From assembly GCA_965205075.1 (NCBI GenBank), contig OZ242036.1, positions 5,822,599-5,886,598 of the forward strand: a stretch of 64,000 nt of DNA. The letters are read 5' to 3'. The notes below the pieces were generated by a model. It did no database searches, was not told the origin of the DNA, and saw only the letters and a list, made by a program, of their open reading frames with translations. The number at the start of each line of letters is the position of its first letter. Position 1 is the stretch's first letter. Origin of the DNA: Candidatus Poribacteria bacterium (lineage in GTDB: Bacteria > Poribacteria > WGA-4E > PCPOR2b). The position numbers were made by a program, and so were the translations under genes. This document shows, in pieces, positions 1 to 64,000 of the stretch.

Positions 1-407
1 GCGACCCCGCCAAGGGCAAGGAACTCGCATTGGCACAGTATAACAAAGGTACTGACGTGATTATAGCGGCGGCGGGTGCAACAGGCTTAGGTATACTCGA
101 AGCTGCCAAGGAAAAACAGAAATATCTCATCTGGGTGGATGCGAACGGGAACCATCTCGCACCGGGACTTGTCCTAACAAGTATGATTAAGGGGGTCGAA
201 CTCGCAGTCTACCAAACAATCCAAGCTGTTGTTGAAGGCAATTTCACCGGTGGAATAAAATTATACGGTCTCAAGGAGGGTGGCATTGAATATATCGTTG
301 ATGCTAACAATCAGGAGATATTATCACCGGAAATTCTGAAACGTGTTGAAGGGCTCAAAAAGCAGATTATTGACGGAGAGATTGTCCCCCCGTCGGAAAG
401 AGAATAA
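1..407 (+). CDS. BMP-family (basic membrane lipoprotein/PnrA-like) ABC-transporter substrate-binding protein, C-terminal fragment; 5' end lies outside the window
   Basis: The frame is open from the window edge to the stop at 405-407. The sequence IIAAAGATGLGILEAAKE...YLIWVDANGN...GLKEGGIEY resembles the BMP family C-terminal half. Confidence 0.55.
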   Translation, partial: DPAKGKELALAQYNKGTDVIIAAAGATGLGILEAAKEKQKYLIWVDANGNHLAPGLVLTSMIKGVELAVYQTIQAVVEGNFTGGIKLYGLKEGGIEYIVDANNQEILSPEILKRVEGLKKQIIDGEIVPPSERE

Positions 408-511
408 AGTGATTACCCTGTTTAGATCTGAATTGTTCTAAACAGTGATTCAGCTACAACAACGGAATACATACATTTCAGTTAGTATGACACAAAACAT
501 GGAGTATAATT

Positions 512-1387
512 ATGAACGAACGCGAAAAATTCCTCTTCGATCTGCGGGGTTACCTCCGGGTCGAAAACTTCCTGACCCACGAAGAGGTCCAAGGGCTCAA
601 CGAGGCCGTTGATGCCAACCATGACAAATACACAGAGGACAGCAAAATGTACGGTCTTGGTATGGATGGTGAGTACCATCGCCGATCTATGGTGGGGATG
701 CTGACATGGGAGCAACCTTGGTGCCAACCGTTCCGGGATCTAATCGCCCACCGGAAACTCATTCCCTACCTCAATGCCCTTTTTGGTCGTGGATGGCGAA
801 TGGACCATGAGCCTTTCTTGCTAATCTCTAGGAAGGGCACCGGTGGACACGGGTTACACGGTGCGACCAGTAGACATTTCGACGGTACGCAGTATTATAC
901 CTATGCAAATGGCGAAATGCGTGCAGGGCTAATCGTCTGTCAGTTCCAGTTGGCGGACATCAATCCCGGAGATGGCGGAATTGCTGTTATTCCGGGCAGC
1001 CATAAAGCTAACTTCCTTTGTCCCGAAGATATCATGCTTTACGACACCAACCAAGAGGTTGTGTATAACGTGGAAAGCAAAGCAGGAGATCTGGTAATCT
1101 TCATGGAAGCCACCATCCACGGTGCGCTGCCATGGACGGCTGATCATGAGAGACGTTCCCTACTTTACCGCTATTGCCCAAAGTCTATGCACACAAGTGG
1201 TGGCATCTATCAAACTAGCATGCCGACATGGGTTGACGAGTTGACAGAAGCGCAGCAGGCAGCGCTTGAACCGCCTTATATGTACAACCGACCTCTTATT
1301 GAGGACGACGGAGTTACCCTAGTACAACCCGGCCAAGAACCGGAACCCCATAGACCACGCGGCAAAGCCGAAATGAACGCAGAATGA
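512..1387 (+). CDS. Phytanoyl-CoA dioxygenase (PhyH) family Fe(II)/2OG oxygenase
   Basis: 291-aa ORF. The N-terminus FLFDLRGYLRVENFLTHEEV is typical of PhyH, with WRMDHEP (HxD) and a later IHGALPW His. Confidence 0.8.
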   Translation: MNEREKFLFDLRGYLRVENFLTHEEVQGLNEAVDANHDKYTEDSKMYGLGMDGEYHRRSMVGMLTWEQPWCQPFRDLIAHRKLIPYLNALFGRGWRMDHEPFLLISRKGTGGHGLHGATSRHFDGTQYYTYANGEMRAGLIVCQFQLADINPGDGGIAVIPGSHKANFLCPEDIMLYDTNQEVVYNVESKAGDLVIFMEATIHGALPWTADHERRSLLYRYCPKSMHTSGGIYQTSMPTWVDELTEAQQAALEPPYMYNRPLIEDDGVTLVQPGQEPEPHRPRGKAEMNAE

Positions 1388-1436
1388 AGGAAAACTGACC
1401 GCAGCAAATCCGCCAACGGATCGGAGAAATAATTTT

Positions 1437-3401
1437 ATGCAAGAAACGACGCCAGCCTCTTCCTCTACATTTCAACCTTCTCGGTCGCGTATTACCCTAC
1501 GTTCTGTGATCTTGGGTTGCATCCTTATGCCGATTAATGCCTACTGGATCGGAATGGAAGAGATGCTCTGGCACGGATTTCATTTCTCCGCAACCTCTAT
1601 CCCGATGAATGTTATTTTCATCATTTTCGTGCTGGCACTCTTGAACTACATCGCCCAACGATTCTTTCCTGCGTATGCGTTGAGCCAAATTGAACTCCTC
1701 GTCATCTATGTCATGCTGGCATGTGTTACCGCAGTGGTTGCCCACGATAACATGGTCGGTCTTATGGGACCTCTCTGCCACGCCTTCTGGTTTGCCACCC
1801 CCGAAAACGAATGGAAACAGATTCTCCAGCCTTACCTTCCGAGTTGGCTCGTCATGGGTAACACAACCATTGCCCGCCCTTTTTATGAAGGGGGAGCTAA
1901 TTTCTTCACCGAAGGCTATCTGCGCTACTGGATCGTTCCTATCATGAGTTGGACGGTCATCTCCTCCCTGATCTTCGCTCTTGTCGCTTTTGTAAATGTT
2001 CTGCTCCGACGTCAATGGATTGAGCATGAAAAACTGCCATATCCCATTACCCAACTGCCACTCGATATGACTGCACCCGGAATGGAGCTCTTCCGAAACC
2101 GCGGCATGTGGTTAGGGTTCACAATTGCAGCGGGCATCGAAATCATCAACGGAATCAATTTCCTTTATCCGTCCTTTCCAATGATACCGATTCGCGAGGA
2201 GAGTGCCGATATCTCGCGATGGCTTAACGAGGAACCGTGGGATGCGATTGGCCCAACTTTCTTTCATCTGCGCCTGTTTTTTATCGGTTTGTGTTTCCTT
2301 CTGCCACTGGATGTTAGTTTTTCAACAGCCTTTTTCTACTGGGTCCGCAAAGCGCAATACATTGGAGGAAAGGCGGCTGGGTGGTATACAATCCCTTACT
2401 ATCCTTTTCAACCGAACCAAGCTATGGGTGCAGCACTAGCGGTTGTTGTGATAGCAATGTGGGCAGGCAGGCAACATTTTCGGGAGGTTGGTAAACGGAT
2501 CCTTGGCATGAACACATCTATTGACGATTCGACGGAGCCGATGCGCTATCGATCGGCAGCTTTAGGCGTTGTAATCTGTCTCGTTCTCCTCTATTTGATC
2601 TGCAATCAAGCGGGGATGTCCCTGTGGGTATTCGCGCTATTTTTCGGATTGTACATGATGATCACAGCGTCTGTGACTCGGGTCCGTGCCGAACTTGGAC
2701 CACCCGCTCACGACATGGCTGGTGTCAATCCACAAACCGCCTTGACCACAGTGGTCGGGATACGTCCATTCGGACGTGGTAACCTTGTTATGTTCTCGCT
2801 TTTTTCGTGGTTTAATAGCCAGAATCGCAGCCAACCTATGCCGCATCAACTTGAAGGCTTTAAACTGGCGCAACGCACCGGCATGGATCATCGCAAACTA
2901 TTGTGGGTGATGCTCTTTTCGATTGTGATAGGTGTTTTCTCCGCATTTCTGATGTACCTTTATGTCCTGTATACGCATGGGGGCAGTAAGGCGGGAATGA
3001 TTTTGGGTCCCGGTTGGGGGGTTTACAACCGATTGGCTGGCTGGCTACAGTTTCCACGACCGACAGATTTTTTCGGATCGATGGTCATCGGTCTATCATT
3101 TCTATTTACGATATTTCTCGGTGCCATGCGGCTCAAGTTTATCTGGTGGCCCTTCCACCCGGTCGGTTATGTGATAGGCATCAACGGTGGAACGCTGGAT
3201 CAATTTTGGCTCGTGTTAATCCTCTCCTCAATCGCCAAGTTCGTGATACTCAAATATGGTGGGGCGCGTCTATACCGACGTGTGTTGCCTTTCTTCCTAG
3301 GGTTGGTCTTGGGCGATGTAGTCAGTGGCAGCTATTGGGCTATCCTAGGCGTAATTTTAGAGACGCCGATGTATGTCGTGTGGTTCTGGACAGTACAGTG
3401 A
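1437..3401 (+). CDS. Uncharacterised polytopic membrane protein, paralogue 1 of 5 (~650 aa)
   Basis: 654-aa ORF with GGAGA RBS upstream of the ATG and many hydrophobic segments. It shares the motifs PENEW, W-E-E-L-YP, PLD(L/V)SFS, RAELG..HD, PMPxQLE..KLA.R, WWPFHP.GY and PFFLGL.LGD with ORFs at 4781, 23813, 25887 and 27894. Confidence 0.85.
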   Translation: MQETTPASSSTFQPSRSRITLRSVILGCILMPINAYWIGMEEMLWHGFHFSATSIPMNVIFIIFVLALLNYIAQRFFPAYALSQIELLVIYVMLACVTAVVAHDNMVGLMGPLCHAFWFATPENEWKQILQPYLPSWLVMGNTTIARPFYEGGANFFTEGYLRYWIVPIMSWTVISSLIFALVAFVNVLLRRQWIEHEKLPYPITQLPLDMTAPGMELFRNRGMWLGFTIAAGIEIINGINFLYPSFPMIPIREESADISRWLNEEPWDAIGPTFFHLRLFFIGLCFLLPLDVSFSTAFFYWVRKAQYIGGKAAGWYTIPYYPFQPNQAMGAALAVVVIAMWAGRQHFREVGKRILGMNTSIDDSTEPMRYRSAALGVVICLVLLYLICNQAGMSLWVFALFFGLYMMITASVTRVRAELGPPAHDMAGVNPQTALTTVVGIRPFGRGNLVMFSLFSWFNSQNRSQPMPHQLEGFKLAQRTGMDHRKLLWVMLFSIVIGVFSAFLMYLYVLYTHGGSKAGMILGPGWGVYNRLAGWLQFPRPTDFFGSMVIGLSFLFTIFLGAMRLKFIWWPFHPVGYVIGINGGTLDQFWLVLILSSIAKFVILKYGGARLYRRVLPFFLGLVLGDVVSGSYWAILGVILETPMYVVWFWTVQ

Positions 3402-3713
3402 TCGCTGTATCTGCCGGATCAAAAATTCTATGGCTCAGCGCCTGGTTTGCCGTCAAGCGGTACATCACAGAAATCCCACTGGCTAGTGTCGAAACATATC
3501 AAGTCAGAAAAAACTTGAACTTATAGTCTAGTTGGATGTAAAATATTAAGATGGAAGCGGATTTGAGTCGTCCTGAAACGACTCAGGCTATTAGATTCTA
3601 CCCCCTAAGCGTGTATATTTTCGGTCACCTGATTGAGCGTTGATTGGATAGATTCTTAGCTTGCGAATGATTCGCAGGTTTTTCTAAGCGCTTTATGCGA
3701 AAGGAGTTACATT

Positions 3714-4571
3714 ATGCTAACTCAGCAACAGATCGACTTCTACCATGAAAATGGTTACATTGGTGTTGAAAATGTGCTTTCGGAGCAAGATATTATCGAC
3801 CTTCGTCGCGTGACAGATGAATTTGTCGAAAAATCCCGTGAAGTCACCGAACATACTGACGTTTTTGATCTTGAACCCGGTCATTCCGCAGAATCTCCCC
3901 GCGTACGCCGAATCAAAAATCCAGCAGCTCAACACATTGTCTATGATCAGGTGCGAACTTACGCCTCCATTATCGACATCGTTGAGCAATTAGTGGGGCC
4001 TGGTGTTCGTTCTATGGGCAGCAAACTGAATATGAAATACCCCGATTTTGGAAGTCCTGTTGAATGGCACCAAGATTGGGCGTTCTACCCCCATACGAAT
4101 GATGATGTGTTGGCAGTCGGTGTTGCTATTGACGATATGTCGATGGAGAATGGCGCGTTAATGGTCATTCCCGGCTCCCATAAGGGACCAATCTACGACC
4201 ATCACCAGGACGGTCGTTTCGCAGGTGCAGTCACTGACCCCAATTTTAGCCCGGACGGTGCTGTCCCCATCGCGGTCAAAGCCGGAGGCATTTCGATTCA
4301 TCATGTTCGTACCCTCCACGGCTCTGCCCCCAACATCTCTAGCACACCACGCCGCTTACTGCTCGCCGCCTACACCGCGGCTGACGCATGGCCCCTGAGC
4401 GGAGACTGGGAGGCTTTAAGTGCCAATATCCTGCGTGGTGAACTCACGAATCAGGTACGTATGGTCGAGGCTCCGGTTCGCATGGCACTTCCCCGTGCGG
4501 AGCGCGGCGGTTCAATTTACGAAACCCAGACCATTCTGAAAAAACCACTCTACACTGAGAAAACCAAGTGA
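3714..4571 (+). CDS. Phytanoyl-CoA dioxygenase (PhyH) family Fe(II)/2OG oxygenase
   Basis: 285-aa ORF with AAGGAG RBS. LTQQQIDFYHENGYIGVENVLS N-terminus, WHQDWAF (HxD) and a distal IHHVRTLHGS. Confidence 0.85.
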   Translation: MLTQQQIDFYHENGYIGVENVLSEQDIIDLRRVTDEFVEKSREVTEHTDVFDLEPGHSAESPRVRRIKNPAAQHIVYDQVRTYASIIDIVEQLVGPGVRSMGSKLNMKYPDFGSPVEWHQDWAFYPHTNDDVLAVGVAIDDMSMENGALMVIPGSHKGPIYDHHQDGRFAGAVTDPNFSPDGAVPIAVKAGGISIHHVRTLHGSAPNISSTPRRLLLAAYTAADAWPLSGDWEALSANILRGELTNQVRMVEAPVRMALPRAERGGSIYETQTILKKPLYTEKTK

Positions 4572-4780
4572 ATCTCCAGTCCCGACGTTGACGAATTGTT
4601 CCGATTCGATCAACGACGAGAATTCCGACAAATCGCAACCAGTGTGAAGGGATGACGGGTGATAAATGAGTCACTCGTCATTCCTTATCTCTCACAAGGC
4701 ACGTTTGATGTAGCTGCTGTCACAGTATACCCCAAATATCTGGTGATAGCACAACAACGACAGGAGGCACCTCATCATCC

Positions 4781-6748
4781 GTGCGCCACACATCAAACCC
4801 TCCAGCCAAACCGAATCTAACCGCACAGATTTTCAAGCTGCTTTTCATCGGTCTCGTAGTCCTACCGCTCAACAGCCTCTGGGTTGTTGACACCGGCATC
4901 ACAGGGCATGGCGTGAACTTCACGCGGGTGTCGCTGTTCATGAACGCGATCTTCCTCATCTTCGTCTTGAGTCTGATCAATCCGTGGCTCAAGCGTTATG
5001 TTCCGAGGTTCGCACTGGATTCAAGCGACATGGTGCTGATCTATGTGATGCTGTGTGTCTCGTCAGCTATCGCGGGCCACGACATGATCCAGCGACTGTT
5101 CCCGCTCATAGGACACGCATTCTATTTTGCCGCACCTGAGAATGAGTGGCAGGAACTCTTCCATCGCTATGTGCCGCATTGGCTCGTTGTTACAGATAAA
5201 TCGGTGCTGGCTGGTTACTACAAAGACCGCGGCACATTTTATGATAACACCTTTTACGTTACCGAATACTTCAACGCGTGGCTGGTGCCCTGCCTTGCAT
5301 GGTGTACCGTTATTATCGCACTGTTGATTTGTATGCTAGGCATTAACCTCCTAGTGCGCAAACACTGGACAGTCCACGAACGCCTCACCTATCCGCTCGC
5401 CCAAATACCGTTAGATATTATCAACAACGGTCCCCGCCTATTCAAAACGCGCCTAATCTGGACTGGATTTGCCCTATCTGTAGGATTCAATCTTATCAAC
5501 GGCATTCACACCCTATTCCCCGTCGCGCCAAGTATCTTTTATGGACGCTACCTTCTGAGTCAGTATTTCACCGCGAAACCATGGAACGCACTCGGTTGGA
5601 TTCCCATTGAGTTTCACCCATTCGCGATCGGGTTGGCATTCTTTATGCCGCTAGACCTCTCTTTCTCTTGTTGGTTTTTCTACTGGCTTTGGCGGCTAGA
5701 AAGGGTGGTAGGAACAGTCTTCTCTGGTGGCAGCATGTTAGCTGGGTTCCCTTTTACATGGGAGCAATCCATCGGCACTTGCGCGGCAATTTTACTTATG
5801 ACATTGTGGGGGCTGCGATTTACCGGACGGGAAATTCTACAGAGTTTTTTTAGAATGCCTACCACTGCCCAAAGCACTGGGGATCAACGACGTGAAATTC
5901 TGGACAATCGGGCGGAGATACGACGCTATCGCTGGGCAGTTTTTGGCATTTTCGCAAGCGTGAGCTATCTCATCGGGTTCTGCTACGTTGCGGGGATGTC
6001 CGTGTGGGTTTCGGCGGTCTTTTTCCTCATCTTCTTTGGGCTTTCAACGGTTGTGACACGCATCCGTGTCGAGGCAGGTTACCCGATGCACGATTTTGCG
6101 TTTCGCCCCGAGGATATTGTCGTGACAGGATTCGGCACACAAGCGGTTGGTCCCACGAGTCTCACACTATTTTCCTATCTCCACTTCTTCACTTACGCCC
6201 ATCGTAGCAATCCACAGCCACATCAATTGGAAGCATTTCGGCTGGCGGATCGGATGAATCTCTCTATCAATGGGATGCTGATTGCAGGTATCCTGATTGC
6301 TACGGTGGTTGGATCGATCGCCGCTTGTTGGGCATATCTACACACCGCTTATCAATATCAGGGGAGTACGTGGCCCGGCTGGCCCATCTTTAACCGTTTA
6401 CAAAACTGGCTAAGCTATCCGCGGGGGACGGATGTCAAATCGCTAATTTTTATGGGTGGCGGCTTCGGTATCGGGCTAGGGTTTCTGATTATGCGGCGGC
6501 TTTTTATCTGGTGGCCCTTTCATCCGGCGGGATATGTGATTGGTGGAACATGGTCGCTCAATCTCTTATGGTTTTCAATCTTTCTTAGTTGGGTAGCCAA
6601 ATTAATCATCCTTCGATTCGGTGGGCTCAAGTTGTATCGTCAGGCGAGCACGTTTTTTATCGGTCTCGTTTTGGGAGAGTTTGTAACCGCAAGTTTCTGG
6701 GGTGTGATTGGCACAATTTTGGGGCAGGCAACCTATCGATTCATCTGA
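4781..6748 (+). CDS. Uncharacterised polytopic membrane protein, paralogue 2 of 5
   Basis: 655-aa ORF with a GTG start about 13 nt after AGGAGG, so the start is uncertain. It carries the same motif set as 1437..3401 (APENEW, WTVHERLTYP, KPWNALGW, PLDLSFSCWFFYW, RVEAGYPMHD, PQPHQLEAFRLADR, WWPFHPAGY, FFIGLVLGE). Confidence 0.85.
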   Translation: MRHTSNPPAKPNLTAQIFKLLFIGLVVLPLNSLWVVDTGITGHGVNFTRVSLFMNAIFLIFVLSLINPWLKRYVPRFALDSSDMVLIYVMLCVSSAIAGHDMIQRLFPLIGHAFYFAAPENEWQELFHRYVPHWLVVTDKSVLAGYYKDRGTFYDNTFYVTEYFNAWLVPCLAWCTVIIALLICMLGINLLVRKHWTVHERLTYPLAQIPLDIINNGPRLFKTRLIWTGFALSVGFNLINGIHTLFPVAPSIFYGRYLLSQYFTAKPWNALGWIPIEFHPFAIGLAFFMPLDLSFSCWFFYWLWRLERVVGTVFSGGSMLAGFPFTWEQSIGTCAAILLMTLWGLRFTGREILQSFFRMPTTAQSTGDQRREILDNRAEIRRYRWAVFGIFASVSYLIGFCYVAGMSVWVSAVFFLIFFGLSTVVTRIRVEAGYPMHDFAFRPEDIVVTGFGTQAVGPTSLTLFSYLHFFTYAHRSNPQPHQLEAFRLADRMNLSINGMLIAGILIATVVGSIAACWAYLHTAYQYQGSTWPGWPIFNRLQNWLSYPRGTDVKSLIFMGGGFGIGLGFLIMRRLFIWWPFHPAGYVIGGTWSLNLLWFSIFLSWVAKLIILRFGGLKLYRQASTFFIGLVLGEFVTASFWGVIGTILGQATYRFI

Positions 6749-6798
6749 AGAAAACTGAACTATTAACCCGGATTTTTCGCAGCTTGACTTACCAGCAA

Positions 6799-7263
6799 TC
6801 ACCTGTCCGCAATAATCCAACCACCATCTATAAGTTCAGTAGTTGCACAACTCGGACCACCATATTTATCTGTCCCCATATATCTCGCCATAAGCACCCT
6901 ATTCAGATTTTCGGATACCTCTCTTATCATATCCCAAGTCACTTCCTCTTGGCGTAGAGATTTGGGGTAGCCCGTTGAAATCCAAATTTTTGCCCTTCTG
7001 CACCATTCACAATCCGGTTGACCTGCTAGCTCCCCGATATTGACGTAAAAGAACCGTTTCGAGGGAGTTCCTCGCGCGAATGGCCCTGTAAAGTTGGGAA
7101 CACCCGTGTTGCGCTGCGGTTTCACTGTCGCGTCAAAATCAAACGTAATATCCTCTCCCGTAGACTCGGTAACCGAAACCAAATTCCCACTGTTTTCCAA
7201 AGAGAAATTAACTCCGGCTGGAGGACTCACAACAACAATACGCATTGGGATTTTGTATTCCAT
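6799..7263 (-). CDS. Hypothetical protein, possibly DUF5990-like
   Basis: 154-aa ORF. The pattern FTGPFARGTPSKRFFYVNIG...WCRRAKIWI resembles what I recall of DUF5990 proteins. This family call is from memory only. Confidence 0.45.
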   Translation of the reverse strand: MEYKIPMRIVVVSPPAGVNFSLENSGNLVSVTESTGEDITFDFDATVKPQRNTGVPNFTGPFARGTPSKRFFYVNIGELAGQPDCEWCRRAKIWISTGYPKSLRQEEVTWDMIREVSENLNRVLMARYMGTDKYGGPSCATTELIDGGWIIADR

Positions 7264-7313
7264 AATTTTATCCTCGCGTTTCCTCTGGAGTTTATAACTG
7301 GGTTGATGTCATT

Positions 7314-8528
7314 TCAGCGAGTCGCTGCGCCCGTTGCCCTAAGCGGATATACAGGTCGATCCGCAATGGGAAGGTGAACGATAGAAGCCATCACACCGAG
7401 AATAATCGCAATTATCCACACAGGCGTGTACAGCCCTGTCGCGTCATAAATTCTTCCGCCAAGCCAAACCCCAAGAAAACTCCCCACTTGGTGGCTGAAA
7501 AATACAATTCCGTACAACGTGGCTAGGTAACGGGGACCGAAAATTTGCGCCACCGTACCGCTTGTCAACGGTACAGTAGCCAACCATAAAAAGCCGATTG
7601 CGGCACCAAAAATCATCGCCGTGGTTTCCGTTACAGGAAAAATGAGAAACAGACTGATAATAATCGAGCGACCAAAGTAAAGACCGCTCAGCAGGTATTT
7701 CTTGCGATAATGATCGCCTAGGTAGCCAAATAGTGTAGAACCAAACAGATTAAACAACCCCACCAGCGAGAGTGCAGTTGCACCGGCTGTACTTGATAAT
7801 CCGTTATCAGTGAGATAGGCGGGTAAGTGGGAGGCAACATACGAAACGTGAAAGCCGCAGACGAAAAAGCCGATAGTCAACAGCCAATATCCCGAATGCT
7901 GGCTTGCCTTAACTAATACCTGAGTGAGCGAATCGGAAGGTCCCTCTGTGGACTCACTTCCCGTAACCTGTTGCTTTCGAGTTGGATATCCCACTGCCAG
8001 TAAGGCAATTAAGCCCACAAACCCCGCAAAAATTGCAAAGGCGGTTCGCCAACCAAAGGCATTCATGATGTGTTGTGCAGCTGGGACGACAATAAACATC
8101 CCAATCGAACCGGCGGCGGTGATAAAACCAAATGTTCTGCTGCGCCGTTCAGGTGGAACTACCTGCGCCACCGCACCCAATACAACGACATACGACACGC
8201 AACTCAGAGACACCCCAGATAACAAACCGAAACCGAGCATCAAACTGGTCCAATGCGCCGTAATCGACATCAGATACATTGATACCGCGAATAGTAACCC
8301 ACCACCTATCGCTACCCAACGCGAACCGTAACGATCTGACAAGATGCCCGCAAACGGCAAACCACCAATAATGCTTTGGATGGCTATGGCTAAACTGAAT
8401 AGTTCTCGCCCAATGCCAAGTTCATCGGTAACCGGTTGCAGATAAATGCCAAATGTCTGCCGTGTTCCCATGCTAATCAGAATAATGAGGATACTGTATC
8501 CTACGATGTAGTTTTCACGTCGGGCCAC
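7314..8528 (-). CDS. MFS transporter
   Basis: 404-aa ORF with a GTG start 8 nt after AGGAG. It has about 12 hydrophobic segments and an MFS-like loop LSDRYGSRW. Confidence 0.85.
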   Translation of the reverse strand: MARRENYIVGYSILIILISMGTRQTFGIYLQPVTDELGIGRELFSLAIAIQSIIGGLPFAGILSDRYGSRWVAIGGGLLFAVSMYLMSITAHWTSLMLGFGLLSGVSLSCVSYVVVLGAVAQVVPPERRSRTFGFITAAGSIGMFIVVPAAQHIMNAFGWRTAFAIFAGFVGLIALLAVGYPTRKQQVTGSESTEGPSDSLTQVLVKASQHSGYWLLTIGFFVCGFHVSYVASHLPAYLTDNGLSSTAGATALSLVGLFNLFGSTLFGYLGDHYRKKYLLSGLYFGRSIIISLFLIFPVTETTAMIFGAAIGFLWLATVPLTSGTVAQIFGPRYLATLYGIVFFSHQVGSFLGVWLGGRIYDATGLYTPVWIIAIILGVMASIVHLPIADRPVYPLRATGAATR

Positions 8529-8580
8529 TAATCATCTCCTGTTTGCTTCCTCCTATAATTTACCTCGAAAGTCCCACCGT

Positions 8581-9393
8581 TTAACGGCCTATTTTAATAC
8601 TGCCCCAGGTGGTTGTTAATTTTTGTTTAGGCTCAACCGACAGGAGTAGACCCTTGGAATCCAACTCTACCTCCTGTTTGGTTAGGGCACGGTCATAAAG
8701 CTTAAACTCATCCATAACAAAAAAGGCAGCACGACTCGTCGTTCCACCAATGCGCAGGTGCCCTCTACCCTGAACGAAACCACGCTGAACGTTAAAATTA
8801 CCTTTTGCTTTGCCATTGATATATATCGTCAAGTTAGCAGATTTTTTGACACCTGCAATATGATACCATTTTTTCTGATCAAAACCGCCACCTTCGCCGT
8901 CAGGACCTATTGCATCAGGCCCAATCCTACCAAATTTATACACAAGGGATAGACCGGGATCAGTAAGGGAGATGCCTGGCGAATCCCCTTTCTCATCACC
9001 AACTAAGATGTTAGCCTTTTTCAAAACACTGTTAGGCGGCCGAGGAGGCGGGGCAATCAAGGGTTTAAGGACATAAAACCAAAAGGCGTAAGTGTGATCG
9101 GCGTACTTATCCATTCTGTCAAAGGAGTCAACGCGGAATTGTGCACTGATGTTGTTGAAAATTTTTAACGCCCCCGTTCCTTTGTACACCTCCGCGGGCT
9201 CATTGGTGATTGTAGCACCAAACCGGAGTTTACCATTGTTACCCCCACCGGTCAGGTCTTCAACCTTTCTTCCATCAAGCTGCTCATCAAACGTGAAATA
9301 TAGAATCATATTGGGATCTAGAGCCGCCGAGACGGAGAAAATCGTAATGGACAGAAGTGTGGTAACGAAACCTACTGCAATGAGCGTTCTCAT
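8581..9393 (-). CDS. Secreted LamG/concanavalin-A-like lectin domain protein, tandem paralogue 1
   Basis: Start moved to MRTLIAV (ATG at 9393, RBS GAAGGAAG). It has a signal peptide ending SA-ALDP. LamG_3-like signature WYHIAGVKK...IYINGK...LRIGG...FVMDEFKLYDRALT..EV. C-terminal LSVEPKQKLTTTWGSIKIGR. Confidence 0.8.
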   Translation of the reverse strand: MRTLIAVGFVTTLLSITIFSVSAALDPNMILYFTFDEQLDGRKVEDLTGGGNNGKLRFGATITNEPAEVYKGTGALKIFNNISAQFRVDSFDRMDKYADHTYAFWFYVLKPLIAPPPRPPNSVLKKANILVGDEKGDSPGISLTDPGLSLVYKFGRIGPDAIGPDGEGGGFDQKKWYHIAGVKKSANLTIYINGKAKGNFNVQRGFVQGRGHLRIGGTTSRAAFFVMDEFKLYDRALTKQEVELDSKGLLLSVEPKQKLTTTWGSIKIGR

Positions 9394-9468
9394 TTTCAAT
9401 TCTTCCTTCATCAACGGATTCGCCGGCCCCCTAGCAAAGTCAAGGCTATCCCTCTCCCTAAATAATAT

Positions 9469-9497
9469 AGCCCCAACGGATAAAATCCCTTGGGGCT
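9469..9497 (-). terminator. Hairpin downstream of LamG paralogue 2 (candidate intrinsic terminator)
   Basis: AGCCCCAACGGAT-aaa-ATCCCTTGGGGCT forms a 13-position stem with one mismatch. It lies 37 nt after the stop at 9534 on the minus strand and is followed there by AU-rich ATATTATTTA. Homologous hairpins sit behind three other paralogues. Confidence 0.45.
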
Positions 9498-9533
9498 AAA
9501 GTCGGACGGATCCAGTCTACAAAATTTCATTGA

Positions 9534-10349
9534 TTAGTGCCCTGTTTTGAGACGACCCCAAGTGGTCGTCAATTTGTCTTGTGGTTCAACCGACAGGAAT
9601 ACACCTTGTTCCATCAACTCCACCTCTTTTTCGGTCAGAATCCGATCGAACAGCGCAAACTCATCCATGGCGAAGTAGGCAGCTCGGGTCCGCGTACCGC
9701 CGATGCGGAGTCGCCCTTCACCCTGAGGGACTTTTTTGGGCACATCGAATCTCCCTTCCTCCTCGCCGTCGATGTAAATAATCAGGTCTGCTCCCTTTTT
9801 GACACCCACGATGTGATACCATCTCCTCAGTTCAAACTCCGACCCTTTACCGTCTGGACCGAGTCCGTCAATTCCACCGCCTTCACCAACCTCATACCAG
9901 AGAGTAAAGCTGTTTCCGCTAATCTGGACGGAGGGCGATTTTGAAAAGCCTGCGTTGAGTACTTGCGCTTCATCGGCATTTTTCTTGAAGATCGATCGCG
10001 CCTCACCTTGATGAAATCCTTCAAAGAAATAGATCCAAAAGGCGATGGTGTGATCTTGATACTTATTCATGCGATCAAAGGGTTCGACGCGGAATTGTGC
10101 ACTGATATTCCCTGCAATTTTTAGAGCACCGGCCCCTTTGTAGACTTCCTCTGGCTCATTGGTGAGTGTTGCACCCAGTCTGAGTTTCCCATCGTTGCCG
10201 CCGCCGGTTAGGTCCGCAACCTTCCTTCCATCCAGCTGCTCATCAAACGAGAAATACAAAATCAAATTCGGATCTAGAGCCGCTTGGGCAGAGAGAACCG
10301 TTATGAACAGAAACATGGTAATGAAATTCAACCGAATAAACGTTCTCAT
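9534..10349 (-). CDS. Secreted LamG/ConA-like domain protein, tandem paralogue 2
   Basis: Start moved to MRTFIRL (ATG 10349). The AGGAGG RBS directly follows the TAA stop of paralogue 3. Same N- and C-terminal conserved blocks; tail LSVEPQDKLTTTWGRLKTGH. Confidence 0.8.
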   Translation of the reverse strand: MRTFIRLNFITMFLFITVLSAQAALDPNLILYFSFDEQLDGRKVADLTGGGNDGKLRLGATLTNEPEEVYKGAGALKIAGNISAQFRVEPFDRMNKYQDHTIAFWIYFFEGFHQGEARSIFKKNADEAQVLNAGFSKSPSVQISGNSFTLWYEVGEGGGIDGLGPDGKGSEFELRRWYHIVGVKKGADLIIYIDGEEEGRFDVPKKVPQGEGRLRIGGTRTRAAYFAMDEFALFDRILTEKEVELMEQGVFLSVEPQDKLTTTWGRLKTGH

Positions 10350-10363
10350 TTGTGACTCCTCCT

Positions 10364-11161
10364 TTAACGACCAGTTTTGATGTGGCTCCAAGTGGTTGTC
10401 AATTTGGCTTGCGGCTCGACAGACAAGAATATCCCCTTAAAAACTGCCGTCACTTCTTTCTCGGTTAAGGGACGGTCGTAAAGTTGAAACTCGTCCATCG
10501 CAAAAGAGGCAGCTCGGCTCGTCGTTCCGCCGATACGAAGTTGCCCCTTACCCTGAATAAAGTCTCGTTTGACCTTAAAATTGCCTTTTTCTTCGCCGTT
10601 GATGTAGATGATAAGGTCGCTTGCCTTTTTGACACCCGCGATGTGATACCACGTCTCTAGGTTAAAACCTTTACCCTTACCGGCGGGGCCAACTGCATCA
10701 ACCCCCTGGCCGTCAAATTTGTATTCAAGTGCTAGACCGGGATCGGTCAGAAAGATGCCTGGCGCGCTCCCTTTCTCCTCACCAACTAAAATGTTGGCCT
10801 TTTTCAAAATACTTGATCGTGCACCCATGGGGTTGAATATATAAATCCAAAAGGCGTAGGTGTTATCTCCATACTTATCCATTCGGTCAAACTCTTCCAC
10901 ACGAAGTTGTGCACTGACGTTGTTGAAGAGTTTAAGAGCACCTACCCCTTTGTGGACCTCTGCGGGTTCGTTGGTGATTTTGGCACCAAACCGCAGCTTA
11001 CCGTCGTTACCGCCGCCGGTCATGTCTTCGACCTTTCTTCCATCGAGCTGCTCTTCAAACGTGAAATACAGAATCAAATTTGGATCTAGAGCCGCCGGGG
11101 CAGAAAAAATCGTCATGACCAGAAACGTCGTGATGAAACTTACCGTAATAAGCGTTCTCAT
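10364..11161 (-). CDS. Secreted LamG/ConA-like domain protein, tandem paralogue 3
   Basis: ATG at 11161 with AAGGAGGAA RBS; the ORF-track start is an upstream TTG. Signal peptide present; tail LSVEPQAKLTTTWSHIKTGR. Confidence 0.8.
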   Translation of the reverse strand: MRTLITVSFITTFLVMTIFSAPAALDPNLILYFTFEEQLDGRKVEDMTGGGNDGKLRFGAKITNEPAEVHKGVGALKLFNNVSAQLRVEEFDRMDKYGDNTYAFWIYIFNPMGARSSILKKANILVGEEKGSAPGIFLTDPGLALEYKFDGQGVDAVGPAGKGKGFNLETWYHIAGVKKASDLIIYINGEEKGNFKVKRDFIQGKGQLRIGGTTSRAASFAMDEFQLYDRPLTEKEVTAVFKGIFLSVEPQAKLTTTWSHIKTGR

Positions 11162-11271
11162 TTTCAATTCCTCCTTTGATCGTTCGATATTAAACTTTCA
11201 TCAATTGAACAACACACATCAGCAGCTCCATCGGTGTCCTACCAAAGTCAAAACTATTCTTAAAATAATAT

Positions 11272-11300
11272 AGCCCCGAAGAATACAATCCCTCGGGGCT
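11272..11300 (-). terminator. Hairpin downstream of LamG paralogue 4 (candidate intrinsic terminator)
   Basis: AGCCCCGA...TCGGGGCT stem, homologous to the hairpin at 9469..9497. Confidence 0.4.
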
Positions 11301-11345
11301 AAAACCGAACGCCTTCCACCTAACATACTATCAGAACTTTATCGA

Positions 11346-12164
11346 TTAGCGATCCGTTTTGAGATTCCCCCAAGTGGTCGTCAATTTTCTTTGAGGTTCG
11401 ACCGACAGGAGTATGCCTTTGGCATCCAACGCCACCTCTTGTTCGGTTAGGGGACGGTCATAAAGCTGAAACTCATCCATCGCAAAAGAGGCGGATCGTA
11501 TATTCGTTGCGCCAATACGAAGGTGCCCCTTACCTTGGACGAAATCGCGGTTAACCTTATGTCTACCTTCTTGTTTGCCATCAATGTAGATTATCAGGGC
11601 TGATCCCTGTTTGACACCCGCGATGTGATACCATTTGTTCAATTCAAACTTTTCACCTTTGCCGCCGGGACCGACCGCTTCAATCCCTATAGCCCCTTGG
11701 TCGCCAAATTTATATACCAGTGATAGACCGGGATCGGTAATCCAGATGGCTGGCGCATGACCTTTGTGAGCCTGCCCTATAACGTTACCCTTTTCCACAA
11801 CGCTTCCCTGTACACAACATGGATCTTTTCTGACACCGTATACATAGAGCCAAAAGGTGAAGGTGTTATCTCCATACTTATTCATCCGGTCAAACTCGTC
11901 CACACGGAACTGAGCACTAATGTTGTTGAAAATTTTTAACGCCCCCGTCCCTTTGTATACCTCTGCGGGTTCGTTGGTGATTTTGGCACCCAACTTGAGT
12001 TTCCCATCGTTCCCGCCGCCGGTCATGTCTTCGACCATCTTCCCATCCAGCTGCTCATCAAACGAGAAATACAAAATCATGTTTGGATCTAGAGCTGCTG
12101 GGACAGAAAGAACCATTATGACTAGGAATATGGTGATGCAACTTAACGCAATAAGCGTTCTCAT
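11346..12164 (-). CDS. Secreted LamG/ConA-like domain protein, tandem paralogue 4
   Basis: 272-aa ORF starting MRTLIALS. It has a VRKDPCC loop insert and the tail LSVEPQRKLTTTWGNLKTDR. Confidence 0.8.
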   Translation of the reverse strand: MRTLIALSCITIFLVIMVLSVPAALDPNMILYFSFDEQLDGKMVEDMTGGGNDGKLKLGAKITNEPAEVYKGTGALKIFNNISAQFRVDEFDRMNKYGDNTFTFWLYVYGVRKDPCCVQGSVVEKGNVIGQAHKGHAPAIWITDPGLSLVYKFGDQGAIGIEAVGPGGKGEKFELNKWYHIAGVKQGSALIIYIDGKQEGRHKVNRDFVQGKGHLRIGATNIRSASFAMDEFQLYDRPLTEQEVALDAKGILLSVEPQRKLTTTWGNLKTDR

Positions 12165-12279
12165 TTTTAATTCCTCCTTTGATCGTTTGATATTGAACTT
12201 TAGTCAATTAAACAACGCACATCAACAGATCTATTGTAGACCTGCAAAGTCAAGGCTATCCCCCTTTCTCAAATGACAT

Positions 12280-12308
12280 AACCCCAATGGATAAAATCCT
12301 TCGGGGCT
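12280..12308 (-). terminator. Degenerate copy of the inter-paralogue hairpin (downstream of paralogue 5)
   Basis: AACCCCAATGGAT-aaa-ATCCTTCGGGGCT. Same architecture as 9469..9497 but with extra mismatches. Confidence 0.3.
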
Positions 12309-12354
12309 AAAATTGACTGCATCCAGTCTAACATACTATTTGGAGCTCCATCGG

Positions 12355-13170
12355 CTAACGTCCTGTTTTGAGATGCCCCCATGTGGTAGTCAATTTTGTC
12401 TCTGGTTCGACTGACAGGAACTGCCCCTTAGCATCCAACTTCACCTCTTGTTCACTTAAGGCGCGGGTATAAAGCCCAAACTCATCCATCGCAAAAGAGG
12501 CGGCTCGAATCCGCGATCCGCCGATCCGCAGATGCCCCTTACCCTGAACGAAATCACGCTTGACGGCATATTTGGCTTCTTGTTTCCCGTCAATATAGAT
12601 TATTAGGTCTGCTCCCTTTTTGACACCTGCGATGTGATACCATTTGTTCAGTTCAAACTTTTCACCCTCACCGCCGGGACCGACTCCAAGCCCTACAGCT
12701 CCTTGGTCGCCAAATTTATATGTAAGTCCTAGCCCCGGATCAGTCACAAAGATGGCTGGCGAGTTCCCTTTCACATCACCAACTAAAATATTGGCTTTTT
12801 GCAGAACAATTTCCTCTGGACAACACGGATCGTTTCTTACACTGTATATGTAAAGCCAAAAGGTGTAGGTGTTCTCTTTATAGTTATCCATTTCCCTAAA
12901 GGACTCGACGAGGAACTGAGCACTGATGTTGTTGAAAATTTTTAACGCGCCCGCTCCTTTGTATACCTCTGCGGGTTCGTTGGTGATTTTAGCGCCCAAC
13001 TTGAGTTTTCCATCATTCCCGCCACCGGTCAGGTCTGCAACCATCCTTCCATCAAGTTGTTCATCAAATGCGAAATACAAAATCATCTCCGGATCCAGAG
13101 CCGCCGAGGTAGAGAGAGCCATCATAACTAGAAGCATGATGGCGAAACTTACCGTGATAAGTGTTTTCAT
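12355..13170 (-). CDS. Secreted LamG/ConA-like domain protein, tandem paralogue 5
   Basis: ATG at 13170 (MKTLITV) after AAAGGAGGAG. VRNDPCCPEE loop; tail LSVEPETKLTTTWGHLKTGR. Confidence 0.8.
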   Translation of the reverse strand: MKTLITVSFAIMLLVMMALSTSAALDPEMILYFAFDEQLDGRMVADLTGGGNDGKLKLGAKITNEPAEVYKGAGALKIFNNISAQFLVESFREMDNYKENTYTFWLYIYSVRNDPCCPEEIVLQKANILVGDVKGNSPAIFVTDPGLGLTYKFGDQGAVGLGVGPGGEGEKFELNKWYHIAGVKKGADLIIYIDGKQEAKYAVKRDFVQGKGHLRIGGSRIRAASFAMDEFGLYTRALSEQEVKLDAKGQFLSVEPETKLTTTWGHLKTGR

Positions 13171-13312
13171 TTTCAACTCCTCCTTTTATACGGAATTTAG
13201 GTTGAGTAATAAGTCAACTGTTGTAACATTTTGCACCCCCGATAAATCGGGAGCCCTCTCAAAATCTTCTCTGTAGTTGAAATGGTTGAGACCCTACTGT
13301 CCAAAATGATAT

Positions 13313-13342
13313 AGCCCTGATGGATAAAAATCCTTCAGGGCT
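13313..13342 (-). terminator. Hairpin downstream of LamG paralogue 6 (candidate intrinsic terminator)
   Basis: AGCCCTGA-tggataaaaatcct-TCAGGGCT. Homologous position and sequence to the other inter-paralogue hairpins. Confidence 0.4.
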
Positions 13343-13387
13343 AAAATAGGATGGATTTCACCTAACATACCATCAAAGGGCCATCGG

Positions 13388-14206
13388 TTAACGACCTGTT
13401 TTGAGATGCCCCCAAGTGGTCGTCAATTTTCTTTCGGGTTCAACCGATAGAAATATACCTTTGGAATCCATCTTTACCTCTGCTTCGGTTAAGGCGCGAT
13501 TATAAAGCCCAAACTCATCCATGGCAAAAGAAGCGGCTCGTTGCCGCGTTCCACCGATACGCAGATGCCCTTTACCCTGAACGAAATCGCGTTGGACCTT
13601 ATACCTCGCTTCTTCTTTACCATCAATATACATTGTTAGGCTTGTTCCCTGTTTGACCCCCGCGATGTGATACCATTTTTTTAATTCAAATGGTTGACCC
13701 TTGCCGCCGGGACCGACCGCCTCACCCTCAATAGCCCCTTGGTCGGTAAATTTATATACCAGAGTTAGTCCTGGATCGGTTATAAAGATACCCGGCGCGC
13801 TCCCCTTGTCAGCAGCATCCATAACATTGGCTTTTTTGAGGATACTTTCCACTGCACAACACGGATCATTTCTGACACTGTATATGTAGAGCCAAAAGGT
13901 GTAGGTGTTTTCTCTATAGTTATCCATCTCCTTAAAAGACTCAACGAGGACCTGAGCACTGATGTTTTGGAATATTTTTAACGCCCCTGCTCCTTTGTAC
14001 ACTTCTTCGGGTTCGTTAGTAATTTTGGCACCTAACTTGAGTTTTCCGTCGTTCCCGCCGCCGGTTAGGTCTTCAACCTTCCTTCCATCCAGCTGCTCGT
14101 CAAATGCGAAATACAAAATCATGTTCGGATCTATAGCCGCCGGAACAGAGCAAACCGTTACGGCAACAAAGGTAATAAGGAAACTGAACCAAATAAACGT
14201 TCTCAT
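13388..14206 (-). CDS. Secreted LamG/ConA-like domain protein, tandem paralogue 6
   Basis: 272-aa ORF starting MRTFIWF. VRNDPCCAVES loop; tail LSVEPERKLTTTWGHLKTGR. Confidence 0.8.
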   Translation of the reverse strand: MRTFIWFSFLITFVAVTVCSVPAAIDPNMILYFAFDEQLDGRKVEDLTGGGNDGKLKLGAKITNEPEEVYKGAGALKIFQNISAQVLVESFKEMDNYRENTYTFWLYIYSVRNDPCCAVESILKKANVMDAADKGSAPGIFITDPGLTLVYKFTDQGAIEGEAVGPGGKGQPFELKKWYHIAGVKQGTSLTMYIDGKEEARYKVQRDFVQGKGHLRIGGTRQRAASFAMDEFGLYNRALTEAEVKMDSKGIFLSVEPERKLTTTWGHLKTGR

Positions 14207-14302
14207 TTTTAATTCCTCCTTTTTCCGGTTTAGGTTTTCTGTTTAGGTTGAATGGTACTCAACTTAAGCTAGTTAGTGTGGTATTATCAGAGGTTCCATC
14301 GG

Positions 14303-15169
14303 TCAACGATTGGTTTTGATATCGCCCCAGGTGGTTGTCACTCTTCTTTCAGGTTCAACCGACAGAAGTATGCCTTTGGCATCCAACGCTACTTCCTTTT
14401 CGGTTAAGGCCCGGTCATAAAGGGAAAACTCATCCATGATGAAATTGGCAGAACGTTCCCGCGTGCCACCAATACGCAGTAACGCCTCGCCCTGAACGAA
14501 ATCTCTTGGGACATCAAATCTGCCTTGCTCCTTGCCGTTGATATAGATTATCAACTCGTTTGCCTTTTTGACGCCCGCGACGTAATACCACTTCTTGAAC
14601 TCAAACACCGTACCGTTGCCACCGGGACCGATTATTCCTTTGGCTCCTATAGCCCCTTGGAGCCCGCCGCCCCCTTTATCTTCAAATTGATAGATAAGGG
14701 CTAACGGTTCCTCCTGAAGCAAGATGCCCGGTGCCCAACCTTTCACATTGCCCTCTAGAACTCTGCCCTTTTCCAGAATGCTTGCCCTACCTTCTCCACA
14801 GGTTCCGCCACAATGTTCCCAATTCCAAGGCTTAGCGGTGTTACCTAAGATATAGATCCAGAAGGTATAGGTGTTATCTTTATACTCATTCATTCTCTTA
14901 AAGGGTTCTACGCGGACCTGAGCGCTAATGTTCGTGAATTTAACCGCCCCCGCCCCCTTATAAACCTCCTCGGGCTCGTTGGTAATCTTGGCACCCAACT
15001 TGAGTTTCCCGTTGTTTCCCCCGCCGGTCAAATCTGCTATCTGCTTACCATCAAGCTGCTCGTCAAACGAGAACCATAAAAGCATGTTCGGATCTATGGC
15101 AGCTGGTGCAGAGAGAATAATCATAAACAGAAATGTAGTGATCAAGCTCGCCCATATAAACGTTTTCAT
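14303..15169 (-). CDS. Secreted LamG/ConA-like domain protein, tandem paralogue 7 (longest variable loop)
   Basis: Start moved to MKTFIWASL (ATG 15169, RBS GGAAAGGAAAGG). Loop NTAKPWNWEHCGGTCGEGRAS; tail LSVEPERRVTTTWGDIKTNR. Confidence 0.75.
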   Translation of the reverse strand: MKTFIWASLITTFLFMIILSAPAAIDPNMLLWFSFDEQLDGKQIADLTGGGNNGKLKLGAKITNEPEEVYKGAGAVKFTNISAQVRVEPFKRMNEYKDNTYTFWIYILGNTAKPWNWEHCGGTCGEGRASILEKGRVLEGNVKGWAPGILLQEEPLALIYQFEDKGGGGLQGAIGAKGIIGPGGNGTVFEFKKWYYVAGVKKANELIIYINGKEQGRFDVPRDFVQGEALLRIGGTRERSANFIMDEFSLYDRALTEKEVALDAKGILLSVEPERRVTTTWGDIKTNR

Positions 15170-15236
15170 TCTTAACCTTTCCTTTCCCAAATCCGTCAAT
15201 CTATTTCAATTAAACCGCCCTAAAAAAATTAAACTC

Positions 15237-15266
15237 ATCGTATCACATCCATTAAATACATGTCAA
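15237..15266 (-). promoter_or_regulatory. Candidate sigma70-type promoter for LamG paralogue 7
   Basis: Minus strand reads TTGACA, then an 18-nt spacer, then TACGAT. It lies about 70 nt upstream of ATG 15169 in an AT-rich divergent intergenic region. Confidence 0.3.
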
Positions 15267-15285
15267 GAAAAAATTAAATTTTAGA

Positions 15286-15314
15286 TCGACATATTTTTGC
15301 TTTAGTATTATAAT
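15286..15314 (+). promoter_or_regulatory. Candidate sigma70-type promoter for the divergent LamG-like gene at 15493
   Basis: TCGACA, then a 17-nt spacer, then TATAAT, read directly from the sequence. It would give a ~170-nt leader. Confidence 0.35.
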
Positions 15315-15492
15315 TAATTCCTGATGTAATAATCTGCAGAGATTTGCAATGAAATGAGCAGATTCGCAGCGGTTATAGCGTTCAGCATAACTTCGGTTGG
15401 TTAATGAGATTGGCAAACGAATCGCCATTCGTGCGGACAATGTGTCGGCCAATGCAAATTTCTGGAATAACTACAAACAGGAGGATATTCAA

Positions 15493-16293
15493 ATGCAAAG
15501 GTTGAAGAGATTTCCAATCAGCACCCTGGTTCTTATCTTTTTGATAGGCTTGTTGCCATCCTTGGGATATAGCCAGATCCAATTGGATGACCCGCTCCTC
15601 GTATTCTACTTTCCTCTTAATGAAGGCAAAGGGGATATAATAAAAGACCTCGGTCCCAACCAGCTTGAGGGAGAGCTTGAAGGCGGCCCAGCATGGGTCG
15701 ATTCCGTAGATCCGAAATTTGGCACCTCCCTCTCGTTTATAGATGGAAAAGAGCAATCGGGCTTCGTAGCAGATGTTCCTGCTTTGGATCTCGGCGAATC
15801 GGATACCACCCTCGCTGCTTGGGTTAAGACTGGCAAAGAGGTAGGCCAGGGATTTGTTTATATCAAGTGGGATGGCGGTGGCTGGTATATCAAGCTAAGG
15901 GATAAGAAACTCTACACCCGCTATCACATACCTGCGCCAGTCGGCTTTGGTGCTGAAATTCCTAGCAAAACTGAGATTGCCGATGACGTATGGCATCATG
16001 TCGCCTCAATGCGTACAAACAAAGAGACGGTTCAGCTATTTATTGATGGCAAACTAGACCATAAGGATGATGCGGGTTCAGCACCCGGTTCCGCTAATAC
16101 CCCCGCCAATTTGGAAATTGGTCGGTTTAAAGAGGAGCGTTTCTGGGATGGAGAGTTTGATGAACTTTTCCTGATGAAGAGAAATTTGACAAATGCCGAA
16201 CTTCAACTGTTGATGGACGGACAGTTTTTAGCAGTTGAATCGAAGGGCAAACTTCCTCTCACTTGGGGTAGTCTCAAAGCTGCTAGGGATTAA
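15493..16293 (+). CDS. Secreted LamG/ConA-like domain protein, divergent eighth member
   Basis: Start moved to MQRLKRFPIS (ATG 15493, RBS CAGGAGGA), with a signal peptide. WHHVASMR...LFIDGK and FDELFLMKRNLTNAEL LamG signature. Tail FLAVESKGKLPLTWGSLKAARD. Confidence 0.75.
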   Translation: MQRLKRFPISTLVLIFLIGLLPSLGYSQIQLDDPLLVFYFPLNEGKGDIIKDLGPNQLEGELEGGPAWVDSVDPKFGTSLSFIDGKEQSGFVADVPALDLGESDTTLAAWVKTGKEVGQGFVYIKWDGGGWYIKLRDKKLYTRYHIPAPVGFGAEIPSKTEIADDVWHHVASMRTNKETVQLFIDGKLDHKDDAGSAPGSANTPANLEIGRFKEERFWDGEFDELFLMKRNLTNAELQLLMDGQFLAVESKGKLPLTWGSLKAARD

Positions 16294-16477
16294 TGAGGCA
16301 GCGTTAGAAATTTCTCCATTGTCCAAATGTCCAAATTTTACACTTAAGAAGATATGCAAATAATAGGAAAGCGGGCTGAATTTGAGGCGCGTTTTCAAAA
16401 CAAATTGCGGTGAGGGACCTGCCGAATGCATTCGTGCAGATTTCTCGCCGCAATTTTTTATTGGGAGAAATCTGTGG

Positions 16478-18268
16478 ATGAAAAAAGTGCTGATTATGTT
16501 GATTGGGCTTGTGGCAATTAACATCGCAGGTAGGCAGATTGCTTGGACGCAGCAAACAGATTCTGTTGCCGAATCTACCGATGAAAATCAGATCACCTTG
16601 GCTGAGTATCAATGGAACGACCAAAACTTTGAGATTTCGCTTGCGGGTTTCAAGGCGGCGATTGGAGAGTTGTCAATCTTCCAGCAGGAAAACTACGCAA
16701 GTAAAGCCGGGAAGACAGAATACCTGCCAGAGTTCATTGACGAGAAACTAAAAGTCCTCGAAGCGATAGATAAGGGGTTGGATAAAGATGAAGATATACT
16801 CAAGAAGGCGCAGGAGTACAAACACACGCTCTTAATCGAGCGCCTGACGAAGATTGAGGTCGATGAAAAAGTTTTTCCCACGGAGGAGGACCGGCGGCAG
16901 TATTACGAGGCGCACAAATCGGAATACGTTGAGGAAGCTGCAGCACGAGTAACCTGCATCAGTGTCTTGGAAAAAACGCTCGCGCAGGAGGCATTGGCAC
17001 AAATCAAAGCTGGAGTAGACATCAGTGAGCTAGCAAAAGAACTGTCAGAAAAAGACAAACTATTTGGTCCCGGGGGCAACAAGCTAGATCCAGGGAACAC
17101 TGGGCTCTTTACCAAAGACGAATCCGAAGACTGGCAGGTTTTTGTCGATGCCGCTTTTGACATGGAGGTCGGCGAAATCACCGAAGAAATCCTTGAACTT
17201 GAAATAGATCCCGAAACGTACTACCTCATTTTCCGCAAGGAGGAGCACATACCGGAACGCATAGCGGATTTTGAGGAGGTCAGAGACTATATTGAACCCT
17301 CCGTTAAGCGTCAAAAAAAACGGGAGCGAATCATTGAATGGGTGGCAGAAGTTACCTCGACAAGCGAACTGAAAGCCTACCCGGAACGGGTTCCTGAAGC
17401 AGTGTTAGACCAAGAGAAACCGGTGACAAATGCGGAAAGTATTGTCATCGCAGAGTTTGATTGCGACGGAAAGCAGCAAATTACGCTTGCTGAAATGATA
17501 CAAGACATTCGCGAACTCTCGGAGGATAGACCGGAGCGCTATAAAGACAAAGCACGCCTTGAAGAATATGTGACCCTGATGGCGGAAGGGCGCTTAATAC
17601 TCTGTCTCGCCAAAGCCCGGAAGCTCGAAGAAGAACCAGAAATCCAAAAAAAATACCGAAGGTATCTCCACTCGCTGCTAGCCAATAAACTCTGGAAAAT
17701 CGAAGTCGAGCAGAAAGTCGAAGTGACAGAGGAAGACATACAAGCCAACTATGCAGCGCGTAAAAGCGAGTTTGCCGAAGAGGAGCAGGTGAGATTAACC
17801 TGTGTCACGCTTAGGGATAGTGATCGTGCGAAGGAAGTGTTTGAATCGATTCAGGCGGGCAAAGATATAGTAGAAGTGGCGAAGGAGTTGTCAGATACCG
17901 GAGAATTGACCGGTCCCGGCGCGGATCCCCTCAACCCCGGCGATACCGGTTACCTGACCCGCGACACCTTTCCGAAAGAGCAGCAAGCCTTTACTGACGC
18001 CGCCTTTACGATAGAAGTGGGACAGACTGTTGATGACATCATGACTGTCAGCTTTCAAGGCAGGCAATACTATACAATTTTCCGAAAAGAAGAACATAAT
18101 CCAGCAACCCAAAAAACGCTCGACGATTCAGAGGTCCGGCGGATAGTGACAGCTGATACCCAAACAGAGATGCGCGATGCACTTACCGCCAAGCTACACA
18201 CTCAACTTCGTAATAAAGCGAAACTCAAAATATATTTTGACCGAATTCCGGAGGGGTCAGATAAGTGA
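16478..18268 (+). CDS. Peptidyl-prolyl isomerase, SurA/PrsA/PpiD-like, with two parvulin-like modules
   Basis: Start moved to MKKVLIMLIGLVAI (signal or anchor). An internally duplicated module contains (A)RVTCI(S/T)...IKAG.DI.E(L/V)AKELS..G.L.GPG...PG(N/D)TG...F.DAAF..EVG......YY.IFRKEEH. Confidence 0.6.
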   Translation: MKKVLIMLIGLVAINIAGRQIAWTQQTDSVAESTDENQITLAEYQWNDQNFEISLAGFKAAIGELSIFQQENYASKAGKTEYLPEFIDEKLKVLEAIDKGLDKDEDILKKAQEYKHTLLIERLTKIEVDEKVFPTEEDRRQYYEAHKSEYVEEAAARVTCISVLEKTLAQEALAQIKAGVDISELAKELSEKDKLFGPGGNKLDPGNTGLFTKDESEDWQVFVDAAFDMEVGEITEEILELEIDPETYYLIFRKEEHIPERIADFEEVRDYIEPSVKRQKKRERIIEWVAEVTSTSELKAYPERVPEAVLDQEKPVTNAESIVIAEFDCDGKQQITLAEMIQDIRELSEDRPERYKDKARLEEYVTLMAEGRLILCLAKARKLEEEPEIQKKYRRYLHSLLANKLWKIEVEQKVEVTEEDIQANYAARKSEFAEEEQVRLTCVTLRDSDRAKEVFESIQAGKDIVEVAKELSDTGELTGPGADPLNPGDTGYLTRDTFPKEQQAFTDAAFTIEVGQTVDDIMTVSFQGRQYYTIFRKEEHNPATQKTLDDSEVRRIVTADTQTEMRDALTAKLHTQLRNKAKLKIYFDRIPEGSDK

Positions 18269-18385
18269 TAACAGTCATCCACCTTCAGCTTGGAGTGCCA
18301 CCTTCAAGCCAAAGTCTCCATCCCGATTTATCGGGCTGGATTTAGCGATGCACAGCGGAAATGCTAAAATTAGGAGGATTCACAG

Positions 18386-19165
18386 ATGATGCAATCAATT
18401 AGTGACAGTCAATGGGAGCAATTCAAGGAGGAGGGCTATCTCCTGCTCGGTAGAGTGATGGACGATGAAGAACTCACTACCTTGCAGCAGCGCATTGATG
18501 ACATTATGATGGGCAAAGCCAAACTTCCCTACGATCAGATAATGATGCAAATTGATGGTAAGACCAGCGACTACAGTAAGATGGAACCGATGACCAAGGG
18601 GCACAAAGGTCCGTCGTTAAACTATCGTAAGATCACCGAACTGGAGCTTGACCCATTCTTCTTGTCGTATATGCAAAAACCTGCCTTCCGGGATATTTGT
18701 GCTAGAGCCTACGGTCCCTCTACCTCGGTTGCTACCCCGCGTGCAATGTTTATGAATAAGCCGGCCGACACAGGAACTCACCTGCCTTGGCATCAGGATG
18801 TATTTCGGAACCTTGACACACTTTCAGACATTATCATCTGGGCGGCGCTGGATCCCGCGACCCTTGATAGTGGCTGTCTCAGAGTAATTCCCAAATCTCA
18901 TCACCGCATCTATGAAGGAAACTTCCCCACGGAAGAACAGTTGGAAACCCTCTTCGCGGTGGCGGATCCCGTCACCCTTGAATTACAACCGGGCGAGGGG
19001 GTATTGCTGCACGTCAACCTGATTCACACTTCTGCGGTGAATGATACCGGTTTGCCACGGCGGGCATTCAGCGTTGCTTATGTAGATGCTGCGGCTAGGA
19101 CCAACGATGGCCAGCCTCTCCCCACTATTTTTGGCGAAGATGCCTTAACCCCGCAATTCAACTAA
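18386..19165 (+). CDS. Phytanoyl-CoA dioxygenase (PhyH) family Fe(II)/2OG oxygenase
   Basis: 259-aa ORF with AGGAGG RBS. SDSQWEQFKEEGYLLLGRVM N-terminus, LPWHQDVF (HxD) and NLIHTSAVN. Confidence 0.8.
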   Translation: MMQSISDSQWEQFKEEGYLLLGRVMDDEELTTLQQRIDDIMMGKAKLPYDQIMMQIDGKTSDYSKMEPMTKGHKGPSLNYRKITELELDPFFLSYMQKPAFRDICARAYGPSTSVATPRAMFMNKPADTGTHLPWHQDVFRNLDTLSDIIIWAALDPATLDSGCLRVIPKSHHRIYEGNFPTEEQLETLFAVADPVTLELQPGEGVLLHVNLIHTSAVNDTGLPRRAFSVAYVDAAARTNDGQPLPTIFGEDALTPQFN

Positions 19166-19247
19166 CCAAGCAGTGACAGCGTGGGAGCGAGAGGGCGAGA
19201 GGACAAGAAGGAACGAGTAAGCGAAGGGACAGGGTGGCGTGTTTTCG

Positions 19248-19317
19248 ACTCGCTTCCTCACACCCGCGCTTCCTCATAGACTCGTTCACTCGCTCCCTCA
19301 CACCCGTGCTCCCTCAT
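19248..19317. repeat. Two 30-nt pyrimidine-rich direct repeats (period 40 nt) facing a purine-rich complementary arm upstream
   Basis: ACTCGCTTCCTCACACCCGCGCTTCCTCAT (19248-19277) and ACTCGCTCCCTCACACCCGTGCTCCCTCAT (19288-19317), 27/30 identical. The region at about 19185-19235 is GA-rich and contains GGGAGCGAG, which is complementary to CTCGCTCCC. Confidence 0.6.
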
Positions 19318-19413
19318 CTCCTTCACCGCCAAGAATCGCTCACTCTTTGTTGTATTCAAGGATAGCCACACCTCGACGTGCCAGTCAAAACTAATTTCAC
19401 AGGGGAACGTTTA

Positions 19414-20358
19414 ATGCACAAAGATTCTGATGGAAAATCTGCATACAGCATGGGGCTACTTATCATCTTGATTGCTTCACTATGGCTGGGTTGTGGAAAT
19501 GATGAGCCAGAGAGTGAAGCCCCTCCTGACAGAATTGTCGGTAACGACATGGCGGAAATGGTGCTGATTCCTGCTGGGGAGTTTGAAATGGGTGATCCCT
19601 TCAACGAAGGTACTACCTATGAACGCCCCGTTCACACCGTCTTCATTGACGATTTCTATATTGATGTCTACGAAGTGACCAACGTGATGTATGCGAAGTT
19701 TCTTACTGCGATGGGGAAGCATGTGGGGGATACGGGTCATATCTGGTTGGATATTGGCGACGGTGACGAGATGATTGAATTGGTTGGCGAGCAATACCGA
19801 CCGAAGGCAGGATTTGAAGAGTATGCCGTAGTTGAAGTGAGTTGGTACGGTGCAGCGGCGTATGCCCAGTGGGCAGGCAAACGCCTACCGACCGAAGCGG
19901 AGTGGGAGAAAGCCGCCCGTGGTGGGCAGGTCAGGGAACGGTATCCGTGGGGAGATGATGAGCCTGATGGAAGTCAGTGTAACTACGCGGATAAGAATAC
20001 AAGCTATTCTTGGTCAGATCAAACCGCTGACGATGGTTACCAAACAACCGCTCCTGTGGGTCTATATCCACCAAATGACTACGAGTTGTACGACATCGCT
20101 GGAAACGTATGGGAATGGTGCGTAGACGAATTGGATGTAGAGTATTACGAAAATAGTCCAAGAGAGAACCCTGTGTCAGGCGGAACTACACTCTTGATGC
20201 CTGATAACTTCAATAATATTAGGGAACGTCGCATACTTCGCGGCGGTTCGTGGCACAGCACCCCGGAGATCCTCCGTGTGGCGTATCGTTACAGCAGCGA
20301 ACCTGCGGTCACGCTCAGTTACTTTGGCTTTCGTTGCGTAGCCCCTGTTGATCCTTAG
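19414..20358 (+). CDS. Formylglycine-generating-enzyme (SUMF1/FGE-sulfatase) family protein, secreted or lipid-anchored
   Basis: Start moved to MHKDSDGKS. MVLIPAGEFEMGD, YIDVYEVTN, WYGAAAYAQWAGKRLPTEAEWEKAARGG, GNVWEWC, RGGSW and FGFRC are the classic FGE-family blocks. Confidence 0.85.
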   Translation: MHKDSDGKSAYSMGLLIILIASLWLGCGNDEPESEAPPDRIVGNDMAEMVLIPAGEFEMGDPFNEGTTYERPVHTVFIDDFYIDVYEVTNVMYAKFLTAMGKHVGDTGHIWLDIGDGDEMIELVGEQYRPKAGFEEYAVVEVSWYGAAAYAQWAGKRLPTEAEWEKAARGGQVRERYPWGDDEPDGSQCNYADKNTSYSWSDQTADDGYQTTAPVGLYPPNDYELYDIAGNVWEWCVDELDVEYYENSPRENPVSGGTTLLMPDNFNNIRERRILRGGSWHSTPEILRVAYRYSSEPAVTLSYFGFRCVAPVDP

Positions 20359-20468
20359 TCCTATTTTAGCTTCTGAACAATTCGCGTTATGATATTCTCA
20401 TGCCATTATCGAAAACTCCTTTAGGTCTAAAACCCAAGCGTTCTCGGCTTGCGGAAAAAGCTAACCCC

Positions 20469-21608
20469 ATGAAAACCTACAAGTTCAAACTGTATTCCAA
20501 TCACGGCAACCGTGAACTGCATAAGACAATCGAAGGACATGCTTGTGTGTGGAATCACTGTGTTGCCCTCCAGCGTCGATACTACGGTATCTATGGTAAA
20601 TATATCAGCAAGTTTCGGTTGATTAACCATATCTCTAAACTGAAACGGTTGCCTCGTTTTGCCCACTGGAATCGGTTGCCGAGCCAAGCCGTTCAAGACG
20701 TAGCAACCCGCATTGATAAAGGCTATAAGGCGATGTTTGAAGCGAGAGCCAAAGGTAAAGCGTGGGGCAGACCCCGTTTCAAACCACGCGGTAAATATAA
20801 ATCCTTCACACTGCTTCAAGCGGGTTGGAAACTGCTGCCCGGTAACCAGATTCAAATCGGCAAACGCATCTATCACTATTTCAAGTCCCGTGATGTACTT
20901 GGCCCCCCGAAACGTTGCACTATCAAACGGGACGCTGTTGGTGACATCTATATCTGTATCCTAACAGACTATGAGGCACCTGACCTTCATCGAGTCATGA
21001 CGGGTAAAATCGCAGGCTTTGATTTCGGTCTGAAAAGGTATCTCACCGGTCATAACGGACATGACATAGAATCACCGCTGTTTTTCAAACGGAGTATAAA
21101 CGCAGTTAAACGTGCCAATCGTAATCATTCACGGAAACAAAAACAATCAAACAATCGTGAAAGGGCACGGCTTGACTTGGCACGGAAGCACCGCAAGGTA
21201 GCGAACCAACGAGAGGACTTCCACTGGAAACTTGCACACCAACTGACTGATGAATACGACGAGATACGCCTTGAGGACTTAAACCTACAGGGTATGAAAG
21301 CCCTCTGGGGGCGTAAGGTCAGTGATCTGGGGTTCGCCGATTTCGTCAATAAGTTGAAATACATTGCAGCCAAAAAGGGTGTCAAAATAGTTTTCATTGA
21401 TAAGTGGTATCCTTCCAGTAAGACTTGTTCGGCTTGTGGGGCAATCAATGAAGCGTTGGATCTGCGGGATAGAACATGGCAGTGTGATAATTGTGGTGCT
21501 GTCCATGATAGAGACCGCAATGCAGCAATTAACATCTACAGGGTAGGGGCATCTACCCCCGAAGGAGAGGACGTAAGTCCCGATTCGTCAGGCAATCCTT
21601 GTCGATAG
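20469..21608 (+). CDS. tnpB: TnpB (OrfB) RNA-guided endonuclease-type transposase accessory protein
   Basis: Start moved to MKTYKFKLY. RuvC-I is IAGFDFG, RuvC-II is IRLEDLNLQGM, the zinc ribbon is CSACG...CDNCG, and RuvC-III is HDRDRNAAINI. Confidence 0.85.
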   Translation: MKTYKFKLYSNHGNRELHKTIEGHACVWNHCVALQRRYYGIYGKYISKFRLINHISKLKRLPRFAHWNRLPSQAVQDVATRIDKGYKAMFEARAKGKAWGRPRFKPRGKYKSFTLLQAGWKLLPGNQIQIGKRIYHYFKSRDVLGPPKRCTIKRDAVGDIYICILTDYEAPDLHRVMTGKIAGFDFGLKRYLTGHNGHDIESPLFFKRSINAVKRANRNHSRKQKQSNNRERARLDLARKHRKVANQREDFHWKLAHQLTDEYDEIRLEDLNLQGMKALWGRKVSDLGFADFVNKLKYIAAKKGVKIVFIDKWYPSSKTCSACGAINEALDLRDRTWQCDNCGAVHDRDRNAAINIYRVGASTPEGEDVSPDSSGNPCR

Positions 21609-21690
21609 CACAATTCCATTTCTAAACGAACGGGCCTGCTCACGGAACGGAGTGAGAATCCCAATCCTTTAGGTTTGGGAGTATGTCAAT
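21480..21690 (+). ncRNA. Predicted omega/reRNA scaffold overlapping the tnpB 3' end and right end (position inferred by analogy, not seen directly)
   Basis: In characterised TnpB elements the guide RNA scaffold is encoded by the last ~100-150 nt of tnpB plus the right end. Hairpins are present here at 21639-21656 (CTCAC/GTGAG) and 21660-21679. Confidence 0.25.
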
Positions 21691-21708
21691 TGAAGAAAGG
21701 ATCGAATA

Positions 21709-22548
21709 ATGACTGCACCCCATGCGTGGACACCTGCTGAAGGCAGTCTACAAGAAATATTAAAGGAATATCCAAAGCCTCTCAATGCGTTGGTATCGGG
21801 TGAAGTGCCGGCGATTGTTCTCCGCCAAGCTTTCAATCCGGATCACTGTGTGGGTCTCATAGAGAGACTCTATGAACGTGGCTTGGCATACGACCCTCGC
21901 CCAACTGAAAACAACGAAGAAAGTAATAGACCTGTGTACGTTGGTCCCGCTTTCGTTAGGTACAGTCCCGATCCCGACAAACTCTTCGCCTACGCCGCCG
22001 ACACCCACGAACTTTTCAAAACCTTGTTCAACGGGTACGACGATCCAGTGAAGACCTTCTACGAGATGTTGTCGTGTCTGGCACCGGACAAGCGGGTGAT
22101 GACCGCTCGTGAGCCGGACGGCCGTCTTTATGGTCCCGCCGTTTTTCGCGTCTATTATGCCGATCGAGGACACGGACCACACTTTGATTCTGTAGCAAAA
22201 CGACAGAAATTGTTCCATTATCAGGTTTCGCGGTTCCAGCACCAGTTCGCTGGAGTGATGTGCTTCCAGAACTCCGAAAACAGAGGTGAAAATGGAGAGC
22301 CCTTCCTGTACAACTGTCCTTGGACCCCCGCCGTACAGGAATATATCACCGCAGGCACGTTTAGCCAATATGTCGCTGAACAAGGCATCCCCCGGGCTCA
22401 AATTCAACTTGAACCCGGCGACCTTTACTTCTTTTTTTCTGAAAACATCCATGAAGTGCCGCCGGTGGTAGGTGAGGAGCCGCGCATTGTACTCGCTGCC
22501 TTCTTTGGTATGTCCCCGGACGATGAAGAGATTTTTGTCTGGTCGTGA
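21709..22548 (+). CDS. Fe(II)/2OG-dependent oxygenase-like protein (HxD...H)
   Basis: 279-aa ORF. RGHGPHFDS gives an HxD motif and there is a distal ENIHEVPP His. The subfamily was not recognised. Confidence 0.5.
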   Translation: MTAPHAWTPAEGSLQEILKEYPKPLNALVSGEVPAIVLRQAFNPDHCVGLIERLYERGLAYDPRPTENNEESNRPVYVGPAFVRYSPDPDKLFAYAADTHELFKTLFNGYDDPVKTFYEMLSCLAPDKRVMTAREPDGRLYGPAVFRVYYADRGHGPHFDSVAKRQKLFHYQVSRFQHQFAGVMCFQNSENRGENGEPFLYNCPWTPAVQEYITAGTFSQYVAEQGIPRAQIQLEPGDLYFFFSENIHEVPPVVGEEPRIVLAAFFGMSPDDEEIFVWS

Positions 22549-22598
22549 TGTTGCTACCGTTCTCTTGCACCATTATTAGCTACTGAAAGGATAAATCA

Positions 22599-23699
22599 AT
22601 GAAAATTACGAAAATCGAAACATTCCAGATTGAAACTCCGCGCTATTACCAAAAACATCCGGTTGACACAGGCGAAGCGCCATCAGGTCACGTTATCGTG
22701 AAACTCCATGTGGCTGACGGACTCGTAGGGCTAGGGGAAGCCTCAGACAGCAAGGCTGATGATCTGGCCGCGCTAACAAAGCGCTACAACGATTTGCTGG
22801 TTGGACGCGACGCTACCCGGATTACCGAGATTAATGAATTGATGCGGACGCAGGACTTTGGTAGTTCAGTCAGCAACTCACACATAACAGCTGCCATCGA
22901 CATCGCATTGTACGATCTCAATGGCAAAGCGCAGGGTGTGCCAGCCCACAATTTAATGGGCGGAAAAGTGCGAGATAGCATATACTTCTGTTATCCAATC
23001 ATCGGGGTGCACCTAGAGGACGGTTTCGAGCGGAATGCTCATTACCTACAGCGGTTGGTGGATTTGGGACATCATCTGTTTCGTTACTACGTTTCAGGAG
23101 ACGCCGATCGGGACAACCGATTCATCACCGAGATGAAAGATCGCTTCGGAGATAAGATTAAACTCAAAGCCTTCGATTTCTCCGGACGTTTCTCGGATTG
23201 GGAGACCGCTCTGCGTTATGCAGACGTGCTACGTCACCATAACCCGTATAATTTTGAACAACCATCAAACAATTTGCGGGTATGTGCCGACTTCGTCAAA
23301 CGGATGGATGTGCCGGTGAGTCTCCATATCAGCACGTTAGAAGAAGGTTACGAAGCGATTGAGCGCGGGGCGTGCACCGTCCTAAACTTGGCGTGGGTCT
23401 GGTATGGACCGACCTACGTGCGTCGGATGTTCGCGCTAGCAGAAGCCGCGGGCTTGAAGACCTTGCTTTCAACAGATCAGGATTCAACCATAGGCACAGC
23501 CGGCGCGGTGCATCTCGGAGTTTCGGTGCCCAACTTAGATATCCCTGCCGACCCTGCTGGTCCCCTACTCTATACAGTTTCGCCTGCCAAAGAGCGCATC
23601 CGAGCTGAGGCGAGCCACCTGTATCCGCCAGAGGGCCCTGGCTTGGGTGTTGAGTTGGACGACGACAAGATGAGGGAACTAACAGTCGCCTCCGCATAA
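22599..23699 (+). CDS. Mandelate racemase/muconate lactonising enzyme (enolase superfamily) protein
   Basis: 366-aa ORF. It has the MKITKIETFQIE...GLVGLGEA capping-domain start and a barrel-domain layout typical of the family. Confidence 0.75.
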   Translation: MKITKIETFQIETPRYYQKHPVDTGEAPSGHVIVKLHVADGLVGLGEASDSKADDLAALTKRYNDLLVGRDATRITEINELMRTQDFGSSVSNSHITAAIDIALYDLNGKAQGVPAHNLMGGKVRDSIYFCYPIIGVHLEDGFERNAHYLQRLVDLGHHLFRYYVSGDADRDNRFITEMKDRFGDKIKLKAFDFSGRFSDWETALRYADVLRHHNPYNFEQPSNNLRVCADFVKRMDVPVSLHISTLEEGYEAIERGACTVLNLAWVWYGPTYVRRMFALAEAAGLKTLLSTDQDSTIGTAGAVHLGVSVPNLDIPADPAGPLLYTVSPAKERIRAEASHLYPPEGPGLGVELDDDKMRELTVASA

Positions 23700-23812
23700 A
23701 TGACGTATCTATTTTAACGCAAAATCGCCAAAAAAAACTTTTTGATAATTTCTTCTCTGCCTCCTAGCACCCTTGCGTTGAGATTAGATCGGTTTTTCAA
23801 GAGAGAATCATA

Positions 23813-25729
23813 TTGAGTCCGACAGACAGTCGTTTTCTCGCTTCAACTCACCGCCCCCAGCCAGAAATTCGTTGGCGTGTAATCTGGCTGGCAGCAGCTA
23901 TCATCCCTTTTAACAACTACTGGGTCTACGCGATGCTGCGGTGGGCACAGGGCCTCCCGACGACCATGTCGCTTTTCTTCAATGTGATTTTTATCTTTGC
24001 GATTCTGCTCGCGTTGAATTATGGAATTTCCCTATATTCGCCGCGCTTGGCATTGACCCAAGGCGAATTGCTGACGTTCTACGCCATGCTTTCCGTCGCC
24101 ACTGCAATCGCCGGCGCAGATTTCTTCGCCGTAATCATCACACATATTGCCGTTGGCGGCTGGATGGCAACTGAGGAGAACGAATGGGCGACATTGTTTC
24201 ACCGTTACTTCCCCGATTGGCTGGCATTGACCGACAAAAATAGTCTCAGAACCTATTTTGTCGGTGAGTCGGCCCTTTACCTTGACGAGCATCTGCGGTT
24301 ATGGTGGAGGCCTGTCCTTTCATGGTCTGGGTTTATCGTTGTCCTCGTTTGCACGGCGTTTTGCATCAACGTCGTTATGCGGAAACAGTGGATTGAGATA
24401 GAACGACTCAGCTACCCAATTATCGAACTTCCGCAGCAGATGACAACCAAGGGCTTCTTTCGGAATCGGTTGATGTGGGCCGGAGCGATCCTCGCTGGCG
24501 GTATGGATATCGTCAACGCGCTGCATTTCTTGTATCCATCCATCCCAGGACTCGGTGGCGATTTCTTCGACCTGCAACCCTATTTTACCACGAAACCGTG
24601 GAACGCTATCGGTTGGACGCCTGTCACGCTCTTCCCCTTTGCTGTAGGGATGGCATATTTTATGCCACTCGATCTCTCCTTCACCTTCTGGTTTTTCTAT
24701 ATCTTTTGGAAATTTGAGTTGATCATGGGGAGTATTCTTGGGTTTCAACAGATCCCCAACTTTCCGTATATCTTTGAGCAATCATTTGGCGTCTGTGTCG
24801 GTGTGCTGATTCTGGTGTTTTGGAGTGCACGGCATCATTTACGAAACGTGCTGATAGGCGCATGGCGCGGCGAAAAAGCGTCTGAGTCTAACGAACCGAT
24901 TTCTTATCGTACGGCGGTCCTCGGGGTAATTATCGGTTTCCTGTTGTTAATCGGTTTTTGGGTAGTGGCGGGGATGTCGCTCTGGGTCGCTGTCCTGGTT
25001 TTCATTATCCATTTTACGACCGTAACCGTTACGGCTCGCATCCGCGCCGAACTCGGACCACCTCTCCATGATCTCCGCAGGATGGGACCTGATGTGCTAA
25101 TTCCACAGATGTTTGGCATGCGGCGAGTAGGTCCTAGAAACCTCAGCCTGTTCGCGCTCGTATTTCCTTTTAATCGTGCCTATCGGGGCAATGCTATGCC
25201 GCCGCAACTGGAAGGACTGAAACTCGCCGAGCGAGCAGGCATCTCGACGCGGCGCGTCGGATTCGCGATACTGATTGCTGTTTTCATCAGTCCATTACCT
25301 CTGTTCTGGGGCGGATTACAACTCGGCTACGAATCCGGTGCGGTGGCGTTTTGGGGCGGCGGTGTCTTTCGGCGAACCCAAAGTTGGCTCACCAATCCAA
25401 TGCCTGTGGATGTCCTAGGAATCTTGGCAATGCTCTTCGGCACGCTCTTCACCTTCGCTCTCACCGCCTTGCGTCATCGTTTCGTTTGGTGGCCCCTCTA
25501 TCCCGTTGGGTACGGCATCACAGGCACATGGGCGGTCAACTTTTTTTGGTCTTCGGTACTCGTTGCTTGGGTGATTAAGTTGTGCATCCTCCGCTTTGGA
25601 GGCATAAGAACGTTTCGCCGCCTAGCGCCGTTCTTTCTAGGAATGCTATTCGGTGAGTTTCTGCTCGGAGGTGTATGGGCACTGATTGGTGTGATTGTCC
25701 AGATGCCAATGTATCGGTTTATTTGGTGA
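23813..25729 (+). CDS. Uncharacterised polytopic membrane protein, paralogue 3 of 5
   Basis: 638-aa ORF with an uncertain TTG start. Motifs TEENEW, WIEIERLSYP, KPWNAIGW, PLDLSFTFWFFY, RIRAELGPPLHD, AMPPQLEGLKLAER, WWPLYPVGY and PFFLGMLFGE. Confidence 0.8.
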   Translation: MSPTDSRFLASTHRPQPEIRWRVIWLAAAIIPFNNYWVYAMLRWAQGLPTTMSLFFNVIFIFAILLALNYGISLYSPRLALTQGELLTFYAMLSVATAIAGADFFAVIITHIAVGGWMATEENEWATLFHRYFPDWLALTDKNSLRTYFVGESALYLDEHLRLWWRPVLSWSGFIVVLVCTAFCINVVMRKQWIEIERLSYPIIELPQQMTTKGFFRNRLMWAGAILAGGMDIVNALHFLYPSIPGLGGDFFDLQPYFTTKPWNAIGWTPVTLFPFAVGMAYFMPLDLSFTFWFFYIFWKFELIMGSILGFQQIPNFPYIFEQSFGVCVGVLILVFWSARHHLRNVLIGAWRGEKASESNEPISYRTAVLGVIIGFLLLIGFWVVAGMSLWVAVLVFIIHFTTVTVTARIRAELGPPLHDLRRMGPDVLIPQMFGMRRVGPRNLSLFALVFPFNRAYRGNAMPPQLEGLKLAERAGISTRRVGFAILIAVFISPLPLFWGGLQLGYESGAVAFWGGGVFRRTQSWLTNPMPVDVLGILAMLFGTLFTFALTALRHRFVWWPLYPVGYGITGTWAVNFFWSSVLVAWVIKLCILRFGGIRTFRRLAPFFLGMLFGEFLLGGVWALIGVIVQMPMYRFIW

Positions 25730-25886
25730 GGGCTAAAATCTCCATTAACCCCATTCTCGTCCGATATCATCTCCCATAGGATGTTCAACTTGCAATTTAT
25801 AATGAGAGTAGAACCGTATGTCACTTTCATAAAGTCCATATTGAATTTAACGTTGTTTTCATCACCTCCATTGGAGGCTTAATACA

Positions 25887-27806
25887 GTGCCTGAAACGAC
25901 CTTCCAAAACGGTCTGACGCTCAAATCCTTTTTTATTACACTGTGTCTCATTCCTATCAATATTTACTTCGTTGTTCAACTTGAAGTTGTTCGTTATACA
26001 TTTCCCACGCTCGTCCATCCACTATCGAATGTCATTTTTATTCTATTTTGGCTACTTCTGATTGGAGCCATTCTCAAGAAAATCTCCCCCAAGCTTGGAA
26101 TTAGCTCACCAGAACTTCTGACAATCTATGTCATGTTGGGCGTTGTATCGGCTCTCTGCTCGGCTGACACGATGCAAATCTTAATCACCATTTTGGGGCA
26201 TCCCTTCCGCTTTGCAACACCTGAAAATCAATGGCGTGAACTGTTCTGGAAGGAATTGCCCGCTTGGCTCACCGTCCAAGATGAAAAGGCACTAACCCCC
26301 TATTACGAAGGGGGATCTAGCTTCTATATAAGACGGCATCTGTATGCGTGGCTCCGTCCCGCGCTGGCATACATTGTATTTATCTTTGTGCTGATGTTTG
26401 TGATGCTGTGCATCAATACGCTGTTACGGATTCAGTGGACGGAGCGGGAACGGTTGACTTATCCAATTATTCAACTTCCACTGGAAATGACGGACACCAG
26501 TAATAGGTTCTTCAAAAATAAACTGATGTGGCTTGGCTTCAGCATCGCTGCGTTGATTAGTATAATGAATTTGCTCAATTCGATTTACCCCGCTGTTCCC
26601 TATATTCCCGTCAAGCGTCAGAATTTACACCAATATTTCACTGGCCGCCCTTGGAATGCGATGGGCTCCTTCCGGGTTTCGTTTTATCCCTTTGTCATCG
26701 GCATTGGGTTCCTCATACCACTAGATCTCCTCTTTTCATGCTGGATGTTTTACGGAGTCTATAAAATTGAACTAATGGTCGGTAACATAATGGGGTGGCG
26801 CAATCTGCCGCGTTTTCCCTATTTCAACGAACAGGCATTGGGCGTCTACGTTGCACTGCTCGTATTTGTGCTGTGGGTCGGCAGAGTCCATTTCAAGGGG
26901 TTGGTGCGCCATCTGCTAGGTTCATCTTCACTCGATGATTCCCGTGAACCGATGCCATATCGCTTGGCAGTCGCAGGTATATTAATTGGATTGATATTCT
27001 TGATGGCATTTTCCTACAGAGCGGGGATGTCCTTGTGGGTTACTCCGATCTTTTTCGCGATTTACTTTCTAGTCGCGATAATGATTGCGAGACTCCGTGC
27101 GGAATTGGGTTTTTTAGTACACGATTTACACTACATTGACCCGCACAACACGCTCGTCACCGTATTTGGAACACGCCGCCTCGGATCGAGCACATTGACC
27201 GTCTTTTCGTTATATCAGTTTTTCAATCGTGCCTATCGGGCTCACCCGATGCCACCACAACTGGAAGGCTTGAAAATCGCTGAAAGACGAAATATCAATC
27301 CACGTCACATAGCTGCAGCGATTCTACTCGCCACCTTAATTGGATCGGTGAGCGTTTTTTGGGTATTGTTAGATAACTACTACCGACACGGCGCAGAAAC
27401 CGGGTACTATGGACCATGGGCACTGGGGTACGGACGAGCCATCTATGGTCAACTCGAAACGTGGCTGAACTACCCCCGAGAGACAGATGTTCCAGCTATC
27501 GCTTTCATGGGAGGCGGACTCGGTTTCGCAGCACTACTCATGTTCCTAAGAACGCGCTTTCTGTGGTGGCCCCTCCATCCACTCGGCTATGCCATGGCAA
27601 ATAGCTGGGGGATGTTCAATCTGTGGGCTTGTCTCTTTGTTGCATGGATAGCGAAAGCAATCATCCTACACCACGGCGGACTTAGGGCATACCGACAAGC
27701 GATCCCCTTCTTTTTGGGGCTTGCCCTAGGAGACTATATGTTCGGCAGCCTGTGGAGTATTATTAGTATTGCAACCAACAGCACTCTGTATCAATTTTTT
27801 CCCTAG
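25887..27806 (+). CDS. Uncharacterised polytopic membrane protein, paralogue 4 of 5
   Basis: 639-aa ORF with a GTG start 9 nt after GGAGG. It has the same motif set and aligns by eye along its full length with paralogue 5. Confidence 0.85.
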   Translation: MPETTFQNGLTLKSFFITLCLIPINIYFVVQLEVVRYTFPTLVHPLSNVIFILFWLLLIGAILKKISPKLGISSPELLTIYVMLGVVSALCSADTMQILITILGHPFRFATPENQWRELFWKELPAWLTVQDEKALTPYYEGGSSFYIRRHLYAWLRPALAYIVFIFVLMFVMLCINTLLRIQWTERERLTYPIIQLPLEMTDTSNRFFKNKLMWLGFSIAALISIMNLLNSIYPAVPYIPVKRQNLHQYFTGRPWNAMGSFRVSFYPFVIGIGFLIPLDLLFSCWMFYGVYKIELMVGNIMGWRNLPRFPYFNEQALGVYVALLVFVLWVGRVHFKGLVRHLLGSSSLDDSREPMPYRLAVAGILIGLIFLMAFSYRAGMSLWVTPIFFAIYFLVAIMIARLRAELGFLVHDLHYIDPHNTLVTVFGTRRLGSSTLTVFSLYQFFNRAYRAHPMPPQLEGLKIAERRNINPRHIAAAILLATLIGSVSVFWVLLDNYYRHGAETGYYGPWALGYGRAIYGQLETWLNYPRETDVPAIAFMGGGLGFAALLMFLRTRFLWWPLHPLGYAMANSWGMFNLWACLFVAWIAKAIILHHGGLRAYRQAIPFFLGLALGDYMFGSLWSIISIATNSTLYQFFP

Positions 27807-27893
27807 CGGGCAGAGCTATTCATGTAAAGCTATTTTAGGACTTGACATTATTTAGGGCGGCCATCTTTTACACATCACACATTACATATTTCT

Positions 27894-29876
27894 ATGAAAA
27901 GTATATTGACAGAACCTCAAAATACCCGTTTTACCTTAACAGAGAATACCCCTGTGCCGTTCCAGAGCGGTTTAACACTTAAATCATTCGTGATCGCTTC
28001 CCTGCTGATTCCGGTCACGGTTGCTTGGATCATTCAGCTTGAAGTGGTTCGCCATACCTTTCCAACGCTTGTTCATCCGCTCTCGCATGTCATTTTCACG
28101 ATTTTCTGGCTTGTTCTGATCGGGTGGATATTCGGTAAAATCTCCCCCAAGCTCGGTCTTTCTCAACAGGAACTCCTCACGATCTACTTCATGTTGTGCA
28201 TTGTTTCCACTCTTTGTTCGTATGACTGTATGGAGATCTTCGTACCGATCATGGCGCATGCGTTCCGGTTTGCTAGTCCTGAAAACGAATGGCGGCAGCT
28301 GTTTTGGCGACAACTGCCGGAGTGGCTCACAGTTCACGACGAAAAAGCGGTAACGGCTCTTTATGAAGGAGGTTCAAGTCTTTACACCGAGAGGTATTTA
28401 AAGGCGTGGCTTGGTCCGGCGGTGGCGTGGATGGCGTTTATCTTTGCGTGGATGGTTGTGATGCTGTGTATTAACGCGCTGTTGCGGGTTCAGTGGATTG
28501 AGCGTGAGCGGTTGACCTATCCCCTGACCCAACTTCCGTTGGAGATGACCAATCCGAGGTTAGGCTTCTTCAGAAACAGGTTGATGTGGCTCGGTTTCGG
28601 CATTGCTGCCCTGATCAGTATTGTGAATCTGCTTCATTCCATCAACCCTATTATCCCCTATATCCCTGTCAAACGCCAGAGCATCAGTCACTATTTTACC
28701 ACCCGTCCTTGGAATGGGATGGGTGGTGTGCAGGTCGCTTTCTATCCTTTCGCGATTGGGATCGGCTTTCTTATACCGCTGGATCTCCTATTTTCATGCT
28801 GGGCGTTTTTCTGGATCTACAAAATTGAACTGATGATTGGCAGCATCATGGGTTGGCGAGGTCTACCACGCTTCCCTTATCCCGCCGAACAGGCTTTCGG
28901 TGTATATATGGGGCTGCTAGGGTTCGTCCTCTGGACTGGCAGATCGCATATCAAAGGGATAGTGCGTCACCTGTTCAGTTCCCGTGCTTCCCCATCACAA
29001 CTAGATGATTCCGGCGAACCGATGCCATATCGCCTTGCTGTTGCGGGCATCATACTCGGCCTGATTTTTCTAATGGCATTTTCCTATAAGGCAGGTATGT
29101 CGCTGTGGGTGATTCCAATTTTCTTCGCAATCTATTTCTTACTATCGGTAATGGTTACGCGACTCAGGGCGGAGCTGGGGTTCCTAGTACACGGTTTGAA
29201 ATTCATCAGTCCACATAACATGATTGTTGCCGGGGTTGGAACATGGCGACTTAATACCAGCACACTGACTGTCTTTTCGCTGTACATGTTTTTCAATCGC
29301 GCCAACTGGGCAAATCCAATGCCGGAACAGCTGGAAGCCTTGAAAATCTCGGAAAGGCGGAATATTAACCCACGCCATACAGCCGCTGCGATTCTGCTTG
29401 CGACAGTTATTGGATCGGCGGTAACTTTTTGGCTATTGTTGGATATCTACTATCGACACGGCGCGGAATCTGGATACTTTGATCCCGCCGTATTGGGATT
29501 TGGGCGTGATGTCTATGTGCAGCTTGAAAACTGGCTGAACTCTCCTAAAGAGCCAGATCGTCCAGCACTCGCCTTTGTGGGGGGTGGGGTTGTGTTTACT
29601 GTGTTGCTGATGTTTTTGCGGGCGCGCTTCCTGTGGTGGCCGCTCCATCCACTCGGTTATGCCACAGCACAGAGTTGGGGGATGGCGAACCTTTGGTGCT
29701 GTCTCTTTGTCGCTTGGGCGTGCAAGGCTATCATCCTACGCTATAGCGGATTCAACGCATATCGACGCGCAATCCCATTCTTTCTCGGACTCGCCTTAGG
29801 GGACTATATTTTGGGTAGCCTCTGGAGTATTTTGGACATTCCAACCACTATCTCTTTATACCTATTTTTCCCTTAA
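27894..29876 (+). CDS. Uncharacterised polytopic membrane protein, paralogue 5 of 5
   Basis: 660-aa ORF with the same motif set. It is the closest relative of paralogue 4. Confidence 0.85.
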   Translation: MKSILTEPQNTRFTLTENTPVPFQSGLTLKSFVIASLLIPVTVAWIIQLEVVRHTFPTLVHPLSHVIFTIFWLVLIGWIFGKISPKLGLSQQELLTIYFMLCIVSTLCSYDCMEIFVPIMAHAFRFASPENEWRQLFWRQLPEWLTVHDEKAVTALYEGGSSLYTERYLKAWLGPAVAWMAFIFAWMVVMLCINALLRVQWIERERLTYPLTQLPLEMTNPRLGFFRNRLMWLGFGIAALISIVNLLHSINPIIPYIPVKRQSISHYFTTRPWNGMGGVQVAFYPFAIGIGFLIPLDLLFSCWAFFWIYKIELMIGSIMGWRGLPRFPYPAEQAFGVYMGLLGFVLWTGRSHIKGIVRHLFSSRASPSQLDDSGEPMPYRLAVAGIILGLIFLMAFSYKAGMSLWVIPIFFAIYFLLSVMVTRLRAELGFLVHGLKFISPHNMIVAGVGTWRLNTSTLTVFSLYMFFNRANWANPMPEQLEALKISERRNINPRHTAAAILLATVIGSAVTFWLLLDIYYRHGAESGYFDPAVLGFGRDVYVQLENWLNSPKEPDRPALAFVGGGVVFTVLLMFLRARFLWWPLHPLGYATAQSWGMANLWCCLFVAWACKAIILRYSGFNAYRRAIPFFLGLALGDYILGSLWSILDIPTTISLYLFFP

Positions 29877-29912
29877 TAGACGAATGTGCATTGTTTTGAG
29901 TCAAAGCGTGGG

Positions 29913-30818
29913 TCAATCAAGTCGCTTCAGATACTGTTTCACAATGTCTATTCCCACAAGATCACTATACACTGCCTGTATTTGATCCGTAACGGGTCCC
30001 GGTACACTGCCATCGCCGATGGTTGAACCGTTGACAGAGGACACGGAACAGAGGCAGAAACTGGTAGAGGTCACAAAAGCCTCATCGGCTGTATAGACAT
30101 CATAAAGATCGATGTCCGCCTCTTGCACCTTGATATTCAGACCTTGGGCGAGTTCGATGACAGTCTCACGGCTTATACCTGCTAAGACATACTGTTCTTT
30201 TGGTGTAACGACCACCCCATTCTTGACAATGAAGAAGTTGCTTCCAAGACCCTCGGCTATATTACCGTTGATGTCCAGCAAGATAGAGAAAGCGTCCGGG
30301 TTCTGCGCCTTCACCTCCTGATCGGCAAGTAAAAGGTTGATGTAATTGTGCACCTTGACCCTAGGACTCATGCACTCAGGCGGCGTCCGTCTTATCGAAG
30401 GGATGACGACACTCAGACCGTCACGGTAATACCGTGCCCTCGCATCGAACGGTAAAGGGTTGCACTCGATGATTACCGTTGGCTTATATTCGCCCCCGCC
30501 TGTGGGAACACCTCTACTAATTCGCTGTATCACCCAATAGTCATCGTCCGGTCCCAACAGCGGTTGATTTGCCGCTAGCACCTGCATGGTCAACTCTGCC
30601 ATCTGTTGCTGGGAAATCCCCGGATCTAGGCGCATATATTTCAGCGAATCGTACAACCGATCCAGATGCTCATTCAGTTTGAATATCACCCCGCCGAAAG
30701 TACGGGTCGCATCAAAGACCGCATCCCCAGTCACAAATCCTTGGTCCCGAAAGGATACCTTTCCTTCGCTCTCTGGAACTATCTCTCCATTGATGTATAC
30801 CATACGTTCTTGAGCCAT
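29913..30818 (-). CDS. Class IV aminotransferase (branched-chain/D-amino-acid aminotransferase family)
   Basis: 301-aa ORF. MVYINGEIVPESEGKVSFRDQGFVTGDAVFDATRTF...HLDRLYDSL is the typical class IV N-terminus. Confidence 0.8.
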   Translation of the reverse strand: MAQERMVYINGEIVPESEGKVSFRDQGFVTGDAVFDATRTFGGVIFKLNEHLDRLYDSLKYMRLDPGISQQQMAELTMQVLAANQPLLGPDDDYWVIQRISRGVPTGGGEYKPTVIIECNPLPFDARARYYRDGLSVVIPSIRRTPPECMSPRVKVHNYINLLLADQEVKAQNPDAFSILLDINGNIAEGLGSNFFIVKNGVVVTPKEQYVLAGISRETVIELAQGLNIKVQEADIDLYDVYTADEAFVTSTSFCLCSVSSVNGSTIGDGSVPGPVTDQIQAVYSDLVGIDIVKQYLKRLD

Positions 30819-31003
30819 GTCGTTTACTTACTCCTCTCAAGTTGCTAGGGACTCTCCGAAAAGTCCCCTGCCCTGCTGTGGAAACTTCTAAATCTTAAAA
30901 AATATGTGTTAAACGTCTTGATAGCGGGAATATTTTCTCGGAAGGTTACGATATCGATTGACTGTAGTTTTCGGCTTAAAGTACACGCACTTCCCACACT
31001 CTA

Positions 31004-31969
31004 TCAGGACTTCCAGTCAAATATCACACCCAGCAGAGCCTCTGGCGTGTTCTTCATCGTCTCATAGATGTGCGGTGCTTCTGTTATCGAAACCCGATGC
31101 GTCACCAGTGGTGCGATTCGGATGGCACCCAATCTGACAAAATGTAGAAGAATCTGTAGGTCTTCAAGTGTGAAATGAGATGAAGATTCAATTGAAGCCC
31201 TTTTGGAATGAAGCATGCTTTGGTGGAACTTCGTCTCGCCCCGACCAGCTAGGGCACCGATGGCTCCATATAAGGCAAGCAGGTCATTCCTATGAATATC
31301 CTCAAATAACGTCGGTGCCCCACAGGCGTCAACGATGCGGTCATAGGGAGCTCCATGCTTCAGTGCCTCGTCTGCAGATGGCTCTGAGATATTTATCACC
31401 CGGTGTGCGCCGAGCGTTCTGGCGATCTCAAGCCGGCGGGGATTGACATCTGTCACGGTCACATAGGCACCGAGGGCGCGCGAGGCCTGTGCCACAGATT
31501 GACCAATAAGCCCCAAGCCTGCCACCCACACATTATGGGAGGCCCCAACACGGATGCGCCTGGAGTGCCGCATTCCTACGCCGGCTACGCCAAACAGGGC
31601 GCAGAATTCACGCTCGACATCGTCGGGAAGTTTGATACAAAGTCGAGCTCTTTCGTTGGTGGTTTCAACGTTTACCAAATGCCATCCACGGTGACCCCCG
31701 TGAACGCCGAGAAAGATGACATCACCCACCGAAAACGCTTCGACCCGATGCCCTATACCGTCGACAACCCCGACGTGCTGATAGCCGGCACGAGTGGGAT
31801 AATTTGTTCTGCCAAAGTCATTCATCAGCGCATGCCGCTCGGTACCATTGGTCACGCCTGAATAGAGAGTGCGAATCCGTATCTCTGTTGGGTCTGGGGC
31901 TGGTGGCGGGCCCAGATCAAAAAATGCCATTTCACCCTGTACCGGAAACTCTATACCAATATTCTGCAT
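31004..31969 (-). CDS. Zinc-type alcohol dehydrogenase-like (MDR family) oxidoreductase
   Basis: 321-aa ORF with a GroES-like N-terminal domain and a VAGLGLIGQ Rossmann motif. Confidence 0.7.
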   Translation of the reverse strand: MQNIGIEFPVQGEMAFFDLGPPPAPDPTEIRIRTLYSGVTNGTERHALMNDFGRTNYPTRAGYQHVGVVDGIGHRVEAFSVGDVIFLGVHGGHRGWHLVNVETTNERARLCIKLPDDVEREFCALFGVAGVGMRHSRRIRVGASHNVWVAGLGLIGQSVAQASRALGAYVTVTDVNPRRLEIARTLGAHRVINISEPSADEALKHGAPYDRIVDACGAPTLFEDIHRNDLLALYGAIGALAGRGETKFHQSMLHSKRASIESSSHFTLEDLQILLHFVRLGAIRIAPLVTHRVSITEAPHIYETMKNTPEALLGVIFDWKS

Positions 31970-32119
31970 TGCTTCAACCTTTCAATTGAACCGTGTGAAG
32001 GTTTGAAACTTTCGCAAGGTTGGATGCGCTTTCCTTTTGAGGATAGTTCGGGGTTTAACCGTAAGCGTTGTTCCTCTGGAAATTTTGCGCGTTGCCTCCT
32101 CCTTGCCCGGTGACAATTT

Positions 32120-32911
32120 CTATCGCTCCGGGAGCAGCGCCGTCAGTCCACCATCAATAACGAAATTAGCACCGGTGATATTGGTCGCCCTTTCGCTGCA
32201 CAGAAACAGTGCTAGTTCTGCAATTTCGCGCGGTGATGTAAAACGTTGGGTTGGGTATTGTGAACGCCAGACCTCCCACTGTTCGTCTTTGGTACGGCTA
32301 AACAGTTGCGCCGCTTGGTCAACCGCTGCCTCCAATAGTGGCGTCTCCACCGATCCAGGTGAAATAGCGTTGGCGCGGATGCCGTATTTTGCCAAATCTA
32401 TGGCTTCGCTCCGGGTGAGCGATAGCAGTCCGGCTTTGGTCACTGAATAGACCATCGCATCTTCCTGGTTTGCCAAGCCCGATACCGAAGCGATGTTGAG
32501 GATAGCACCGCCCTGTTGTTTAATATACGGCACTGAATACTTTGCCATCAGAAAAGCGGACGTGAGATTAACGGCGACGGTCTTATCCCACATTGACAAC
32601 GACAGTTCTTCGACATCTCCCGGACAATCGACAATGCCGACAGTATTAATCAGGCAGTCAATCGTCCCGAAATTTTGGGCGACCGTTTCACAAAAACTGC
32701 GTACCGAGGCTTCATCTGCGACATCAATAGTTTCGCTGTGAACGGTTGCACCTGATTCTCGGCATTTTTCAGTGGTCTGTGAGAGTTCATCTTGACGGAT
32801 GTCGCAAAGACCTAACGTTGCCCCGGCATCCGCAAACTTTTCAGCGATTACCTCTCCAATACCGCCACACGCTCCAGTGATGATGACCACCTTGTTCTTG
32901 TAGTTTTCCAA
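32120..32911 (-). CDS. SDR-family oxidoreductase
   Basis: VVIITGACGGIG (TGxxxGxG), NTVG and a YSVTK catalytic Y-x3-K. Confidence 0.85.
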   Translation of the reverse strand: MENYKNKVVIITGACGGIGEVIAEKFADAGATLGLCDIRQDELSQTTEKCRESGATVHSETIDVADEASVRSFCETVAQNFGTIDCLINTVGIVDCPGDVEELSLSMWDKTVAVNLTSAFLMAKYSVPYIKQQGGAILNIASVSGLANQEDAMVYSVTKAGLLSLTRSEAIDLAKYGIRANAISPGSVETPLLEAAVDQAAQLFSRTKDEQWEVWRSQYPTQRFTSPREIAELALFLCSERATNITGANFVIDGGLTALLPER

Positions 32912-32932
32912 TCGCTTCGCTCCGTTGTGCGG

Positions 32933-33409
32933 TTAGCTGTCCACTTCATCGAAATTCTCGTGCCAATAAATGGCTTCAATTGCGCGATACTTTCCTTCTG
33001 TTTCAAAGTTCATGCTGTGAGCCTTGGGCACACGCTGATCTGTTCGATTGCTGATTGCTTCCGCGTCGCCGATGTAAAACCCTGCGTGTCTACGGATACC
33101 GCCGTCAGGAAATTCTGTCGGTTCCCAGACGAGGACACTGCCAACTTTCGGTTCTTCTATCTTTTTCCAACCTGACCGTTGGAGATTCGCCTCTAGCCCC
33201 CTGACGGTCGTGTGCAGGTCATCTATCAGTTTACAGTGGAAAAGCACCGATGAAACGAAGTAGGCACAAGAAAGTATTCCATCTCGTAGGATATCTGTCT
33301 CTTCCCCGTCAACGGAAGCGTAAAGATTTCGGAATAGATCCGAACCAACGCTGCGGTGAACCATTAGCATATAATTCTTAAAACGGTTTAGCTCAACTTT
33401 TTGCGCCAA
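32933..33409 (-). CDS. Hypothetical protein with NlpC/P60-like (papain-fold Cys...His) pattern
   Basis: SCAYFVSSVLF (Cys), then GSVLVWEP...RHAGFYIGDAEAISN (His), in NlpC/P60-like order and spacing. No signal peptide. Confidence 0.4.
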   Translation of the reverse strand: MAQKVELNRFKNYMLMVHRSVGSDLFRNLYASVDGEETDILRDGILSCAYFVSSVLFHCKLIDDLHTTVRGLEANLQRSGWKKIEEPKVGSVLVWEPTEFPDGGIRRHAGFYIGDAEAISNRTDQRVPKAHSMNFETEGKYRAIEAIYWHENFDEVDS

Positions 33410-33463
33410 AATAGTCCTCCGATTAAAGACTCATATAATCTCTCTAGGGCAATATCCCGCCCA

Positions 33464-34087
33464 TTACATGGGATCCGGCTTATATCCCCCAAACAAGGCA
33501 CGCCCCTCTGTCTGCCAAAAGCATTCCACATCAATAAACCCAATGTTTTCAAGCCAAACAACCTGATCTTCAACCGTTCCAAAGGGATCGTGGTTGTCGC
33601 GTATAGGGTCATCCGGTTTTCGGACCAAGTCGTGGTTGGCAAAGCAACCACCCGGCTTCAGCAGCTGAAAGATTTCGGTGTATAACGCCTGTTTGCGGTC
33701 ATCGACCACATGGTGAATGGCTCGCGACGAGACTACCGCATCAAACTGTCGATCCGTGGGCAGGGCTGCCAACCAATTCGGAGAATCAAAATTCGATACA
33801 ACAAAATAGAGTTGATTCTCCCAATCTGCTAGCCGCGCTTTCCCATGCTTTAGCATTTCCCCTGATCCATCGAGGCACACCACCTGTGCATTCGGATAAG
33901 CAGTCAGGATCTCGCGTGTTACAATTCCGTATCCCGCACCGAGATCTAACACCTCGATAGGTTCTTCAGCGCTGCGTCGAATCAAACCCACAAGCGCAGT
34001 AATCTGTTCTGCCCTTTCCGGGTCTGTTTTGTCACCGTCTTCTACCCATTGACGAACGTATTCGGGCGAATCCCATTCGTGTGGCAT
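33464..34087 (-). CDS. Class I SAM-dependent methyltransferase
   Basis: Motif I VLDLGAGYG, and a post-I acidic residue in VVCLDGS. Confidence 0.8.
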   Translation of the reverse strand: MPHEWDSPEYVRQWVEDGDKTDPERAEQITALVGLIRRSAEEPIEVLDLGAGYGIVTREILTAYPNAQVVCLDGSGEMLKHGKARLADWENQLYFVVSNFDSPNWLAALPTDRQFDAVVSSRAIHHVVDDRKQALYTEIFQLLKPGGCFANHDLVRKPDDPIRDNHDPFGTVEDQVVWLENIGFIDVECFWQTEGRALFGGYKPDPM

Positions 34088-34154
34088 TGCGTTTCTCCTT
34101 TCAATCGATCAGGACTGGACTAGGTTAATGGATTACCTCACCGGACTTGATTAC

Positions 34155-35243
34155 CTAGCGAATCGCTGCCAGCACGTGCTTCATCAATTGGTCAATATAA
34201 TCTGACTCTATCCACCGTACCACGACCACCAAATCGTTCTCCGGTTCAATCCAAATCATGTTCCGTCCAGCACCCAAAGCACAGAAACTAGTTTCCGGTG
34301 CGCTTGGGAATAGCTGCCTATCCGTATTAAGCCACCACATATAGCCATAATCCGGTTCAACCGGACACGGTGTGGTTGCCAAATCTATCCACCGCTCAGA
34401 AAGTATCTGCCGTTCACCCCATCGACCACGGCGCAGAAATAGATGGCCGAACCGCGCATGATCTCTGGTGCTAATCCAGACCCCACCACCCCAATGACCA
34501 CCACCGCTGACCGACTGCATCTTCAGTCCATCAATTGTCAGCCACGAATTTCGATAGCCGTGCCATCGCCAGCTATTGGAAGCACCGATAGGATTCATCA
34601 CGTTATCTTTTAGAACCCGCGGCAGCGGTTTACGCCAAACACGCAGCAAAGAAAGCGCGAGCCGGTTAACACGGACATCGTTGTAAGCAAAGACGCTGCC
34701 GGGGGCTGGAAGCGCATTATCAGGACCCCGCTCTCCCTGACTATCAGCATAGTCGGGTTTGTCCCAAAGCGTTCCCTCCCACTCGCTTGTTTGTTGAAGC
34801 AGGTGATGCCAAGTAATTTGGGCGTTGTGTGGCGAATCGAATCCACCGTCGTTTACATAGTCTCGGACAGGTTGATGTACGTCTCGAATCAGTCCACAGT
34901 CTAGTGCTAGTCCGACGATCGTGGACAGATAACTCTTGCTAATACTAAACGTCATATCAACACGCTGTGTCTCGCCCCACTCGGCGACAACATAACCGTG
35001 CCGCAATATAAGCCCATTGGTCGCGCCCCGGTCTTTTATCGATCCGATGACCTCGGGGTGGGATTCTTCCTTTTCCATCTCGGTGTAGTGCGACCGCATT
35101 TTACGGGGCCATGTGGTTTCAATCGTCTGGGCATAGTGAATTGCCTCATTGAGAGAATCAGTGTCAATACCCACCTCCTCCGGCTTCCTACGCTCCCAAT
35201 CGTCCCCTCGTTCAGGATAGTACGCATCTTGTGCAAATTGCAT
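34155..35243 (-). CDS. Serine hydrolase (beta-lactamase/transpeptidase-like family)
   Basis: SISK (SxxK) motif near residue 100. Overall class-C-like esterase appearance. Confidence 0.7.
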   Translation of the reverse strand: MQFAQDAYYPERGDDWERRKPEEVGIDTDSLNEAIHYAQTIETTWPRKMRSHYTEMEKEESHPEVIGSIKDRGATNGLILRHGYVVAEWGETQRVDMTFSISKSYLSTIVGLALDCGLIRDVHQPVRDYVNDGGFDSPHNAQITWHHLLQQTSEWEGTLWDKPDYADSQGERGPDNALPAPGSVFAYNDVRVNRLALSLLRVWRKPLPRVLKDNVMNPIGASNSWRWHGYRNSWLTIDGLKMQSVSGGGHWGGGVWISTRDHARFGHLFLRRGRWGERQILSERWIDLATTPCPVEPDYGYMWWLNTDRQLFPSAPETSFCALGAGRNMIWIEPENDLVVVVRWIESDYIDQLMKHVLAAIR

Positions 35244-35257
35244 TTGAGCCCTCCAAT

Positions 35258-37453
35258 TTAATTTTGATATTCTACGAGCAGCACTTCGTGGAGACTTACC
35301 GCTGGCACCATAACCGTTGCAGCAGCGTTTGCTGACACCTCTAGATTTGTTCCCTGTAGCGGCAAACGTGCCGATTTCACCACAAAATCATTAAACCGAA
35401 CCCGAATATTGTGGATAGGATTCACCTCACGGAGCGACAAAAAAGTAGTCATCTCTGCATCGTGTTTCTCACGATTGGCGATACGCCAAGGCAGCAGTGG
35501 AGTGGGATTGTTAAGCAGATGAATCATTAACTCATTCGCACCTCGGTGGGCAGCAGTAACCTCAATGGCTTCCGGCATCTCAAACTCAATAGGTGGAGGC
35601 GTCCGCTTCACCAAGTCCGCGATGAGCCGTTTCAGTGGCGGGTACGGATTGTTCATATATGCGCCCCCCACATCACCGCAGATATAAATCGTTTTGCCTT
35701 TCCCATAACGGTTCATTGTGATAGCCGGTTCGGGCGAATCATAGTCCATCCTTGGGTCAAAATCGTTCAGCAAGCGTTCCCCTTCTAGACGACTTCGTGT
35801 GCAAAGTACATGGATGTCCGCATCCGGCAGAACGGACACCGCAGATTCCTGACCGTAAAAACAGATGACATCGCCGAATTTGCGCGACAATTCTGCATCT
35901 TGTGGGACGTATATGATACCGTGGTCGTTTGTCCCTCCGCGTGGTCCACCGTACTCCACGCCTAATACATCGGAGAGGGCAAAGGCACCCCGCTCACGTC
36001 CAAGTTCGTCGAGCAGCGAGGTCTCATGGGTAGCGATCAACGTGCCACCTTCATGGACAAATTTTCTGATGGTCTCGCACTGTTCATCGGACAGGCAGGC
36101 ACTATTTGAGAGAAACAGCAAACGATATTGTGACAACATCTCATAGTTCAATCGCTCGTCCAAAACGAAGTCGAATAGCAGGTGTGAGCGATTCAATATC
36201 TCGTAGGCACCGTAAGCGTCTTTCTGCCCAATCTCATGGAAATAGGTCTGCCCCGTGTTCTTGGGAATTTCCGACGGACGAAAGTCCCGATTCTGCTGTG
36301 AGTAGTGAAGTGCAACGTATTTGACCGTATCGCCTTTGATGTAATCAACCCGTTTCTTGAATTCGTTAAAGACAGACTTGACCGTGTCTTTATGGAGAAC
36401 TGTCGGTCCATCGAAAGGATTTCCACACGGTGCACCGCCGTTCGCGATAGCGGCAAGTCCAGCAATCGCAGGTGAAAATGTTTCAGGATAAGGTGCACCA
36501 CCAAATCCCTGTAGTGATTGAGTAACGTTTCGGAAGAGACCGAAGGGAGTGCCGGTTGAGCGCAGCACCTTTGCTGTAAAGTTGGGTTCTCGTAGGGAAC
36601 GAAATGTTTCTACGAAAAAATAACCACCAACGTCTTCCAGATGAAATGAATTGAGTGGATGTCCGTCTGACCAATCGGCGGTCGGTCGAATGTACGAATT
36701 CATGTCGAGAATAACATCCGGATATTTCGTCCTGATCCGCCGGAAGAGATGATGCATAAAATCCTTCATTTTCTCGTAACGCCAGTTGACAAAGTGTCGG
36801 AAGTCCAAAGAATCAAAGTCAACTTTTCGGGGAATTTCCAACCCTGTTTCTTCCCGAAACAGTTTTTCGCAGTAACTACAACAGCAGGAGGGATAAAAAG
36901 GACGTTCCTCGTGGGATCCGTAGTTGGTATCATCAAAGTAGAAGCCGTCGAGGTCAAGATTATCTAGCCATTCGATGAGATACTCCGGCAACCAGTCCCG
37001 ATAGGGTGAGTTAAAACAGAACCAACCCAGATTTTCGATCTTAGATCTGCCGTCGTCTAAAAACTGCATCAACCACTCCGGACGCAGCGGTTTGAGTGGT
37101 TTGGTGTATATGACAGGATAGTAGCTGAGGATAAGGATGCCCCGTTGGTGCGCCAGTTCCAAGAATCTCGGCAGGCGATCGTTGTCAACGTTGGGATGCG
37201 GCGGAATCATCGTTGAGCGAAAGCGGGGTGTGCCTCTGTTAATCTCCCCATCGACTACCTGTACCTCGACACCGATTTCATCGATGAAGTCCACCCACTC
37301 CTCGACGGACAGTCCTACATACGACTCCCCCGGTTGCACACAGCTTGGATAGCACTCTATGCGGCATACGCGCTTTTCGTAAGACTTTTCTGCAAGCCTT
37401 TGCGCGGTAGACCCAACCCGATTCACTTTTGGTCCTCTGTCCTCTGTGCTCAC
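35258..37453 (-). CDS. Putative glycoside-hydrolase-like protein (TIM-barrel GHL-type N-terminal part plus beta-galactosidase-trimerisation/GATase1-like domain)
   Basis: 731-aa ORF. The central segment LLFLSNSACLSDEQCETIRKFVHEGGTLIATHETS resembles the GH42 middle domain. The family assignment is tentative. Confidence 0.4.
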   Translation of the reverse strand: MSTEDRGPKVNRVGSTAQRLAEKSYEKRVCRIECYPSCVQPGESYVGLSVEEWVDFIDEIGVEVQVVDGEINRGTPRFRSTMIPPHPNVDNDRLPRFLELAHQRGILILSYYPVIYTKPLKPLRPEWLMQFLDDGRSKIENLGWFCFNSPYRDWLPEYLIEWLDNLDLDGFYFDDTNYGSHEERPFYPSCCCSYCEKLFREETGLEIPRKVDFDSLDFRHFVNWRYEKMKDFMHHLFRRIRTKYPDVILDMNSYIRPTADWSDGHPLNSFHLEDVGGYFFVETFRSLREPNFTAKVLRSTGTPFGLFRNVTQSLQGFGGAPYPETFSPAIAGLAAIANGGAPCGNPFDGPTVLHKDTVKSVFNEFKKRVDYIKGDTVKYVALHYSQQNRDFRPSEIPKNTGQTYFHEIGQKDAYGAYEILNRSHLLFDFVLDERLNYEMLSQYRLLFLSNSACLSDEQCETIRKFVHEGGTLIATHETSLLDELGRERGAFALSDVLGVEYGGPRGGTNDHGIIYVPQDAELSRKFGDVICFYGQESAVSVLPDADIHVLCTRSRLEGERLLNDFDPRMDYDSPEPAITMNRYGKGKTIYICGDVGGAYMNNPYPPLKRLIADLVKRTPPPIEFEMPEAIEVTAAHRGANELMIHLLNNPTPLLPWRIANREKHDAEMTTFLSLREVNPIHNIRVRFNDFVVKSARLPLQGTNLEVSANAAATVMVPAVSLHEVLLVEYQN

Positions 37454-37511
37454 AGCGTATCTCCCTCAATACTCAACCCGATATAGCTACAACCCCTTCT
37501 TGGGGTTCCAG

Positions 37512-37925
37512 TTAGCCTCCCACACTCGCTTTTGATACAATCGTTCCCTCAATAGCGTTCAGGAACTCGATTACTTCACTTGTCGCTGGCTGTGTGATCT
37601 GAAATTTAGATTGGTATTCCCTGAGAATCTGATTCAGTCTTATCAGATCCGTTTGGCGATCTGCGGTCGCTTCTCTGACGCGCTCAAATTGAGAACGGAT
37701 CTCTTCAGCAGGCACACCATCCGGCTTTCGCAGCCAGTTGCCATCCGGGGCTTTCATCAACAGATGTGCTTCGACAGCGTTCAAGGCACGTTCCGCCATC
37801 CAATATTGTGCCCCTTCAAACCCGCCCAATCTTTGGTAAAGCAGAACCCCGACCGCAGCAATGATTATCACTACAACGAGTCCGGTGGTCGCCACACGTC
37901 GATAACAGCCCTTCCTCTGCGCCAT
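37512..37925 (-). CDS. Hypothetical membrane-anchored protein
   Basis: 137-aa ORF with a single N-terminal TM segment (GLVVVIIIAAVGVLLY). Its start lies 3 nt after the stop of the upstream amidohydrolase gene. Confidence 0.55.
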   Translation of the reverse strand: MAQRKGCYRRVATTGLVVVIIIAAVGVLLYQRLGGFEGAQYWMAERALNAVEAHLLMKAPDGNWLRKPDGVPAEEIRSQFERVREATADRQTDLIRLNQILREYQSKFQITQPATSEVIEFLNAIEGTIVSKASVGG

Positions 37926-37928
37926 ATA

Positions 37929-39044
37929 TCACAGTTTCCCCTCACGGATTGTTAAGTCTGCTTGCAACTTCCGGTTGGCAATAACCATCGTGCCGTGTGT
38001 GTCGAAAAGTTCAAATTCACCTTCGATGATATCAAAAACAGCCACATCGGCGACCGTCCCTATCTTGAGATGACCGAGTTCATCCTCACGCCCAATTGCC
38101 TTTGCCGCAGCAACCGTCGATTTCTCAATAACCTCCTCAAGCGAAAGCCCAAGATTTAAGAATTTTGATAGCGTTGTCGGTAAATCGTAGACAGGACCGT
38201 TGATATTGCCGGAGTGCAGGTCTGTACTAATGACATCGGAGATGAATCCCTGCTCCATCGCACGTTGAGCGACTTCGTAATTAAAACTCCCGCCGCCATG
38301 TCCGACATCGAAGATAACCCCATCTTCGCGGGCTGCCCACGCATCCGGGATAACCCGTCCTTTATCATCAACAATACAATCGCCATTTCCTTGAAAGCAG
38401 TGCGTAACGACATCGCCCGGACGCATCAGTTTCAGAACATCGGGAAGCGGTACGCCAGTCCCGATATGCACCATGACGGATGTGTCGGCAGCTTCAGCAG
38501 CTTGAATCGCGAGTTTTAACGGCTCTACACCATTATCACCGACTTGGGATTTACCCTGACGTACTTTAACACCGACGGTAATGTCACGATTCTGCATGAG
38601 CGTGTCAGCGACCTGCTCTGGATGGGCGTACTCTAGTTCGTGCATTTCACCTACAGGTCCATAAACGAGACCGATACCAGAGATATGGATATAGGTTAAG
38701 ATATGTGTTTGCGCCGGCTGTGCAATATACTCCCGGAAGCCGGGAAATGTCGCCCAACTTGGGCTGCCAGCATCAACAATTGTCGTGACGCCAGTCGTTG
38801 TGCAGACCGGATCCGCTTTAACTCCCCATGTCGTAACACCCGCGTAGACATGGGCATGGATGTCCACTAAGCCGGGAGTTACATACTTCCCGTCAACGAA
38901 AACCGTTTGCGTCGCCTCCCTTGCAGAAATATCCTCCTCGATTGCTGCAATCTTTCCATCAATAACTGCAACGTCGCGCTGGTCATGCAATCTCTGCGTA
39001 GGGTCAATAACGGTTCCACCTTTGAGCAATATGTCGTATTTCAT
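37929..39044 (-). CDS. Amidohydrolase/deacetylase-family metallohydrolase
   Basis: LLKGGTVIDP...GLVDIHAHVY (HxH metal motif) and later His/Asp ligands (VMVHIG, HCF, STDLH). Confidence 0.8.
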   Translation of the reverse strand: MKYDILLKGGTVIDPTQRLHDQRDVAVIDGKIAAIEEDISAREATQTVFVDGKYVTPGLVDIHAHVYAGVTTWGVKADPVCTTTGVTTIVDAGSPSWATFPGFREYIAQPAQTHILTYIHISGIGLVYGPVGEMHELEYAHPEQVADTLMQNRDITVGVKVRQGKSQVGDNGVEPLKLAIQAAEAADTSVMVHIGTGVPLPDVLKLMRPGDVVTHCFQGNGDCIVDDKGRVIPDAWAAREDGVIFDVGHGGGSFNYEVAQRAMEQGFISDVISTDLHSGNINGPVYDLPTTLSKFLNLGLSLEEVIEKSTVAAAKAIGREDELGHLKIGTVADVAVFDIIEGEFELFDTHGTMVIANRKLQADLTIREGKL

Positions 39045-39059
39045 TCAGGTTGTTCCTCA

Positions 39060-39533
39060 TTATTCTTTTTGTACTTCCGCCTCATCGCTAAACTTCTGAA
39101 ATCGGCGGTACACTTTTTCATTGAAAGCCCAAAAAGAAAATGCAGCTTCTTGACCGTGGAGTGAATCAGCGGTCAAAAATTGAAATTCCTTTACAAAAGC
39201 CATCGTCATATCCGATGATTTTTTCACGATGTGATGCCAAGAATAATCAAGGGGAAATTCCTCTATTGCAAAATCATATACTGCCTCCGATGGCACGATT
39301 GGCACACTGTTTTTGAGTGCATAAACATATACGTTCGTAACGGCAAATTGAGTTTGTTCGATCGCCTTAATGACCTCTACTGCATCTTTCAGCCGCCAAA
39401 TTGGTTCATCTATAAAGCTAGCTTTGATCGCTTTTTTGATGAAAGGACCTTGCAATTTTTGCAAATAGAGCATATTCAGATTATTCAGATCAAACTTACT
39501 CATGATCGCTTCCCCATTCTCCGCGACTGACAC
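39060..39533 (-). CDS. Hypothetical protein (no recognisable family; visibly AT-richer than neighbours)
   Basis: 157-aa ORF on the same strand as queE and downstream of it. No motifs recognised. Confidence 0.5.
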   Translation of the reverse strand: MSVAENGEAIMSKFDLNNLNMLYLQKLQGPFIKKAIKASFIDEPIWRLKDAVEVIKAIEQTQFAVTNVYVYALKNSVPIVPSEAVYDFAIEEFPLDYSWHHIVKKSSDMTMAFVKEFQFLTADSLHGQEAAFSFWAFNEKVYRRFQKFSDEAEVQKE

Positions 39534-39627
39534 TACAGATGCCCACCAGGCAAGTCAGTCGGCGTCATATTCCGATTTCTAAAACTATCCTCGGGTATAT
39601 TTGACCTCAACGGGATTATCTACAGTG

Positions 39628-41304
39628 TTATACCCCCCGTTTATCTCCCCAAATATCAACGTGAACCCGCGGTGAATAGCGATAACCGTGTTCCTTGCAG
39701 ATGTCCACAAGCCACTCCTGTTTGGGTGCCAATTCTTCGGGGGTTATGCCTTGGGGCATCAGCACAATTGTTTCTGCGGGGATCGGGATTTCTGCCTGTA
39801 GTGCTTGAATCTCTTCGATATCCGCAGGCTGATCAACGACAAACTTAACTTGGCACTCGTACCGATCAAGGAATAGCCGGATAACATCGGGGCGGATACG
39901 TCCTCGCTCATGTCTACCAAAGTAGCGGTTGTCACTGGGCGGATTGGAGTTTCGCAGTTTGGGGCTCATGGAGATGAGGTGCGCCTCCACAGGCGCAAAA
40001 AGGGTCGCATTCGTTTCGATGGTGATGTGATGACCGCGTTGATCCAGTTCTCGGCAGAGCTCGGTCAACTCCTTAACTTGGATGAACGGTTCACCACCTG
40101 TGATGACGACATGCTTGCACTCGAATTTCGTAATCGCTTCAACCGCTTCCGTGAAAGTGATGTCTTTATTTTCTGGATTCCAAGATGTAAAAGGGGTGTC
40201 GCAGTTGTGAGAGAGTAACCCTTCACTGACATAAGAGCCGGACGTGGTCTTAAGGGAAATCACTTCTTCGGCGGCAGTGTGTTCAATGCTGGTAATATGT
40301 TGGCGTGCTTGGCTAGAAATGCCCCAGAAATTCCATTTGTTGAGAGATTGTGGTTGACATAATGAATAAAACCTTAGAATCTCAGGGGTCGTTCCACCCA
40401 ATCTAACGCCACGGGATTCATTCGTTGGGCGAAACCCGAGTTTGGCTGCAAAGTCAATCGCCTTTTGTTTGAATTCCCCCTCCTTCTGAGCAAAGCGAAT
40501 TGTACCGGTATAACTCCCTTCCGCATCAAAAAAGCCTGCCAACCAGCCACGATAGTAACTTTGATCTTGTGGATGTCCTTTCAACCACCGCTCAAAGGAT
40601 TCCGCTTTTTGCGATGTTGTAAGCCATAACGCTTCCATGACACTGTAGCCTTTGAAACCGCAGTGTTGGTGTGGGGCAAAATGTAGCCGGTAACCCGCAC
40701 GTTTGGCAAACTGTTGAAATTGTTCCAATAATGATAGGTTCGATAAAACGAGTCGAAATCGGCGATAATTTTTATCTCCTTTTCGCAAACTCCAAAAACA
40801 GCCATCACCCTCCGCCATTCCACACAGCCAACCCCTTTCATACGCCTCCACGTCCAATGGTGTCTCTTCGGGCGGGAGTATACAACGAACCGCACCACCC
40901 ACACAGAGTTTTTTCGCTTTTCTCCAGCCAACGTGAATCTTAGAGCTATCTTGAGTTCGAGTTGTTACTTGATATAATAGGTGATCTGGCGAGCAGGCAA
41001 ACTGTATTCCATCTTCCGTTAAGAAACGGACCATAGAGCTTCGGCGGGCTGTGGCTTCAACGACCTGAGTTGGCTGTAGTTGTAAGTGCCCACCTTTATC
41101 TTGGCGCAATGCACCAACGACCCAATCGCCAGGGTTGAGATTCTCAATGGGCGTCCATCTAAGATCCGCACTTAAAACGCGTGTTCCTATCGCAGAGCAC
41201 CACGTGCACCTTAGATTACAGTAACTAGTCCGAAAGAAAACAGAGGGGACGCCAACTAGTTTGCCTTCGCCCTGAATTGTGTGAAAAAATTCGCTGTATT
41301 TCAT
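39628..41304 (-). CDS. queE: 7-carboxy-7-deazaguanine synthase QueE (radical SAM) precursor containing an intein
   Basis: Start set at MKYSEFFHTIQGEG (ATG 41304, 2 nt after the upstream stop). N-extein ends ...FFRTSYCNLRCTW and C-extein starts CDTPFTSW...VHVDIWGDKRGV. The joined exteins (35+191 aa) match Bacillus-type QueE end to end. Confidence 0.85.
   Translation of the reverse strand: MKYSEFFHTIQGEGKLVGVPSVFFRTSYCNLRCTWCSAIGTRVLSADLRWTPIENLNPGDWVVGALRQDKGGHLQLQPTQVVEATARRSSMVRFLTEDGIQFACSPDHLLYQVTTRTQDSSKIHVGWRKAKKLCVGGAVRCILPPEETPLDVEAYERGWLCGMAEGDGCFWSLRKGDKNYRRFRLVLSNLSLLEQFQQFAKRAGYRLHFAPHQHCGFKGYSVMEALWLTTSQKAESFERWLKGHPQDQSYYRGWLAGFFDAEGSYTGTIRFAQKEGEFKQKAIDFAAKLGFRPTNESRGVRLGGTTPEILRFYSLCQPQSLNKWNFWGISSQARQHITSIEHTAAEEVISLKTTSGSYVSEGLLSHNCDTPFTSWNPENKDITFTEAVEAITKFECKHVVITGGEPFIQVKELTELCRELDQRGHHITIETNATLFAPVEAHLISMSPKLRNSNPPSDNRYFGRHERGRIRPDVIRLFLDRYECQVKFVVDQPADIEEIQALQAEIPIPAETIVLMPQGITPEELAPKQEWLVDICKEHGYRYSPRVHVDIWGDKRGV
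40204..41199 (-). mobile_element. Intein (332 aa) with LAGLIDADG homing-endonuclease domain
   Basis: It begins CSAIGTRVL (Cys1) and has block-B SPDH. The two dodecapeptide motifs are WLCGMAEGDGCF and WLAGFFDAEGSY. It ends LLSHN and is followed by the +1 Cys (codon 40201-40203). Confidence 0.85.
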
Positions 41305-41306
41305 AA

Positions 41307-41915
41307 TTAGAAAGACAAAGCCAATGTGAGTTGTTTGGGCGGGGTGGGGTGTCCGACCTGATACCCCTTCTGAAGTTTCTCGTGGTGAAGTCGGTTCCAC
41401 TCCTTCTCAGCTGCCTCAACGTGGGAGTCAAACACCTTCTCTGTTTGCTGAAGGCCGCTGTCACGACGACCATAGCGGCTGATGACAGAGTAATCATTAT
41501 CCGTCAACGATTGAGCAAGGTAAAGATGATAGACCTTGTCCGATGTTCCCTCCTGATAGTAGAGGTGTGCAACCCGCCTTGAAAGTAATTTGTCATCGAA
41601 GGGAAGGAAAATTGCCTCCTTTGCAGGGAAATAGAGGGAGGCATTCCAGTCTCTATTCATACGGGACTGGTAATTTGTATAAGCGAAGGTGCACAACTGC
41701 TTTTCGTCTGCCGAATGAAATTGGACCCGCTGCTCAGGGATTGAACAAAGTTCAGCCAAAACGACTGGCAGCTTTTCTCGAAGAACTTCCGATGTCTCTT
41801 GGATTGAGGAGTGTGCCACCTCCAACCCTGCTGCTTGTGCGTCTTCCAAGAGTCGCGCCTTCCAATCCAAGAAACTCGCTTGGGAAACGCCGGCGGTGTA
41901 AAACTCCAATCTCAT
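41307..41915 (-). CDS. WGR-domain protein (C-terminal WGR-like domain, unknown N-terminal domain)
   Basis: The C-terminus SDKVYHLYLAQ...YSVISRYGRRDSGLQQTEKVF...AAEKEWNRLHHEKLQKGY follows the WGR pattern (KFY.L....W.V...WGRIG......F....A......K..KGY). RBS GGAGAG. Confidence 0.6.
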   Translation of the reverse strand: MRLEFYTAGVSQASFLDWKARLLEDAQAAGLEVAHSSIQETSEVLREKLPVVLAELCSIPEQRVQFHSADEKQLCTFAYTNYQSRMNRDWNASLYFPAKEAIFLPFDDKLLSRRVAHLYYQEGTSDKVYHLYLAQSLTDNDYSVISRYGRRDSGLQQTEKVFDSHVEAAEKEWNRLHHEKLQKGYQVGHPTPPKQLTLALSF

Positions 41916-42090
41916 CTGTTACTCTCCTTTTTTTAAGAAAGTTGGTCGTTTTCCGGCAGATTTCTCAAAGCGATTTATTCATTGGTATATCTCAGGTGGG
42001 AAATAAAGGAAGGCAAACTTTTTAATCCTTCATGTGAAGAAGTTTACCTTCCGCGTGATACTACCCCTGTGGGGTATCAGTCCGCAAAAG

Positions 42091-42468
42091 CTAGACTGTC
42101 CCCTCAATGAGTTCAATCTGTACGTTATCCGGCCCCTTGACGAAAGCGATCGGTAAGCCGGATGGTTTAGCGTCTTCAATCTCAGCCCCTTTTGCTTCCA
42201 TCTCTGCAAGGGTGGCATCGAGGTCTTCTACCCCAAACGCCAATTGATAAACGCCCCAGCGAGGATTGCCGCTGGTCGGTTCCACTTCCATATCACCAAA
42301 TTTCGGTGAAAGGAAGATTTTCTCTCCACCAATATTCATCCGAACGATTGGTAAACCGCGCACCTCTACCCGCTCCGTAACTTCGCCGTCAAGCATCTTT
42401 TCGTAGTAAGCAACGGCTGCCTCAACATCTTCACAACGCAGATGAACGTGATGAAATGTGTATCCCAT
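42091..42468 (-). CDS. VOC-family (glyoxalase/bleomycin-resistance/dioxygenase) protein
   Basis: 125-aa ORF. FHHVHLRCEDVEAAVAYYEKML is the typical VOC N-terminus. Confidence 0.8.
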   Translation of the reverse strand: MGYTFHHVHLRCEDVEAAVAYYEKMLDGEVTERVEVRGLPIVRMNIGGEKIFLSPKFGDMEVEPTSGNPRWGVYQLAFGVEDLDATLAEMEAKGAEIEDAKPSGLPIAFVKGPDNVQIELIEGTV

Positions 42469-42631
42469 TTTTTTACCCTCCTAAAGAATGAAATGTTGTC
42501 TTGGTCGAAGCCTATATCTCGACCTGATACGGAGATTATTATAGACTAAAAGCAGAACGGATGTAAATATAATTCTCTGTTGATGCCCAGAAATTCTCTC
42601 AAGTTGCTTGTGTATCTCAATGAAATTTGGG

Positions 42632-43618
42632 TTAAAACAAAAAGTGCGCGTGTTGCAGATACCCTTGAATCCAAGGACCTGTTCGATCGCTCATTCCGGC
42701 AAAATAGTACAGGTCCAACCAGAGCGTCATCCCGCGTAGGAAGGCAAGTTTTAAGTGGATAGGGAGCATCTCCCTTTCGGCGTCAGATAGAGGACAGATA
42801 CTCTCGTAGGCGCGCAGAAAGATAGACTGCTGATTGGTAGTTAAAGGAATATCTTGATAAACGGCGGGGAAAAAGACCAACGCGTAACCTAGGTCATATA
42901 GACGGGAGGCAGGACAAGCGGTATCCAGATCCAAGATTGCACGAATACCCATATTATCAAACTTGAGGTTTTGGGCGCGATAGTCGCCGTGTATGAGCCA
43001 CTCCTGTTCGTATCGCGTATCGTGTATTGCACCGACAGAACTCCTGAGAACCTTAACCTCATCAATCCATGAATCAATTTGAGTCGGTGCCGATGGATCT
43101 TTCTCCACAACAGGTTGGAGGTGGGATAAGCGCTCCTGCAATTGTATAAAGATCTCCGTTTCTAGAGGAGGTCCGGCAGGTTGTATTTCGGGTTGAAATT
43201 GAAGGAGTTGCTGGTGTAAACGGCCGAGCATTTCCCCCGATGCGCGTAGATGTTCCAAATTCGCAATGTCATAGTCGGACCCCTCAATGAATTCAGAGAG
43301 GGCATACACCTCCCCTGTTTCCAGAGGATTGTCGCACACGCTGAACGTTTCTCCACTACTGTTCGGCAGCAACTGAGGAACAGGAAAATCTTTCTGATGC
43401 AGAAAGGTTTGGACAACGTGTGTAAAGGCGATGCGTTGAAGATCGGGCTGCTGATTTCGCGCCGACTTATAGATTTTCAGGAATAGTGTGCCCTGATTGG
43501 TCGCAAGTCGCATCGTTGTGCTCATCGCACCGGTGCCGATTGGTGTTGCGGACTCAATGGTGAGGTGGTAGTTCTGACGGACGGATACCCGAATAGCATT
43601 GGCAAGGTTAGAAAGCAT
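42632..43618 (-). CDS. Phosphotransferase (APH/choline-kinase/homoserine-kinase-II-like) family protein
   Basis: Catalytic loop LIHGDYRAQNLKF and ILDLDTA (DxD) motif. Confidence 0.75.
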   Translation of the reverse strand: MLSNLANAIRVSVRQNYHLTIESATPIGTGAMSTTMRLATNQGTLFLKIYKSARNQQPDLQRIAFTHVVQTFLHQKDFPVPQLLPNSSGETFSVCDNPLETGEVYALSEFIEGSDYDIANLEHLRASGEMLGRLHQQLLQFQPEIQPAGPPLETEIFIQLQERLSHLQPVVEKDPSAPTQIDSWIDEVKVLRSSVGAIHDTRYEQEWLIHGDYRAQNLKFDNMGIRAILDLDTACPASRLYDLGYALVFFPAVYQDIPLTTNQQSIFLRAYESICPLSDAEREMLPIHLKLAFLRGMTLWLDLYYFAGMSDRTGPWIQGYLQHAHFLF

Positions 43619-43683
43619 AACAGGAAATACTCCCCAGCATGGACTCGGTTTTGACGTAAGGCATTAAAGAGACATGCTCTATT

Positions 43684-44031
43684 ATAACCTAAGTTGCTAG
43701 TTATAGAAAACGTTGCAAACCGAGCGAATGAAAACTATAGTAAAGTTTAGAATTAATTGGACGCTCTGTACCGGGGATGGGAAAATCCGGGCTATCACCC
43801 CGGTGCGGTTTCTAACCGCACCGCATAGGCGCAGTTGAAAACAGCGCCTACCAAACATGGGGCGCGAAAGTGTCTATTTTTTTAGAATCCACTATAAATT
43901 GAATCAATTACTGCTCGCAGTGGATTGATAAATCCACTGCATATGTACAAAGATGACTCCGTTTCGAGAGTCTAAGACTTGGATATGTCTGTCCAAGCCG
44001 AGCGGATTTGACAACTAGCAACTTGCGTTAT
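43684..44031. repeat. Inverted-repeat-bounded, hairpin-rich non-coding module (MITE-like element or structured RNA)
   Basis: ATAACCTAAGTTGCTAGTT (43684-43702) faces AACTAGCAACTTGCGTTAT (44013-44031), 17/19 complementary. Internal perfect stems: 43802-43822 (9 bp), 43826-43850 (7 bp), 43917-43940 (10 bp), 43955-43972 (5 bp) and 43978-43997 (6 bp). Confidence 0.5.
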
Positions 44032-44283
44032 TATAACTTACGCTCCATTGTGTTTCAATTGGTGTTCGATATGCAGAGAGTAATTGATGTGCAAACCCAC
44101 AATCCCGTTTCAGGTGCAATTTGGCAAGTTGTTCTTTTTGGTGCAACAATTTTCTGAACTATGTCCTAAAATGCACATTTAATTTTTCTATATCCTCCTT
44201 CGACGTTTATGATTGGTTGCTTTGTCTCAATACAGGCTTGGCATGAAACTTGCCGTTATCGTGTTAAAAGGAGGTAGTTTGTA

Positions 44284-45030
44284 ATGAGAAAATATCTGTT
44301 GGTAGCTGCGTGCTCAGGGATTTTTGCTTTACTCTGGGCCCCTGCTTCTTTAGCGCTTTTTTTTGATTTTGAAGGTGAAGAGCAGTTAGACCAGTGGGAA
44401 GTCTTAATCCCTCCCAACGATCCAGGAAACGATCCAGACGCTTCATGGCAAATCGTCAATGGTGCACTGAAGTTAAAATCTGGAGGAGCGTGGGATTTTC
44501 TTGCACTCAAAAACTTTGAGTTCACCGATGGAACGATACGCTATAAACTTAAGTGGATCGAAGGTGGGATTTGTGAAATAGGTGTGTTTTATCGTCTGGA
44601 AGAATCCCCCAATTTACCGCACTATCACGTCCATGTTTCCGCTATCAACGTTCCACCCACAGGGGTACGATGGGGGTATATCGAAAAAGTTATAAATGGG
44701 GCAAAAGCAACCGGCGGGCGGTGGGTGCCCACAATCAATAGGCAGATACCCGGATGGGGACACGCACCGGTCGATAAGTGGTTTGAGTTCAAAATCGAGG
44801 TCAGAGGGGATGAGCATGTCGTCCACGCTGGACGTGAGGGGCGGCTTAAGAAAGCCATCGAATTGAGGCACGACGCGAAGCGCAGTGGAAGGGTTGGGCT
44901 TGTCAACTATTCTGCGGAAGACACCGTACTTATTGATGATTTTGAAGTGATTCCAGACTCTATCATTGTCAGTGTAGAGAGACGCGGCAGGCTCACAGCG
45001 GTGTGGGGAAAGATTAAGGGTGACAAATAA
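44284..45030 (+). CDS. Secreted ConA/LamG-fold (DUF1080-like) protein carrying the same C-terminal tail as the LamG array
   Basis: AAAGGAGG RBS and a signal peptide. WQIVNGALKLKSGG...FEFTDGTIRYKLKW resembles DUF1080. The tail is VSVERRGRLTAVWGKIKGDK. Confidence 0.6.
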   Translation: MRKYLLVAACSGIFALLWAPASLALFFDFEGEEQLDQWEVLIPPNDPGNDPDASWQIVNGALKLKSGGAWDFLALKNFEFTDGTIRYKLKWIEGGICEIGVFYRLEESPNLPHYHVHVSAINVPPTGVRWGYIEKVINGAKATGGRWVPTINRQIPGWGHAPVDKWFEFKIEVRGDEHVVHAGREGRLKKAIELRHDAKRSGRVGLVNYSAEDTVLIDDFEVIPDSIIVSVERRGRLTAVWGKIKGDK

Positions 45031-45125
45031 AGTTTGGTTGATAACAATTGACAAACATCTTTTGAAAAATGTTGTTGACTCTGTATTCCCTGAAATCTCT
45101 GATCTGCTTGATAAATTGAAATTCG

Positions 45126-46211
45126 CTATGACGCTTGCGGCAGCATCGCGCCCTGCTTTTCGTAAATTGTTCGGAGTTGACCACAGGCGGCGGCGATGTC
45201 TCTGCCCTTACTGAACCGAATCGGTGTGACATGGCGACCATCTGCGACAATGCGGCGGAATCGTTCGATCTGATCCAGTTCAGGACGTTGAAAATCGGAC
45301 CCTTCGATCTCGTTGAAGGGAATAAGGTTTAGCTTGCACGGCAGCCGCCCCATCAATTTGCGGAGGCGTCTGGCATCTGCGATGCTGTCGTTCACGCCGC
45401 AGATCAGGACGTATTCGAGTGTGGCGGCTCGTTGTGTTGTGAGTGCCCATTCGCGTGTGGCATTGAGGACTTCATCGATTGGGTATTTGGCGTTGATCGG
45501 CATCAGGGATGTTCGAGTTTCGTCCGTTGTGGCGTTTAACGAAAGGGCAAGATTGCACTTGAGCTGCTCACGAGTGAATTGTCGTATACGGCGGGCTAAA
45601 CCGGAGGTGGAAACGGTGATCTTCCCTTCAGGTATCCCTAACCCGTTTGCATCTGTCATCAAGTGGATTGCCTTCACGGTCTGATCATAGTTTGCCAGCG
45701 GCTCCCCCATCCCCATAAACACAACATGGGTCACGCCTTTTTCGGTGTCCAGTTCACGCTCAATTGTTATCAATTGATCCAAAATCTCTGCCGCTGTTAA
45801 ATTGCGGAAAAATCCCATCTTCGCAGTCGCACAAAAGTCGCACGCCATCGCACATCCCACCTGTGACGAGAGGCAGACCGTGATGCGATCTTGATCATAC
45901 ATCAGGACGCTTTCGACCCGGCTGTCATCAGGAAGTTCAAACAAGTATTTGACTGCCATGTCGGAATTGGAAGTTGTGCGCGTGAGGACACGTGCCCCGC
46001 TGATGTAAGCGAGACCTGCCAACGTCTGTCTTAGCTTGTGCGGCAAATTGGTCATTTCCTCGAATGTCTCCACCCGTCTGCCATACATCCATGACATCAG
46101 TTGCTTAGCACGATATTTCGGTTCGCCCCACCCTGTCACCAGTTCTTCTAGCTCAAGCAGCGCCAACCCCTTCAAGTTGATTTTGTCGGTCTGTGGGTGT
46201 TGTGTTTTCAT
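45126..46211 (-). CDS. rlmN: 23S rRNA/tRNA (adenine-C2)-methyltransferase RlmN (radical SAM)
   Basis: Start moved to MKTQHPQ. GCAMACDFCAT cluster motif, MGMGEPL and the C-terminal GRDIAAACGQL are all typical of RlmN. Confidence 0.9.
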   Translation of the reverse strand: MKTQHPQTDKINLKGLALLELEELVTGWGEPKYRAKQLMSWMYGRRVETFEEMTNLPHKLRQTLAGLAYISGARVLTRTTSNSDMAVKYLFELPDDSRVESVLMYDQDRITVCLSSQVGCAMACDFCATAKMGFFRNLTAAEILDQLITIERELDTEKGVTHVVFMGMGEPLANYDQTVKAIHLMTDANGLGIPEGKITVSTSGLARRIRQFTREQLKCNLALSLNATTDETRTSLMPINAKYPIDEVLNATREWALTTQRAATLEYVLICGVNDSIADARRLRKLMGRLPCKLNLIPFNEIEGSDFQRPELDQIERFRRIVADGRHVTPIRFSKGRDIAAACGQLRTIYEKQGAMLPQAS

Positions 46212-46347
46212 AGTATTAATAACTTGTGGCTGGTAACCCGATTGCGTGTTCCGAATGGGTTGCACAAGCCACAGCACCTTGATGGAAGGCGTCTTGGATT
46301 GTCATAACTGCTTTGAACCGGGGCTTCTGCGACAAATCATTTGTTGA

Positions 46348-46543
46348 TTCCTCACCCGTCAAGTTTTTGTCGCAAAAGCTGGTTGACCATCTGTGGGTTG
46401 GCTTTGCCTCTCGTGGCTTTCATCACTTGACCGACGAGGAAACCGATTGCCTTCTGCTTCCCATCTCGATAATCTTGTGCCGGACCTGGGTTTTCTTCGA
46501 TGGCCTGATCGACGATTGACTCAATGGCAGACGCGTCGGAAAT
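46348..46543. repeat. Direct repeat copy A (duplicate of the gatB 3' end)
   Basis: 196 bp with 4 mismatches relative to 47075-47270, offset 727 bp. Confidence 0.9.
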
Positions 46544-46666
46544 ATGATCAAGCTGCACCTGAAGTTGGAGGAGATCAAATGGATTGATAACCCGCTTATC
46601 CAAATCAATGACAATGTCGGGCTTTAAGAGCTCTTCCAAACGATCGGTCTGTTTAGCTTTCGACAT
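46352..46666 (-). CDS. Chimeric small ORF: novel ~40-aa N-terminus fused to a copy of the last ~62 aa of GatB (possible gene remnant)
   Basis: The C-terminal [63 protein letters not shown] is identical to the GatB C-terminus. Its ATG lies 5 nt after the stop of the upstream ORF. Confidence 0.4.
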
Positions 46667-46671
46667 TGTAG

Positions 46672-47064
46672 CTATTCCTCCGTAAATTGAGTGAAACCGT
46701 AATAAATCCCATCTATGACTACACCAACTTCACCCTGATTAGTTTCCCGTCCTAAACGCATCAAAAACGCTTTAAGTTCTAATAAAGCAAATTCGGTTAA
46801 GTCGTTAGGATCCGCAAACGAAAGAACCATTACAGTGGTCTCAAAAAGGAGCTGTTCGCCGCGTGCATCATCGCGCCACACACCTTTACCGGGTGGGAAA
46901 GCAGTGCCTCCTCGAAAGAGCCGACCAACAACGCTCAAGCTTTCATCAACCCAGTGCACCTGATCAATTTCATGTCCTTCCTGATCTTTACTGGGAATAA
47001 AAAGAATGACTTGAGAACTACCAGACGGTGTGTCTGCCTGCAAAATGTTGGCAATCTCAGCCAT
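46672..47064 (-). CDS. Hypothetical protein (130 aa) located between the two gatB-tail repeats
   Basis: Its ATG lies 14 nt after the gatB stop. No family recognised. Confidence 0.5.
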
Positions 47065-47074
47065 TGTTTGTTAG

Positions 47075-47270
47075 TTCCTCACCCGTCAAGTTTTTGTCGC
47101 AAAAGTTGGTTGACCATCTGTGGGTTGGCTTTGCCTCTCGTGGCTTTCATCACTTGACCGACGAGGAAACCGATTGCCTTCTGCTTCCCATCTCGATAAT
47201 CTTGTGCCGGACCTGGGTTTTCTTCGATGGCCTGATCGACGATTGATTCGATGGCAGATGCGTCGGAAAT
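47075..47270. repeat. Direct repeat copy B (authentic gatB 3' end)
   Basis: See copy A. Weaker similarity continues for about 15 nt beyond the stop codons. Confidence 0.9.
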
Positions 47271-48524
47271 CTGCGAAAGCCCTTTCTCTTCAACGATTTG
47301 CTTAGGACTTTTGCCGGTTTCAAAGACATCGGGTAGGACAGATTTAGCAATTTTACCGCTGATTGTCTGATCTTTAATTAGTTGAATCAGTTCGCTGAGG
47401 TGAGCGGGTGTTACTTTAGCAGCCTGAATCTCTATCCCTGCATTGTTCAACAGCCCTGACAAGTCACCCATGATCCAGTTACTGCTCGACTTTGGATCAC
47501 TGCTGAGGCGTGCTGTTTCATCGAAAAAGTCTGCTATCTGTCGTGTGGCGGTGAGAAATTCTGCATCGTAGATAGGAATATCGTACTCTTCTACAAAACG
47601 TTTGCGGCGCTCGGCGGGTAGTTCCGGCAACGATGCTCGAATACGTTCAACTTCTGCTCCATCTACCTCAAAAGGAACAAGGTCCGGTTCAGGAAAGTAG
47701 CGATAATCGTGAGCTTCTTCTTTGCTACGCATGGGTGCTGTCCTGCCGGTGTTGATGTCAAACAGTACAGTTTCTTGGACAACTTCCTCCCCCTGATCAA
47801 GAATCCGTGCTTGACGCTGCTCCTCGTATTCCAAGGCGGTCAACACATGCTGAAATGAATTTTTATTTTTTAATTCCGTTCGTGTTCCTAGTTCTTCACT
47901 GCCAACTGGACGCAGGGAGATATTCGCATCACATCGGAAACTTCCCTCCTCCATGTTACAATCGCTGATTTCGACATACTCTAGAATTTCTTTGACGGCA
48001 CGCCAGTAGGCAATTGCTTCTGCGGGGGTGCGGAGATCCGGTTCACTAACAATCTCTAACAACGGCACGCATGAACGATTGAAGTCTACATAGCTCTGAT
48101 TTGGATTTCCTGTCACATCCGCATGGACTAACTTTCCGGCATCCTCCTCTAAGTGGATACGATTAATGCGAACACGCTTCGTTTCGCCATCCAATTCATA
48201 ATCGGCATAACCGTCGTAGGCGAGGGGTAGATCATACTGTGAGATCTGGTAACCTTTGGGTAAATCTGGATAGAAGTAATTTTTCCGATCGAACTTGCTG
48301 TAAGACGCTATTTTGCAGTTCAGGCCTAGAGCGGCACGGATTGAAAACTCGATCGCCCGCTGATTCATCACAGGCAGCACACCCGGCATCCCCAAACAGA
48401 TTGGACAGGTTTGCGTGTTTGCCTCGGATCCAAACTTCACCTCACAGTTGCAAAAGAGTTTACTGTTTGTCGATAATTCAGCATGAATCTCCAAACCGAT
48501 AACGGTTTCGTATTTATATGCCAT
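47079..48524 (-). CDS. gatB: Asp-tRNA(Asn)/Glu-tRNA(Gln) amidotransferase subunit B
   Basis: 481 aa. YETVIGLEIHAEL, CPICLGMPGVLP, RIHLEEDAGK, SFRCDANISLR and the C-terminal GatB/YqeY domain. Confidence 0.95.
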   Translation of the reverse strand: MAYKYETVIGLEIHAELSTNSKLFCNCEVKFGSEANTQTCPICLGMPGVLPVMNQRAIEFSIRAALGLNCKIASYSKFDRKNYFYPDLPKGYQISQYDLPLAYDGYADYELDGETKRVRINRIHLEEDAGKLVHADVTGNPNQSYVDFNRSCVPLLEIVSEPDLRTPAEAIAYWRAVKEILEYVEISDCNMEEGSFRCDANISLRPVGSEELGTRTELKNKNSFQHVLTALEYEEQRQARILDQGEEVVQETVLFDINTGRTAPMRSKEEAHDYRYFPEPDLVPFEVDGAEVERIRASLPELPAERRKRFVEEYDIPIYDAEFLTATRQIADFFDETARLSSDPKSSSNWIMGDLSGLLNNAGIEIQAAKVTPAHLSELIQLIKDQTISGKIAKSVLPDVFETGKSPKQIVEEKGLSQISDASAIESIVDQAIEENPGPAQDYRDGKQKAIGFLVGQVMKATRGKANPQMVNQLLRQKLDG

Positions 48525-48567
48525 GTTTTCTCCTCAATCGGGATGTCGATTGAAAAACCGATTGATA

Positions 48568-49758
48568 TTAAATCATCTTTCTTGTCAACCATCTTCGCGT
48601 ATTCAAAGGTTTAGGGCGCGCATTTGGTTTAGGGTATTGCCAGAGTTGGAAGTAAAGCACTGTGCCAATCAGCGATCCGGTTTCGCCGACAGTTCCGAGA
48701 ACTTGTTGCGCTTGAACAGTATCACCCCGTTTTACAGTTGTACCTGACAGATGCGCATAAAGAGAGGTGTATCCATTCCCGTGCAGAACAACAACTGTGT
48801 TGCCATAACCTATGATTGATTCGACAGTTGCGACAATACCATCTGCAACACACCGCACGGGTGTACCCTTTTTCGCTTGAATAGTAATACCACGGTCAGT
48901 GGGTATCTGGTTTGGGACAACCACTCCGACAACGGGCCAAGGAAGTTTGCCAAACGACGCTGGTCGGATGCTTTTAATCGTCTGCGCTTGCTCTTCAAGA
49001 TGTGCATCGCTGATAATTCCGAGGCGCTCTCCTAACTGTGCAACAGCAGCGTTTAACTCCTTTAACGCTTGGTTATGAGTTCCCTTCTCTGTCCGGTACT
49101 TATGGAGAAGTTGTTGACGCTTCCGTTCTTGAGTGAGCAGGAGTAAGCGTTCGGCCTGTTTCGCTTTCTCTGCTTCCTTTGCTAATTGGATTAGGTGAAC
49201 AATTTCGGTGGACTTTTCTGCGATTTCTTCCTGTCGAAGTTGTATCTCTTTTAGCATATCTTGATCTGCTTCAGCGATAACCCCCATATACTTATACTTT
49301 TCCACAAGATCTTGCATATCCTGAGCACCAAGCAATATCTTCAAAAAGTGCTCATCTTCCTTATTGTAACCTAGCTTATAAATCGCACGAATCCGTATTA
49401 TAGCCCGTTTCTTTTGTTCCTTGTCTTGAGAGAGCAACTCCCCCAACTCTCTCTGAAGTTCCGCAGCTTCAAGTGTATGATTTTCAATCTCTTGCTGATA
49501 CCGGGCGAGCTCTTTTTCGTTGGCGGCTAACTTGGATTCAATCTCCTGTAATTTCTGTAAGACCCCTTGTTCCTTTTGGATAATCGTGTTTCTTTGTTCT
49601 TCGAGGCTGCGCTTTTCCTCCTTTTTCTGTTCATGTTCCTGCTGCCACTGTTCCGTCTGCTCCGGCGTTTGGGCTAAGAGTAGTACGGGAGCCTGAAGGA
49701 GAATCGCAGCAATAATGTAGACAAAGGGACTTAAAATCTTCAAACCAAATAGTTTCAA
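48568..49758 (-). CDS. M23-family peptidoglycan metalloendopeptidase / EnvC-like murein hydrolase activator
   Basis: Signal or anchor sequence, a long coiled coil (Q/E/K-rich), then the LytM domain GYGNTVVVLHGNGYTSLYAHLS...GDTV...LGTVGETGS. Confidence 0.85.
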   Translation of the reverse strand: MKLFGLKILSPFVYIIAAILLQAPVLLLAQTPEQTEQWQQEHEQKKEEKRSLEEQRNTIIQKEQGVLQKLQEIESKLAANEKELARYQQEIENHTLEAAELQRELGELLSQDKEQKKRAIIRIRAIYKLGYNKEDEHFLKILLGAQDMQDLVEKYKYMGVIAEADQDMLKEIQLRQEEIAEKSTEIVHLIQLAKEAEKAKQAERLLLLTQERKRQQLLHKYRTEKGTHNQALKELNAAVAQLGERLGIISDAHLEEQAQTIKSIRPASFGKLPWPVVGVVVPNQIPTDRGITIQAKKGTPVRCVADGIVATVESIIGYGNTVVVLHGNGYTSLYAHLSGTTVKRGDTVQAQQVLGTVGETGSLIGTVLYFQLWQYPKPNARPKPLNTRRWLTRKMI

Positions 49759-49782
49759 GATGTGACTCCTTTAATTAGGGGC

Positions 49783-49896
49783 AGGACTTACGCACTCCAG
49801 ATTGTAGTTGCCCGATTCATCGGGCGTTGGTAACGGTGTCCGGCGGCGATTCATCGCCGAACTACAGGGCTTTGACCGCTCAACTGCGTAAGTCCT
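49783..49896. repeat. MITE-like palindromic element, copy 1 (114 nt)
   Basis: Terminal inverted repeats AGGACTTACGCA / TGCGTAAGTCCT. A nested stem TGTAGTT/AACTACA encloses twin hairpins GCCCGA-ttca-TCGGGC (49810-49825) and CGGCGA-ttca-TCGCCG (49844-49859). Confidence 0.65.
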
Positions 49897-50026
49897 ATAG
49901 GGAAAGATTTCCAAAGTTTCAGAAGGATGATATTTGTTTTATTGGATACTCCGATGCAAGGTCGAAGTCTATCCTTTATCGAGATTGCAGCAGTAGGGTT
50001 TGTCTAGGGATAAGCGGTGACCTAAG

Positions 50027-50788
50027 TTAATCAGCAAGTTCATTGACAATTGCAACGTTTTCTTCGACTTCGCGCTGGCTGACCATACCAATTGTCATTG
50101 CGTGAACGCAAGGCAGCCCCATGACAAATTCGATGCCTTTCCTAGGACCATCTTCTTCAGCTAACTTGCTCTGTCCGAGCACCTTCATGCCGTAGATGCC
50201 TTTGCCAAATGCTGCCATCTGTTCCATGGTCCGGATGACATCAGCGGGTGATGCATCCATGTGGACTCCAGTGTAGTTAATCCGGGCTAACACAGCTTCG
50301 ACCCATTTGGTCATGGCAGCTGTTTGGAATGCGCCATAATCGTGGCACGAAACGCCATGTGCACGTATGAGCCCCTGTTCTTTGCACCGCATTAACGCTT
50401 CCATTGCGTCCGGATAGCGCGTGGGCCAATCGAATTCGGTGAGACAGTGCAGCAATACAATATCGACGTAGTCCGATCCAATCTCCTTCAAAAATCGTTT
50501 GACATCATTTTCAACCGATTCCCTAGTGCGAGAAGTCGTTTTTGATGTGATAACGACTGAAGATCGATCCAATCCCTTGAGGGCTTCCTTGATATAGGAG
50601 TGGCTACCGTATTGGTCCGCAGAATCCCAAAACGTCACACCTTGATCATGAGCAAAATGGAGCAGGTCAACCAAACCTTTCAATCCCAATGCCGTCTGAT
50701 CCGATTTTCCACCCCAACCGTGCGTGCCTGTTCCAATCGAAAGCCGCGAGACCCGCAATCCTGTTCTACCAAAATCTACAATTTGCAT
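50027..50788 (-). CDS. Aldo/keto reductase
   Basis: 253 aa. GRTGLRVSRLSIGTG...FWDSADQYG is the typical AKR start. Confidence 0.8.
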   Translation of the reverse strand: MQIVDFGRTGLRVSRLSIGTGTHGWGGKSDQTALGLKGLVDLLHFAHDQGVTFWDSADQYGSHSYIKEALKGLDRSSVVITSKTTSRTRESVENDVKRFLKEIGSDYVDIVLLHCLTEFDWPTRYPDAMEALMRCKEQGLIRAHGVSCHDYGAFQTAAMTKWVEAVLARINYTGVHMDASPADVIRTMEQMAAFGKGIYGMKVLGQSKLAEEDGPRKGIEFVMGLPCVHAMTIGMVSQREVEENVAIVNELAD

Positions 50789-50899
50789 TGAATAACTCCT
50801 TTGGGTTAAAGGTGATTATACCAGTCTGTGATTGATTTTATCTGTGTGGACAGTATATCACACGACATTGGTCAGGTCAACCCTATTCACATAGGACTT

Positions 50900-52156
50900 T
50901 AGGGCAATCGCATGTGAGTTTTTAGAATAGTGTAGCCAAAACAGTCGTTAAGTAGTCGGTGTCCCACGCGGCTTTCAATCGCTTGGTGGCAACCCCGACC
51001 TTGGCTGATTTTTCTCCCTTGAGCAGGTTGAGTGCAATCCGCCGGAGTATGGCGAAGTTTTGACTGCCATTTTCTTTGCGAATGCGACACCCATCTTCAT
51101 CAAAAGCAACATCTAACACCCAATGACAACAGTTTTCAATCGACCAATGGGTTCGGATAGCCGCAAGCAATTGGGTGGCATCTGTCGATAACGAGGAGAT
51201 ATAATATCGGGATTTCACCGTCGTCTGTCCATTATGTTCCCGCTCGGCAGTGACTTTAACCACTGAACTGAGATTGGCAAAGGTTTGACTGCCTCTGAGG
51301 GGTTCAATCAAAGCCGGGTCAGAAACGCTGATAGCGGTTCGGGTCTCAATCCGACCATGGTCGCCATCAACGGTCTGAGCAGTGTTGGTCTGCACATCGG
51401 GTAACCGATTATCGGCAATGCCATCAAACAACAGTTCGGCATCTTCGTACAGTTGCCCTTGATTCGCTTTCAATGCGAGCACATAATCCGCATCACCATC
51501 GACGATCTGTTGAGCAATCTGTGGGTGACACCCCATTGCATCGGTGGTCACAATACAACCTGAGAGCGTCAACAACTCCAGCAGTTGCGGTATGGCGGGT
51601 ATCTCATTGGAATGGTCAGCGACTTTCAGTTGTCCCAATGTCACCGATTGGGAGGACGCCCACGCACTGACAAGCCGAATCGCACTTTGGTCGGTCGCAG
51701 TATCATAAGACCGACGTAGGTGTTTACCATCAACAGCAACCACTTGACCGTCTGTCACTTGTATAACCTGTTTTAGCCAATTGATGAAACAGTGCTCAAA
51801 CTGAACCGAGTCAAGTAAACCAAACACCCGACTAAAGGTGTCGTGCGATGGGATACCGTGAGCTAATTTCAATACCTTAGACAGCCACTGCGATTTCGCA
51901 TGACCAAACGATTCAACCGCCACCCAGCTATCGGCACCACAGATGACCGCACAGATGGCTATCACAACCATATCCAGCAGTTTATGACGTATCCGACTCT
52001 TATCTGTTCGAGGGTCGGGTAATTCGGAAAAATGGGATTCAATTGAAGTAATGGATTTATCAGACATGTCTGCGACTCCTTTGCTTTGAGGATACCTTAT
52101 ACATTACCTCAATTTACCCCATTGTCAAACACTATTTTTTATATGCGATTCCCCTA
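50900..52156 (-). mobile_element. ISAs1-family insertion sequence (~1.26 kb) with ~10-bp target-site duplication
   Basis: Imperfect terminal IRs are TAGGGCAATCGCAT (50900-50913) and the reverse complement of ATGCGATTCCCCTA (52143-52156). They are flanked by the direct repeat CATAGGACTT at 50890-50899 and 52157-52166. Confidence 0.75.
50922..52067 (-). CDS. ISAs1-family (H-repeat-associated) DDE transposase
   Basis: FSELPDPRTDKSRIRHKLLDMVVIAICAVICGADSWVAVESFG...GIPSHDTFSRVF is the hallmark ISAs1 N-terminus. The full length of 381 aa is intact. Confidence 0.85.
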   Translation of the reverse strand: MSDKSITSIESHFSELPDPRTDKSRIRHKLLDMVVIAICAVICGADSWVAVESFGHAKSQWLSKVLKLAHGIPSHDTFSRVFGLLDSVQFEHCFINWLKQVIQVTDGQVVAVDGKHLRRSYDTATDQSAIRLVSAWASSQSVTLGQLKVADHSNEIPAIPQLLELLTLSGCIVTTDAMGCHPQIAQQIVDGDADYVLALKANQGQLYEDAELLFDGIADNRLPDVQTNTAQTVDGDHGRIETRTAISVSDPALIEPLRGSQTFANLSSVVKVTAEREHNGQTTVKSRYYISSLSTDATQLLAAIRTHWSIENCCHWVLDVAFDEDGCRIRKENGSQNFAILRRIALNLLKGEKSAKVGVATKRLKAAWDTDYLTTVLATLF

Positions 52157-52159
52157 CAT

Positions 52160-52336
52160 AGGACTTACACAGCCAAACGGTTAAAGCAAACACCAGAAAC
52201 GGTCGCGCAACACGCCGGGCTGGTTGAGCCAGGACTATAGCGCAATAGTCCTGGTATCTTCGGCGATTCATCGCCGCTGGATACCGTTCCCAACGCCCGA
52301 TGAATCGGGCAACTATAATCGAAGTGCGTAAGTCCT
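52160..52336. repeat. MITE-like element, copy 2 (177 nt, inverted relative to copy 1, with an extra internal hairpin)
   Basis: Terminal repeats AGGACTTACACA / TGCGTAAGTCCT. The reverse complement of 52261-52336 aligns with 49783-49858 with few mismatches. An extra 10-bp hairpin CCAGGACTAT/ATAGTCCTGG lies at 52229-52254. Confidence 0.65.
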
Positions 52337-52528
52337 GTCACAGAAATCCGCAACTAGTGCCAAATCGAGCCGGAATTGCTAACTTCTATTTTTTTAACGT
52401 ATCGTTCAAATTTCTAGTTACCTACATTTTTTCTGTGAGAAACTTCTTGACAAATACTCTCCGTAGGTTTATAATCTCTTTAAGACCGAAAATGAGAATG
52501 AGTCTCAGTTTCAAAAAAGGAGGAAGCA

Positions 52529-53170
52529 ATGAGTCAAGACACTGTGACCACTGAGATACGCTCTGTTCCGACCGATCAGAGTTTCCCTGTTACAGAAGCA
52601 ATCCGATCTCGCCGAACAATTTTTCAATTTAAGCCGGGCCCAGTGCCCCAAGATGTTCTCGAAGAGATTCTTGAGGCAGGTATCTGGAGTCCCAATCATC
52701 ACCTAACCGAGCCGTGGCGATTCACTGTTATTGGTGAAAAAACGAAGTTAATTCTTGCTGAACGGTATAGTGAAATTCAGATTGAAAAAATTACGTCCAA
52801 CCCGAAAGCAGCTGCAGCTGCAGATGAAGCAACCCTTGCTAGGGCAGGAGAGGCAGGCTTCAAAAAGTTCACCTCCAAGCCCACAATTGTAGCGGTTTCG
52901 TGCGTCCAAGACGGAGACGAACAACGCAAGCGCGAAGACTACGCGGCAACCTGCTGCGCTATGCTGAACATTCAACTAGCTGGTTGGGAGCGAGGGGTCG
53001 GGATGCAGTGGAGCACCGGCGCAATAACGCTGGAACAGAATACTTACGATCTGCTCGGTATTGATTCCAATCAGGAATATATCATCGGATTTTATTATAT
53101 GGGCTATCCGGCTGAAGTACCAACGCTTGAGCGAAAACCCGTGACTGAGCAAGTCCGATGGACAGATTGA
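52529..53170 (+). CDS. Nitroreductase-family protein
   Basis: AIRSRRTIFQFKPGPVPQDVLEEILEAGIWSPNHHLTEPWRF is the classic nitroreductase N-terminus. RBS AAAGGAGGAAG. Confidence 0.85.
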   Translation: MSQDTVTTEIRSVPTDQSFPVTEAIRSRRTIFQFKPGPVPQDVLEEILEAGIWSPNHHLTEPWRFTVIGEKTKLILAERYSEIQIEKITSNPKAAAAADEATLARAGEAGFKKFTSKPTIVAVSCVQDGDEQRKREDYAATCCAMLNIQLAGWERGVGMQWSTGAITLEQNTYDLLGIDSNQEYIIGFYYMGYPAEVPTLERKPVTEQVRWTD

Positions 53171-53240
53171 AGAACTGATGAACTAACCTGCAATGAAATG
53201 AAACTCATCTGCTCCGACAACACGGGCTTATTCCGAATGC

Positions 53241-54284
53241 CTACCGCCGAATCCTAACGCTACCCGCCTGCATTGCGCTTTCAGCTTCTTCGACCGTTGC
53301 CCAGTTGAAATCACCGGGGAAGGTATGCGCAAGCGCGGAGTAGCCGCCACCGAAATCAACCGCTTCTTGGAGTGATTTGCCGTTGAGTAGACTATAGATC
53401 AATCCTGCGGAGAAACTATCGCCGCCGCCGACACGATCGACAAGTTCGAGATTTTCGTAGATACGCGATAGGTAGAAATCCGATCCATCATACAGGAGCG
53501 TGCGCCAATCGTTCAACCAACCGGTTTTTGCGTCACGCAGGGTGGTGCCAATCATTTCGATAGTGGGGAATGCCTCGCAAACCCGTTGTGCGACCTCTTT
53601 ATAACTTTCTGGGTCAAGTTGGCTGAAGCTTTCAGTTGTGCCCTCCGCTTTGAAGCCGAGTGCCATCTCAAAATCCTCTTCATTGCCGATGAGCACACAG
53701 ACATGATTCATCATCTCACGATTCGCAGCCTGTGCTTGTTCTGCGCTCCACAACTTTGATCGGAAGTTTAGATCATAACTGGTCTTTACGTCTGCCGCGC
53801 GGGCTGCTTGAAGCGCCTCTTTTGCCACCACCGCTGCGGAATCGGATAGTGCGGGAGTAATGCCGCTCAGATGGAACCAACGGGCACCGTCAAAAATCTG
53901 CGACCAATTAATTTCGCCGGGTTGGATATTTGAGATTGCTGAATAACCACGGTCATAGGTTACGCTACTAGCGCGAGGTCCCGCGCTCAATTCAACATGA
54001 TAGAAACCGTTCCGTTCTAGCCCGACACCGTCAAACGGTGTCCACACAATATGAGACGTATTGACACCTAACTCACGTCCTTTGTTAGCGATGAATTTTC
54101 CCGACCAGTTATCAACCAAGCGCGAGACCCATGCTGTGCGTAGTCCTAACTGCGCCCCATTGACTGCGACATTTAGCTCCGCTCCGCCGGCGTCCATCAA
54201 TAGGGTTGACGACCCTTCAAGCCGCCTAAACTCGGGCGAAGTGAGTCGTACCATCGCTTCGCCAAATGTAACTAAATCGTACAT
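53241..54284 (-). CDS. PfkB-family sugar kinase (2-keto-3-deoxygluconate-kinase-like)
   Basis: Start moved to MYDLVTFGEAMVRL (ATG 54284, RBS GAAGGAGG). The C-terminus has VDRVGGGDSFSAGLIY (the PfkB DTxGAGD-type motif). Confidence 0.8.
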   Translation of the reverse strand: MYDLVTFGEAMVRLTSPEFRRLEGSSTLLMDAGGAELNVAVNGAQLGLRTAWVSRLVDNWSGKFIANKGRELGVNTSHIVWTPFDGVGLERNGFYHVELSAGPRASSVTYDRGYSAISNIQPGEINWSQIFDGARWFHLSGITPALSDSAAVVAKEALQAARAADVKTSYDLNFRSKLWSAEQAQAANREMMNHVCVLIGNEEDFEMALGFKAEGTTESFSQLDPESYKEVAQRVCEAFPTIEMIGTTLRDAKTGWLNDWRTLLYDGSDFYLSRIYENLELVDRVGGGDSFSAGLIYSLLNGKSLQEAVDFGGGYSALAHTFPGDFNWATVEEAESAMQAGSVRIRR

Positions 54285-54351
54285 ATCAACCTCCTTCGTG
54301 GAGCCCACTTCGATGAAATCGGGCTGAACCCTAATTGTATGATGTATCTGA

Positions 54352-54648
54352 TTATGCGTTCGTAGATTCACTGATCTGCTGATTTTCCTCATCGTTTTGC
54401 TCTACTTTTGCTTGATATTCGTGGTGTAGTTGTTTAATACAGCTGCCGCAAAAACAGTAGACCCTGCTATAACCGCCGACCTCCTTCTCTAGCAGCGCAT
54501 CCATCGGAAATTCCTCATGACAGAGTGCACATTCCTCAAGTTCAACGCCGGGATCGGCTTCTTCTCTCGCTCTCCGTCTCGAAATAACCTGCAGAACAAT
54601 CCAGATGGCCAGCGGTATACAGATAATCCAGATGATGAAAAATAGCAT
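54352..54648 (-). CDS. Small membrane-anchored protein with Cys-pair (zinc-ribbon-like) motif
   Basis: 98 aa. N-terminal TM segment, then CALCHEEF...CFCGSC. Confidence 0.4.
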   Translation of the reverse strand: MLFFIIWIICIPLAIWIVLQVISRRRAREEADPGVELEECALCHEEFPMDALLEKEVGGYSRVYCFCGSCIKQLHHEYQAKVEQNDEENQQISESTNA

Positions 54649-54710
54649 AATCAGTTAGCCTGTCCAAAATAAAATTACACCAAACGCTCATGTTAAGAAA
54701 TCTTGCAACC

Positions 54711-54742
54711 GAAACCGAGTTTTTTCTTCAAAACTCGGTTTC
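54711..54742 (-). terminator. Perfect 13-bp hairpin between the Ldh_2-family gene and the small ORF (candidate terminator)
   Basis: GAAACCGAGTTTT-ttcttc-AAAACTCGGTTTC. The T-rich tract lies on the plus-strand side, so the direction of action is ambiguous. Confidence 0.4.
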
Positions 54743-54848
54743 TCTTTGCGTTTTGCACCGTCTTTTTTTGGTCTAGTAAGCCGCTCTTCCTAGCCTGACC
54801 ACACCAATGAATAATGGTTTTCACGTTTCACGCATCACGTTTCGCGCC

Positions 54849-55919
54849 TCATTCGTATCGCTCTGCATCGGCAGGTTCAACAGCATCTTCGCTCATTGAA
54901 ACACCCAGATTCTCTGCACACTCCGAAATCTGCTGATGGATAGTATCGGGGAGTTCAATGCCATCAACTAGACGCTGGACGCGATTCCGATGTTCAAAGT
55001 CACCAGGGACAAGCACTTCGTTAAAGCCCGGTGCGGGAGGGATCGACTTGATGCCATCTAGGAAAGCACGCACACCCTGTTGATATTCCGCCAACGGTGT
55101 CAGGGCATTGACGTTTATCACCTGCATAAAACAACCGCCCATCGCGCCCTTTTCAATATCGAAAGTGCCAGATAATCCGCCAAGCAAACAAACCAGCAAG
55201 CCAATTGAGTAACCCTTGTGCAAGCCAAACGGTAGGAGGAATCCGCCATCGTAAAAGTCCGCGGGTTTGACACTCGGATTTCCGTTCTTATCCACTATGT
55301 GGTCTTCAGGCAAATCTTCGCCTTTGCTCCGTGCGACTTGGATTTTGCCCTCCGCAATCATGCTTGTGGCAATATCAATGACAAAAGGCGCATCGTCGCC
55401 GGTTGGGACACCTACAGCAATCGGGTTAGTGCCTGTTGCACCGCCGGCACCGCCAAAGGGCACTGTAATTCCCTGCATTCGCCCACCGCCACCGGTGGTA
55501 ATAATGCCAATACAGCCTGCGCTCGCCGCCGCTTCTGCATACTCACCTAGCCGACCAATGTGACCAGTATTAACGATACTTACGCTACAAATATCCGCTG
55601 CTTCCGCTTTCTCTATTGCACGATTCATCGCCTGTCGAGCGATGTAATGACCGAAGCAGTTTTTCCCATCGAAAAACATGGTATTCGCGGTTTCTCTAGC
55701 GACTTCTGGTTCCACATTGGGAACAATTCCACCACCTTCAATGCTGCGCAGATATGCGGGGATGCGAAGCACTCCATGTGAGTCGTGTCCAGCTAGGTTC
55801 GCGTTGACCAGAATTTCTGCCACATCGTCAGCGATGTGGCGGGTGGCGCCTGCTGCGACAAATATCCGTCGCGTAATAGAATGCAAATGACTTGCTTGAA
55901 GTCTGTGTGTTGTTGCCAT
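54849..55919 (-). CDS. Ldh_2-family (malate/L-lactate/sulfolactate dehydrogenase type 2) oxidoreductase
   Basis: Start moved to MATTHRL. LVNANLAGHDSHGVLRIPAYL and HIGRLGEY are typical motifs. Confidence 0.8.
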   Translation of the reverse strand: MATTHRLQASHLHSITRRIFVAAGATRHIADDVAEILVNANLAGHDSHGVLRIPAYLRSIEGGGIVPNVEPEVARETANTMFFDGKNCFGHYIARQAMNRAIEKAEAADICSVSIVNTGHIGRLGEYAEAAASAGCIGIITTGGGGRMQGITVPFGGAGGATGTNPIAVGVPTGDDAPFVIDIATSMIAEGKIQVARSKGEDLPEDHIVDKNGNPSVKPADFYDGGFLLPFGLHKGYSIGLLVCLLGGLSGTFDIEKGAMGGCFMQVINVNALTPLAEYQQGVRAFLDGIKSIPPAPGFNEVLVPGDFEHRNRVQRLVDGIELPDTIHQQISECAENLGVSMSEDAVEPADAERYE

Positions 55920-55988
55920 AATTGGTATTCCTTTCATGAGTTAATAAGTGAAAAATGTTGCTTAGTCTAACCTGTTGAGTCGCTACCA

Positions 55989-58223
55989 TCATTCTCTGAT
56001 TCCGATAATTTCAGAGGTCTGTTGTTGTAACTCTACAAGATTATAAAACGCCCCCTTCTTGTCCATCAATTCACTGTGTGTACCGACTTCTACAATTCGT
56101 CCAGCATCAAGGACGACCAGCCGGTTAGCGTTCCGAAGGGTCGACAATCGATGTGCAATGGCGAAGGTGGTCCGATTTTTGACCAGCCGGCCAACTGCCT
56201 CCTGAATCTCCTTCTCGGTCTCCACATCCACCGAGGAGGTCGCTTCATCCAAAATAAGGATCTTTGGGTCGTGGAGAATTGCACGAGCGATAGAAACGCG
56301 CTGCTTTTCTCCACCCGACAGGTTATTTCCCCGTTCTCCGACATTTGTATCGTAACCATCCGCCTTTGCCACGATAAAATTGTGTGCATTCGCCGCCTGT
56401 GCTGCCGCCATAATCTCCTCAAAAGTGGCACCTGGGTTGCCGTATCCGATGTTCTCGGCAATTGTCCCACTAAAGAGGAACGGCTCTTGCAACACGATAC
56501 CAATCTGACTGCGTAGATCTTCTAGACGGAGGTTGCGTACATCCACACCGTCAATTTCAATAGCGCCACGGTCTACATCGTAGAACCGGGTGATTAGGTT
56601 CACCGTAGTTGTCTTTCCTACTCCGGATTTACCTACGAGCCCAATCATCTCCCCGGGGGTAACGTCTATATCCACTTCGTGGAGGACCGGCTTGCTCTTG
56701 TCGTAGCCAAAAGTCACATCTTTGAAAGTGACCTGTCCTTTTATTTTTCCCAGTGCGGTTGCCTCTGGATCATTGTAAGCTTCGGGTGTTGCATCAATGA
56801 CCTCGAAAATACGCTCTGCGCCGGCAAAAGCCCGTGTCATCCAACTGTTAACGCGGCTAAGCCACTCTAAGGGACCGTAGACCTGCCACATATAACCGGA
56901 AAACGCCGTGAGGATACCTAGAGTTAGGCCGCCTCTAAGCGTGTCCAATCCTCCAACCAGCCAGATGAGTATTCCTCCACATCCGGTCAGAGAGCTTGTC
57001 ACTGCAAAAAACACAAGCCAGTGACTTGCAGTTCTCCTAGAAATCCGCATCAAATCAGTGTTCTTCTTCTCAAATTCTCCTATCTCTCGCGGTTCTTGCG
57101 CGAAAGCCTTTACGACATGGATACCGGCAAATGCCTCGTTTAATCGTGCGCTCAGATGCGCCCAGCTCTGACCATGCTTGTTGAAGATTCGTCGCATACG
57201 TCGCCAGAAGAACCTGCCCCAGATTATGATGAACGGGATAGGAATTAGCATGCAAAGGGTAAGCTGCCAGTGCATCCAGAACAGGAGACCGATTATGCCG
57301 ACAATCTTCAGGATGTTGATTACCAAGTAGGGCAGCCCATCAACCAGAAATTCTCGTAACATGTCGCTGTCCCGGGTTACACGAGACATCAGTGCCCCAA
57401 CCCTACGGTCTGAGTAAAATTGCATTGTAAGCATCTCTAACCGTCGATAAAGGTGGCTTCGGATATCTGCTGTCATCCGTGCGCTTAACCAACTAATTAT
57501 CCATCCGTGTGCCAACTCCATACTCCAACTTAGCATACGAAGACCAATCAACCCAAGTATACACCAGCCCAAAAGTGCTGCCCTTTCGTCCCTGCTAGGA
57601 ATCGGTTCGCCCTGTGGCAGGAAGACATTATCAACAATATGCCGCATTATCTGCGGTGGGGCAAGATCTGAACCGATGGTTACTAGTGAAACAAGTACCA
57701 AGAGGACAACACGCCACTTATAGGGCATCAAGTAACTAGCAATTCGTCCCAACGTTGCCAACCGACGAATGCAAGCTGTGCAAATTCCGTTCTTCTCAGG
57801 TAAAAGCCTACCACATTTGGAGCACCGTGTCTGGTCAAGTTCCGTATTAATTAAAAAATCGTTTTGCTGACGAAGCTGCTCAAGCCCAAGTGCCACCTCA
57901 GAGAATTTTTCCGCAAGCGAGCTAGAGTAAGGAACAAAGAGAGTCGCCTCTTTCTTCCGCTCAATTTCCAAACGCCCACCTCCAACTAAGGGTTCGGTCT
58001 GGACAGCCGCTAATTCCCTGATGGGGACGTTAACAACCCCGTCGACTCCTTCCGCAGGCACCACAATCACTCGCCTATCTGTGGCAATGAGCCATTGCTC
58101 TCCAAAGGTGCCATCAGGATTCAGATCGGTGGACACACGAATAAGCTCTTCTTCTTCGTGAGTCAGCACATTCTGAATTTTCTGGCTGACTGTATCAGGC
58201 ATCTGTTCGAGCAATTTCATCAT
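55989..58223 (-). CDS. ABC exporter (fused permease/ATPase, MsbA-like) with ~150-aa N-terminal extension
   Basis: Walker A GKSGVGKTT, signature LSGGEKQR, Walker B ILILDEATS and six TM segments. The N-terminus has a PH-like segment plus CSKCG...CTAC. The start is uncertain (ATG 58223 versus TTG 58235). Confidence 0.85.
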   Translation of the reverse strand: MMKLLEQMPDTVSQKIQNVLTHEEEELIRVSTDLNPDGTFGEQWLIATDRRVIVVPAEGVDGVVNVPIRELAAVQTEPLVGGGRLEIERKKEATLFVPYSSSLAEKFSEVALGLEQLRQQNDFLINTELDQTRCSKCGRLLPEKNGICTACIRRLATLGRIASYLMPYKWRVVLLVLVSLVTIGSDLAPPQIMRHIVDNVFLPQGEPIPSRDERAALLGWCILGLIGLRMLSWSMELAHGWIISWLSARMTADIRSHLYRRLEMLTMQFYSDRRVGALMSRVTRDSDMLREFLVDGLPYLVINILKIVGIIGLLFWMHWQLTLCMLIPIPFIIIWGRFFWRRMRRIFNKHGQSWAHLSARLNEAFAGIHVVKAFAQEPREIGEFEKKNTDLMRISRRTASHWLVFFAVTSSLTGCGGILIWLVGGLDTLRGGLTLGILTAFSGYMWQVYGPLEWLSRVNSWMTRAFAGAERIFEVIDATPEAYNDPEATALGKIKGQVTFKDVTFGYDKSKPVLHEVDIDVTPGEMIGLVGKSGVGKTTTVNLITRFYDVDRGAIEIDGVDVRNLRLEDLRSQIGIVLQEPFLFSGTIAENIGYGNPGATFEEIMAAAQAANAHNFIVAKADGYDTNVGERGNNLSGGEKQRVSIARAILHDPKILILDEATSSVDVETEKEIQEAVGRLVKNRTTFAIAHRLSTLRNANRLVVLDAGRIVEVGTHSELMDKKGAFYNLVELQQQTSEIIGIRE

Positions 58224-58268
58224 AACTTCATCCAAAATTCCTGCTTTAGGTGATGGATCCTTGGGGGG

Positions 58269-59810
58269 TTATTCACACGGTGGAAACATCGGTCGATGTT
58301 TCGCGGGTGGTGACATAGCCACAATCTGGTCGCCTCGCCAATCAATGGTGTAGTTTTCAAAGCATATACTCTCCACCGTCCGTGCTTCGCGCATTGGGAA
58401 AGTAATAATACTGGATGAAGGAATCTCATTGCCACTAATAAGTAAATATGACTGGATGAATATCTTCTGAGATTCCACACCATTTACCTTTAAACAAACC
58501 TCTTTCTTATCCACCCAAGACGGGATACGCACCAGCACCGGCCGACCACTTCCGTTCTCAATTTCAAGGCATCCCGATCGAGAGAGATGACTGGTAAGGC
58601 ACACCCCTTCCGCCTCGTGACTGAATAGCAGATTGATGCGGACACCGGCACCGTCTGAAGTAATGATGGACGATAACGCTTCACACATTCCATCCACGGC
58701 ACCAGATGTAATATCATACGTTGCAATCGTTGCATCTAGATGTAGAAGATAATCATTGGGCGTTGGAAAGCTAAAGCCGCCGCGCAAACGTGAGGCACGA
58801 CGATGAAGGCTATCATCTGTTTCATTGGGTTCGTCGGGCAAGTCATCTACGTCAATAACCTGTGAGGGCAGGAGATGCCCGCGGAGTATACGCTCTGCGT
58901 CCTCGAAGTAGTTTGCCCAGCCCGCGTGCCCCAAAAGTAGCGCGGCACGCAGTAGGTCGCCGGTGTTGTTGGATTCACCGCGGGGATGAAATTTATGCAG
59001 CGATTCCATTGACCAACCAAAACTGCTGTTGAAACGTGGGCATCCGACATCGTAAATGGCTTTGACTCTGTTCAACAGATCTGCATCGTTGGTGAGGAGC
59101 GCAAGGTCAAGCATTCCGGCGACTATGGCGTTGAGGGAATGACCGTGTGTCCCCGCTTCTTCCTTGAGTGTGCCCTCAGGCGTGAAACAGTGTTCCAGCG
59201 CATAGGAGGTCAAAAGCCCTGCCAATTCTAAGGCAACCTCATCACCTGTAATACGATAGTTCCGAACCAGCGCATCAATGGCGCGACCTTCCTGCGACGG
59301 TTGGTGATTGTATTCCGAAACGTAAGGGGGAAGGCGGTCAAGCTGGATAGCACCATCATTATCTAGTGCAGCACGGACCGTCCGAATCAGCCGCCGACTC
59401 CACTCCTGTGCCCGTTCGTCGCCACGAAGGATGATACCGTTCAGGGCGTGCGTGGATTCCCGTATGTTGTGGAGATGGACGAAACGTTCACCTGTGTCGT
59501 TATCCGCTGTACCGGGCAGATTGTCCGCTTCATCAAACAAGGCAATCTGAAGATCGGCGAGATCCGTCCAGATAGCTTCGTCGACGCATTCCCCTGTGGC
59601 GCGCTCCGCCATGCCGATAGCGTGGATGGCTCTGGCAACATCATGACACCAGTCCCATGCGCCGGAGTGACGAAACGCCCCCAATTCTCCTTCAGCAAAG
59701 CCGATAGACCAATACGGCATGTGCTTATTCGTTGGGTCAAGTCCACCGACAAGCGAATTCAATCCCAGTCGAATATGATTCAACATATCTACCGGTTCCA
59801 GATGCTGCAT
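58269..59810 (-). CDS. Hypothetical protein (513 aa); N-terminal part possibly alpha/alpha-toroid-like
   Basis: Long ORF with coding-like composition. No motif recognised. Confidence 0.5.
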   Translation of the reverse strand: MQHLEPVDMLNHIRLGLNSLVGGLDPTNKHMPYWSIGFAEGELGAFRHSGAWDWCHDVARAIHAIGMAERATGECVDEAIWTDLADLQIALFDEADNLPGTADNDTGERFVHLHNIRESTHALNGIILRGDERAQEWSRRLIRTVRAALDNDGAIQLDRLPPYVSEYNHQPSQEGRAIDALVRNYRITGDEVALELAGLLTSYALEHCFTPEGTLKEEAGTHGHSLNAIVAGMLDLALLTNDADLLNRVKAIYDVGCPRFNSSFGWSMESLHKFHPRGESNNTGDLLRAALLLGHAGWANYFEDAERILRGHLLPSQVIDVDDLPDEPNETDDSLHRRASRLRGGFSFPTPNDYLLHLDATIATYDITSGAVDGMCEALSSIITSDGAGVRINLLFSHEAEGVCLTSHLSRSGCLEIENGSGRPVLVRIPSWVDKKEVCLKVNGVESQKIFIQSYLLISGNEIPSSSIITFPMREARTVESICFENYTIDWRGDQIVAMSPPAKHRPMFPPCE

Positions 59811-59848
59811 CTGCTATTCTCCTTTTAGCTTGGTGCCCAATCTGTGCA

Positions 59849-60937
59849 CTACACAACATGCGAGTGAGTCGGCAAACCGTCATGACTATGCTCTATAATA
59901 CTGTGGTGATGTTCGCCAGATTCCTCGACCGGGTCAATATGGATGACCGCCCTAGACAGATAGCTCAGGTGATGGAAAAGCTGATGTTGCACCTCTTTTG
60001 CTATAGCGTGCCCTTCAGCGACGGAGAGATGCGGTGGCACAGCGATATTCACTTCCGCATGTAGGCGATGCCCGATCCAACGGCTGCGAACATCTGTTAC
60101 CTCCTCAACTCCCTCAACATGGTGGGCGGCGTGGTTTATCTCATCAATTACGTCAGCCTCCACACCGTCCAACAGGCGCGTGAATACCGCCTTCCCCGAC
60201 TGCAACACAATCCCAAAAATCGCGACGGTAATAAGCACTCCGACGATGGGATCTGCAATCGGATGGACGAACCGTATCCCGATCACTCCCACCAACACCG
60301 CAAGGCTTGTCCAACCATCAACACGCGCATGATAACCATCCGCAACGAGAGCAGCACTTCCAATCTCTTTGCCAACCTTAATCCGAAATATCGCAACGCC
60401 TTCATTGCCTATAAAACCAACCACCGATGCGGCAGCAACTACCCACAGGTGCTCAACAGTTTTAGGATTAAAGAAACGATTAACTGATTCATATCCTGCA
60501 ACAATTGCGCTGAACAATATCATAAACACGATTGCGATGCCCGCCAAATCTTCGACACGTCCGTAGCCGTAGGTGAACCGTTTGCTCGGTTTTAATCGGG
60601 CGAAGGAAAAAGCAATCCACAACGGAATCGCAGTCGCCGCGTCGCCAAAGTTGTGAATTGTGTCAGAGAGTAGTGCGACGCTGTCGGAAATCACAACCAC
60701 ACCGACCTGTAACACCGCAGTTACCATCAACCCCAAGAAGGACCACTTTATTGCCCAGATGCCGCGCTCCGTGGTTATAATGGACGGGTCTATAACGCCG
60801 TGTGTATGACCATGTTCCCCATGGTCGTGGCTATGACCATGATCATCGTGTTCTTCATGGTCATGGTGGTCGCGATCGTGATCATGTCCATGATGGTGGT
60901 GATGTCCGTCGTGCTGATGCACTTTTTTCCTAAACAT
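59849..60937 (-). CDS. Cation diffusion facilitator (CDF) transporter with His-rich N-terminus
   Basis: HHHHHGHDHDRDHHDHEEHDDHGHSHDHGEHGHTHG tract, TM2 motif SDTIHNFGD, TM5 ADGYHARVD and a C-terminal cytoplasmic domain. Confidence 0.9.
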   Translation of the reverse strand: MFRKKVHQHDGHHHHHGHDHDRDHHDHEEHDDHGHSHDHGEHGHTHGVIDPSIITTERGIWAIKWSFLGLMVTAVLQVGVVVISDSVALLSDTIHNFGDAATAIPLWIAFSFARLKPSKRFTYGYGRVEDLAGIAIVFMILFSAIVAGYESVNRFFNPKTVEHLWVVAAASVVGFIGNEGVAIFRIKVGKEIGSAALVADGYHARVDGWTSLAVLVGVIGIRFVHPIADPIVGVLITVAIFGIVLQSGKAVFTRLLDGVEADVIDEINHAAHHVEGVEEVTDVRSRWIGHRLHAEVNIAVPPHLSVAEGHAIAKEVQHQLFHHLSYLSRAVIHIDPVEESGEHHHSIIEHSHDGLPTHSHVV

Positions 60938-61051
60938 TAAGAATCACCTCCTGCGATGCGTTCATTAGTACATTCGTCCATTCAAAAGAATAATGCGTAA
61001 CCAGAAAACGAGCGGATCACTGTCCCATTTTCAGCTTTTACGCATTACGCA

Positions 61052-62083
61052 TTACGTTTCACGTGGCAATGGCAAATGAATTTTCGCGCTGTCCTGTGAC
61101 TGCGATTGCAACGCCCCTAACATAATCTCTAGTGTGTGTCGGGCGCGGCGCGGCGGTGAACTACTCGGCACATCGTTCCAAACCATCTGGGCAAGTTCCC
61201 GGACAGGATGAATCAAGCTATCGCCGAAGTAATCTCCATAGGTTTCGCCTTGGGGTGCCGGTGCTTCCGTCGCTGTTCCTTCGGGCTGATCTGTCTTCCA
61301 CGCTTTGCAGTGGTTATCGTTCAAAACGTAGCGACCATTCGGACCTTGGAGATCGAATTCGCAACCGGCGGGTGTCATCTTGGCACTGTTCACGATACCA
61401 CGCACCCCGTTGGCGAACTCAATGATAATCGACGATGCTGGATCGAGGTCAGGATCTCTCCCACCTTCCCCCTTGTATTCAATGCCGTAGTCTTCAAAAC
61501 CTTGTTCGTGTGCAGCAATGAGCCAGACCGGATCCGCATCCGCAAAATAACAGACCGCGTCGATGAGATGGGTGCCGTTACGGAAAAGCATTGACCGACG
61601 CCCTCCCATGTGTGCAATAATACGGGTCAATCCACCGATTTCACCGTCCCGAACTGCGGTTCGCACCCCTTGATACAGCGGCAACCAACTCCGTGTGTGA
61701 TCCACCGACATCTTGGTCCCGTTCCGCTCAACCGTCTCAATAATCCGATCGGCATCTCCGAGGTTAATTGTCAGCGGTTTCTCGCAGAGAATTCCCTTGA
61801 CTCCGGCGTCCGATGCGTCACAGACCGGATTGGTGTGATAATCGTCCGGTGTCGCCACGCTGACGACATCTAGATTCTCCTTTTCGAGCATGGCGTGGTA
61901 GTCATTGTACTCGTGGACAGAGCCGCGTGTAATCTTTGAACGCTCGAAGAAGTTATCAAGGACATCGGGTTTCAGGTCACAAACTGCGACGAGTTCAAAT
62001 TCAGAGGCATTGGCATAGGCATATCCATGATATGATCCCAAGCCGCAACCGATAACACCCGCCCGTAGTTTTTCATTGCTCAT
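61052..62083 (-). CDS. Gfo/Idh/MocA-family oxidoreductase
   Basis: LRAGVIGCGLGSYHG Rossmann start and the EKPL motif (LCEKPLT). Confidence 0.85.
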   Translation of the reverse strand: MSNEKLRAGVIGCGLGSYHGYAYANASEFELVAVCDLKPDVLDNFFERSKITRGSVHEYNDYHAMLEKENLDVVSVATPDDYHTNPVCDASDAGVKGILCEKPLTINLGDADRIIETVERNGTKMSVDHTRSWLPLYQGVRTAVRDGEIGGLTRIIAHMGGRRSMLFRNGTHLIDAVCYFADADPVWLIAAHEQGFEDYGIEYKGEGGRDPDLDPASSIIIEFANGVRGIVNSAKMTPAGCEFDLQGPNGRYVLNDNHCKAWKTDQPEGTATEAPAPQGETYGDYFGDSLIHPVRELAQMVWNDVPSSSPPRRARHTLEIMLGALQSQSQDSAKIHLPLPRET

Positions 62084-62106
62084 CGTTCACCTCGTTTTGG
62101 TATGTT

Positions 62107-62970
62107 TTACAACTCAACAGATTGGTGTTGAGGTAAGCCTGCGGGGAAGCCGTAAGGGAGGTCATTCCGATCTGCGGGCAGGGGCCAGCTTTGCCCGCCC
62201 AGATTCTGGAATGACTTGTGGCGACCACAGAGCCATAAGAACATCTCCGACACCTTGATTGTGTCGCGGAACTGCTCTACATACGCCCCGCCAGGCCCAG
62301 TGTATTCAGCGGTCGCGAAATCGAAGTCTTGCTCGATTACCCAGTCCCGTTGTGGCGGAGTTGTGCGCCAGTAGAAGTATTTGAGTAGGTTGCGAATCCC
62401 CGAAGCGGTTGACGGCCCGCGCCGATGCCAGATGTGGTATACAGTCAGGAAGATAGAACCAGCAGGCGCGGTAGTGGGCATAGCGCCCTTGATGCTCGCC
62501 AAATGTCCCATGAACCTCGCTTTGTTTCGCACGAGATGGGTGCCAGGCACAATCTGCGTCGGTCCCATTTCAATGGGCGTATCCTGCGGGTAGTAGAAAA
62601 CCTGCAAAAAGTTGAGTTCGTGCGTGTAGTGATAGTTACCGTCCACATGCCACCCACCCACAGCCTGAATGGGACATTGCACACGATGATTGCTCATCAG
62701 TATCGGCAGGTGGAAGTTAGCACCCAGAAGGGAACGCACAGCACCAGCAGCTGCCGGATGGACTATCACATTCTCAACGAACCAGTCTTCCATCAGGATG
62801 CCGCTTGGCTCCATATAGGAGTGTTGGTCGCAGTATTCCATCGCCCTACGATTGACATCATCGGGGACAACACCCTCAAGCATTAGATAACCGTTCTTGC
62901 AGAACTCTAGCACCTGAGTATCTGTCATCGTCGGTTCACAGTCATAGGTTTTCCGTTCCGATATTCGCAT
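62107..62970 (-). CDS. Phytanoyl-CoA dioxygenase (PhyH) family Fe(II)/2OG oxygenase
   Basis: GGAGGTG RBS 5 nt before ATG 62970. QVLEFCKNGYLMLEGVVPDD, GGWHVDG (HxD) and IWHRR. Confidence 0.8.
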   Translation of the reverse strand: MRISERKTYDCEPTMTDTQVLEFCKNGYLMLEGVVPDDVNRRAMEYCDQHSYMEPSGILMEDWFVENVIVHPAAAGAVRSLLGANFHLPILMSNHRVQCPIQAVGGWHVDGNYHYTHELNFLQVFYYPQDTPIEMGPTQIVPGTHLVRNKARFMGHLASIKGAMPTTAPAGSIFLTVYHIWHRRGPSTASGIRNLLKYFYWRTTPPQRDWVIEQDFDFATAEYTGPGGAYVEQFRDTIKVSEMFLWLCGRHKSFQNLGGQSWPLPADRNDLPYGFPAGLPQHQSVEL

Positions 62971-62973
62971 GGT

Positions 62974-63345
62974 TCACCTCCAGCGTTCAAGAATGAATTC
63001 GGCACCCAAGCCGTAGAACTCTTTTTCATCTACAGCAAGCAGTGCCATATTCGGGAAAGAAATGATCCGCCAACCATCTCGGACAGCTTCTAGGACTGTC
63101 TGATAGGGCCAATCTTCTGGATCAGGCGGTCCCTCACGAAGTTCTCCATCCTCAACTAACAGCATACCGACCACCGCTGCTCCGGGGGAAGTGGTTACCG
63201 CTTGCAGATAGAGGACATCCTGCCGTTTCGGACTGTCTGAACCTACAACGTCCGCAATTCCCTTGCGCAGATTGGCTTCCGTCAGTGTCCCCTGTTGGAG
63301 TTCCGTTGCTAGTGCCTCTATGGTTTCTTTTTGCGTTTCAGTCAT
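62974..63345 (-). CDS. Hypothetical protein (123 aa)
   Basis: The ORF ends 3 nt before the PhyH start, which suggests coupling. No family recognised. Confidence 0.5.
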   Translation of the reverse strand: MTETQKETIEALATELQQGTLTEANLRKGIADVVGSDSPKRQDVLYLQAVTTSPGAAVVGMLLVEDGELREGPPDPEDWPYQTVLEAVRDGWRIISFPNMALLAVDEKEFYGLGAEFILERWR

Positions 63346-63561
63346 CGAGTTTTCCCTCGTTCAAGATTACGATTCTACTGGCAAAAGTCCCAATTATCTC
63401 TCTGTCGCATTATACACGAATTTAGTTGCCTTGCCAATAGAAAACGTGATAGCATGAGAAAATACTCTGCACCCTTGGTGCTTCGCCGATCTTCGAGTAT
63501 AGATGCTGTATCAGGGAGTCTCGATCTCTTTGTAAATGTCCTACATCAGAAAGGAATCACC

Positions 63562-64000
63562 ATGTTAAAGGCAGGATTTATCGGTGCAGGCGGCCGAAGT
63601 CAAGGCGCGCACTACCCGAATGTAAATCGTCTCGAAGATGATGTCGAGATGGTCGCAGTATGCGAACTTGACGAAGAACGATTGAATCAGGTCGCCAAGA
63701 AATATGAATTCTCCCATACTTTCACAGATCACCGCGAGATGCTCGATAGCGTTGACCTAGATATTATCTACTGCGTGATGCGTGAGGAGTGGATATTGCA
63801 GCCCGCGCTCGACTGCCTCAACGCGGGGAAACATATCTTCATTGAAAAGCCGCCCGGTGCTAACAGCGATGAGACGCAGCAACTGCTTGACACAGCAATC
63901 GCAAACGATGTCTATGCGATGGTCGGTTTTCAACGCCGTTACGCCGCGGTGACCCGTGAGGCGATGCGTCGCGTGGCGGAGAAGGGACCTGTCTCTACAG
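63562..64000 (+). CDS. Gfo/Idh/MocA-family oxidoreductase, N-terminal fragment (runs off window)
   Basis: ATG 63562 after AAAGGAA. Translated by eye as MLKAGFIGAGGRSQGAHYP...IFIEKPPG. It is not in the ORF track because no stop falls inside the window. Confidence 0.75.
   Translation, partial: MLKAGFIGAGGRSQGAHYPNVNRLEDDVEMVAVCELDEERLNQVAKKYEFSHTFTDHREMLDSVDLDIIYCVMREEWILQPALDCLNAGKHIFIEKPPGANSDETQQLLDTAIANDVYAMVGFQRRYAAVTREAMRRVAEKGPVST

Follow-up and report, generated by a model that had tools for sequence, protein, structure and literature searches.

Behind each of the C-terminal sorting signals LPXTG, PEP-CTERM and the C-terminal domain (CTD) of the type IX secretion system (T9SS), a dedicated envelope machine was eventually discovered. 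Poribacteria are uncultivated, ecologically dominant symbionts of sponges. Their proteins were reported to carry T9SS-type CTDs, whereas no Por machinery or structural genes were reported from their single-cell genomes (Kamke et al., 2014, PMC3909097). A second point of reference comes from haloarchaea, in which TafC, the tip adhesin of the Tat fimbria, joins a LamG adhesin domain to a terminal donor strand, in this case at the N-terminus (PMC11821415).

How does a poribacterial locus compare? The DNA analyzed here (the window) is a stretch of 64,000 nucleotides from a Candidatus Poribacteria bacterium (assembly GCA_965205075.1, contig OZ242036.1, positions 5,822,599 to 5,886,598). It encodes a set of exported proteins, most of them lectin-like, that end in the same short peptide, the TTWG tail. 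The available data suggest that this tail is an address or docking label most likely read by another protein, and that it resembles several known systems in part and none of them in full.

C-terminal tails of the window proteins

By six-frame scan, the motif stands within the last 20-21 residues of exactly nine ORFs of the window: eight encode LamG-type proteins and one a DUF1080-type protein (Table 1). Their tails follow the pattern [LV]-[SA]-V-E-x3-[KR]-[LV]-x3-W-[GS]-x-[IL]-K plus 3-4 residues, and all nine strings were checked by translation. The original prediction, made from the DNA alone, thus holds for the seven array members, which end in LSVEP..(K/R)(L/V)TTTW(G/S).(I/L)K(T/I)(G/D/N)(R/H), for the divergent eighth member, and for the DUF1080-like protein encoded 29 kb from the array. 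It was equally right that the tail lacks a hydrophobic helix and has a basic end, and that it does not match PEP-CTERM, LPXTG, the T9SS CTD or GlyGly-CTERM.

Table 1. Tail-bearing genes of the window. Positions are those of the window; in the array genes, which lie on the minus strand, the first coordinate of each CDS is that of the stop.
Feature	Position	Strand	Tail	Tail position	Remarks
Tandem array of seven exported Laminin_G_3 paralogs	8581..15199	minus			Every member tagged
Array gene	8581-9414	minus	LSVEPKQKLTTTWGSIKIGR	8584..8643	
Array gene	9534-10391	minus	LSVEPQDKLTTTWGRLKTGH	9537..9596	
Array gene	10364-11167	minus	LSVEPQAKLTTTWSHIKTGR	10367..10426	
Array gene	11346-12164	minus	LSVEPQRKLTTTWGNLKTDR	11349..11408	
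Array gene	12355-13176	minus	LSVEPETKLTTTWGHLKTGR	12358..12417	
Array gene	13388-14206	minus	LSVEPERKLTTTWGHLKTGR	13391..13450	AF2 tail pLDDT 42-58
Array gene	14303-15199	minus	LSVEPERRVTTTWGDIKTNR	14306..14365	
Eighth Laminin_G_3 gene, divergent from the array	15397..16293	plus	LAVESKGKLPLTWGSLKAARD	16228-16290	
Exported DUF1080/3-keto-disaccharide-hydrolase-like ConA-fold protein, 248 aa	44284..45030	plus			Signal peptide, PF06439, tagged
Divergent TTWG tag of the 44284 protein		plus	VSVERRGRLTAVWGKIKGDK	44968..45027	pLDDT 29-35, no secondary structure

The array members match Laminin_G_3 (PF13385) with E values of 1e-13 to 6e-18, and the 44284 protein matches 3keto-disac_hyd/DUF1080 (PF06439) with 28 bits at a cut-off of 26.8. 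All nine carriers begin with a signal peptide, composed of M-(R/K)-x, a hydrophobic stretch and A-x-A, which in the array takes the form M(R/K)T...A-x-A. Both gene groups have counterparts elsewhere: orthologs of the 44284 protein, at 33-95% identity, retain the tail, and a 6.8-Mb Poribacteria metagenome-assembled genome (MAG) holds an orthologous array with a protein 94% identical to that of gene 13388. Metatranscriptome contigs from four runs cover array genes and their 3' ends at ~90-98% identity; array genes, or those of close relatives, appear to be represented in these RNA libraries, into which DNA may have been carried over. The eighth gene has the top contig word depth in the RNA assemblies, contig depth being a poor measure of expression. 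A gene for a SurA/PpiD-like double PPIase (16382-18268) adjoins the array.

Carriers, folds and phylogenetic range

How far does the tail travel? A degenerate DNA pattern, K-L-x-T-T-W-G-x-(hydrophobic)-K, scanned over 185,579 species (one genome each), matched at least 120 loci; these contain 175 tail-bearing ORFs, 145 of them complete. With their tails removed, the 145 proteins fall into 21 BLAST clusters. Their Pfam matches include Laminin_G_3 (86 proteins), DUF1080, CBM9 and F5/8 type C (7 each) and PD40 propellers (3); Kelch and BNR propellers, PA14, a DUF3108-like domain and a lamin-tail domain in a 968-aa protein are further carriers, and several tagged clusters have no Pfam match. An esterase-like (alpha/beta-hydrolase-like) protein of 363 aa on an IMG/VR contig is also tagged; the examined parts of two IMG/VR contigs contained no phage hallmark genes (PHROGs), so that on this evidence the tail is not to be called phage-encoded. 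A signal-like hydrophobic N-terminus is found in 141 of the 145 tagged proteins (97%) versus 46% of untagged neighboring ORFs, a possible lipobox in eight, and a C-terminal membrane helix in none. The cargo consists mostly of small carbohydrate-binding-type modules with no other anchor; through the tag, these lectin-like modules would be brought together as a set on the surface.

Since eight of the nine window carriers are paralogs and both window families are ConA-like jelly rolls, the tail might be merely the last strand of the ConA fold, an artifact of duplication or gene conversion, or a DNA element at the 3' end of the gene. The Pfam models, however, stop short of it: the Laminin_G_3 match extends to around residues 245-250 in a protein of 272, and PF06439 position 186/187 is reached at residue 212 of a 240-aa relative. 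The AF2 models leave it unpacked. In the DUF1080-like protein (20-sequence alignment), the jelly roll is predicted with pLDDT 80-96 and its last strand spans residues 213-224, while residues 229-248 have pLDDT 29-35 and no secondary structure; in the LamG protein of gene 13388 (87-sequence alignment), pLDDT is 80-97 in the body and 58, 49 and 42 along the last 22 residues, with a short low-confidence helix at 264-270. Beyond the last strand or helix of the domain there are ~20-28 residues with pLDDT 29-58 and no sheet, although little weight can be placed on a disordered tail in an AF2 monomer model. Other folds were also found to bear the tail, among them beta-propellers, CBM9, discoidin, PA14, the lamin-tail domain and the alpha/beta-hydrolase-like protein. 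By Foldseek, both models lie among ConA-like lectin/glucanase jelly rolls, that of the 44284 protein matching CBM66, DUF1080 and L-type lectin folds; the resemblance of the LamG model to the binding domain of clostridial neurotoxins and to trans-sialidase lectin domains is generic jelly-roll likeness (13-18% identity) and implies no toxicity.

The codons argue in the same direction. Over the last 20 codons of the seven paralogs, pS is 0.55 (0.59 in the gene body), near saturation, and pN is 0.14; most conserved residues of the tail are encoded by more than one synonymous codon, and codon choice differs again in the DUF1080 tail. Selection therefore acts on the peptide, not on the DNA, which rules out a conserved DNA element, gene conversion and recent duplication. 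Within the limits of structure prediction, the explanation by fold element or artifact is refuted, and the models support a portable module outside the LamG and DUF1080 folds. The original prediction of a transferable module that is no part of the LamG fold is thus supported, with at least 21 unrelated sequence clusters and several folds among the carriers: carriers are not limited to LamG proteins, and on both modeled scaffolds the tail is unstructured rather than an integral last strand.

The carriers are diverse, and the genomes that encode them are much less so. Among the 120 loci listed, 108 have titles that name Candidatus or uncultured Poribacteria; another eight are "uncultured bacterium" bins and one is a sponge-derived bin labeled Pseudomonadota (L053); hits in a Synechococcus (L048), a Bacteroidaceae genome (L115) and one more bin (L044) are evident chance matches that are not C-terminal. 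From the information content of the motif, we estimate that some tens of matches in the whole collection should be due to chance. A loose regular expression was also applied to 738 kb of metagenome DNA from outside the Poribacteria and gave no tagged ORFs; the tails of the window are not a product of chance. Confinement of the tag to Poribacteria appears as a strong tendency in these genomes, short of proof.

Protein searches returned a similar picture. A tail profile run against 1.84 billion representatives gave 52 matches at E <= 1e-3, 50 of them C-terminal; the number is this small because a 20-aa motif cannot score higher, and two of the matches (P0063 and P0090) are spurious translations of repeats. 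A word-indexed search with two concatenated tails gave 34 candidates, all LamG orthologs. In the PDB, the profile found nothing significant, the best match (E 0.077) being an internal segment of a GH3 beta-glucosidase, EPGGRLPTTWGSL (7pjj). Sorting-signal models did not match the tail among the families listed (25 of 27 from NCBIfam, 25 of 38 from Pfam). LATTWG, LTTTWG, LSTTWG and related strings are absent from the ~8.4 million papers and preprints searched, and "TTWG" together with Poribacteria gives only one incidental match; the tail is apparently undescribed so far.

Most of the tag-bearing genomes, as judged from the loci listed, belong to sponge symbionts, and the cargo is lectin-like. 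Might the tail be recognized by proteins of the sponge rather than by the bacterium, with modulated phagocytosis or matrix attachment as conceivable outcomes? We regard this as very unlikely: tagged genes occur in OC6_3000m_MAG_233 (L084), labeled as a 3000 m ocean sample, a pelagic class, Pelagiporibacteria, is listed in the NCBI taxonomy, and a host-directed motif would have no need of a strict C-terminal position.

Tail anatomy and putative function

Aligned, 174 distinct tails give the consensus [LT]-[AP]-V-[ED]-[PA]-x-[GD]-K-L-[AT]-T-T-W-G-x-[LI]-K; judging from these sequences, the tail is a portable linear peptide of ~17 conserved residues followed by 1-6 trailing ones. In the logo, W is present in 100% of tails and V, K, L, T, T, G and K each in 91-98% (V in 94%); in families that are unrelated to one another, T-T-W-G and both K reach 93-100% conservation, and the peak of conservation falls on the distal K-L-x-T-T-W-G-x-L-K, not on the V-[ED]-P segment. 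The search pattern partly fixes the positions from K to K but not the V-[ED]-[PA]-x-[GD] part. The information content totals ~45 bits. The 12 residues upstream are uninformative and are therefore read as a variable linker. At the other end, a stop codon follows 1-6 codons past the last K (mode 3) in 130 of 137 matches to the DNA pattern, taken regardless of reading-frame context; overall, the trailing stretch is 1 to 12 residues long (mode 3), variable in sequence, enriched in R, Q, S and K, and mostly of net charge +1. Of 132 tails, only 20 end in an aromatic residue (F, W or Y), and most end in R, Q or K.

No part of the carrier proteins is better conserved than the tail. In an alignment of 87 LamG proteins (~24% identity), invariance is limited to the W and a K of the tail, which also holds six of the 11 nearly invariant columns; across the 145 tagged proteins of all families, W is the sole invariant column. 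We infer a role in secretion, anchoring or processing, as had been proposed from the outset, from the strict C-terminal position, the restriction to proteins with signal peptides and the conservation throughout the phylum. Which of these roles fits the peptide best?

A covalently processed, sortase-like signal would be cut near V-[ED]-P, and the cargo would end up attached to a glycan or lipid of the surface, much as PorU/PorV treat CTD cargo in the T9SS or exosortase treats PEP-CTERM proteins. Several features recall the tripartite signals: the V-E/D-P motif (compare P-E-P), the ~12-residue spacer and the basic end; moreover, Poribacteria have proteins with CTDs of the TIGR04183 type, the export route for which was reported missing in the study cited above. 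However, the spacer is not hydrophobic (over the last 30 aa of the 145 tagged proteins, the maximum 15-mer Kyte-Doolittle value has a mean of 0.35 and a peak of 1.47), and membrane-embedded enzymes of the sortase type would therefore be left without a tether. The tagged proteins match no CTD or CTERM model among the 25 of 27 families listed, a tail of 20 aa with no predicted fold is far below the 70-100 aa of a CTD, and conservation is strongest away from the putative cleavage motif. Processing of this kind seems unlikely.

Alternatively, the tail could be self-sufficient, either as a peripheral anchor to membrane or LPS or as a strand that pairs with others of its kind and so joins tagged proteins to one another. 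C-terminal amphipathic anchors occur on some periplasmic enzymes, and the tail has the Trp, the Leu/Ile and the flanking Lys/Arg that such an anchor might use, along with trailing residues that are mostly net positive and the low-confidence helix in the LamG model; the lack of a reader in the 8-kb loci and in the window would suit it as well. Yet the tail scores low both in mean hydrophobicity (-0.27 to 0.02) and in hydrophobic moment (0.12-0.40), lipid anchors tolerate substitution where T-T-W-G and both K hardly vary, and a generic lipid-binding peptide would hardly be expected to stay confined to one phylum. We consider self-sufficiency improbable.

Portability, a strict C-terminal place on exported proteins and sequence-specific conservation within one phylum together argue for a sorting or docking tag, and a total of ~45 bits is more readily reconciled with a stereospecific protein partner than with lipid binding. 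Most likely, the tail functions as an address or docking label. In specific terms, we think that the tail is, on balance, probably a phylum-specific linear recognition tag bound non-covalently, after Sec export, by a putative envelope partner. Cargo would (i) leave the cytoplasm by the Sec route, using its cleavable signal peptide; (ii) fold its lectin-like domain with the tail exposed on a variable linker, in keeping with the AF2 models and the uninformative upstream residues; (iii) be bound sequence-specifically through K-L-x-T-T-W-G-x-L-K, plausibly as an added beta-strand, by an envelope protein specific to Poribacteria; and (iv) be retained or displayed at the envelope or surface, or be passed to an outer-membrane export route.

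If the tag is bound by a protein, which one? A tag that is 17 residues long, lacks hydrophobic character and occurs throughout the phylum on exported proteins of unrelated families implies a reader in Poribacteria. In the 8-kb loci, the commonest untagged neighbors of tagged genes encode secreted TPR proteins (17 loci); CRTAC1-like FG-GAP/UnbV propellers lie near tagged genes in 14, and PhyH dioxygenases, GFO-type oxidoreductases and ECF sigma factors are also frequent. The CRTAC1-like genes stand co-oriented beside tagged genes of at least five families, in at least six non-orthologous loci. Their family, with 7,999 homologs, is abundant in other phyla, where the tag is absent; the homologs in metagenomes belong to other phyla (37-53% identity), and their DNA served as the 738-kb negative control. 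The CRTAC1-like propeller is accordingly a lead, not a finding. In the window, none of the TPR, PhyH, GFO, CRTAC1-like or ECF types is found as a neighbor, nor is there a plausible gene for a dedicated machine beside the tagged genes.

A bolder form of the docking hypothesis, which we put forward tentatively, is that the tail labels the cargo of a sorting or display pathway specific to Poribacteria, with its own receptor. Among bacterial C-terminal sorting or anchoring signals, it would then be the first to rely on neither a transmembrane helix nor a folded domain, and the pathway would organize a large, rapidly diversifying set of lectin-like modules; candidates for the receptor are a PorV/SprA-like outer-membrane component and a scaffold that accepts donor strands. 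The tag offers an easy way to catalog, from sequence, the lectin-like proteins that Poribacteria export, and it would permit a pan-tag antibody, a peptide bait and a search for the machinery by phylogenetic profiling. If it turns out to be a compact peptide that docks onto a specific partner, protein engineering might also make use of it as a tag.

Comparison with known C-terminal systems

Short, unstructured C-terminal peptides act as addresses in PTS1, which is recognized by the TPR receptor PEX5, and in PDZ ligands. There, the signal is made up of the last 3-5 residues, whereas the TTWG core lies upstream of an end that varies in length and sequence and so keeps no fixed distance to the carboxylate; a ligand of the PTS1 or PDZ type was rejected on these grounds. 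The beta-signal of outer-membrane proteins (BAM) was set aside as well: a terminal aromatic residue is found in the minority of tails noted above, and the cargo domains are jelly rolls and propellers, which are soluble.

The tripartite signals (PEP-CTERM/exosortase, LPXTG/sortase, GlyGly-CTERM/rhombosortase and PGF-CTERM/archaeosortase) are, like the TTWG tail, short, restricted to lineages, borne by diverse exported cargo and basic at the end; in PEP-CTERM, the likeness extends to P-E-P, which the V-E-P of the tail recalls. Unlike them, the tail has no transmembrane segment and no HMM match, and its most conserved part is the polar T-T-W-G. PEP-CTERM itself (TIGR02595) was dismissed because V-[ED]-[PA] and the basic end come without a hydrophobic helix or a profile match; for LPXTG/sortase and GlyGly-CTERM/rhombosortase, the motif is missing from the logo, and transmembrane segment and profile match are lacking as well.

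In dockerin-cohesin pairs and in donor-strand docking, a terminal appendage attaches modules non-covalently to a scaffold, as is proposed here. A dockerin, however, is a Ca-binding module of ~60-70 aa, against 20 aa for the tail, and the Pfam matches listed include no dockerin family, so that type I and type II dockerins were discarded. Known donor strands, of chaperone-usher systems and type V pilins, belong to pilin folds. The TafC model is matched by 57 of the 145 tagged proteins through the LamG domain; the matches do not include the tail.

The T9SS CTD (type A, TIGR04183/PF18962; type B, TIGR04131) shares with the tail the position at the extreme C-terminus, unrelated passengers exported by Sec, the lack of a membrane helix and the many marked cargo proteins per genome. 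The CTD, by contrast, is a folded, Ig-like domain of 70-100 aa, and the tail is predicted to be unstructured; with only ~20-28 residues past the domain and no sheet in the AF2 models, a folded C-terminal beta-sandwich of the T9SS type was excluded, and CTD profiles matched none of five window proteins and do not appear among the NCBIfam and Pfam families listed (25 of 27 and 25 of 38). The TTWG tag may nevertheless bear on the puzzle raised in 2014, that of type-IX-style cargo in a phylum with no recognizable type IX machinery.

Genes beside the tagged genes at other loci

When whole loci carrying genes for the TTWG-type C-terminal tail were inspected, tagged genes were found to be adjoined, in the same orientation, by CRTAC1-like FG-GAP/UnbV propeller genes of ~550-570 aa (loci L021, L030, L040, L060, L061, L065, L076, L085, L098, L102, L104, L105 and L111), often accompanied by a secreted TPR gene. 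The tagged genes beside these propellers belong to at least five different families at no fewer than six non-orthologous loci. Is the propeller a partner of the tag? The CRTAC1-like family is common in other phyla, where it occurs without the tag; because of this wide distribution, it may be either a functional partner of tagged genes or merely an abundant neighbour.

Variant tails, and tagged genes on contigs filed as viral or binned as Pseudomonadota

In L119, a locus from a MAG of 65% GC, five PD40 propeller paralogues carry a divergent form, ...[ST]xWGWLK(Q/A)..., and the neighbouring Kelch proteins carry the canonical KLTTTWGAMK. A 100-aa fragment matched by the tail profile (P0078) contains two tandem tail-like motifs, GKLTATWGLIK ... 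VEPVDKLTITWG, followed by unrelated sequence; this arrangement may represent a frameshifted or fused gene end.

Proteins with the tag at their C-terminus, one of which is esterase-like, are encoded on two IMG/VR contigs filed as viral (L001 and L002); phage hallmark genes were not found in the fetched parts of these contigs, just a transposase and a homing endonuclease. A Pseudomonadota-binned contig (L053, JAPPIL010000222.1) carries two further tagged genes. It comes from a series of sponge samples in which a Poribacteria bin was recovered as well; the case can be read as mis-binning or, conversely, as a true occurrence of the tag outside Poribacteria.

Surroundings of the LamG array

A conserved motif recurs between the array genes (Table); possibly the tandem paralogues have it in common as a promoter, leader or terminator. 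The SurA/PpiD-like gene lies directly 3' of the eighth LamG gene. Elsewhere in the window, repeated genes for large membrane proteins (DUF6785 + DUF6784) are interleaved with PhyH dioxygenase genes, and the FGE-sulfatase gene adjoins the TnpB / Cas12f-like gene.

Table. Features of the window, in window coordinates
Feature	Position	Strand
Intergenic motif TTTTAGCCC(C/T)(A/G)A(G/A)GGATT	~40-60 nt downstream of stops 9534, 11346, 12355, 13388	-
SurA/PpiD-like periplasmic chaperone; exported, 628 aa, two PpiC-type rotamase domains	16382-18268	+
Large membrane proteins, DUF6785 + DUF6784 (from a domain scan of these two)	1437-3401, 4781-6748	+
Large ORFs, like the preceding two by size	23813-25729, 25887-27806, 27894-29876	
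PhyH dioxygenases	512-1387, 3714-4571, 18386-19165	
FGE-sulfatase	19378-20358	
TnpB / Cas12f-like, OrfB_IS605 + TNB domain	20400-21608	+

A similar internal segment in a known structure

In a GH3 beta-glucosidase (PDB 7pjj, chain A), the internal segment EPGGRLPTTWGSL (residues 653-665) is almost identical to the tag consensus, with an E-value of 0.077 that is not significant; the segment may provide a structural precedent for the conformation of the tag motif, or the resemblance may be coincidental.
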